Shown here: positions 1-64,000 of the stretch, one piece after another
Layout of the letters: each line of letters starts with the position of its first letter
Numbering within the stretch: the first letter of the stretch is position 1
NCBI RefSeq assembly: GCF_006345805.1
Contig: NW_021831986.1
Coordinates: 151,273-215,272 of the forward strand
Direction of reading: 5' to 3'
Origin: Octopus sinensis
Taxonomy: Eukaryota
DNA: 64,000 nt
Position numbers and translations under genes: made by a program
The notes under the pieces: generated by a model
Seen by the model: only the letters and a program-made list of their open reading frames with translations
The model's database searches: none
Told to the model about the DNA's origin: nothing

Positions 1-2027
1 TCCAGGCCATACTGAGGCCTTTCTTCTTTCTGTGGCTGTCTTCAGTTATGGCTTTATTAATCATTAGTTGATCTTTACAGCCATACGAGCCTTTGCGGCA
101 TCCTTTCTGCTCTTCTGGGAACAGTTTGTTTTCGTCCAGGTGCTTGTTCATCCTTTGTGATATCACTGCAGTAAATGCCTTGAACATAGTAGGGAGGCAG
201 GTTATTGGTCTGTAGTTTTCTGGTTTTTCTGTTTCATTTGATTTAGGAATTAAGATGGTTTTCCCCTTCGTGAGCCATTCAGGCATTGTCTCTGGCTCTG
301 CTAGTACGTTGTTTTCAGCCAGCTTTTTGTGCATTCCTGTTAGATATTTCAACCAGAAGTTGGGGATCTTGTCATGCCCAGGTGCCTTCCAGTTGCTTAG
401 TCTTTGCAGTGCCTGGGTGACCTCTTCAGTTGTTATGTGGGTCCAAGGTTGTTCAGATGCCGAGTTTGTTATTCTGATACTCCTTTTTTTTGGTGGTTCG
501 TTCGCCGACCATATTTCTCCCCAGAATTCTTCCAATTCTTCTGCCGTTGGTGCTGCAGTGACTTCTATTTTATTTTTTCCCAGTTCTTGGTAGAACTTTT
601 TGGGGTTGGAGTTGAACTTTTTGTTTTCTTCAAAGAAGCGTTGGCGTTTCTTGTACCGGCGGATCCTTTGTGCTTTGGCAAGGATATCTTGCTTCAGCTT
701 TTCGTTTATTTCAGGCAAATCTTTCTCTGTGATGTTATATTTGCGGAGTATTTTTGTTCTCTTTTTGTTGCTCAGTAGCGTTGATTGTTTGCTGATTTCA
801 TTAAGAATCGACAGGTCTTTTCTAGTTTTCTTTTTATTTTGCTTTGGATGTTATTTATCCACAGGGTTTGTTTGGGTGGTGGTACTCCTGTTTGGGCGGG
901 TTTGGGTGAGTATCCAGCTTCTTTTGTGGCTGCAGTGGCTGCTGCGTATATTAGGTTATTTAGCACAGTGATATATTTTTTTTTGATTCAGTGGCTATCA
1001 GTTCAGTGACGGCTAGGTTTATGCTGTTTATAATAGGTGTTGTTATTTTGTTTATTTTGATTCTTGGGAGGTATGGTCGGTGGTCCATTTTGAGCTCTGT
1101 GGTTTTCAGTTCTTTGATTATTTTATGTTTTATATTATCATAATCATTAGGCTTCCCTTCGTTGTTTACATCGTGTTTGTTGGGAATGTTGCGTTTGTCT
1201 TCGTGTTATACATTTTCAGTGTTTATATTATTGGGCATTGTTGTGTGGCTTCTATCTACATTTTCCTGGTGTATGTTTTCTTTTAGGTGTTCTATTTCTA
1301 TTTCTGATATTTTTTTTGTGTTGAGAATGTATCTTCGTACCTTAGCTAATTTATTAGGGTTCATTGCTGTATCCAAGTCTATATCTCTATTATTTTCCTT
1401 CCATATTTTATATGTATGTGTTGTTGTATTTTCATTTTTTGGGTAGAGTACTACTGTGCAGTATGCGTGTAAGATAGAAATGTATTCCTCACGTGTCCAT
1501 TTACGTCTTTTGGGTTTTATTTGCGGGACATGAGGTACAACGTCCGGCCCATTATTTTGACGGTCGTCATTTTCGTAGGGTACCGGTCCGTTTATTTCTG
1601 TTGTCACATTATTTCGCACGTGTAGTTTTTCGTACAGTTTTTGTTGTAAGTTTAATGTACGTACCGCTCGATTGTTATTCTTGGGTTGAATAGTATCGGT
1701 GGCATTTAATTTCTTCGTAGTTCCTTTGTACATGGTGTTTGGGGTCGGAGATGATCGTGATGTTCCACGCATGTTTACATGTGTTGCGTTAGAGGCGGAG
1801 ATGATATCGAGTCAAAATACATCATTTCGTTTCGAAAATAGTAATAAATTTCAATTGGTATTACTTACTCGGATACAGTCCAATTCTTTGTTAGTAAAAC
1901 TTTGGCTCCATAGGATGTCCTTGTTTTCGATGTTTGTGGATAGATTTCGGAGCTCTGAATTTTCCTTCTTACATCTTAAACGTCCCCGGTGTTCTCCTTA
2001 CGTCCCCCTGTTCTCCTTACGTCCCCC
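1..2027 (-). mobile_element. R4/Dong-type non-LTR retrotransposon, family A, copy A1 (5' half; RT runs off window start; frameshifted)
   Basis: ORF 1206..1772 has the N-terminal Myb-like block KRRKWTREEY...NPNKLAKVRRYI. Position 1 lies in the RT motif GLSMAW. Nearly identical to 53760-55760. The 5' end abuts (TAA)n. Confidence 0.9.
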
Positions 2028-2054
2028 TTATTATTATTATTATTATTATTATTA

Positions 2055-2091
<37 letters not shown>

Positions 2092-2341
2092 ATTATTATT
2101 ATTAATATTATTATTATTATTATCGTCATTATTATCATTATTATCATTATTATTATTATTATTGTTATTTTTAATATTATTATCATTATTATTATTATTA
2201 TTATTATTATTGTTATTATTGTTGTTATTATCGTTATTGTTATTTTTATTATTATTTTTATAGTTGTTTTTCTTGTTATTATTATTATTATTATTATCAT
2301 TATCATTACCATTATCATTATCATTTTTATTATCAATATCA

Positions 2342-2373
<32 letters not shown>
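2028..2373. repeat. Degenerate (ATT)n microsatellite
   Basis: Direct triplet repeat between A1 and the family C stub. Confidence 0.95.
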
Positions 2374-2610
2374 CTATGTTCGACTTTTGGTTTATATTTG
2401 TACAAGTTGGCTCCAAGTCTCTCCCAGAGACCTCAAGAGACAACAGGGTTGGAAGTTCATGTTGTTGTTATGCCTAGTGTGCCATATATTTGGGGGGTGG
2501 GGATGTTGTACTAATGAATGTCTAAAAAAAGGTTTTTTTTTTGTTTTTTTTTTAAACCGAAAATTATGTTTGTTTTAAACCTTGAGATTACATAGAGAGT
2601 ATTTTGCGTA
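2374..2610 (-). mobile_element. Family C 3'-end stub (last codons plus 3' UTR), strongly 5'-truncated
   Basis: Encodes RKILSM*. The UTR matches the reverse complement of about 57140-57375. ATT repeats on both sides. Confidence 0.88.
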
Positions 2611-2639
2611 TTATTATTATTATATTATTATTATTATTA

Positions 2640-2678
<39 letters not shown>

Positions 2679-2785
2679 TTTATCATTACTATTATTATTA
2701 TTTTTACTATTATTATTATTGTTGTTGTTATTATTATTATTATAACTATTATTATTGCTATTATTATTATCATCATCATTTTGAA

Positions 2786-2834
2786 CATGGTGATCTGGTG
2801 GAATCGTTAGCACGCAGGCGAAGTGATTAGCTGC
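2786..2834 (+). mobile_element. Possible degraded tRNA-derived SINE head
   Basis: TGGTGGAATCGTTAGCACG...GCGAA is A-box-like and resembles octopus SINE heads as I recall them. No clear B box. Recognition only. Confidence 0.3.
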
Positions 2835-3068
2835 AACTGCATTTCACTCATAACTACATGCTGAATTAAAATTCTTGTACGTATGAGATGAGTGTCTGCG
2901 TAGCATGTGGGTTGATGTGATCTAATTGCCCCTCTGCACATTTTCAGGCCTTTTGCCTAGTCTACAAACGATTATTAATTGATTGATTGATTGATTGATT
3001 CTAATTTCAGCTTATGAGCTGTGGCCATGCTGGGGCACCGCCAGTTGGTGTTGCTACTTGGTTTCACT

Positions 3069-6000
3069 TCATGGAGGCTTTCTAGCAACTGCTATTTGGT
3101 GCATGAGAGAGTTCGATGCAGCTGCCCTCATCTGCCCCTCCAGTCGTGAAGTTGGTTCATCTGGGACACCTGACAGGAAGAGATCCAGCTTCATTTTAAA
3201 GACATCTGTATCCACCCCATGCAGGTCTCTCAGGTTCTTCGGGAGGATATTGAAGAGCTGTGGGCCTCGGAAGCCCAGGCTATCACAGAATCTTGTCCTA
3301 CATCTTGATGGCAGGTTTGGAGTCCTAGGCACCACGCAGTGGCGCCCAGTTCTGGCATTTGCGTAACTCTCGATGCCAAAGTTCAGGACACTTCCCTCCA
3401 GGATCTTCCAGATGTATATTATGGCATATCTTTCCCGCCTACGCTCCAGGGAATATAATTTTAATCTCTTGAGTCTTTCCCAGTAGCTTACATTCTGCAT
3501 AGAGGCTATCTTCTTCGTGTAGCTTCGTTGGATCGCCTCAAGTTCTGTGATCAACTTGACACTGGATGGTGACCATAGCTGAGAGCAATAGTCAAAGTGG
3601 CTTAGGACAAGTGTCTTCCAGAGGACCATCATGGTTTCTTGTTCTCTTGTTCTAAAGGTTCTAAGAATCCATCCATCCAGCCGTCTACATTTCATTGTCA
3701 GTTTAGCAACATGTACATGAAAGGTCGCGTCATCACTCATGTGAATACCCAGGTCACGCACTGATTGTGCCTCTGGGATCGCAATCCCTCCGGGTCCAGT
3801 GTATTCATTGGGTATTGCATTTAGTTTTGCATGCTGATAGTATAAAGCTTGAAACTTTCCAGCATTGAACTGCATGCTATTATTTTCAGCCCACTTGTAT
3901 ATTTCGTCCAGCTCACATTGCAGGTGTTTAGTGTCCTCAGGGTTCTGTATTGTCTGTGAAACTTTTGTATCATCTGCATAACTTGTGATCGTGGCTCTCT
4001 GCGTGGCTGAGGGCATGTCTGAGAGGGCCATTATGAACAGTAGTGGTCCCAGAACAGTGCCCTGCGGAACACCGCTCACTATTTGTGTGTTAATGGAGGT
4101 GGCCCCATTGGCTACTACCACCTGACTTCTATCCTTCAGAAAGTCATGAAGCCATTCTCCCAGTTTTCCAACTATGTTGAGATCACGCAGTTTGTGACAT
4201 ATCATTCCATGATCGACTTTATCAAAGGCCTTTGCAAAGTCGAGATATATCACTTCCACATTTGAGTGGTTGAGCAGCCGTTTCAGCACCCAGTCATAGT
4301 GTTGTAGGAGCTGAGTTAAACAGCTTCTCCCTGGTCGGAAACCATGTTGGGTGTCGGGCAGCAAGTCATTCTCTTCAAGGAAGGTGATCAGCTTCTTTCT
4401 GACTATTCGTTCCATGACCTTGCTGATGTGTGAGGTCAGAGAGATAGGTCTATAGTTCTTGGCTTCCGCTCTGCTACCTCCTTTATGAATGGGGCATATT
4501 TTACCTTCCTTCAGTTTTCCTGGAAGTTTGCCAGCTGCAAGGAAGCTCTGAAAGAGGAACTGCAGTGGTCTTGCTAGGACTCTCTTACATGCTTTTAGGA
4601 GGATTGCCGGGAATCCATCGGGGCCAGTAGCTGAGTCTGTTTTCATTTCATCTATAGCCTTGGTTACATCGTCTTCCTTTATATCGATGTAATCTATCGT
4701 CGCCGCCTCTGATTTTATATCTGCAGTGGTAAAAAAGTCAGTTGGATTGGTGATTTGGAGATGCCCAAGGGGTGGAGTGAAAACACTCTTGAATTGCTCA
4801 TTCAGTATTTCACTTACCCTCATTGGTTTTCCTGTAAGTGTGCCATCCTTTTCGAGGAGTGGCCCTATTCTACAGTGCACTGTAGCTGTTTCTTTGGCAT
4901 ACCTGTAGAAAGCTCTGGGGTTAGATTTTATGTTTTCTATAGCCCAGGCTTCTTTGTCTGCTCTTTCTTTTTCATGGGAGAGTTGCAGACATTTTTCGAT
5001 TTCCAACAGTTTTATTTTTAGGCGGGACTTTTCACTGCTTTCAATCTGTTTGTTTAGGCGATTTGAAAATTTCGTACGCCGTCTCATTAAAATTTTCCTC
5101 TCTCTGGGGATTTTGTTCTTGTGTACAGTGGCCTTTCTCTCTGGGACACATTTGTAGCATATGGCTTGCATTACAGACATGAATTGTTGAAGTTTCACGT
5201 CGATGTCTGGCGAGGAGAGACATTTAGGCCAGTTTTGTTTGAGGATCTCTTTCTCAATTTGTTTCCAGTTTGCCTTATGGTAGTTCAAGCTGGAAAGATT
5301 TTGAGGGTTTCTTGTAGGCTGCATGTCCGTGCTCTCTTTTGGCCCGTACATGGTCAGCTCTATCATGTTGTGATCCGAGAGTAGTGTCGGTGTCACTTTC
5401 ACATTATGGATGAGATCCATGTCATTTGTGAAGCAGAGATCCAGTGTGTTACCTGCCCTGGTTGGTTGGAGTATTACCTGCTCCATGTACAGGGTGTTGA
5501 TGAGGTTCAGGAGGGACCTCGCCTGTCCTCGTTCACATCTTGTCATTCCTGGGAGAGAAAGGCCCTCGGGCCATCTGACATTGGGCAGATTGAAGTCTCC
5601 CATAAGAAGCACACCTATGTGTTGTTCTAATGTGGTTAGAATTTCTTCTATTTTTATAAGGCAGTCTTCAAACTTGCCCACATGGCTTGGGGCATCTGGA
5701 GGGCGATATGTAGCACACACAACTACATCAAGTTGCCTAATATGTACAATTAGTGTGTCACACACCGAGTTTGAGTATGACAAGAGGACCTGGGGTGTGA
5801 GGTCCTCACGGATGTACATAGCAACACCTCCATGACTCCTTTCTTTCCTGTCGGTCCGTAGTACAGCATACTGTGGTATGTGTAACTCCGCATCTGCTAT
5901 GTCCGGTTTCAGGTGCGTTTCCGTAAGTGCTATGCATAAGGCTTGATTGCATGCAACAAAGTCTCTCAGGAACGGGATCTTTGTCCTGTTACTGAGTGTT

Positions 6001-6173
6001 TGCAGTCCTCTGATGTTCAGTAGGAGCATCGAGGTGAGGTGTACGTTGTTGCCGGCGGTGTCCATCCTGTGTCTGTTTGCTGTGGTGGTCTGGTATATAG
6101 TGGGTAGTCCCACCTGCGGGCTTGGGTTTGATGAAGCCAGGTCAGCTGCTGTACAATCTTTTGTGCCATGCAC
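3069..6173 (-). CDS. LINE D ORF2: AP endonuclease plus reverse transcriptase, uninterrupted 1034 aa
   Basis: APE motifs NIRGL, LTET, YRPP, GDFN, LDL, SDH. RT motifs YLDFAKAFDKV, GVPQGTVLGPLLF, YADD. CR1-group C-terminus SLERRRERY. Confidence 0.95.
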   Translation of the reverse strand: MHGTKDCTAADLASSNPSPQVGLPTIYQTTTANRHRMDTAGNNVHLTSMLLLNIRGLQTLSNRTKIPFLRDFVACNQALCIALTETHLKPDIADAELHIPQYAVLRTDRKERSHGGVAMYIREDLTPQVLLSYSNSVCDTLIVHIRQLDVVVCATYRPPDAPSHVGKFEDCLIKIEEILTTLEQHIGVLLMGDFNLPNVRWPEGLSLPGMTRCERGQARSLLNLINTLYMEQVILQPTRAGNTLDLCFTNDMDLIHNVKVTPTLLSDHNMIELTMYGPKESTDMQPTRNPQNLSSLNYHKANWKQIEKEILKQNWPKCLSSPDIDVKLQQFMSVMQAICYKCVPERKATVHKNKIPRERKILMRRRTKFSNRLNKQIESSEKSRLKIKLLEIEKCLQLSHEKERADKEAWAIENIKSNPRAFYRYAKETATVHCRIGPLLEKDGTLTGKPMRVSEILNEQFKSVFTPPLGHLQITNPTDFFTTADIKSEAATIDYIDIKEDDVTKAIDEMKTDSATGPDGFPAILLKACKRVLARPLQFLFQSFLAAGKLPGKLKEGKICPIHKGGSRAEAKNYRPISLTSHISKVMERIVRKKLITFLEENDLLPDTQHGFRPGRSCLTQLLQHYDWVLKRLLNHSNVEVIYLDFAKAFDKVDHGMICHKLRDLNIVGKLGEWLHDFLKDRSQVVVANGATSINTQIVSGVPQGTVLGPLLFIMALSDMPSATQRATITSYADDTKVSQTIQNPEDTKHLQCELDEIYKWAENNSMQFNAGKFQALYYQHAKLNAIPNEYTGPGGIAIPEAQSVRDLGIHMSDDATFHVHVAKLTMKCRRLDGWILRTFRTREQETMMVLWKTLVLSHFDYCSQLWSPSSVKLITELEAIQRSYTKKIASMQNVSYWERLKRLKLYSLERRRERYAIIYIWKILEGSVLNFGIESYANARTGRHCVVPRTPNLPSRCRTRFCDSLGFRGPQLFNILPKNLRDLHGVDTDVFKMKLDLFLSGVPDEPTSRLEGQMRAAASNSLMHQIAVARKPP

Positions 6174-6927
6174 AAAAAAGATTGTTGCTCAGCAGCTGCT
6201 CTTTCGACAACATCATGTTGGCGGTTTGTGGCGCGCACAACATCTGCGTACCTCCGCTTTGGGGCAGGTGGTGCGTGGTCCATCCCTTTTCTTTGTGTTG
6301 ATGGTTTGTCCATCTGCCTCGTGTCTCTGTGGCAGGGTCCCCGATGTGCAAAGCGGCAGCCTGCACCTTCCTTTCCATGCCAGCAGGAACCTCTCAGGTA
6401 GAACATACACACCGTGTGCGCTGTTTGGTTCCATCCTTTGCGGTTCCACTTCTATTCCTGGTTGTTTCACCCTTTGGTCCTGCTTGAGCTTTTTCTTTTC
6501 CTTTAGCTCTTCCAGTCCTTCTTTTAGTTCTTCTTCCTCCCTCTACCTCTTCACCGGGTTCTCCGTCTCCATGGCCCTTGCTGCCGGTTGGAGAACTTGC
6601 ACCTGGGTTCACTTCCCGGGCAGGTTTCTCATTCAAAACCTCCTCCCGGGCGTCCACCAGGTGGGGGTGACTTCTTTCATCGTCTCCATTCTTGCCATCT
6701 TTGCCCCGCTCGTTCTCAAAGATGGCATCAAGTGCGCCAATGTGCGACCGTACAAGCGCATATGAGCGCACGAATTCCTGTCTCTTTCGCTCCATCTGAG
6801 CCGCTGTCCTCTTGTAGCCTCTGCTCTTCAGCGCAGCCGCAATCACCTCGCTAGGACTATCTCCGCCGGCGCACTCCCATGCTTGTACGAATAAATCCAG
6901 CTCGTCAGGTCTCCATGCTCTGGACAT
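6017..6927 (-). CDS. LINE D ORF1, split by one frameshift near 6400-6450: Myb/SANT-like N-terminus plus CCCH zinc finger
   Basis: 6394..6927 begins WRPDELDLFVQAW...LKSRGYKRTAAQMERKRQEF. 6017..6412 begins CMFYLRGSCWHGKEGAGCRFAH (C-x7-C-x8-C-x3-H). Confidence 0.65.
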
Positions 6928-6984
6928 GCTGGATAATCCGTCTATCCGTTTATCTATCTAATTATGTTCGAGAGAAGACAGGAA

Positions 6985-8440
6985 GATATTAAGGCTAATT
7001 AGAAGATAGAGTACTCGAAGAAGAAATATTAACAATATTAAAGTTTGTGGGTAAAAACGTTATTTAATCTTAAGGCTAATTAGGGGATAGAGTATCTGAA
7101 AATGTATTAGCAATATTAATATTATATTAGAGTGTGGGTAAAAACGTTGTTTAATCTTAAGGCTAATTAGGAGATAGAGTATCTGAAAATATATTAGCAA
7201 TATTAATATTATATTAGAGTGTGGGTAAAAACGTTATTTAATCTTAAGACTAATTAGGAGATAGAGTATCTGAAAATATATTAGCAATATTAATATTATA
7301 TTAGAGTGTGGGTAAAAACGTTATTTAATCTTAAGACTAATTAGGAGATAGAGTATCTGAAAATATATTAGCAATATTAATATTATATTAGAGTGTGGGT
7401 AATATTAAACGTTATTTAATTTAATCTTAAGGCTAATTAGAAGATAGAGTATCTGAAAAATTATTAACAATATTAAAACAATATTAAACGTTATTTAATT
7501 TAATCTTAAGGCTAATTAACAATAATTATTAACAATATTAAACAATATTAAACGTTATTTAATTTAATCCTAAGGCTAATTAGACGTTATTAATATTAAA
7601 CGTTATTTAATTTAATCTTAAGGCTAATTAGAAGATAGAGTATCTGAAAAATTATTATATCGAGAACAGATATTGAAAATGTAAACAAACAAAAATTATA
7701 TTAGAGTGTGGGTAATATTAAACGTTATTTAATTTAATCTTAAGGCTAATTAGAAGATAGAGTATCTGAAAAATTATTAACAATATTAAAACAATATTAA
7801 ACGTTATTTAATTTAATCTTAAGGCTAATTAACAATAATTATTAACAATATTAAACAATATTAAACGTTATTTAATTTAATCCTAAGGCTAATTAGACGT
7901 TATCAATATTAAACGTTATTTAATTTAATCTTAAGGCTAATTAGAAGATAGAGTATCGGAAAAATTATTATATCGAGAACAGATATTGAAAATGTAAACA
8001 AACAAAAATTATATTAGAGTGTGGGTAATATTAAACGTTATTTAATTTAATCTTAAGGCAAATTAGAAGATAGAGTATCTGAAAAATTATTAACAATATT
8101 AAACAATATCAAACGTTATTTAATTTAATCTTAAGGCTAATTAACAATAATTATTAACAATATTAAACAATATTAAACGTTATTTAATTTAATCTTAAGG
8201 CTAATTAGACGTTATCAATATTAAACGTTATTTAATTTAATCTTAAGGCTAATTAGAAGATAGAGTATCTGAAAAATTATTATATCGAGAACAGATATTG
8301 AAAATGTAAACAAACAAAAATTATATTAGAGTGTGGGTAATATTAAACGTTATTTAATTTAATCTTAAGGCTAATTAGAAGATAGAGTATCTGAAAAATT
8401 ATTATATCGAGAACAGATATTGAAAATGTAAACAAACAAA
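6985..8440. repeat. Modular tandem array: about four 87-bp units, then three 312-313-bp higher-order units and a partial unit
   Basis: AGTGTGGGTA recurs at 7131, 7218, 7305 and 7392 (period 87), then at 7705, 8018 and 8330 (periods 313, 313, 312). Confidence 0.92.
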
Positions 8441-8464
8441 ATGGCGATCGCAACTTTAACTAAG
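8438..8464 (-). promoter_or_regulatory. Putative LINE internal promoter start: Inr-like TTAGTT plus YY1-type CGCCATTTT
   Basis: The minus strand reads TTAGTTAAAGTTGCGATCGCCATTTTG at the distal edge of the array. Motif match only. Confidence 0.4.
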
Positions 8465-8880
8465 ATGTGGGCCTAAGTGAAGGATAAAATAGAATAATAA
8501 ACAAAATATGAAATAGATGAAAGTGATACTTAATCCAACAATGTGGTCTGGATTTTTTTTGGGTTTACGGGATTTTTTTTTTTCAGGAGAGATGCTTCTT
8601 TTTTTCTTTCTAACAGGAGATAACTTGATTCAGTTATTTTTGCACCATGTGCGTTTCGGCGAAAATGAAAATTACTGTGTATATGTATATATTTATATAT
8701 ATATATTTTTAAATATTTTTAACCAAAGGGTTGTAGTGATCTCTATGACTTAGAGTTTTACGTTTTGCAACTACAGTGGGTTATTTCGCCGATCTATGCA
8801 GACTTTTTCACAGAGAAGAGGCAATACGTCTCTCTCTGTTGAAAACGGAACCGGATAATATTGTTATTATTATTGTTATA

Positions 8881-11800
8881 CTATGTTTGACTTTTGCTTT
8901 ATGTCTGTACAATTTGGCTCCTAGTGAATGTCTAATACATAAAAATATAAAAAATAAAAAATATAAAAATAAAAAAAAAGTTTGTTTTAAACCTTGGGAT
9001 TACATAGAGAGTATTTTGCGTAGGATATGAGCAGTTCCCATGAGCACTATCTTTTGAATTTCTGCCATTTTGGGGTTTCCTGGTATCTGAGTTAGGTAGC
9101 AATGAGTCCCTTTCGCTATCATTCCCAGGGCACCTATGACAACAGGTATTGTTTTAGTCTTCAGCTTCCACATTTTGCTGATTTCTATTTCAAGATCTTT
9201 ATATTTGCTCAGTTTTTGGTAGGTCTTGACAGACACGTTTATATCGATTGGGACAGTCATATCAATGAGGAGGCATGTTCTTTGTCTGATGTCTTTCAAT
9301 ATGATGTCTGGTCTATTTGCATCTATCTTCCTGTCAGTTTGAATGGTGAAGTTCCAGAGGAGTGAGATGTGGTCATTTTCAAGCACTGGAGGTGGATTGT
9401 GTTCCCACCAGGTTTTTTCATGGGGCAAATCCAGGTTTTTGCAAATTACCCAGTGAATATATTGTGCAGCTCTATCATGCCTGTTGAAGTACTCTGTAGG
9501 TGCTAGAAGACTGCATTTGGAGACAACATGATCAATGGTTTCATTTTGTTGCCGGCATACACGACATGTTGGGCCACTGTCGTTCTTTAATATGTTGGCC
9601 TGGTAGTTTCTTGTTGGTAGGCATTGATCTTGAGCTGCTATGATAAACCCCTCTGTTTCAGATTTTAAGCCAGAGGCCATTAGCCATTGATGGGTCAGGG
9701 CTTTGTCAATATCTACATTATACGCTCTCTTTGGGTATTTGCCATTGAGTGGTTTTTCTTGCATTTATTATTCAGAATATCTAAAGCCGCAGTTTCGGCA
9801 CGGGTTTTCATGCACCTAGCTTTTTCTGTGCTTTTTTCTTGTATGTCTATCTCTAATTCCGAAATTGGCTGTATTCGGAATTCACTTAGATATTCCTTTG
9901 CCTGTTTTGTAACTGGGTATGATGCTTTCTTGTTTTCATGTTTTGAGACAAGTTTTAACATCCAGTCCTCAGAGTTTTTCAGGTAGGTGTCTAGGCCATT
10001 TGTAGAAATCTTTATTGTTATTGCCAGTTGCAAAAGACCACGGCCTCCCTCTTTTCTTGGCAGATAAAGTCGTTCTGTATATGCCTTAGGGTGGTGCATT
10101 CTATGCATTGTCAACAGTTTCCTTATTTTTCTGTCGAGCTGACATATTTCAGTAATTGACCAGTTAACGACATTGAAACTGTAAGTCACGACTGGTATGG
10201 CTAATGTATTGATCGCTTCGATCCTGTTTCTTGCATTCAGCTCTGTCTTGAGTATTGCTCTCACTCTTCGATAGCATTCTCTCCTGATCCTTTCCTTCAT
10301 CTCTGAATGCCTTATTCCGTTCCCTTCAATTACACCTAGGTACTTGTAGCTCTCCGCTGGGTCTAGTTCTTTTATGACATTCTGCTGGTCAAGGTTAACG
10401 TTAGATGTTTCTGTCATTTTTCCTTTGATAAAGGTAGCTTTTGCACATTTATCGAGGCCGAATTGCATTCTGATGTCGTCACTGAATTGTTTGACAATCG
10501 CAGGTAAGCCCTTGAGTTGTTGGTCATTTTTTGCAAAGAGCTTTAAATCATCCATGTAAATGAGATGTTTTATATTTTTATCAAACATTTTATACCCGTA
10601 CTGCACGTCATTGACCAGTCTTGAGAGAGGTATTAAGGATAAACAAATGAGGTGTGGTGACAGTGAGTCACCCTGGAAAATGCCACACGAAATTTTTACA
10701 TCACCAGTATTTAGGGATTCATTGTCACTGTTCAGAGTTAGTGTGGTTCTCCACGATCTCATACTTACAGTCAAGAAGTTTCGCAGAGTAGGTGCTATCT
10801 AATACATTTCCAGGCATTTCCTAATTCAGCTATGTGGTAGGCTATCAAAAGTCTTTTTATAGTCTATCCAGGCTATTGATAAGTTTTTGTGTCGTTTGTG
10901 ACAATCTTCTAAGATCATCTTATTGATGAGTAGTTGAACTTTACAGCCGTAGGATCCACACTTACATCCTTTCTGTTCATTAGGGAATATGCTGCTGTCT
11001 GTTAAAAAACTATAGGTATATTCCGTCAGGACAGATGTTAGTGTTTTGTTAAGCAAGTTATGAGTCTATAGTCTTTTGGCTCATTTGTTTCTTCACTTTT
11101 TGGAAGCAGGAATGTTAACCCATTAACTAGCCAAGGAGGCATCATACTAGGGTGTTGCAAAACATCATTGTACAGTTCTGTTAGCAGTTTATGGCTCTCT
11201 GGGAAGGCATTCAGCTAGAAGTTAGGAATTGTATCCTTTCCTGGAGACTTCCATTTGCTTGACCTCCTGAGAGCAGATCTTATATCTTCTACCTTGACAC
11301 CCTCCCACTTTTTCTCTTTTAAGGGATCCAGTTCTGTCGATATTCTGTCAATCGAGGGGGCCTTTTCGTTGTGTGTTTTTTCTTCTGCCCAAATTTTATT
11401 CCAAAATTCCTCCACTACTTCTTTTGATGGTACAGACCTTGCAGTAAACGCTGTTTATCCTATCTTCCTGTAAAAATTCTTGGGGTTATTTTTGAACATG
11501 TTGTCCTTGAAAAATCTCACACGCTTTTCATACCTCGCTATGCGGGCAGCTTTGGCAGATACCTTTTGTTTGATGGTTTCTATGGTGGCATCAATATCAA
11601 GTATAGTTTTCATATTGTATTTTTTCAGCAATTTTGGGGGTTTTTGTAGGTTTGGTAGTCTTGTGAGCCTTCAGGTTTTTCAAATATTCAATGTCAGATC
11701 TAAATAGCTTAATTTGTTGTTGCAGACGCTCTTGCCAAGAAGGCTTTTTGTGGGAATACTGTCGTTTTCTAATCTTTACACCACATAGGATCGTTGAGAT

Positions 11801-27697: not shown

Positions 27698-29038
27698 CTC
27701 TGTGTGCCTTGTGTATGTGCTGTGATTTGTTGTGATGCTCTGATTGTTATTGTATGGAAAGTGTTCTGCGTAGGATGTGTGCAGTGCCTAGTAATGCAAT
27801 TTTCTCTATGTTATATGTGTTTGTAAGTCCTGGTGTTTTTGTTATGTAATTGTCTGAATATTTTTTTATCATGCCCAATGCACCTATTATGATAGGAAAT
27901 TTTTCTGTTTTTAGATTCCACATTCTGGTTACCTCTATTTCCAGCCTTTGTATTTGAGGATTTCTCCATTTCGTTTAGAGACACGTTGTCATCTGCCGGT
28001 ATTGATACGTCAATTAAAAAGCATTTTTTTTCTTCATGATCTCTGACAACTATATCTGGTCTGTTGGCCTTAATTTCTCTATCTGTGTGTATCGGCATGT
28101 CCCAGAGTAGGGTTGCTTTCTCGTTTTCTGTAACCTTTTCTGGTGTGTGCCTATACCTTCTTTTTTCTGTTGTTATTCTATAATGTTGGCATAGCTTCCA
28201 ATGTATGTAGGTTCCAACACTGTCATGTCTGTGAATATTTTCCTTCTTAGCCAGGACTGGGCAGCTAGAGATAATATGATTTATTGTTTCTTGTCCATCT
28301 CCACATATTCTGCAGTTACTTGTTATATTTCTTTTCATTACATGTATTTGGTAATTTCTGGTGGGGAGGCTTTGGTCTTGTGCTGCAATTAAAAATCCCT
28401 CTGTCTCTGCTTTGAGTCCTGTTCTTCTCAACCATTGCTGGGATTTTTCTTTGTCTATTTCTTTTGCGTTTAGTTTAGTCCAATAATTAACATGAAGGGG
28501 CATTTCTTGCCATCGTTTTATTATGGCTCGTTGCTGTTTATTTTTAGTTTGGATTTCATTTGTATTATACCTTTTGTTGTTTCTTCATCGTCGTTTTCTT
28601 CTTCTTTATATTTATGAGGTGGTATGATTTCTTGTTTGTATTTGTCAGCTTCCTTAAATACTGAGAACAGTTTTTTGTTTTGCTCGTGTTTTGCCGCTAT
28701 TTGTATCAGTTTTCCTTCCTTCTGAAGTAGATATTTTGAAGTCCTATGGTGGTTAAATTGTTGTAGTTTTCCAGTTGTATAAGGCCTCTACCACCTTCTA
28801 TACGTTGTATATATAGTCTTTCTATGTCAGATTTTGGGTGATGCATCCTAGATCCAGTCATTATTTTTCTTGTTTTCCTATCTATTTTGGTCAGTTCATT
28901 TGGTGTCCAGTTAAGGATATTGTAGCTGTAACTTATAACTGGGACAGCAAAAGTGTTAATGCCTATTATCTTGTTTTTAGCATTGACCTCTGTTTTTAGT
29001 ACTGATCTAATTCGTCTATAATATTCTTTTTTTATTTT
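27698..29038 (-). mobile_element. Family A copy A2: 5'-truncated at KIKKEYYRR, last ~45 nt of the 3' UTR missing
   Basis: ORF 27811..28503 has CRICGDGQETINHIISSC and RPDIVVRD..LIDVSIP. Homologous to about 51860-53200. Confidence 0.9.
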
Positions 29039-29055
29039 TATTATTACTATTATTA

Positions 29056-32000
29056 CTTTTTTTTTCTTCTTTCAAATTTGCTTCCATTTCTTGCCGAGTG
29101 TCTTCCCGACTCCTAGGGCAAAGAAACTCATAGTATACACTGGTAGGCCATTAAACCAAACTCAGTAGTTCGTTCATTTTTTTTTTTTCAAGTTAAATTA
29201 AAATACATGAGCAGCAACAGTTCTCACATCGACAATGCTCTTCTCAATACGTGTGACGTACCAGTTAAGACAATCTTTTGCACTTCTTGCAGAGATGGTA
29301 AGCCAGGGATCATCTCATATAATTTTCGGTTCCCTTCTTGATCATTCCTAGTGCTCCTACGATCACTGGTATTGTAACCGCCTTGAGATGCCACATTTTC
29401 TCAATTTCAATGAGTAGGTCTTTATATTTTCTGAGCTTGTCAAACTCTTTCGCTGAGATATTACGATCACAGGAGATGCTCATGTCGATCAATAAGCAAA
29501 CTTTATTGTTTTGGTCTTTCACAACAATATCTGGTTTATTGGCCTTGATGGTTCGGTCTGTATGTACTGGAAAGATCCACAGAATGGTTACATTTTCTCC
29601 TTCAGTTACAGCCTCAGGGTGGTGATTATACCACTTGTCGTTAGTTTTGATATTGTAATGCCGACTTATTAGCCAGTGGAGATATTGGCCAACTCTGTCA
29701 TGTCTTAATTTATACTCCACTGGTGCTAAGACTTTACATCCAGAGATTAGGTGGTCCACTGTTTCAATCATGTCGTTGCAGAATCGGCATTTTGGGTCTG
29801 CTCCATTTTTCATCACATTGGCCTGGTAGTTCCGGGTTAATAGGCTTTGATCTTGAGCAGCCAGGATGAAACCTTCGCTCTCTGCTTTTAGCCCTGAGCT
29901 CCGTAGCCACTGATGGGTTTGCTTCTGGTCAACATCAGCTTGTTTGCTGCGGGTCACATATTTGCCGTGCAGAGGTTTCTCCTCCCACCTATCAGCCAAT
30001 TGCTCGTGCGCTTTTTTCATTGCCATCATTTTCACCTTCTTTGCAACAATAGTTGCCGTACTTCCCTCGGGTTGTTCAGTTTGGGTATCCTGCACGAGAT
30101 CAATAGCAAATTTTTTGCTTTCCTTTATGATAGAATGAAGCTTCTTTCGTCTCTCGTGATTTTCCACGAGCTTTAGCATCCAGTCATTCGATATTTCGAG
30201 ATATTTGGCCAGTCCAATTGTGGTTGTTTTGTAAGCTAGTTCAAATTGGATCAGGCCTCGACCTCCTTGGGCTCTGGGAAGGTAAAAGCGATCTACATCT
30301 GCCTTAGGGTGGTGCATCCTATTACAACTCAGCAGCTTGCGTATTTTTCTATTTATATTCTTTACTTCACTCATATTCCAGTTCAACACATTGTAGCTAT
30401 AAGTAACAACTGGAACTGCTAAGGAATTTATAGCTAACACCTTGTTACGTGCATTTAGTTCAGATTTCAGGACTGCACGAACTCTCCTATAACATTCCTT
30501 CCTGATTTTCTCTTTCATGCTTGCATGCTGAATACCAGAGCCTTCATTTATCCCTAAATATTTGTATGTTTGTTCTTGCTCAAGCTCTCTTATGACTGTG
30601 TCAACATCTTACACGACTGAATTTGTGGTCTTCACTTTCCCTTTCTGGAAAGTGGCCTTGGCACACTTCTCAGGTCCAAACTCCATCCCGATGTCATCGC
30701 TGAATGCTTTCACGGTGCGCAATAGGCCTTCAAGTTCATTATTGTCTTTACCATGAAGTTTTAAGTCATCCATATAAAATAGATGGCTTATTTTTTTATT
30801 GGCAATTTTATACCCATACCCTGTTCTGTTTAATTCATTTGTAAGGGGTATTAGGGCTATGCAGAATATTAAAGGTGAAAGTGAGTCACCTTGAAAAATT
30901 CCACAGTTGATGTTTATATTTTCTGAGGCAAGTACTCCATTAGAGTGGTATAATTGGAGATTCGTATTCCACAACGACATATTGTGCTTCAGGAAGTTTG
31001 AAATCACAGGGGAAATTTTGAAGATGTCCAGCGATCTCAAGATCCATGGATGCGGTATACTGTCGAAGGTCTTTTTGTAGTCAATCCATGCGGTGCTGAG
31101 ATTTCTGCGCTTGTTGTGACAGTTCTCATACGATTGATCTTTGCATCCGTAAGAATTTCGGCGGCACCCTTTTTGTTCAATGGGGAAAATATCGTTCTTC
31201 TCCATGAATGCATATGTTTTCTCCGCCAGGATAGATGTTAGGATTTTATACGTGGTGGATAGACAGGTTATAGGCCGATAGTGTTTTGGAAGGTTGGTTT
31301 CGTTATTCTTTGGGAGTAGGTAAGTAATGCCACTTGCTAACCATTCAGGTGTTTTCTTTGGGTCTCTCATAATTCCATTGAGCAGCTGAACTAGCTTACT
31401 GTGTGCGCATGGGAGCGATGCGAGCCAGAATTTCGGCACCCTATCTTTACCGGGGGATTTCCAATTATGGGCCTTCGTGAGTGCCTTTCTTAGGTCTGCT
31501 ATTGTGATGTCTTCCCATGCTTGTTGTTTTAAATTTTGGTAGGATCCTTCAGTTTGTATAATCCAGTCTGCATTTATGTTGTACGTCTTCTTGTCACTCC
31601 AAATACTTTTCCAAAATTTTTGAACTTCTTCCATGGGAGGGGGGTCTTTAACGGTTACTTTCTCCTTCCCTATTTCTCTGTAGAATCTTTTGGCATTGGA
31701 TGTGAACAGCTTATTTTGCTTGTAAAACTTGTTTCTCTTCTCAAATCTTCGTATTCTTTGGGCTTTTGCTTGGACTTTTTGTTTCAGCGTTTCTTTTATT
31801 GATATCAGTTCTTCTCTTGGTGAGGATCCAAATTTTCTCTTCATCTTTCTTCCTGTTCTGGATCATTTCCACATATTAGTTCATTTAATATTGATATTTC
31901 CCCTCTCATAAATTCAATCTCTTTTTCAATTTTACTTCTCCAGGTTTGATTTCTTCCCAGGTTTTGTTTTCTTTGTTTTCTCGGGAGCATACAGCTGGTT

Positions 32001-32997
32001 TCAATTGCCCTAGCAGAAGCGTAAATAATTTCATTTAACTCAGTAAAATCAGGTTTTAATTCTCGTATTATTTCATTTGTTACATAGTTGCCAATTTGGA
32101 TTTGTTTTTTATTTTGGTTTGTATTTGAGAGTTTATGAAGTGTTTCTCTATCATTCATACTTGTATGTCTTACAACTTCAAGCGTATTCAGGATTTTCTG
32201 CCTCATTTCTGCCATAGACTCTCTGTGTCCTTCAGCAAATGCGAGATCTTCAGTTACTGTTGTTTTTTCGTTTTCCTGGCTATCTTTAACAGGTACAATA
32301 GAATTTCTTGTATCTTCAGGCCTTTGCGTACTTTGGTCAGATGGCAGTCTTTCAATTAAGCCTCGTGGTGGGCTATACTGTTCATCTGATTCTTCATTTC
32401 CTTTGAGTCGTATATTTATGTCATTTTCCATTGCGTGCTTGATCGCACTTATTTCACTGTCTGTGAGTCTGTTATTTCTAAGGATATCCCTCCTCACATT
32501 TGCTAATTTGTTCTCGTCCAAATAGGGCCTACTGTCTTGATTCCGTGTTCTCCATATACTGTAAGAGTTTGCGGTGTGTCTCTCTTGAGATGGCCTACCT
32601 AATGCATAGTAATAAGCGTATATTACTTCTTTATACTCTCCTCGGGTCCATTTGTTCCGCTTACATTTTTCTTTCTGTGGTGGTTGTGGTGGTGAACTTG
32701 GAGGGCTCGAGTTGGGGGATTTCCCGTTCAAGTGACCATCCATGTCCGTATTCGGAGAAGAGTTTGTGCCAGTTGATGACTTTTCGATCCCAGGCTGGCT
32801 CTTCCCTGGGGGACGCGCTTCCAGATTAACCATAGGACAAGCGATTTGGTATACTGATTTAGTTTTCCTTTTAGTTTCCAAAAACATTTTGGTGCTACGA
32901 TAATGTTATCATTTTTTAGCTTTGATTGGCTAGTGGGGAGACGGCCATCGTTGCCGTTACAATTATAATCGTACCATTATAGCAGCCGTAGTCGGCT
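29056..32997 (-). mobile_element. R4/Dong-type family B, full-length copy B1 (about 3.9 kb, frameshifted)
   Basis: ORFs 31841..32887 (KWTRGEY..KLANVRRDI), 30609..31844 (RT: WIDYKKTFDS, QGDSLSP, YMDD) and 29310..30518 (CRFC..HLISGC; KPDIVVKD..LIDMS). ATT repeats on both sides. Confidence 0.93.
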
Positions 32998-33017
32998 TAT
33001 TATTGTTATTATCATCA

Positions 33018-36000
33018 CCAGTAGAGAGCATTTTGCCCACTCAAGATCAGCAATAATTTACGGTAAAGCTGAATCCACCCGTGATACAGGCATAAACCGC
33101 CTAAAAGATGACATTAATTTTGTTTCCATTTTGGTTGGAGAATTGTTCTCTGTGAACGAAAAGGTCAGTGTCCTTAAGGTCGCTCGGCTAGGAAGATTCC
33201 AAGCGAACCCAACCGCAGATACTAGACCACGCCCAATAAGGGTAATCTTTTCTTCTGATCGGGAGGCTTCAGTCTTACTGAACAGAGCTCAGACGCATGC
33301 TTGGGAGGACCCCAATATGGGTTTTCGCGAGGAATACTCACTAAGAGAGAGAATTCGCCGGAGAAACCTGATATCCGAACTAAAGATGAGGAAACAAATG
33401 GGAGAGAAGGGTTTACGAATCCAAGATGGACAGATAATCAAGTCCTACCTCTGGTCCCATGCTGTAGTGCTGACAGGGAAAGTGATGTGAGGGCAAATCG
33501 AAGTGAAGTTGATACCCCCGTCAACGATGCTATATCTGATACACCTTATTCTGCTTGTTCCCCAACTCCCGCCCCTCAGACTTCACAGCTCAGCATCGTC
33601 TACACCAACTCGTGCTCCTTATTCCCAAAGTTCAGTGAACTATTTACACTGGCCATACGTGACTCCCTTGATGTGATAGCTATCACCGAGACTTGGCTGA
33701 CTCCAGCAGTAAAGGACTCAGAAATCCACCTGCAGGGCTACGTCCTTTTCAGATGTGACAGAGGAAAAAGGCGAGGTGGAGGTTTTGCTGTGTATGTTAA
33801 GTCTGAGAACAAACCGTCCAGCGGTATTCTACCCACTAACGCTCAGCCTACAACAAAATTCGATGCCGTCTATTGCAAGCTGAGCCTATCTGAGTTTTGC
33901 CTGCCCGTGTTGGCTGTCTACAGGCCGCCTCTTGCCGACCCCCAGGACGATGCTCATTTACTCGAAGCGATAAGATTCGTTTCAGCTTTGCATGACTGTT
34001 TGGTACTAGGAGACTTCAACGCTCCCACGATCGATTGGCCCGCATCAATTTGTACAACATCTTCCCGGTTCGGCCAGGCCCTTCTTGACGTGGCTGAAGA
34101 TTGTTTTCTATCGCAACAAGTTGAATATCCGACAAGGCATCGGTCTGGGCAGCAGCCATCTATACTAGATCTGGTATTCTCCCGCTATCCAATATCAGTG
34201 TCAGACGTATCTGTGTGCGCCCCTCTTGCCAAGAGTGATCATGCAGTCCTGAAGTTCGTCATGCACACAACTTTTTCTGCGCCCACGACTACTTCGCTGC
34301 CACGTAGAGTCTTCTCTGCAATTAATCTTGAAATTCTAACCGAGGCTTCCGCGCTTCTGGACTGGCGATCCCTGATGACGTTGTCCTCAGTTGACGAACT
34401 ATGGTCATCCATCAAAGCATATGTAATCTGTTTGACTGACCAGGCAGTTCCCGTTGGGCTTCCCAAGAGGAAGAAACACAAGCCCTGGGTGACGAAGAGG
34501 GTTAAACGAGAACGTCGACTCAGAGATATTGCTTGGGCTGAATTCAAAAATCTGGATTCGACTGCAGCTTTTGAGGTGTACAAAACACAACGAGACCGAG
34601 CCGTGAAAATCGAAAAGAAAGAACGCTTCAGTTATGAATACAAAATCGCGGCAAATGCCAGTAGCAATCCAAAAACCTTCTTTGCCCATGTCCAGCGGAA
34701 TTCCCGCTTGAACAACCAGATTGCAACGTTGGTAGACTCAACAGGCGTATCGATTGAGTACCCTTATCAACAGAGTCAATTATTTGCCGAGGCTTTTTCA
34801 ACTATTTTCAAACAAGATGATGGTCGTGAACCCCCTCCATTTGATAGATCGGTACCTCCAATGCTTCGATTGATCATCACGCGGGACGAAGTCAAACGTG
34901 TTATTCAAGGCCTCGATGTCAACAAGGGTCACGGCCCTGACGGCATACACCCACGGGTTATCAAAGCGTTGGCTCCGGTCATCTGCGACCCCTTGACGCG
35001 ACTATTCAATATGTCATTAGCGACGGGTGTTATACCTGCAGACTGGAGAACAGCGATAATCTGCCCAATTTTCAAGAAAGGGAGCCGCGAAGACCCGCTT
35101 AACTACCGACCGGTTTCCCTTACATCAATAATCAGCAAGATGTTCGAAACCATCCTTAAGAAAAGTATGATGCTCCACCTCCTAAACACAGCCTCTATCT
35201 CTGATTCCCAACACGGCTTCGTGCCGAAGAGATCATGCTTGACCAACTTACTAGTAATGGAAGAATTGGTGACGCGCATCCTCGATGATAGTGATGCTGT
35301 TGACATCGTTTTACTGGACTTTGCCAAAGCTTTTGACTCGGTAAACCACCGCCTATTACTTGTCAAGCTTCAAGCATATAGTTTCCATTCGGATATTGTA
35401 CGATGGGTTGGTGCTTTCCTCTCAGATCGCTCCTTCCAAGTCCAAGTTAATGGTTCGCGGTCCGACGTCTACAGTGCGAGCAGTGGCGTGCCTCAAGGTT
35501 CAGTGCTTGGGCCCTTGTTGTTCTTAGTCTTCATAAATGACTTGCCCGACGACCTCACGCAACTCACCCTTCTATTTGCCGACGATATCAAACTGGTCGC
35601 TCCTCGCGGTAATATAGAGGATCTTCGTCGATGCCTCCACCAAATTTGGAAGTGGTCTAACGATTGGGACCTGTGTCTGAACATGTCAAAGTGCTGTCAT
35701 CTGCCTGTCGGCTCTACTCCTGCAACTCAACTTGATTTCGAGCCGGGTCGTCTGCTGCTGGAGAGGACCGATCAGGTAAAGGACCTAGGTATCTTGGTGG
35801 ATTCCTCCTTTTCGCCTTCGGCCCAGTGCGTCCATGATGACAACAAAGCACGCGGAATTCTGTTCTTGATTTGACTGTCATTCGGAATGCTCACAGCAGC
35901 CATATTCCTACCACTCTATGTCACGCTGGTGAGACCCATATTGGAGTATGGGATTCAAGCCTCTTCTCCTTATCTCCTCAAAGACATACAGCATCTCGAA

Positions 36001-36455
36001 AGAGTCCAGAAGCTGGCTACCCGCATGGTTCATGGTCTCAAACATTTGTCCTACGAAGAAAGGCTGAGGACGCTCGACCATTATTCTCTAGAAAAACGCC
36101 GCCGCCGTGGTGATCTCATTCTCGCCCACAACATCATAAGCGGAAAGTGTAACCTCTCGAAAGAGCTGTTCTTCACTCCTGCTCCAGAGCGTCGGCTGCG
36201 GGGGCATTCCGAAAAGCTCTACCTGCGACGATTTCATCTCAATCGAAGGAGAGGAGCTTTCTCTGTCCGGGTTGCGGATCCGTGGAACAAGCTGCCAGAC
36301 GAGATGGTAAAGATGCCGACGACCGCTTTGTTCAAAGCCTCCCTGGACCTCAAGTGGCCTGAACTCTTTACATGAACACCACCCTGTACTTAACTCCATG
36401 TCCCCCTACATGGCCTTGCTATTTGCTTTTGAGCCAAATTAACTAACTAACTAAC
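33018..36455 (+). mobile_element. APE-type CR1-group LINE (LINE E), 5'-truncated within ORF1
   Basis: ORF1 remnant 33131..33490 (RLG...RPRPIRVIF), then ORF2, a 3' hairpin CCATGT-CCCCCT-ACATGG and a (TAAC)n tail ending at 36455. Confidence 0.92.
33301..36375 (+). pseudogene. LINE E ORF2 (APE plus RT) with one in-frame TGA at 35872-35874
   Basis: ITETW, YRPP, GDFN, SDH; LDFAKAFDSV, GVPQGSVLGPLLF, FADD. ORF 35887..36375 continues in the same frame (RPILEY, RRRRGDLI). Confidence 0.9.
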
Positions 36456-36903
36456 CATTACCATCACTATCATCATCATCACCACCATTACCATCATCAT
36501 TATCATCATCACCATCACCATCACCACCATCATCATCAATGATATTGTTTTATGTGTAGTCACAGCAGTATCTTTTTTTATTTTTTATTTTTGTATTTTT
36601 TTATCATTATCACCATCACAGTAGTGTCTGTCTGTCTCGTTGGCTGGCTTGGTGGTTGGCTGGCTGATTGTCTTCAACACTAGAGTTCTTGCCTGTCAAA
36701 TAATACTTTCTTTGTGTTGGTTGAACTCTTTGAGTGTGTGTGTGTGTGTAGATAGATAGATAGATTATCAGCACCATTTCTATCATTATTATCATCATCA
36801 CCATCATCACCATCACCATCAGTGATTTTTTTTTTTTTGGTGGGGTCCTATCGGTCAAAAAAAGTTCAGATGTTTACTAATATTAGGCTTAAGAAAAATT
36901 AAG

Positions 36904-37518
36904 GAAGGGCTGTTCTGTATTGTTTGTGAATAGAGAAGTTGTGTTCGACCAGAGAGAATCTTAGCATCATCATTTTTTTTTCCATGTGCGTTTGTGTTAT
37001 TGCAATAAAAAGTGTTTGTATATTTCCTGTAAGGTAATATTGTGGAGGTTGAAGTTGACTTTTCTAGAGATGTTTGTATGTCCAGTTAGAAGAACAGGTG
37101 TGTTTTTACAATAAAAAGTATATGTTTACATTTATATTTGAATATTCAGGGAGGAAGCAAAGAAAAGTCAGATTTTCATAGAAAGTTTTAGGGTTTTGTA
37201 AGTCCACATAAAGAAAAGCGTGATGTTTTTAGAGAGAAGAAAAAAAAAAGGATGTTTACAGAGGCAATTGTGGGTATCAAAGTTTTTAAAGCTAGTCGAA
37301 TGTATGATTGAAAACTGTAGACATGTAAATTTGTAAATTTTCTTAACTTATTTTGAAGGGCTGTTCTGTATTTGTGAATAGAGAAGCTGTGTTCGACCAG
37401 AGAGAATGTTATCATTATTATTTTTTCCATGTGCGTTTGTGTTATTGCAATAAAAAGTGTTTGTATATTTCGTGCTTATTTTGAAGGGCTGTTCTGTATT
37501 ATTTATGAATAGAGAAGC

Positions 37519-37520
<2 letters not shown>
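36904..37520. repeat. Local ~120-bp direct duplication, two full copies and one partial
   Basis: GAAGGGCTGTTCTGTATT...GTGTTTGTATATTTC at about 36904 and 37356, with a partial copy at about 37484. Confidence 0.8.
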
Positions 37521-37585
<65 letters not shown>

Positions 37586-37646
37586 GTTATTATTTTTATC
37601 ATATATTATTATTATTATTATTATTGTTATTATTATTATTATTATG

Positions 37647-37698
<52 letters not shown>

Positions 37699-38011
37699 AT
37701 GATTATTAATATTATTATTATTTTTATTATTATTATTACTATTATTATTGTTAATATAATTATTATTATTATCATTATTATCATTAACATTATCATTATC
37801 AATATAATATCATTATTATTATTATTATTATTATTCTTATTCTTATTATTTTTATTATTATTATTATTATTCAGTAGTTAATAATAATAATAATAAAAAT
37901 AATAAGAATAATAATAATAATAATAATAATAATGATATTATATTGATAATGATAATGTTAATGATAATAATGATAATAATAATAATTATATTAACAATAA
38001 TAATAATAATA

Positions 38012-38049
<38 letters not shown>

Positions 38050-38050
38050 A

Positions 38051-38103
<53 letters not shown>

Positions 38104-38108
38104 CATCA

Positions 38109-38182
<74 letters not shown>
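37520..38182. repeat. (ATT)n array containing a ~130-bp-arm inverted duplication
   Basis: 37880-38010 is the reverse complement of 37741-37871. Mirror ORFs 37699..37881(+) and 37867..38154(-) confirm it. Confidence 0.9.
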
Positions 38183-38185
<3 letters not shown>

Positions 38186-40399
38186 TAGTTTTATTTTTAT
38201 TGCGTGCTTTCACTTCACTACCGAGCGCATTTCTGTGTGCCTTGGGTATGTGCTGTGATTTGTTGTGATGCTCTGATGGTTATTGTATGGAAAGTGTTCT
38301 GCGTAGGATGTGTGCAGTGCCTAGTAGTGCAATTTTCTGTATGTTATATGTGTTTGTAAGTCCTGGTGTTTTTGTTATGTATTTGTCTGAATATTTTTTT
38401 ATCATGCCTAATGCACCTACTATGATAGGAATTGTTTCTGTTTTCAGGTTCCACATTCTAGTTACCTCTATTTCCAGGACTTTGTATTTTGAGAGTTTCT
38501 CCATTTCTTTTAGAGACACGTTGTCATCTGCCGGTATTGATACATCAATTAGAAAGCATTTTTTTTCTTCATGGTCTCTGACAACTATATCTGGTCTGTT
38601 GGCCTTAATTTCTCTATCTGTGTGTATCGGCATATCCAGAGTATGGTTGCTTTCTCGTTTTCTGTGACCTTTTCTGGTGTGTGCCTATACCATCTTTTTT
38701 CTGTTGTTATTCCATAATGTTGGCATAGCTTCCAATGTATGTAGGTTCCAACTCTGTCATGTCTGTGAATATATTCCTTCTTAGCCAGGACTGGGCAGCT
38801 AGAGATAATATGATTTATTGTTTCTTGTCCATCTCCACATATTCTGCAGTTACTTGTAATATTTCTTTTCATTACATGTATTTGGTAATTTCTGGTGGGG
38901 AGGCTTTGGTCTTGTGCTGCAATTAAAAATCCCTCTGTTTCTGCTTTGAGTCCTGAGCTTCTCAACCATTGCTGGGATTTTTCTTTGTCTATTTCTTTTG
39001 CGTTTAGTTTAGTGCAGTATTTACCATGAAGGGGTTTTTCTTGCCATCGTTTTATCATGGCTCGTTGCTGTTCTATTTTTAGTTTGGATTTCATTTGTTT
39101 TATAGCTTTTGTTGTTTCTTCATCATCGTCTTCTTCTTCTTTGTGTTTATTAGGTGGTATGATTTCTTGTTTGTATTTGTCAGCTTCCTTAAATACTGAG
39201 AACAGTTTTTTGTTTTGCTCGTGTTTTGCCGCTATCTGGATCAGTTATTTATCCACAGGGTTTGTTTGGGTGGTGGTACTCTCCTGTTTGGGCGGGTTTG
39301 GGTGAGTATCCAGCTTCTTTTGTGGCTGCAGTGGCTGCTGCGTATATTAGGTTATTTAGCTCAGTGATATCACTTTTTTTTGTTTCAGTGGCTAGTTCAG
39401 TGACGGCTAGGTTTATGTTGTTTATAATTGGTGTTGTTATTGCGTTTATTTTTATTCTTGGGAGGTATGGTCGGTGGTCCATTTTGAGCTCTGTGGTTTT
39501 TAGTTCTTTGATTATTTTATTTTTATATTATCATAATCATTAGGCTCCCCTTCGTTGTTTACATCGTGTTTGTTGGGAATGTTGCGTTTGTCTTCGTGTT
39601 TTACAGTTTCAGTGTTTATATTATTGGGCATTGTTGTGTGGCTTCTATCTACATTTTCTTGGTGTATTTTTTCTTTTAAATGTTCTATTTCTATTTCTGA
39701 TATTTTTTTGGCTTTGAGAATGTATCTTCGTACTTTAGCTAATTTATTAGGGTTCATTGCTGTATCCAAGTCTATATCTCTATTATTTTCCTTCCATATT
39801 TTATATGTATGTGTTGTTGTATTTTCATTTTGTGGGTAGAGCATTGCTGTGAAGTATGCGTGTAAGATAGAAATGTATTCCTCACGTGTCCATTTACGTC
39901 TTTTGGGTTTTAATTGCGGGACATGAGGTACAACGTCCGGCCCATTATTTTGACGGTCGTCATTTTCGTAGGGTACCGGTCCGTTTATTTCTGTTGTCAC
40001 ATTATTTCGCACGTGTAGTTTTTCGTACATTTTTTGTTTTAGGTTTAATGTACGTACCGCTCGATTGTTATTCTTGGGTTGAATAGTATCGGTGGCATTT
40101 AATTTCTTCGTAGTTCCTTTGTACATGGTGTTTGAAGTCGGGGATGATCGTGTTGTTCCACGCATGTTTACATGTGTTGTGTTAGAGGTGGAGATAATAT
40201 CGAGTCAAAATACATCATTTCGTTTCGAAAATAGTAATAAATTTCAATTCGTATTACTTACTCGGATATAGTCCAATTCTTTGTTAGTAAATCTTTGGCT
40301 CCATAGGGTGTCCTTGTTTTCGATGTTTGTGGATAGATTTCGGAGCTCTGTATTTTCCTTCTTACATCTTAAACGTCCCCGGTGTCTTCTCTTAACGTC
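38183..40399 (-). mobile_element. Family A copy A3: both termini present, about 1745 bp including the whole RT deleted
   Basis: The junction TGGATCA-GTT-ATTTATCC at 39244-39246 joins the equivalents of A4 positions 52867 and 54612. Confidence 0.92.
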
Positions 40400-40403
40400 A
40401 TTA

Positions 40404-40472
<69 letters not shown>

Positions 40473-40564
40473 GTTATTATCATGATTATTATTATTATTA
40501 ATTTTAATATTGTTATTATCATTATTATCATTATTATCATTATATTATCATTATTATTATTATT

Positions 40565-40620
40565 CAGTAGTTTTATTTTATAGCGTGCTTTCACTTCACT
40601 ACCGAGCGCAGCTCTGTGTG
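40565..40620 (-). mobile_element. Family A 56-nt 3' terminal stub
   Basis: CAGTAGTTTT...GCTCTGTGTG matches the family A 3' terminus at 51812 onward. Confidence 0.88.
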
Positions 40621-42168
40621 ACACAGTCATAAGAGAGCTTGAGCAAGAACAAACATACAAATATTTAGGGATAAATGAAGGCTCTGGTATTCAGCATGCA
40701 AGCATGAAAGAGAAAATCAGGAAGGAATGTTATAGGAGAGTACGTGCAGTCCTGAATCTGAACTAAATGCACGTAACAAGGTGTTAGCTATAAATTCCTT
40801 AGCAGTTCCAGTTGTTACTTATAGCTACAATGTGTTGAACTGGAATATGAGTGAAGTAAAGAATATAGATAGGAAAATACGCAAGCTGCTGAGTTGTAAT
40901 AGGATGCACCACCCAAGGCAGATGTAGATCGCTTTTACCTTCCCAGAGCCCAAGGAGGTCGAGGCCTGATCCAATTTGAACTAGCTTACAAAACAACCAC
41001 AATTGGACTGGCCAAATATCTCGAAATATCGAATGACTGGATGCTAAAGCTCGTGGAAAATCACGAGAGACGAAAGAAGCTTCATTCTATCATAAAGGAA
41101 AGCAAAAAATTTGCTATTGATCTCGTGCAGGATACCCAAACTGAACAACCCGAGGGAAGTACGGCAACTATTGTTGCAAAGAAGGTGAAAATGATGGCAA
41201 TGAAGAAAGCGCACGTGCAATTGGCTGATAGGTGGGAGGAGAAACCTCTGCACGGCAAATATGTGACCCACAGCAAACAAGCTGATGTTGACCAGAAGCA
41301 AACCCATCAGTGGCTACGGAGCTCAGGGCTAAAAGCAGAGAGCGAAGGTTTCATCCTGGCTGCTCAAGATCAAAGCCTATTAACCCGGAACTACCAGGCC
41401 AATGTGATGAAAAATGGAGCAGACCCAAAATGCCGATTCTGCAATGACATGATTGAAACAGTGGACCACCTAATCTCTGGATGTAAAGTCTTAGCACCAG
41501 TGGAGTATAAATTAAGACATGACAGAGTTGGCCAATATCTCCACTGGCTAATAAGTCGGCATTACAATATCAAAACTGCCGACAAGTGGTATAATCACCA
41601 CCCTGAGGCTGTAACTGAAGGAGAAAATGTAACCATTCTGTGGATCTTTCCAGTACATACAGACCGAACCATCAAGGCCATTAAACCAGATATTGTTGTG
41701 AAAGACCAAAACAATAAAGTTTGCTTATTGATCGACATGAGCATCCCCTGTGATCATAATATCTCAGCGAAAGAGTTTGACAAGCTCAGAAAATAAAAAA
41801 AAGACCTACTCATTGAAATTGAGAAAATGTGGCATCTCAAGGCGGTTACAATACCAGTGATCGTAGGAGCACTAGGAATGATCAAGAAGGGAACCGAAAA
41901 TTATATGAGAATGATCCCTGGCTTACCATCCCTGCAAGAAGTGCAAAAGATTGTCTTAACTGGTACATCACACGTATTGAGAAGAGCATTGTCGATGTGA
42001 GAACTGTTGCTGATCATGTATTTTAAGTTAACTTGAAAAAAAAAAATGAACGAACTACTGAGTTTGGTTTAATGGCCTACCAATATATACTATGAGTTTC
42101 TTTGCCCTAGGAGTCGGGAAGACACTCGGCAAGAAATGGAAGCAAATTTGAAAGAAGAAAAAAAGAAG
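40621..42168 (+). mobile_element. Family B copy B2, 5'-truncated, plus strand
   Basis: Near-identical reverse complement of about 29056-30600. ORF 41041..41796. Followed by (TAA)n. Confidence 0.92.
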
Positions 42169-42199
<31 letters not shown>

Positions 42200-42483
42200 A
42201 ATAATAATATTAATAACCATTATATTAATAATAATGATAAAAATAATAGTAATAATTAAAAAAATAATAACAATATATTTAATAATAATATCAATAATAA
42301 GAAGAAGTAGAATAATGATTATTATAATAATAATGATAATGATAATAAAAATAATGATAATGATTATAATAATAATATTAATAGCAATAATAATAATAAT
42401 AATAATTATAGCAATAATAATAATAATAATAATATTAAATTAATAATGATAATAGCAATAATAATATAATAATAATAATACTG

Positions 42484-42527
<44 letters not shown>

Positions 42528-42535
<8 letters not shown>

Positions 42536-43218
42536 CGACAAAGAAGAAGAAGATGATGAAGAAACAACAAAAACTATAGAACAAATGAAATCCAAACTAA
42601 AAATAGAACTGCAACGAACCATGATAAAACGATGGCAAGAAAAGCCACTTCATTATAAATACTGCACTAAACTAAACGCAAAAGAATAGACAAAGAAAAA
42701 TCCCAGCAATGGTTGAGAAGCTCAGGACTCAAAGCAGAAACAGAGGGATTTTTAATTGCAGCACAAGACCAAAGCCTCCCCACCAGAAATTACCAAAAAC
42801 ATGTAATGAAAAGAAATATTACAAGTAACTGCAGAATATGTGGAGATGGACAAGAAACAATAAATCATATTATCTCTAGCTGCCCAGTCCTGGCTAAGAA
42901 GGAATATATTTACAGACATGACAGAGTTGGAACCTACATACATTGGAAGCTATGCCAACATTATGGAATAACAACAGAAAAAAGATGGTATAGGCACACA
43001 TCAGAAAAGGTCACAGAAAACGAGAAAGCAACCATACTCTGGATATGCCGATACACACAAATAGAGAAATTAAGGCCAACAGACCAGATATAGTCTGTAT
43101 CAATACCGGCAGATGACAATGTGTCTCTAAAAGAAATGGTGAAACTCTCAAAATACAAAGACCTGGAAATAGAGGTAACTAGAATGTGGAATCTGAAAAA
43201 AGAAACAATTCCTATCAT
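42528..43218 (+). mobile_element. Family A internal fragment, plus strand (NKYDKEEE to ETIPII)
   Basis: ORF 42713..43093 contains the zinc-knuckle region. Preceded by (TAA)n. Confidence 0.9.
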
Positions 43219-44000
43219 CGTTTTATCATGGTTCGTTGCTGTTCTGTTTTTAGTTTGGATTTCATTTGTTTTATAGCTTTTGATGTTTCTTCTTCTTCTC
43301 TTCTTCTTCTCTTCTTCTTCTTCTTCTTATCTTCTTCTTCTTCTTCTTCTTCTTCTTCTCTTATTCTTCTTCTTCTTCTTCTTCTTTTTTTTTTCTTCTC
43401 CTCCTCCTTCTTTTCTTCTTCTTCTTCTTATTCTTCTTCTTCTTCTTCTTCTTCTTCTTCTTCTTCTTCTCTCTTTCTTCTTTTCCTTCTTCCTTCTTCT
43501 CTTCTTCTTCTTCTTCTTCTCTTCTTCTTCTTCTTCTTCTTCTTCTCTTCTTCTTCTTCATTTTTATTAGGTGGTATGATTTCTGTTTGTATTTGTCAGC
43601 TTCCTTAAATACTGAGAACAGTTTTGTTTTGCTCGTCTTTTGCCGCTATTTGTATCACTTTTCCTTCCTTCTGAAGTAGATATTTTTGCAGTCCTATGGT
43701 GGTTATTTTATAGTAGTTTTCCAGTTGTATAAGGCCTCTACCACCTTCTATACGTTGTATATATAGTCTTTCTATGTCAGATTTGGGGTGATGCATCCTA
43801 GATCCTGTCATTATTTTTCTTGTTTTCTATCTATTTTGGTCAGGTCATTCAATGTCCAGTTAACGATATTGTAGCTGTAACTTATAACTGGGACAGCTAG
43901 AGTGTTAATACCTTTTATCTTGTTTTTAGCATTGAGCTCTGTGTTTAGTATTGATCTAACTCGTCTATAATATTCTTTTTTTATTTTCTCTTTCATTTGT
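43216..44000 (-). mobile_element. Family A internal fragment, minus strand (QMKE to IKR), with expanded (GAA)n
   Basis: ORFs 43811..43996 (MKEKIKKEYYRR) and 43605..43811. About 275 bp of TTC repeat at 43287-43560. Confidence 0.9.
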
Positions 44001-45143
44001 CTTTTATTATTATTATTATAAGTATTAATTTTATTAATATTATTATAATTATTATTAAGTTTATTAATGTTGTTATTGTTGTGGTTGTTATTGTTGTTAT
44101 TCTTATTCTTCTTATGTTAATTATTATTATTATCATTATTATTATTAATAATATTATTATTATTATTACTGTTATAATAATTATCATTATTATTATTATA
44201 TTTACTATTACTTTTGTTATTATTATTATTATTCTTATAAATAGTATTATTATTACTATTATTGTTATTATTATGATTATTACTAATATTCTTCTTCTTC
44301 TTATTATATTATTAACATTATCATTATTATTTTTTAGTTGTTATTATTAATAATATTAATATATTATTAATATATCATTATTATTATTATTATTTTTATT
44401 ATTGATATTATTATTATTATTATTATATATCATTATCATTATTTTTGTAATTATTATTATTTTTATCAATATTATTAATAGTATTATCATTATTTTATTA
44501 TTATTATTATTATATATCATTATTATTATTATTGTCATTTTTATTTTTATCATCATTATCATTATCATTATCGTTATTATTATAATTATTTTTATTATTA
44601 TTAATTATTATTATTATATTATTAGTATTATATATTATTTTATATATTATTATATTATTATTATTATAATATTTATCAGTATCATTATCAATATAATATT
44701 ATTTTATTTTAATCATTATTACTATTTTTATTATTGTTGTTATCAGTATTAATATTATTATTATAATTTTTATTATTAATATTATCATTATTATTAATTT
44801 TATTTAGATCATTATTATTATTTTAATTAGTATCATTATCATTATCATTATTATTATCATTATTGTTATTATTATTATTAATATCGTTATTATTATTACT
44901 TTTATAATTATTATTTATTATTATTATTATAATTATTATTATTAGCATTATATTTATTTTTTTGCTAACATCATGATTATTAATATCATTATTTTTTAAT
45001 ATTATTGTTATTATTATTAAGAATATTGTTATTATTATTATTATTATGAAATATATTTACATTATTATTAATATTATTATTATTATTATTACAATTATTA
45101 TTATCATTTTCATTATTATTATTATTATTATTATTATTAATAA

Positions 45144-45176
<33 letters not shown>

Positions 45177-45193
45177 CATTATTATTATTATTA

Positions 45194-45235
<42 letters not shown>

Positions 45236-45613
45236 AACAATATATTATCAATATTATTATCCTTGTTATTATTTGTATTATTATTATTATTATTATTATC
45301 ATCATTATTAACATCATTATTGTTATTGTTCTTATTATTATTATAAATAGTATTATTATAATTATTATCATAATTATTTATAGTATTATTTTTATTATTA
45401 ATAATATTATCATTATGATTATTATTATTATTATTAATATTATTATTATCATTATCATTATTAATATCATTATTATTAATATTATTATTATTATCTTAAT
45501 CGTTATCATTATCATTATCATTATCATTATTGTTATTATTATTATTTTTATTATTATTATTAATATTAACATTATTATTATTATAGTTATTATCATAATT
45601 ATCATTAGCATTT

Positions 45614-45683
<70 letters not shown>

Positions 45684-46213
45684 CATCATTATCATTATCA
45701 ATATCTTTATCAGTATTGTTATTGTTATTATTATTACAATTATTATCATTCTTATTATTTTTCTTATTATTATTATCATCGTTAATATTATTGTTATTAT
45801 CATTATGATTATTAATATTATTATTATTTTTAATATTATTACTATTATTGTTAATATTATTATTGTTATTATCTTTATTATTATTATAATTATGATAATA
45901 TTATCAATATTATTTCCATTATTATTATTATTATTATTGTTATTAACATTTTTATTATTATCATTTTCATTATCATTATATTATCATCAATATTATTATT
46001 TTTATTATTATTAATAATAATAACTTATTATTATATTATCATCAATATTAATTATTTTAATATTATTAATAATATTATCTTATTATTATTGTTATTCTTA
46101 TTCTTTTTATCATTATCATTTTCGTTATTATTATTATTTCTATTATTATTACTATTATTATGATTATTATTATTATTAATATAATTATTGTTAATATTAA
46201 TATTAATATTATC

Positions 46214-46246
<33 letters not shown>

Positions 46247-46293
46247 GTTATTATTATTATTATTATTATTATCATTAACATTATTATTTTTAT

Positions 46294-46326
<33 letters not shown>

Positions 46327-46336
46327 TATTATTATT
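44001..46336. repeat. Degenerate (ATT)n array
   Basis: Direct triplet repeat. Confidence 0.96.
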
Positions 46337-47421
46337 CAGTAGTTTTATTTTTATAGCGTGCTTTCACTTCCCTACCGAGCGCAGCTCTGTGTGCCTTGGG
46401 TATGTGCTGTGATTTGTTGTGATGCTCTGATGGTTATTGTATGGAAAGTGTTCTGCGTAGGATTTGTGCAGTGCCTAGTAGTGCAATTTTCTGTATGTTA
46501 TATGTGTTTGTAAGTCCTGGTGATTTTGTTATGTATTTGTCTGAATATTTTTTTATCATGCCTAATGCACCTACTATGATAGGAATTGTTTCTGTTTTCT
46601 GATTCCACATTCTAGTTACCTTTATTTCCAGGTCTTTGTATTTTGAGAGTTTCTCCATTTCTTTTAGAGACACATTGTCATCTGCCGGTATTGATACATC
46701 AATTAGAAAGCATTTTTCTTCTTCATGATCTCTGACAACTATATCTGGTCTGTCGGCCTTAATTTCTCTATTTGTGTTTATCGGCATATCCCAGAGTATG
46801 TTTGCTTTCTCGTTTTCTGTGACCTTTTCTGGTGTGTGCCTATTCCATCTTTTTTCTGTTGTTATTCCATAATGTTGGCATAGTTTCCAATGTATGTAGG
46901 TTCCAACTCTGTCATGTCTGTGAATATATTCCTTCTTAGCCAAGACTGGGCAGCTAGAGATAATATGATTTATTGTTTCTTGTCCATCTCCACATATTCT
47001 GCAGTTACTTGTTATATTTCTTTTCATTACATGTTTTTGGTAATTTCTGGTGGGGAGGCTTTGGTCTTGTGCTGCAATTAAAAATCCCTCTGTCTCTGCT
47101 TTGAGTTCTGAGCTTCTCAACCATTACTGGGATTTTTCTATGTCTATTTCTTTTGCGTTTAGTTTAGTGCAGTCTTTACCATGAAGGGGCTTTTCTTGCC
47201 ATCGTTTTATCATGGTTCGTTGCTGTTCTGTTTTTAGTTTGGATTTCATTTGTTTTATAGCTTTTGTTTCTTCTTCTTCTTCTTCTTCTTCTTCTTCTTC
47301 TTCTTCTTCTTCTTCTTCTTCTTCTTCTTCTTCTTCTTCTTCTTCTTCTTCTTCTTCTTCTTCTTCTTCTTCTTCTTCTTCTTCTTCTTCTTCTTCTCTC
47401 TTCTTCTTCTTCTCCTCTTCT

Positions 47422-47453
<32 letters not shown>

Positions 47454-47857
47454 TTCTTCTTCATATTTATTAGGTGGTATGATTTCTTGTTTGTATTTGT
47501 CAGCTTCCTTAAATACTGAGAACAGTTTTATGTTTTGCTCGTCTTTTGCCGCTATTTGTATCACTTTTCCTTCCTTCATGTCTGTGAATATATTCCTTCT
47601 TAGGCAGGACTGGGCAGCTAGAGATAATATGATTTATTGTTTCTTGTCCATCTCCACATATTCTGCAGTTACTTGTAATATTTCTTTTCATTACATGTTT
47701 TTGGTAATTTCTGGTGGGGAGGCTTTGGTCTTGTGCTGTAATTAAAAATCCCTGTTTCTGCTTTGAGTCCTGAGCTTTTCAACCATTGCTGGGATTTTAC
47801 TTTGTCTATTTCTTTTGCGTTTAATTTAGTGCAGTATTTACCATGAAGGGTCTTTTC
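46337..47857 (-). mobile_element. Family A copy A6 (3' part with poly-Glu expansion) plus a second zinc-knuckle fragment at 47578-47857
   Basis: ORFs 46434..47120 (knuckle plus REL) and 47124..47579. 47578-47857 repeats about 46913-47195 with sequence differences. Confidence 0.9.
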
Positions 47858-49906
47858 CTCAACATCCTGGAAAACACATCGGAAACTTCCTGATAAGATC
47901 CGAGGATTTGAATTAAAGTTCCCGGGGTTACCGGAAAAAATCATGGAAACTCCGTTGGAGATTCCGAGGGTATAAACGAAAGTTCCTGGGTTTTCCTGGA
48001 AAATGTTTAGGATCTTCATGTTAAAATCCGAGGACATCCTGGAAAGTTCCTGGGATTACAAAACTTTCTGGAAAATTGGTCACAAATTTCATGAAAGTTC
48101 CGAGGATTTCCTGGAAATTTCCGGTGATACCCCCAACATCCTGGAAATTTGGTCGGAAACTTAATGGAATTTCCGGAGTCTCCCCAACTTACTGGAAAAT
48201 ATCTCGGAATCTCCCTGGAAAGTTCCCAGGGTTTATTGGAAAATACCGGGGATGCCCAACTTCCTGGAAAATTAGTCGGTAACTAAATTAAAAGTTCCAG
48301 GGATGTCCCCAACACCCTGGTATATTGGTAGAAATCTTCTTTTAAAATTCCGAGGATTTCATGGAAAGTTCCGGGGATTCCACCAATTTACCGGAAAATA
48401 TGGAATCTTCCTTGGAAGTTCCGAGGATTTTATAGAAACTTCTGGTGATTCCATAACTTCATGGAAAATTTGTCGCGATCTTCATGGAAAGTTCCGAGAA
48501 TTTCCTGGTAAGTTCTGGGGATTTCCCAACTTCGTGGAAAATTAATCAGAAAATTCATGGAAAGTTCCGACGATTTACTGGAAATTAAGGGGTTTACTAA
48601 ACTTCCTGGAAAATTGGAAGAAACTTCCTGGGATGTTCCGAGGATTTCCTGGAAAGTTCCTTGGATTTTTCAACCTACTGGAAAATTGGTCGCAAATTTC
48701 ATGGAAAGTTTCGATGATTTTCCCCACCTCCTGGAAAATTGGTCAGGATCATCATGGAAAGTTCCCATGAAGTTTGGTAATCCCAGGAAGTTTCGAGGAA
48801 ATCCTCGTAACTTACCATGAAGATCCCGACAATTTTCCAGTAATTTGGGAAATCCCAGGAACTTTCCATTAAATCCCCGGAACCTCCCATTAAGTTTCCA
48901 TGAAATTTCCCGGCAAGTTGGTGGAATCCCCGGAAGTTTCCATGAAATCCTAGGAATTTTCCCTGAAGTTTTCTACCAATTTTCCAGGATGTTGATCTTC
49001 CCCTGAACTTTCTTTGAAACCCTCGGAACTTTCCAGGAATTTTTCGAGATATTTCTAGGAAGTTTGGGGATTTCCCGGAACTTTCCATTAAATCCTCGGA
49101 ACCTGCCATGAAGTTTCCATGAAATCCGAGGAATTTTCCCTGAAGTTTTCTACCAATTTTCCAGGATGTTGATCTTCCCCTGAACTTTCTTTGAAACCCT
49201 CGGAACTTTCCAGGAATTTTTCGAGATATTTCTAGGAAGTTGGGGGAATTCCCGGAACTTTCCATTAAATCCTCGGAACCTCCCATGAAGTTTCCATGAA
49301 ATTTCCCGGTAAGTTGGTGGAATCCCCGGAAGTTTCCATGAAATCCTAGGAGTTTTCCATGAAGTTTTCTACCAATTTTCCAGGATGTTGATCTTCCCCT
49401 GAACTTTCTTTGAAACCCTCGGGACTTTCCAGGAATTTTTCGAAATATTTCTAGGAAGTTGGGGGAATTCCCGGAACTTTCCATGAAGTTCCCGATGAGT
49501 TTTCTAGGAAGTTGGGAAATATTATGAACTTTCCATTAAATCCTCGGAAATTCCTGGAAAATTGGACAGATACTTCATGGAAAGTTCCGAGAATTTTCCG
49601 AACCTCCTCGAAAATTGGTCAGAAACTTCATGGATATTTCCGAGGATTTCATGGAAAGTCCCGCGGATTCACCCACTTACCGGAAAATGTCATGGAAATT
49701 TCGTGGGAAGTTCCAATGCCTTAATGGAAAGTTCCTCGTATTGCCCAAGTTCCTGGAAAATTTTTGCGGGAACTTCATGGAAATATCCGGTGATTCCTCC
49801 AACTTCCTGGAAATATCTCGATTAAATTCCTGGAAAGTTCATAGGGTTGCAAAGAAAGTTCCTGGGATTCCCCAACTTCCTTGAAAATTGGTAGAAAACT
49901 TCATGG
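47858..49906. repeat. GGAAA/TTTCC-rich degenerate satellite with an inverted central block at about 48801-49550
   Basis: Units such as CATGGAAAGTTCCGAGGATTT occur in forward orientation outside the block and as reverse complements inside it. Longer repeats in the block recur at spacings of 177 and 219 bp. Confidence 0.88.
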
Positions 49907-51460
49907 ATAGTAAGTATAGATTTCTCAAATACTAAAAATCTTTAACAGATAATTGCCTCCCATAACACTAAGCTGCTAAATAAGGCCGTGTCACCCATGA
50001 GCAGAGACTCTGCCCCGTCAAATTCCAACATAACATATAGTAATAATAATAATAATAATAGAAGTAGCACAGATATTAGCAGCCTTCATACCAACATTGG
50101 AGTTAGTAATAGTAATAAGGATAAGAGCACTGATCTCGTCATTAACGGAGGGAGTCCTAACAATAATATTAGCAGCGGTTTTAACAACAGTAGTTTTACG
50201 GACATTATCAATCACAGCACTCCCAGGAACAGGGAATATGCAGGTGATATTGCCTTAAATAGTAATGATAATGGGGTGAATGGTATCGAATCCAGCGGTA
50301 GTTTTACAGCCATCATAGTAATAAGAACGCTGTATTAGTATCGGAAACCAATCCCAATAGATTAAGGTTCTTATCTAGCAACTCCAAAATTAGAAACGCC
50401 ATTTATCAGTGCAGAGTTTATACTGAATCCGATGTCTTCCTCTATATCGGCGCTACATCATCAAAATTAGCCACAAGAATATCGAACCATTTTTCCACGT
50501 TCCGAGATAGAAATAAACAACACGCTACTGGGCTAAGCAAATTAGTCTGGCGTTTGAAGAACGCGAATTCAACTTTTAGACTGGAATGATCAATATTATC
50601 GGTGTCTTTACCATTTGATAAGGGCAAAAATATCTGTGCCCTTTGTAATTCCGAACTATTTCATATTCTGTTCGCCCGAGGCCGACTAGTAAACTCGATT
50701 GTGCAGAGTTCTTTCAGAGGCCTTCACTGGAAAAGGCATACCTTTCTCTCATACCAATGAAGTCTAATATAGATAACCCCTGGATTTCCTAATAAAATTT
50801 GAAAGGTGATATCTCATCCCTGTTAGGATAAAAGACTTTCTTATAGTTGTCAAGAACTGCTACCATTCCCTACAGAAACACTGTATCTTGTCATTGCTAT
50901 TGTGGACGCCCTCTCTTTATTAAGTTGTCACATTCGAACACACAGACACAGTCTTTTCAGTTTCTTCACCGTTAATTCTTGCTACCTCTCTTTCTCTGCC
51001 TTCAAAACACACTGTCACGCATTCAAAGACGCACACACACATACATTAAGGCAATTTTTCACACTCATACATTCTAGCACTCATTCATAAAATAAATCAA
51101 ATATAAGCACCAGTCATACAGAATACATCCATACTCTTTAATTTTCCTATACCTTCCTTCTACTACCTTGATTCTGACACTGAACTATCTCAACGGACAA
51201 TCTCTTCTGCTTTCATCCAATCTGACGTCAACCCATATAAATAGACATTTTGTATCATTAATTTCATGGGCTCCTCGTGAGCAGTTGTCGAAAAGCTTGT
51301 TGTGCATTTTGTTGGAGAATTAAGTTCCTGGATTTTCCTGAAGAGAAAGCTGCATAATGGACTCCTTATTCAATCGGAATTAGGGACTTTGCAGACTTCG
51401 AAACATATGTCGAAAATAAAATAAAGGAATTTTGTTAAATCTTCGTTCAGCTCCATTCTT
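49907..51460 (+). mobile_element. Penelope-like element 3' fragment: linker, degraded GIY-YIG endonuclease and hammerhead-bearing terminal region
   Basis: Manual translation gives IDFSNTKNL*QIIASHNTKL (from 49916) and NAIYQCRVYTESDVFLYIGATSSKLATRISNHFSTF...LSKLVWRLK...CALCNSELFHILF (about 50395-50680). Homologous to 59451..60426. Confidence 0.85.
51332..51417 (+). ncRNA. Type I minimal hammerhead ribozyme, predicted cleavage after GUC at 51411
   Basis: ATTTTC-CTGAAGA-G(stem II, imperfect)C-GAAA-C-ATAT-G-TC-GAAAAT. Full catalytic core and a palindromic stem III loop. Confidence 0.85.
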
Positions 51461-51777
51461 TCCTATACTTAATATACATATATATATATATATAAAATAT
51501 ATAATATATATAATATAATATGATATAATATTGTATATGACTTGAGATGTTTGACGTCCTATTTACCAATTATATATGAGCTGCCTCAGAAATCTCCAAT
51601 GGCTCTATAACTGCCGTCTCGGCTATAACCTTGGAGCCGGGAAATAGTATATATATATATATGTATCAAAACAATTGTACCAAATTACCGGAGTCATTCT
51701 TATTGTTTATTTTTGATTCTAATCACCCCGCAAATTTATATGGATAACACCATAAAAAATTCTGGTGAATCTACTAA

Positions 51778-51811
<34 letters not shown>

Positions 51812-51814
<3 letters not shown>

Positions 51815-54800
51815 TAGTTTTATTTTTATAGCGTGCTTTCACTTCACTACCGAGCACAGCTCTGTGTGCCTTGGGTATGTGCTGTGATTTGTTGTGATGC
51901 TCTGATGGTTATTGTATGGAAAGTGTTCTGCGTAGGATGTGTGCAGTGCCTAGTAGTGCAATTTTCTGTATGTTATATGTGTTTGTAAGTCCTGGTGTTT
52001 TTGTTATGTATTTGTCTGAATATTTTTTTATCATGCCTAATGCACCTACTATGATAGGAATTGTTTCTGTTTTCAGATTCCACATTCTGGTTACCTCTAT
52101 TTCCAGGTCTTTGTATTTTGAGAGTTTCTCCATTTCTTTTAGAGACACGTTGTCATCAGCCGGTATTGATACATCAATTAGAAAGCATTTTTTTTCTTCA
52201 TGATCTCTGACAACTATATCTGGTCTGTTGGCCTTAATTTCTCTATCTGTGTGTATCGGCATATCCCAGAGTATGGTTGCTTTCTCGTTTTCTGTGACCT
52301 TTTCTGGTGTGTGCCTATACCATCTTTTTTCTGTTGTTATTCCATAATGTTGGCATAGCTTCCAATGTATGTAGGTTCCAACTGTCATGTCTGTGAATAT
52401 ATTCCTTCTTAGCCAGGACTGGGCAGCTAGAGATAATATGATTTATTGTTTCTTGTCCATCTCCACATATTCTGCAGTTACTTGTAATATTTCTTTTCAT
52501 TACATGCTTTTGGTAATTTCTGGTGGGGAGGCTTTGGTCTTGTGCTGCAATTAAAAATCCCTGTTTCTGCTTTGAGTCCTGAGCTTCTCAACCATTGCTG
52601 GGATTTGTCTTTGTCTATTTCTTTTGCGTTTAGTTTAGTGCAGTATTTACCATGAAGGGGCTTTTCTTGCCATCGTTTTATCATGGCTCGTTGCTGTTCT
52701 ATTTTTAGTTTGGATTTCATTTGTTTTATAGCTTTTGTTGTTTCTTCATCTTCTTCTTCTTCTCCATGTTTATTAGGTGGTATGATTTCTTGTTTGTATT
52801 TGTCAGCTTCCTTAAATACTGAGAACTGTTTTTTGTTTTGCTCGTGTTTTGCCGCTATCTGGATCAGTTTTCCTTCCTTCTGAAGTAGATATTTTTGCAG
52901 TCCTATGGTGGTTATTTTATAGTAGTTTTCCAGCTGTATAAGGCCTCTACCACCTTCTATACGTTGTATATATAGTCTTTCTATGTCAGATTTTGGGTGA
53001 TGCATCCTAGATCCTGTCATTATTTTTCTTGTTTTCCTATCTATTTTGGTCAGTTCATTTCGTGTCCAGTTAAGGATGTTGTAGCTGTAACTTATAACTG
53101 GGACAGCTAAAGTGTTGATACCTATTATCTTGTTTTTAGCATTGAGCTCTGTGTTTAGTATTGATCTAACTCGTCTATAATATTCTTTTTTTATTTTCTC
53201 TTTCATTTGTGTGTGTTGTGTCTTATCTAGTTCATGGATTCCTAAGTATTTGTAAGTTTGGCTTTGGTCTAATTCTTTTATTTCATTGGTTTTATCTAGT
53301 GTGATGTTGTTACTCTTAACTAGTTTTCCTCTTTTCAGGGTTACTTTGGCGCATTTTTCTAATCCAAATTTCATATCTATTTCTTTGGTAAATCCATGAA
53401 CTGTCTTTAATAGTGTTTCCAGCTGTTTGTCATTTGCAGCGTATAGTTTTAGGTCATCCATATATAAAAGGTGGCTGATCGTTTTGCCGTAACATTTATA
53501 TCCGCATCCAGTTCTATTTAGGTGACAGTGCCAAGCAGAAAAGGAGTGGAGAGAGCGTGTCTCCCTGGAATATTCCTCTTCTAATGGGGATGTCTTTGGT
53601 TTTTATGAGTCCCTCTTTTCTTTGGAGGTGTAGGACTGTTTGCCATTTATTCATAGAGTGCTCTATGAATTTTATGATTGTTGGTGCTACTTTGTTAATG
53701 GCTAGTGTTTCGAGGATCCATGTGTGGGGGATGCTATCAAACGCCTTTTTGTAGTCAATCCAGGCCATACTGAGGCCTTTCTTCTTTCTGTGGCTGTCTT
53801 CAGTTATGGCTTTATTAATCATTAGTTGATCTTTACAGCCATACGAGCCTTTGCGGCATCCTTTCTATTCTTCTGGGAACAGTTTGTTTTCGTCCAGGTG
53901 CTTGTTCAGCCTTTGTGATATCACTGCAGTAAATGCCTTGAACATAGTAGGGAGGCAGGTTATTGGTCTGTAGTTTTCTGGTTTTTCTGTTTCATTTGAT
54001 TTGGGAATTAAGATGGTTTTCCCCTTCGTGAGCCATTCAGGCATTGTCTCTGGCTCTGCTAGTACTTTGTTAAAGTTTTCAGCCAGCTTTTTGTGCATTC
54101 CTGTTAGATATTTCAACCAGAAGTTGGGGATCTTGTCATGCCCAGGTACCTTCCAGTTGCTTAGTCTTTGCAGTGCCTGGGTGACCTCTTCAGTTGTTAT
54201 GTGGGTCCAAAGTTGTTCAGATACCGAGTTTGTTATTTTGATACTCCTTTTTTTTGGTGGTTCGTTCGCCGACCATATTTCTCCCCAGAATTCTTCCAAT
54301 TCTTCTGCCGTTGGTGCTGCAGTGACTTCTATTTTATTTTTTCCCAGTTCTTGGTAGTACTTTTTGGGGTTAGAGTTGAACTTTTTGTTTTCTTCAAAGA
54401 AGCGTTGGCGTTTCTTGTACCGGCGGATCCTTTGTGCTTTGGCAAGGATATCTTGCTTCAGCTTTTCTTTTATTTCAGGCAAATCTTTTTCTGTGATGTT
54501 ATATTTGCGGAGTATTTTTGTTCTCTTTTTGTTGCTCAGTAGCGTTGATTGTTTGCTGATTTCATTAAGAATCGACAGGTCTCTTCTAATTTTTTTTATT
54601 TTGCTTTGGATGTTATTTATCCACAGGATTTGTTTGGGTGGTGGTACTCCTGTTTGGGCGGGTCTGGGTGAGTATCCAGCTTCTTTTGTGGCTGCAGTGG
54701 CTGCTGCGTATATTAGGTTATTTAGCTCAGTGATATCAATTTTTTTTGATTCAGTGGCTATCAGTTCAGTGACGGCTAGGTTTATGTTGTTTATAATAGG

Positions 54801-55883
54801 TGTTGTTATTTTGTTTATTTTGATTCTTGGGAGGTATGGTCGGTGGTCCATTTTGAGCTCTGTGGTTTTCAGTTCTTTGATTATTTTATTTTTTATATTA
54901 TCATAATCATTAGGCTCCCCTTCGTTGTTTACATCGTGTTTGTTGGGAATGTTGCGTTTGTCTTCGTGTTTTACAGTTTCAGTGTTTATATTATTGGGCA
55001 TTGTTGTGTGGCTTCTATCTACATTTTCCTGGTGTATGTTTTCTTTTAGGTGTTCTATTTCTATTTCTGATTTTTTTTTGTGTTGCGAATGTATCTTCGT
55101 ACGTTAGCTAATTTATTAGGGTTCATTGCTGTATCCAAGTCTGTATCTCTATTATTTTCCTTCCATATTTTATATGTATGTGTTGTTGTATTTTCATTTT
55201 TTGGGTAGAGTACTGCTGTGAAGTATGCGTGTAAGATAGAAATGTATTCCTCACGTGTCCATTTACGTCTTTTGGGTTTTATTTGCGGGACATGAGGTAC
55301 AACGTCCGGCCCATTATTTTGACGGTCGTCATTTTCGTAGGGTACCGGTCCGTTTATTTCTGTTGTCACATTATTTCGCACGTGTAGTTTTTCGTACATT
55401 TTTTGTTGTAAGTTTAATGTACGTACCGCTCGATTGTTATTCTTGGGTTGAATAGTATCGGTGGCATTTAATTTCTTCGTAGTTCCTTTGTACATGGTGT
55501 TTGGGGTCGGAGATGATCGTGATGTTCCACGCATGTTTACATGTGTTGCGTTAGAGGCGGAGATGATATCGAGTCAAAATACATCATTTCGTTTCGAAAA
55601 TAGTAATAAATTTCAATTAGTATTACTTACTCGGATACAGTCCAATTCTTTGTTAGTAAAACTTTGGCTCCATAGGATGTCTTTGATTTCGATGTTTGTG
55701 GATAGATTTCGGAGCTCTGAATTTTCCTTCTTACATCTTAAACGTCCCCGGTGTTCTCCTCCTTAAACGTCCCTGGTGTTCTCCTCTTAAACGTCCCCGG
55801 TGTTCTCCTCTTAAACGTCCCCGGTGTTCTCCTCTTAAACGTCCCCGGTGTTCTCCTCTTAAACGTCCCCGGTGTTCTCCTCC
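51812..55883 (-). mobile_element. Family A copy A4, full-length (about 4.07 kb), degenerate
   Basis: ORF pieces 55061..55534, 53865..55001, 53514..53822, 52478..53461 and 51909..52388 give Myb-like, RT, CCHC and REL (PD..D..K) domains. Nonsense CAG>TAG at 53865 and a short deletion near 53520. (TAA)n at both ends. Confidence 0.94.
55737..55881 (-). repeat. Six tandem copies of the family A 5'-terminal 24-mer AGGAGAACACCGGGGACGTTTAAG
   Basis: On the plus strand, units start at 55737, 55762, 55786, 55810, 55834 and 55858. One unit has a single substitution. Confidence 0.97.
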
Positions 55884-55948
<65 letters not shown>

Positions 55949-56042
55949 ATATTATAATAATAATAATGTAATTTATTATTATTATTTTTATTATTATTAT
56001 TATTATTATTTTTATTATTTTATTATTATATAATAATATAAT

Positions 56043-56106
<64 letters not shown>

Positions 56107-56111
56107 GTAAT

Positions 56112-57375
56112 GAGGGAGGCCGTGGTCTTTTGCAACTGGCAATTACAATGAAGATTGCTACAATTGGCCTAGACGCCTACCTGAAAAACTCTGAGGCCTG
56201 GATGTTAAAACTTGTCTCAAAACATGAAAACAAGAAAGCATCATACTCAGTCACAAAACAAGCAAGGAATATCTAAGTGAATTCCGAATACACCAATTTC
56301 GGAATTAGAGATAATATACAAACACAAGCACAGAAAAAGCTAGGCGCATGAAAACCCGTGCCAAAACTGCGGCCTTAGATATTCTGAATAATAAATGGCA
56401 AGAAAAACCTCTCTATGGCAAATACCCAAAGAGAGCGAATAATGCAGATATCGACAAAGCCCTGACCCATCAATGGCTAATGGCCTCTGGCTTAAAATCT
56501 GAAACAGAGGGGTTTATCATAGCAGCTCAAGATCAATGCCTACCAACAAGAAACTACCAGGCTAACATATTAAAGATCAGAAGCAGTCCAACGTGTCGTG
56601 TATGCAAGCAACAAAATGAAACCATTGACCATGTGGTCTCCAAGTGCAGTCTTCTAGCGCCTACAGAGATCTCAACAGGCACGATAGAGCTGCACAATAT
56701 ATTCACTGGGTAATCTGTAAAAACCTGGATTTGCCCCATGAAAAAAACTGGTGGGACACAAACCACCCCCAGTGCTTGAAAATGACCACATCTCACTCTC
56801 TGGAACTTCACCATTCAAACTGACAGGAAGATAGATGCAAATAGGCCAGACATCATATTGAAAGACTTCAAACAAAGAACATGCCTCCTCATTGATATGA
56901 CTGTCCCAATCGATATAAACGTATCTGTCAGACCTACCAAAAACTGAGCAAATATAAAGATCTTGAAATAGAAATCAGCAAAATGTGGAAGCTGAAGACT
57001 AAAAACAATACCTGTTGTCATAGGTGCCCTGGGAATGATAGCAAAAGGGGCTGATAGCTACCTAACTCAGATACCAGCAAACCCCAAAATGGCAGAAGTT
57101 CAAAAGATAGTGCTCATGGGAACTGCTCATATCCTACGCAAAATACTCTCTATGTAATCTCAAGGTTTAAAACAAACATAATTTTCGGTTTAAAAAAAAA
57201 AAAAAAAAAAAACCTTTTTTTTTTTAGACATTCATTAGTACAACATCCCCACCCCCCAAATATATGGCACACTAGGCATAACAACAACATGAACGTCCAA
57301 CCCTGTTGTCTCTTGAGGTCTCTGGGTGAGACTTGGAGCCAACTTGTACAAATATAAAGCAAAAGTCAAACATAG
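56112..57375 (+). mobile_element. Family C 5'-truncated copy, plus strand
   Basis: Starts at EGGRGLLQL. ORF 56348..56713. Homologous to the reverse complement of about 8881-10050. (TAA)n on both sides. Confidence 0.92.
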
Positions 57376-57626
57376 AATAATAATAATAATAGTAGTAGCA
57401 ATAGTGGCAATGGTAATAGTAATGATAGTAATATTAATGGCATTTTGTAACTTAACATAATGAATTATTGACTTTCTATATCTGCATTTGAATATAGATA
57501 TGAATATGTTTCTATATCGTAATATTCTAATATATTGTTGTGACTAACTGTAACCTTGAATATAGAACATATGTATGTGTATTGTTGTATATTATTATTA
57601 TTATTATTATTATTATCATCATCATT

Positions 57627-57698
<72 letters not shown>

Positions 57699-57857
57699 AT
57701 ATTGTATATATGTCTATATATTGTATATATATATAGGAGTATGGATATATGCACTCATATGTATGTGTATATTATATTATATATTATGGGTATGTACCCA
57801 CTATTGTATGGGTGTACCTCCTCTGATTTTCATATTTAATTTAGTTTGTTCTTCATA

Positions 57858-57984
57858 ATCTCTGAAGAGGCCTTGGGATATTTTTGTAAGTGTCTCATTT
57901 ATAACTACATATTAACCTATCGCACATGGCTAATATGAGCATAATAAGGCACCCATATCTGCATGGCTTAAACAGCTGTAAGAT
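57858..57984 (+). ncRNA. Degenerate hammerhead-like motif (G12>U, very long loop II)
   Basis: ATCT-CTGAAGA-GGCC...TGGCT-TAAA-C-AGCT-G-TA-AGAT. Stem I and the palindromic stem III loop are retained, but GAAA reads TAAA. Confidence 0.45.
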
Positions 57985-58370
57985 GTTTATATTTATACTT
58001 ATATTTGTATTTATTTATATTCACTTATACATACTGTACTTATCGTATCATATTACTCTTTCATGTACATTGTTTTGTTCTATATTATTATGTTTGACCT
58101 TAATGTTCATATGTAGTGGTTTAATAAATTATGTGATTGGGTATTATCTGGTAGTTGATCACTGATTAAGATGTATTTCTCCATTTTCTTATTTTGTATT
58201 ATTAATTTGTGGTAAAACATTTTACCTTCCCATATAATACAGTAAATGAATTAACTGCATCGCAGTTCTTAACATTTATGTATTAACTTTGTTGGGTGCT
58301 TCACTAGCAGTATATTGGATATATGTTATCTCATGGAGGGTTGCACTTACAACCCCTATCTCAATTTGAA

Positions 58371-58402
<32 letters not shown>

Positions 58403-58424
58403 CATATATATACACATATATATA

Positions 58425-58471
<47 letters not shown>

Positions 58472-58709
58472 TTATATATAATATATATATATATATATAT
58501 AATGTGAAATAGAAAGATGAATAATCTTGTTGCAGATTAATCAAAAGTTTAATCGATACCTTGGTAGCAAAAATCACAGCAGAAGACAGCACGGTTGGAG
58601 GTACAACCATATGGTGTTGCAACCGTGCGTTGGTGCGGATAATTGAATTTTAATATTATTAGTGAATTTAAGAAATGGAGTTGAACGAAGATTGAACAGA
58701 AATCGTTTT

Positions 58710-58800
58710 ATTTCATTCTACACGTGTTTCGAAAGGCACAATTTACCAAATTCCGATTGAATAATGAGACCATATTGTGCCTTTCTCTTCAGGAAGAAAT
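58710..58800 (-). ncRNA. Type I minimal hammerhead ribozyme (GUA triplet)
   Basis: The minus strand reads ATTTCTTC-CTGAAGA-GAAAGGCACAAT(loop)ATTGTGCCTTTC-GAAA-C-ACGT-G-TA-GAATGAAAT, with a perfect 12-bp stem II. Confidence 0.88.
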
Positions 58801-59450
58801 AGGAAATCCGTTGGAAAAAACAAAAACAGAACAGAGGCGGAGCAAAACAAATCGAACTAGGCTCCTAAGAGCCCATGGCCAAACTGTTTATCAGTGTATG
58901 TTGAAAACTGGTGGTGTGTGCGTTGAAGATTTTAACGGGTCAGGCAGGTGGGTGAGGGTACGGGGTGTGTAGATGTTCTTTGTGACCGAGAGTAAAGTTC
59001 TGACTATTTAAAGAATATTAGATGTATTATATGGGGGGAGAAAAATCTACTTAGAGACATGTGTGTGTTTACTGTTCTATATATGTGTGCGGGCGCGAGT
59101 TGATAAGAAGCGCTACATTCTGGTCAGTGCTGAGAAATCCGTCAAGGGGTAGAAAACATTTTATGTGTACGTGTGTGCGTTTGATCGCGCGGCTGTCAGT
59201 TGGTAAACAGCTCTACCCAATGGTCACTGCTGTAGAATCCGTCGGACGGCAGAAAAAAATATTTTATGTGTGCGTGTGTTCGTCTAATCATGCCTTGTCA
59301 AAGAAACCCCCCGTCGTCAAAAACAAAGCCCCATTCATCTCACAGGAGTAATTCCCCTTGCAATGGTTAATCATATTTCTCTTGAAGGCTTTTTCAGAAT
59401 TTATTACCAAGGGACTATTTTCATATAAGTAGTGTAACCGGGTGCAGGTA

Positions 59451-60200
59451 TTATTTATAGGCAAGATAAGTATAACGCCGCCAATGGGGGCATCGAAAAG
59501 CCGACTGTAAAAGTCCGTTTACCATCCGGTCTCTGGCGAACAATATATGGAAGAGTTCGGAGACACAAAGGTTGCACTTCCTTCTGCCCCTATCAAATGG
59601 GAGGGCCACCGACAAAATTGACCATTCCAGCCTGTAGCTTGAGTTCGTATTCTCCAATCGCCATATTAGCTTGCTAAGTCCCGTGGTCTGGCGTTTATTC
59701 CAGTCTCGAAAAGTTGCGTAATGGTTGGAGATTCGTAAAGCCAATCTTGACGATGAGGCCCCGACATAGGCGTAGACATCTGAGTCCGTGTAAACCTTGC
59801 ATTGGTAGACGGCGTTTCTGATCTTGGAGTTCGCCGACGTGAATCTTATTCTGCTAGGATTAGTTTCTGAAATTAGAACTGCTTTACTGTCACTATATTT
59901 GTTGCGAGAACTGCAGCCGCTTACTACTTTATTTTCCACTACGTCACTATTAACTAACGGAATAACCCCTGATTCTCCACTATCTATCAGAGTGCTGTCA
60001 TTGCTAGTGCCCGTGGTGCTGCTATTGCCGGAAACGATGCTGGGGTTGCTATTGGGACTCTCTACCCTAATGAGCCGAGCTGCGCTCACCTCACTACTGC
60101 CATTGTTACCGTCAGTTACAACACCCCTATTTATAACTATACCCCTAGTATATAATCCCTGGTTGGAGCTGAGATTATGAGTCACTGTACTGGCTCTCAT
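59451..60200 (-). CDS. Low-complexity S/N/G linker plus GIY-YIG endonuclease of a Penelope-like element
   Basis: AVYQC...YAYVGASS..LALRISNHYATF...LSKLIWRL...WSIL...KCNLCVSELFHIL...CPH. Confidence 0.82.
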   Translation of the reverse strand: MRASTVTHNLSSNQGLYTRGIVINRGVVTDGNNGSSEVSAARLIRVESPNSNPSIVSGNSSTTGTSNDSTLIDSGESGVIPLVNSDVVENKVVSGCSSRNKYSDSKAVLISETNPSRIRFTSANSKIRNAVYQCKVYTDSDVYAYVGASSSRLALRISNHYATFRDWNKRQTTGLSKLIWRLENTNSSYRLEWSILSVALPFDRGRRKCNLCVSELFHILFARDRMVNGLLQSAFRCPHWRRYTYLAYK

Positions 60201-60669
60201 ATCATTATTACTACTATTATTATTCTACTGAGCATTAAACCGGGAGCGGAAGAAGCGTGCCTCCGGAAAAAGGTGATAGGGTCTTAGTAAGCCTATTATT
60301 ATGGGAGGCGATTATCTTGGCGAGGTTTTTAGTGTTGGAGAAAGCTATCCTAACTTTATGCGAGTTAACAGTGGAGTAATATTTGGAATTTCTGGGGAAG
60401 TTATTGGCGATGGCTTGTCGAAACATTAGGGGGAGGTTAGTTCTAATCTGCTTACCAAAGGGAATTACAAACCATATATGCTTATTCCTATCTATGTGAT
60501 GGATCGGGACGCCAGCTCTCGCATTCGGGTGGGTGATTCTCGGATGAATAACGGTTTTGGGTTAGTGTGAGATCCCCCGGACCGATAATTATCCTTGTTC
60601 GCTAAATTAAATGCGGGAGCGACTGCCCCAGCACCCGCCGCGCTCCCGTCACTACTTAAATTGTTTATT

Positions 60670-60720
<51 letters not shown>

Positions 60721-60750
60721 CATATATATATATATATATAAATATATCTC

Positions 60751-60884
60751 TACAATAATATGTTACATTACTCAATAGTCAAGATAAAACTCTGAGTTTC
60801 AGATGCCGAAGTGGGAATCCACGACATCTCTTCGGTTATCTGCTATTTTATCTTGACTATTGAGTAAAGTAACATATTATTGTA
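60751..60884 (-). other. 39-bp inverted repeat enclosing a degenerate hammerhead-like core
   Basis: Arms 60751-60789 and 60846-60884 match at 38/39. The minus-strand interior reads AGATAA-CCGAAGA-GATGTCG..CGGCATC-T-GAAA-C-TCAGA-G-TT-TTATCT. Confidence 0.65.
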
Positions 60885-61089
60885 TAGATAAATTTCCTCT
60901 ATTTACATAATATTGAGGTCTCTTTCTTTCTTTTGTTATCTTACCGTTTTACCAATATATATAAATATATATATAAAGTACGGGGGTTTAGTTCACAAAT
61001 CCCCAAAATGCTTTTGTATTTGTCGCACCTAAGCCTTTCTTTTCGGACAGTTTTGTTTGTAAACCCTCAGATTCCATAGTTCGGAATGA

Positions 61090-61270
61090 GTTTTTGCCCT
61101 TTGTTTCAACATGTTCTGTGTCACGTATGAGAAATACGTCTCTGCCACGTCCCGTAACTATTTTGAGGGATACTGGAGGTCTCCAGTTTATGATTTCGAA
61201 GGATATTTTGTCTTTTTTTGATGAGTCGTCAGGGAACTCAGATGTTTTGTTTCAGGGTATAATGCGGCAA
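61090..61270 (+). pseudogene. Gypsy-type aspartic protease remnant
   Basis: RPVTILRDTGGLQFMISKDIL...VLFQG has the retropepsin D-T-G motif in the ILRDTG context seen in Gypsy elements. No other LTR-element domains nearby. Confidence 0.6.
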
Positions 61271-62336
61271 TTCTTCTGCTACTCTCCATTTTCTGAATTT
61301 AACTTCGGATATGATTTCTGGTGAGCTGAGAGTAGGTGTTCTTGACTCTCTCCCATTTCTGGGTGTTTATTTGTTGATCGGAATTGATGTTATGGGGTCC
61401 AATTTGGTGTTGATCCTATTGTCACTATTTCTCCAGGGAGTTCAGGTAATATAGAACAGCTGGAGGATGATTTTCCTGGTATTTTTGCTCCATGTGCAGC
61501 GACTTGTTCGATGTCGAAAGACATTTCTTCCAAGTCTTCTTCGCCGAATAATTCCATTCGTGATTTGACAGGTACTTACTTGGATCATTTTTTAAAAATA
61601 AATTAGAGGTGGATGATGTCTCTTCGATGGGTAGTGACTCTTCAGGTCTTCTTTCTAGAGAGCAGTATATTAGAGCGCAGGATGAGGATGCTGAGTTGCG
61701 GGTGTTAGCCAATATATCTGTCTCTTTCGTGTAGGTTAGCAAGGTACCAGTTCTCTACTACTTTAGGGATCGTGTTAGGATAAGGAAATATAGGCTGATT
61801 CCTATAGGTGTTGTTTGGCTTATTTAATCGAGTGTGTTGTACAGGATTGGAACAGTTTGCAATGATATGAGCAGTTGAATTATTTTGTCTCGTGTGTCTA
61901 TTAGTTTTCGTTGGTAGTTAATTCTTTTGACCAATTCTTCCTGCTCTGTATTCTTTATCTGAATGAGTTCCTGTACCCTGACGTTGTGATACTGTACAAT
62001 GTGTATTACTATTGGAGGAATTACCAGTGTTGTGTATGCCTTCTTCTAGCATTATGATAAGTCAGATTGTCAGTCATGCAAGAGGCTGTAAGGCCACAAA
62101 CACGTGGATAGATTTGCGACCTTAACACAATATTTCATTATAAGTGTTTCATAGTATTTCTCTTCACTTTTTCTTTATTCTTTTTAAATTTTAGAGTCTC
62201 TCATTTTCCATTTCCTTTTTCTTTGTCTGGATTATTAAGGTCAGTGATACGTACAATAAATATTAACATATATACTTTTTGTATTTTGTATAAATATGTA
62301 TGAACACTCATTAATAGGTGGCTTCATTATGCACTT

Positions 62337-62369
<33 letters not shown>

Positions 62370-63361
62370 CTCACACAGACACTCACTCCCTCCCTCCTTC
62401 ACACACTCACTTACTCACACACTGACTCACTCACACACACACACCCCACACACTCACACTCTCTCTGTCTCTAAATCTGATTATTTCTGATTGTCGTTTC
62501 TATTCTTCAAATTCTACAGCATTTCTTATGCATTTTTATGCTTTCCATGCTAATCTTTTCCACGTACATAAATGCTTTCCAAAACAAACAAGCACTTCGT
62601 TTTAGAAGCTTCGAAGAAGCTATAAGCTTATTCCCAAGCACCCATCTCTGCATGCACTGTAACTACTAGAAACTGCAGTGAGCTTATTAAAATGAAATAC
62701 GTAATTCATGTCCTCTAAAAACACACACATACACCCAAACAGAAAGGCATACAATGACACATAAACAAACACACACATGTGATGGTTGCAACTTCATTCC
62801 GAAATATGCCACATTTGTTTACTCAACGAAGCAGGGACGTGTATCTTTTAGTCCTGTTAGGGATCTAACACTTTTGCGCAATCAAAGACATACTAACGAA
62901 GGAGACTTCCTGCTGCAGTTTTTGAGAGACTTACCATCTTCCCTGACTCATACCTTTGTTCTCTCATGAAATTTTCAACTTTGTGTTTTGCCGATCGCAG
63001 GCTATGTGCCTTGTCGTTCGAAGGCTGTGCGTTTTGGCTGCGTCTGAGGAAAAATAGAAGGAGAGAACCTTTGCACATGGCAATTCCGACTCCCTCCCCA
63101 AACAGCCAATACATTCCTGCCAAACAAACAACTATTCTACATCATAAGTATTACATAAGAGAGATGTCACGACAAAAGCAGTTATATCGCACTCCCAGCC
63201 ATTGGAGGGCTGTTGATTCTCCTGTGATCACCCGGCCTTTGAAATAGTTTGCTTTTCGACCTGCAGGGAGTTAAACGAGGGGTGACCACCTTACCAAGTA
63301 CATACATAAATACACACACACACACCACACACACACACACACATACATACATACATATATA

Positions 63362-63410
<49 letters not shown>

Positions 63411-63890
63411 ATACAGTTAAGTAATTGAGATTCTAGTGAATTCTAAAGAATTCACATGAATATGGTCCTTAACTAGGATGCACCGGATATCTATATGGTG
63501 TTAGCCATACGACAAGTGGGGTGATTATAAATAGGAAAAAAGCAACAAGAATGGATTAAAATCTCGGTACGATCGTTTCGTAAGAGGACATCTTTAATAA
63601 GCTACAAAAAATGCAGTGAATACAGATGGCTCGTACTCGTCAGCCGAAAAAATATCAGAGAATTCCCAAACATCAAAAGGGGTAGATATAAAAGAGGTTG
63701 TAGGATTAACTGCATTGAAGAAAGTTCGATTCATGGAGATCTGATGAAAGGTTTTAAACCTATAGAATTTATGCATGTCTACATATAGCTCATATTGAAT
63801 ATTTGATCAAGTTGTATGAAGAAATTTTCGGATACAGTCATGCAAAATTTCTGAAAATCCGAGTAAGAGGCAAAGTGACTGCCACACCAT

Positions 63891-64000
63891 GTAGAGGAAA
63901 GTCTGAGTAAAAACATAGTGACTGTCATGTCGTGTAGAAGAACATCTGTTCTTCTACACGACATGACAGTCACTATGTTTTTACTCAGACTTTCCTCTAC
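63891..64000. repeat. Perfect palindrome, 54-bp arms with a 2-nt spacer, reaching the window end
   Basis: 63891-63944 is the exact reverse complement of 63947-64000. Confidence 0.97.

What the first reader, a model, noticed from the sequence alone, without database searches (positions are those of the whole stretch)
55737..55883. Six-copy TAA-punctuated tag array at the 5' end of a TAA-targeting retrotransposon
Seen: the sense strand is (TAA)n-GG-[AGGAGAACACCGGGGACGTTTAAG]x6-ATG.... Each unit equals about 21 nt of the element's 5' end plus TAA, so every unit boundary mimics the genuine flank junction. A1 and A3 show different, shorter versions, and family B shows none. Established: R2-type RTs jump templates at RNA 5' ends, and HeT-A/TART accumulate 5' tags. 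Inference: family A regenerates or ratchets its 5' end by re-annealing cDNA at the internal TAA, or by reinserting into its own tag. This would protect against terminal loss and could record successive transposition rounds. It is the best candidate here for an undescribed mechanism.
Basis: partly seen in the sequence, partly recalled or inferred. Interest (0 to 1): 0.78.

Follow-up and report, generated by a model that had tools for sequence, protein, structure and literature searches.

The report
Variable 5' tag repeat on Dong-type retrotransposon
A jumping gene that targets TAA repeats carries six tandem copies of its own first 24 bases; the array is real, but closely resembles 5'-end duplications already described for related R2 elements, so it is a variant of a known thing.

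Summary
On the minus strand, 55737-55883 reads (TAA)n-GG-[AGGAGAACACCGGGGACGTTTAAG]x6-ATG. There are two blemishes: a G>A change in unit 5 and one extra G before unit 6. Chance expectation is 0.

The host element, family A (51812-55883), is an R4/Dong-type non-LTR retrotransposon. It has a single broken ORF, no N-terminal cysteines, an RT, a CCHC motif and a restriction-like endonuclease. It has no APE domain, and (TAA)n lies on both sides.

All three family A 5' ends in the window carry more than one unit: 6.1, 2.4 and 1.4. The insertions are independent, and the outermost units end at different points. The tags differ far more than the element bodies, which are 1.7-3.5% apart. About eight other Dong-like 5' junctions show no tags.

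I read the array as a fast-evolving 5' leader repeat. It probably grows and shrinks by out-of-register re-priming between TAAG-bounded repeats during reverse transcription or second-strand synthesis. Post-insertion DNA slippage is not excluded. Reinsertion into the element's own tag is rejected.

This is not an undescribed mechanism. R2 5' junctions show 13-28 nt tandem duplications, up to three copies, with a published 5'-extension model. Mouse L1 monomers are a further analogue. The host genome could not be found, so no tag census was possible.

The parts
55884..56111 (-). (TAA)n tract upstream of the element: the insertion target, or the tail of an earlier insertion
   Evidence: TRF 55884-56111, period 3; read directly
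55882..55883 (-). GG between (TAA)n and the first full unit. It may be extra junction nucleotides, or TAAGG may be the remnant of a truncated seventh unit
55737..55881 (-). Six tandem 24-nt units AGGAGAACACCGGGGACGTTTAAG (55858-81, 55834-57, 55810-33, 55786-809, 55762-85 with G>A at 55774, extra G at 55761, 55737-60)
55535..55736 (-). Unique part of the 5' UTR (ATGTAAGAAGGAAAATTCAGAGC...), shared by A1, A2 and A3
55492..55536 (-). Weak candidate core of an HDV-like ribozyme: P2 55536-32 / 55496-92, P3 55531-29 / 55520-18, L3 55528-21, P1' UCAUCUC 55516-10. Its P1 partner would be GAGGAGA at each unit boundary. Unproven.
   Evidence: Descriptor search; 4 of 300 shuffles give a hit at that start; no thermodynamic support; no Rfam hit
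51909..55534 (-). Single ORF of family A copy A2, broken into at least six pieces: Cys-free N-terminus with a KRRKWTREEY motif, RT, CCHC zinc knuckle, restriction-like endonuclease (KANRPDIVV...LIDVS)
   Evidence: colinear tblastx with a termite Dong-like element
51812..51908 (-). 3' UTR ending ...GCACGCTATAAAAATAAAACTACTG. The same end is seen in A3 (38183), the copy ending at 46337 and the fragment at 40565
51778..51811 (-). (TAA)n tail/target downstream of A2
   Evidence: TRF
1975..2027 (-). A1 5' tags: partial unit GGGGGACGTA (2027-2018), variant 19-nt unit (2017-1999), canonical unit (1998-1975). (TAA)n lies at 2028-2373. The A1 body runs off the window start
40368..40400 (-). A3 5' tags: T + partial unit GACGTTAAG (40400-40391) and unit AGAAGACACCGGGGACGTTTAAG (40390-40368). 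(TAA)n lies at 40401-40564. A3 (38183-40400) has an internal deletion

Best explanation
The array is a variable-number repeat of the 5' leader of an R4/Dong-type, (TAA)n-specific non-LTR retrotransposon.

Shown: the repeat abuts the 5' junction, and every boundary is a TAAG(G) that copies the flank junction. All three independent family A 5' ends have a different number of units. Their outermost unit is cut at a different point: at TAAG in A2, at the G-run in A1, and at GACG plus one stray T in A3. The tags differ far more than the element bodies.

Inferred: unit number changes when a nascent strand realigns out of register on the repeated leader. One route is that the cDNA 3' end switches to the homologous box of a second RNA. 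The other is that the new second strand slips back on the cDNA between TAAG microhomologies. The variable outermost end is then set by microhomology-primed second-strand synthesis on the (TAA)n top strand. That behaviour is documented for R2.

A longer array would incidentally buffer the element against 5' truncation, but the sequence gives no evidence that it counts transposition rounds.
For: The array and its boundaries are real.

Three of three family A 5' ends carry extra units, of 6.1, 2.4 and 1.4. The flanks beyond the TAA tracts are unrelated, so these are independent insertions.

The A1 and A2 bodies differ by 1.7%, and private substitutions are only 8 and 6 in 1.13 kb. Yet their distal tags are completely different. 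A1's two distal units share three indel or substitution differences from its own proximal unit. They are therefore not fresh DNA copies of their neighbour.

A2's array has 1 substitution and 1 indel in 147 nt, against about 0.8 expected since insertion. It need not be younger than the insertion.

No comparable complex repeat occurs anywhere else in about 12 kb of family A sequence in the window.

Published precedent (PMC3774820): R2 5' junctions carry tandem duplications of 13-28 nt, some in three copies. They have non-templated bases or small deletions between the repeats, arise through microhomology priming, and extend the 5' end over time.

One other Dong-like copy shows a 13-nt junction duplication that also includes the AAG of the flank (L002:12405-12429).
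Against: Only three 5' ends could be examined, and the host genome is in none of the searchable collections.

Once two units exist, ordinary replication slippage or unequal exchange gives the same products.

This locus shows strong DNA-level repeat instability: a 14-kb TAA tract, and (GAA)65-93 expansions inside other family A copies.

About eight other Dong-like full-length 5' junctions have no tags. The behaviour is therefore not a general property of the enzyme.

A2 is a dead copy with at least five ORF breaks.

The extra G sits in a G-run, where simple slippage is also likely.
Confidence: 0.45

Rival explanations
1. The array arose by post-insertion DNA slippage. An ancestral family A master acquired one TAAG-bounded duplication. 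After that, each genomic copy expanded or contracted on its own by replication slippage or unequal sister-chromatid exchange, as any minisatellite does. Retrotransposition plays no part.
For: TAAG microhomology at every boundary. Units 1-4 of A2 are identical. The neighbourhood is extremely repeat-unstable: 14.4 kb of (TAA)n, and (GAA)n runs expanded to 65 and 93 repeats inside other family A copies at a site that is a short run in A2. A2 is a dead copy, so nothing requires the array to have been transposed.
Against: A1's distal units are not copies of its proximal unit: they differ by three shared indel or substitution events in about 20 nt, against about 0.7% private divergence. The three outermost units end at different internal points, directly against (TAA)n. 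That looks like 5'-junction formation rather than in-place slippage. A2's array carries about as many changes as expected if it is as old as the insertion.
Confidence: 0.3
2. This is an R2-style duplication of a ribozyme P1 strand. The unit would carry the 5' strand (P1) of an HDV-like self-cleaving ribozyme like the one proven for Bombyx Dong. Each unit would then be an alternative cleavage site, so transcripts and new copies begin at different units. In the boldest version, the 24-nt fragments released between two cleavage sites serve as acceptors for end-to-end template jumps, each jump adding one unit.
For: Dong's ribozyme cleaves exactly at the TAA/element junction, and duplicated P1 copies are discussed for R2 (PMC3774820). 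My HDV descriptor gives a single hit in the first 40 start positions of A2. Its P1, GAGGAGA, begins exactly at the unit boundary, and its P2 strands contain the two first AUGs. Only 4 of 300 shuffles place a hit there. In that phase the two stray G's lie exactly at unit junctions, as expected for non-templated bases added at jumps.
Against: No Rfam hit at any threshold. The fold is no more stable than shuffles. P4 is absent, P1 has an A.A mismatch, and there is one base between P3' and P1'. A3 has three changes in the 45-nt core. The descriptor gave no junction-precise fold for the other Dong-like elements, so its sensitivity here is unproven. The relatives L003 and L128:8523 start with GGGGYCAAGGG, as does A1's outer end (TAA|GGGGG), which argues for a different RNA 5' end.
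Confidence: 0.2
3. The units are promoter monomers. Each would be a small internal-promoter module kept in several copies by selection, as with mouse L1 monomers, and transcripts starting inside the array would explain the truncated outermost unit.
For: Unit number varies and the 5'-most unit is truncated, as in L1Md (PMC6454616). GGACGT in the unit fits the insect DPE consensus RGWYVT (my own knowledge of the motif).
Against: No initiator motif lies at the required 27-28 nt upstream; the nearest CA is 2 nt out of register (read from the sequence). A 24-nt unit is about a tenth the size of known monomers. The three outermost units start at three different unit positions.
Confidence: 0.1
4. The element reinserted into its own tag, targeting the TAA inside the unit.
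For: Each unit contains one TAA, and the element targets (TAA)n.
Against: A new insertion brings a 3' UTR and a TAA tail. No such sequence lies between units. 5'-truncated insertions keep the 3' end, not the 5' end. A single TAA is not the tract seen at every real insertion.
Confidence: 0.02
5. The unit number is an assembly artefact.
For: Reads could not be inspected.
Against: The array spans 147 nt and contains two unit-specific variants. Two other loci hold independent, different arrays.
Confidence: 0.03

Closest known systems
Tandem direct duplications at R2 5' junctions and the '5' extension' model (Eickbush, Burke, Zhou & Eickbush 2013, PMC3774820)
   Same: Both belong to the same superfamily (RT plus restriction-like endonuclease, target-primed reverse transcription). 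The duplications are short (13-28 nt), lie exactly at the 5' junction, and are sometimes multi-copy (a 3x 20-mer is listed). Stray bases or small deletions lie between repeats. They are explained by microhomology priming of the second strand and are proposed to lengthen the element's 5' end over time.
   Different: In R2 the duplicated sequence is upstream 28S target carried on the RNA because the ribozyme cleaves upstream. Here the unit is element-specific and only its TAA(G) end resembles the target. Six copies exceeds the number reported for R2. All three copies seen carry extra units, against 5-70% of junctions in R2 species.
Dong (Bombyx mori) and the R4/Dong clade
   Same: (TAA)n target, single ORF, RT plus restriction-like endonuclease, and an N-terminus without zinc fingers (PMC7998251, PMC3774820).
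   Different: No 5' tag array is described for Dong. Its 5' end (GCTCCCTAAAATCC, from the published primer) is unrelated. Its ribozyme is proven, whereas family A's is not.
Mouse L1 (L1Md) 5' monomer arrays
   Same: Tandem 5' UTR units of variable number with a truncated 5'-most unit. Duplication is thought to offset truncation-prone retrotransposition by an unknown mechanism (PMC6454616).
   Different: L1Md monomers are about 200 bp with proven promoter activity, in an APE-type LINE with no site specificity.
HeT-A/TART 5' tags at Drosophila telomeres
   Same: Extra sequence at the 5' end is proposed to buffer the element against terminal loss (George et al. 2010, as cited in bioRxiv 10.1101/782904).
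   Different: Those tags are copied from the 3' end of the upstream element, because the promoter lies there. The family A unit has no match to any 3' end.

Membership tests
R4/Dong clade non-LTR retrotransposon | Reverse transcriptase domain | tested here: met
   RVT_1 hits on three consecutive ORF pieces. Insect RT relatives at 40-48% identity.
R4/Dong clade non-LTR retrotransposon | C-terminal CCHC motif plus restriction-like endonuclease, and no APE domain | tested here: met
   CRICGDGQETINHIISSC followed by KANRPDIVV...LIDVS. zf-RVT hit. Aligns to the endonuclease region of R2 proteins 9nl3 and 9dou, at a weak E of 0.015-0.023. No Exo_endo_phos hit, unlike the two APE-type LINEs in the window.
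R4/Dong clade non-LTR retrotransposon | Single ORF | tested here: met
   The six ORF pieces are contiguous and colinear with one termite element across frame shifts. The copy itself is broken.
R4/Dong clade non-LTR retrotransposon | N-terminus without zinc fingers but with a diverged Myb/SANT domain (PMC7998251) | tested here: inconclusive
   There are no cysteines in the first 157-217 residues, so there is no zinc finger. A KRRKWTREEY...IWKENN motif is present and shared with relatives L133 and L134. Pfam finds no Myb even at E=10.
R4/Dong clade non-LTR retrotransposon | Insertion into (TAA)n | tested here: met
   (TAA)n abuts the 5' end of A1, A2 and A3 and the 3' end of four copies.
R4/Dong clade non-LTR retrotransposon | HDV-like ribozyme cleaving at the 5' junction (shown for Dong and R4) | tested here: inconclusive
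   No Rfam hit. One weak descriptor hit with P1 at the unit boundary, without energetic support.
R4/Dong clade non-LTR retrotransposon | Groups with Dong/R4 reference proteins in an RT tree | not tested
   No Dong or R4 reference sequence was reachable with the tools.
R2-type 5'-junction direct duplication | Tandem duplication directly at the 5' junction | tested here: met
R2-type 5'-junction direct duplication | The duplicated sequence is upstream target DNA carried on the RNA | tested here: not met
   The unit is not (TAA)n. Only its last 4-5 bases, TAAG(G), match the flank junction.
R2-type 5'-junction direct duplication | Unit length equals the distance from the ribozyme cleavage site to the junction | not testable with these tools
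   This needs a mapped RNA 5' end or a cleavage assay.
R2-type 5'-junction direct duplication | Stray bases or small deletions between repeats | tested here: met
   Extra G at 55761. T-run of 1, 2 or 3 before TAAG, and a G-run of 4 or 5, among A1, A3 and A2 units.
L1Md-type promoter monomers | Variable number of 5' UTR units with a truncated 5'-most unit | tested here: met
   6.1, 2.4 and 1.4 units, with the outermost unit cut at different points.
L1Md-type promoter monomers | Each unit has promoter activity | not testable with these tools
   There is a DPE-like GGACGT, but no correctly spaced initiator (read from the sequence).
HeT-A/TART tags | Tag derived from the 3' end of the upstream element | tested here: not met
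   The 24-mer (up to 3 mismatches) and the 13-mer (up to 2 mismatches) match only the three 5' ends. The 3' UTR is unrelated.

The most novel reading that the evidence does not exclude
Family A has a true RT-driven 5' ratchet. A self-cleaving ribozyme would use the repeated GAGGAGA (or GGGG) box as alternative P1 strands. The cDNA, on reaching the RNA 5' end, would jump either onto the homologous box of another transcript or onto the 24-nt fragments released between two cleavage sites. Each jump would add one unit, so that unit number rises along active lineages and offsets 5' loss.
Probability: 0.12. Interest if true: 0.7.

Novelty: new variant of a known kind. Interest (0 to 1): 0.4.

Why it matters
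How the 5' end of a LINE is joined to the chromosome is the least understood step of target-primed reverse transcription. That step covers second-strand priming and template jumping. It also limits the precision of R2-based gene-insertion tools.

A Dong-type family whose 5' leader changes copy number between closely related insertions would be a natural readout of that step in a non-rDNA, microsatellite target. If the unit proves to hold the ribozyme P1 strand, it would extend the R2 '5' extension by duplicated P1' model to the R4/Dong clade.

If the array is only slippage, it is an ordinary minisatellite on a transposon.

Tried and rejected
- **Census of family A 5' ends elsewhere.** Exact-pattern scans of metagenome, genome and viral contigs found nothing relevant. 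The best protein relatives are only 43-48% identical, so the host genome is not available.
- **Rfam.** Nothing was found at gathering or E<=10 thresholds on the window, or at E<=1 on a relative's locus holding three or more Dong-like 5' ends. The negative is therefore uninformative for this clade.
- **First HDV descriptor (span 300).** It gave only weak AU/GU-rich hits.
- **Shared 17-nt motif.** GATC[A/C]TCTCCGACCCCA is shared with a termite element. It is not colinear and has blast E=0.16 over whole elements. It lies in the coding region of family A and is treated as possibly chance.
- **5' UTR alignment to relatives.** Only the first ~30 nt look similar.
- **Initiator/DPE promoter reading.** The spacing is off by 2 nt.
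- **Reinsertion into the element's own tag.** Rejected on structure.
- **Tag from the element's 3' end (HeT-A style).** No match found.
- **Plus-strand ORF 55696-55947 ('LKRPRCSP' repeats).** This is an artefact of translating the repeat.

Full report
**1. What is there**

Read on the minus strand, 55960-55700 is a long (TAA)n tract, then GG, then six head-to-tail copies of AGGAGAACACCGGGGACGTTTAAG, then ATGTAAGAAGGAAAATTCAGAGC. Tandem Repeats Finder gives period 24, 6.1 copies, 96% matches and score 278 at 55736-55882. A search for the 24-mer with up to 3 mismatches finds the six copies plus one at 1975-1998, with none expected in shuffles. The only blemishes are a G>A at 55774 in unit 5 and one extra G at 55761 before unit 6.

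**2. What carries it**

The array is the 5' end of a 4.07-kb element, family A copy A2, on the minus strand at 51812-55883. Its reading frame starts at ATG 55534 and is broken into at least six colinear pieces.

- Pfam finds RVT_1 on three pieces and zf-RVT on the CCHC piece. It finds no APE domain, unlike the two APE-type LINEs elsewhere in the window.
- The C-terminal piece has CX2CX8HX4C followed by KANRPDIVV...LIDVS. It aligns, weakly (E 0.015-0.023), to the restriction-like endonuclease region of solved R2 proteins.
- The N-terminal 157-217 residues contain no cysteine, so there is no zinc finger. They carry a KRRKWTREEY...IWKENN motif shared with relatives. Pfam does not call it Myb.
- The element ends ...AAAACTACTG followed by (AAT)n in four copies, and (TAA)n precedes all three 5' ends.

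These are the features that the literature gives for the R4/Dong clade: RT plus REL-endonuclease, no N-terminal zinc fingers, and a (TAA)n target in most insects (PMC7998251). I could not place the element in a tree with Dong itself. The nearest proteins are 40-48% identical and come from insects such as a psyllid and the termite Cryptotermes. The host genome is not in any collection I could search.

**3. Other copies in the window**

A self-comparison finds the following family A sequences:

- A1 at 1-2027, cut by the window edge.
- A3 at 38183-40400, with an internal deletion.
- A 5'-truncated copy at 27695-29038.
- Two rearranged 3' portions, at 42542-44000 and 46337-47857.
- A 58-nt 3' fragment at 40565-40622.

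Only A1, A2 and A3 retain a 5' end.

- A1 reads TAA-GGGGGACGTA-AGGAGAACAGGGGGACGTA-AGGAGAACACCGGGGACGTTTAAG-ATG.
- A3 reads TAA-T-GACGTTAAG-AGAAGACACCGGGGACGTTTAAG-ATG.

All three therefore carry more than one unit (6.1, 2.4, 1.4), and the outermost unit is cut at a different place in each. The sequences beyond the TAA tracts are unrelated, so these are separate insertions.

**4. Rates**

- A1 and A2 bodies differ at 33 of 1971 aligned positions (1.7%). A3 differs from either by about 3.5%.
- In the 1.13 kb shared by all three, private substitutions number 8 (A1), 6 (A2) and 30 (A3).
- From A2's private rate, about 0.8 changes are expected in 147 nt since insertion, and one substitution plus one single-base indel is seen. 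The array could be as old as the insertion, and no later homogenisation needs to be assumed.
- A1's two distal units agree with each other but differ from A1's own proximal unit by three events in about 20 nt: loss of AG after TAAG, CC>G, and loss of TT. This is far above A1's 0.7% private divergence. They are not recent DNA copies of their neighbour.
- A1 and A2 are near-identical elements with entirely different distal tags. The tags therefore turn over much faster than the body diverges.
- No other complex tandem duplication occurs in about 12 kb of family A sequence here.

**5. Phase is ambiguous**

Two other phases are equally legitimate.

- Starting at GGGG gives GGGGACGTTTAAG plus AGGAGAACACC. 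In this phase A1's outer end is a precise TAA|GGGGG. Two related elements from other genomes also begin GGGGYCAAGGG directly after (TAA)n: the termite element at L003:6451 and L128:8523.
- Starting at GAGGAGA places both stray G's exactly at unit junctions.

Which phase is biologically real depends on where the RNA starts, and sequence alone does not show that.

**6. Ribozyme question**

Bombyx Dong has a proven HDV-like ribozyme that cuts exactly at the TAA/element junction. R2 elements with duplicated leaders have two alternative P1 strands (PMC3774820).

- Rfam finds nothing, at gathering or permissive thresholds. It also finds nothing on a locus with several other Dong-like 5' ends, so this negative says little.
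- My own HDV descriptor recovers the human CPEB3 ribozyme as a control.
- With spans up to 800 nt, the descriptor gives one hit among the first 40 start positions of A2. P1 is GAGGAGA, beginning exactly at the unit boundary. P1' is UCAUCUC (55516-55510). P3 is CGU/ACG, L3 is GGAACAUC, and P2 is ACAUG/CAUGU. The two P2 strands contain the first two AUGs of the ORF.
- With the downstream sequence shuffled, 4 of 300 trials give a hit at that start and 35 of 300 give a hit anywhere in the first 40 nt.
- The fold has no P4, an A.A mismatch in P1, and one base between P3' and P1'. It is not more stable than shuffles. A3 has three changes in the core.

I treat this as a lead with roughly one chance in five, not a finding.

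**7. Relatives**

I fetched 14 loci around related proteins and listed every (TAA)n-to-unique boundary.

- About eight boundaries look like full-length 5' ends of Dong-like elements: family B in the window, L003, L004, L127:5648, L128:912, L128:4707, L128:8522, and possibly L127:9775. None has a tag array.
- One family with three copies shows only the usual few variable bases at the junction (TAA-TTTGTCC or TAA-TCAGTGTCC).
- One boundary, L002:12405-12429, reads TAAG-AGTTAACATC-AAG-AGTTAACATG. This is a 13-nt junction duplication that again includes the AAG of the flank.

Junction duplication therefore occurs sporadically in the clade, as in R2, while a persistent multi-unit leader is particular to family A.

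**8. Mechanism**

Reinsertion into the element's own tag is excluded. An insertion brings a 3' UTR and a TAA tail, and nothing of the kind lies between units. HeT-A-style tags are excluded because the unit matches no 3' end.

What remains is out-of-register realignment of a growing strand on the repeated leader. Once two boxes exist, the cDNA's last 13-24 nt are complementary to an internal box of any other transcript, and the nascent second strand can slip back on the cDNA between TAAG repeats. Each such event adds or removes exactly one unit. The variable outer ends match the junction classes described for R2 (PMC2718515, PMC3774820):

- TAAG microhomology in A2;
- a precise G-run start in A1;
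- a small loss plus one stray T in A3.

The same products could come from replication slippage or unequal exchange after insertion. The locus is plainly unstable at the DNA level: a 14.4-kb TAA tract, and (GAA)65 and (GAA)93 expansions inside other family A copies at a short poly-Glu codon run.

I favour the retrotransposition-coupled origin at 0.45, against 0.30 for pure post-insertion slippage. The reasons are the error-laden A1 units, the junction-type outer ends, and the restriction of the repeat to the 5' terminus. With three copies this cannot be settled.

**9. Novelty**

The 2013 R2 paper already reports the following:

- a 3x 20-mer listed among the junction inserts;
- stray bases between repeats;
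- the argument that such duplications let cleavage occur at either P1 copy and extend the element's 5' end over time.

Mouse L1 monomer arrays are a second, well-known case of a variable 5' repeat that offsets truncation by an unknown mechanism (PMC6454616).

Three things are new here. The clade is Dong-type on a microsatellite target. The unit is element-specific rather than target-derived. The copy number is higher and the repeat is present in every copy seen. That makes it a new variant of a known kind, of moderate interest, and a useful natural system if the host genome can be surveyed.

Noticed in passing
window 13316-27677: A 14.4-kb nearly pure (TAA/TAT)n tract. Several shorter tracts (2028-2373, 37521-38201, 42169-42532, 44004-46336) each abut an end of a retrotransposon copy.
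   Followed up: partly
window 43287-43559 and 47268-47462: Plus-strand (TTC)93 and (TTC)65, which is (GAA)n on the element's sense strand, lie inside two other family A copies. They sit exactly where A2 has a short poly-Glu codon run (52742-52767, GEEEEDEE). A coding microsatellite has expanded within transposon copies.
   Followed up: partly
window 40565-40622 (-): A 58-nt 3'-terminal fragment of family A, ending ...AAAACTACTG, lies directly upstream of the TAA tract that precedes A3. This gives a head-to-tail chain. It could be a serial insertion into the previous copy's TAA tail, or an end-to-end template jump.
   Followed up: partly
window 29056-33010 (-) and 40619-42164 (+): Family B is a second element with RT and zf-RVT and no APE domain, also in (TAA)n. 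Its 5' end reads TAA|GCCGACTACGGCTGC with no tag. One full-length copy and one 5'-truncated copy (98% identical) are present. A third related family lies at about 9000-10774 (-).
   Followed up: partly
window 3069-8441 (-): An APE-type LINE has an intact 1034-aa ORF2 at 3069-6173 and a putative ORF1 at 6394-6927. Tandem arrays of 87 bp (x4.9) and 313 bp (x3.3) at 7046-8441 lie just upstream. This may be a monomer-type 5' UTR.
   Followed up: no
window 48291-49487: Blocks of a 72-73-bp satellite lie in opposite orientations (48291-48765 versus 48779-49487), with a 177-bp higher-order repeat.
   Followed up: no
L003:6451-6700 and L128:8523-8790: Two Dong-like elements from different genomes share a conserved 5' UTR of about 250 nt. 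It includes a hairpin with a compensatory change (GGGGAGTAAACCCC versus GAGGAGTAAACCTC), which suggests a structured 5' RNA in this sub-clade.
   Followed up: partly
window 55502-55518 (-), 1740-1756 (-); L003:6476-6492: The 17-nt GATC[A/C]TCTCCGACCCCA is shared between the start of the family A ORF and the extreme 5' end of the termite element. The two sites are not colinear, and blast E is 0.16 over whole elements, so the match may be chance.
   Followed up: partly
L002:12405-12429: A 13-nt duplication, TAAG-AGTTAACATC-AAG-AGTTAACATG, lies at the (TAA)n junction of another RT-encoding copy in an unrelated genome. The duplicated unit again includes the AAG of the flank.
   Followed up: partly
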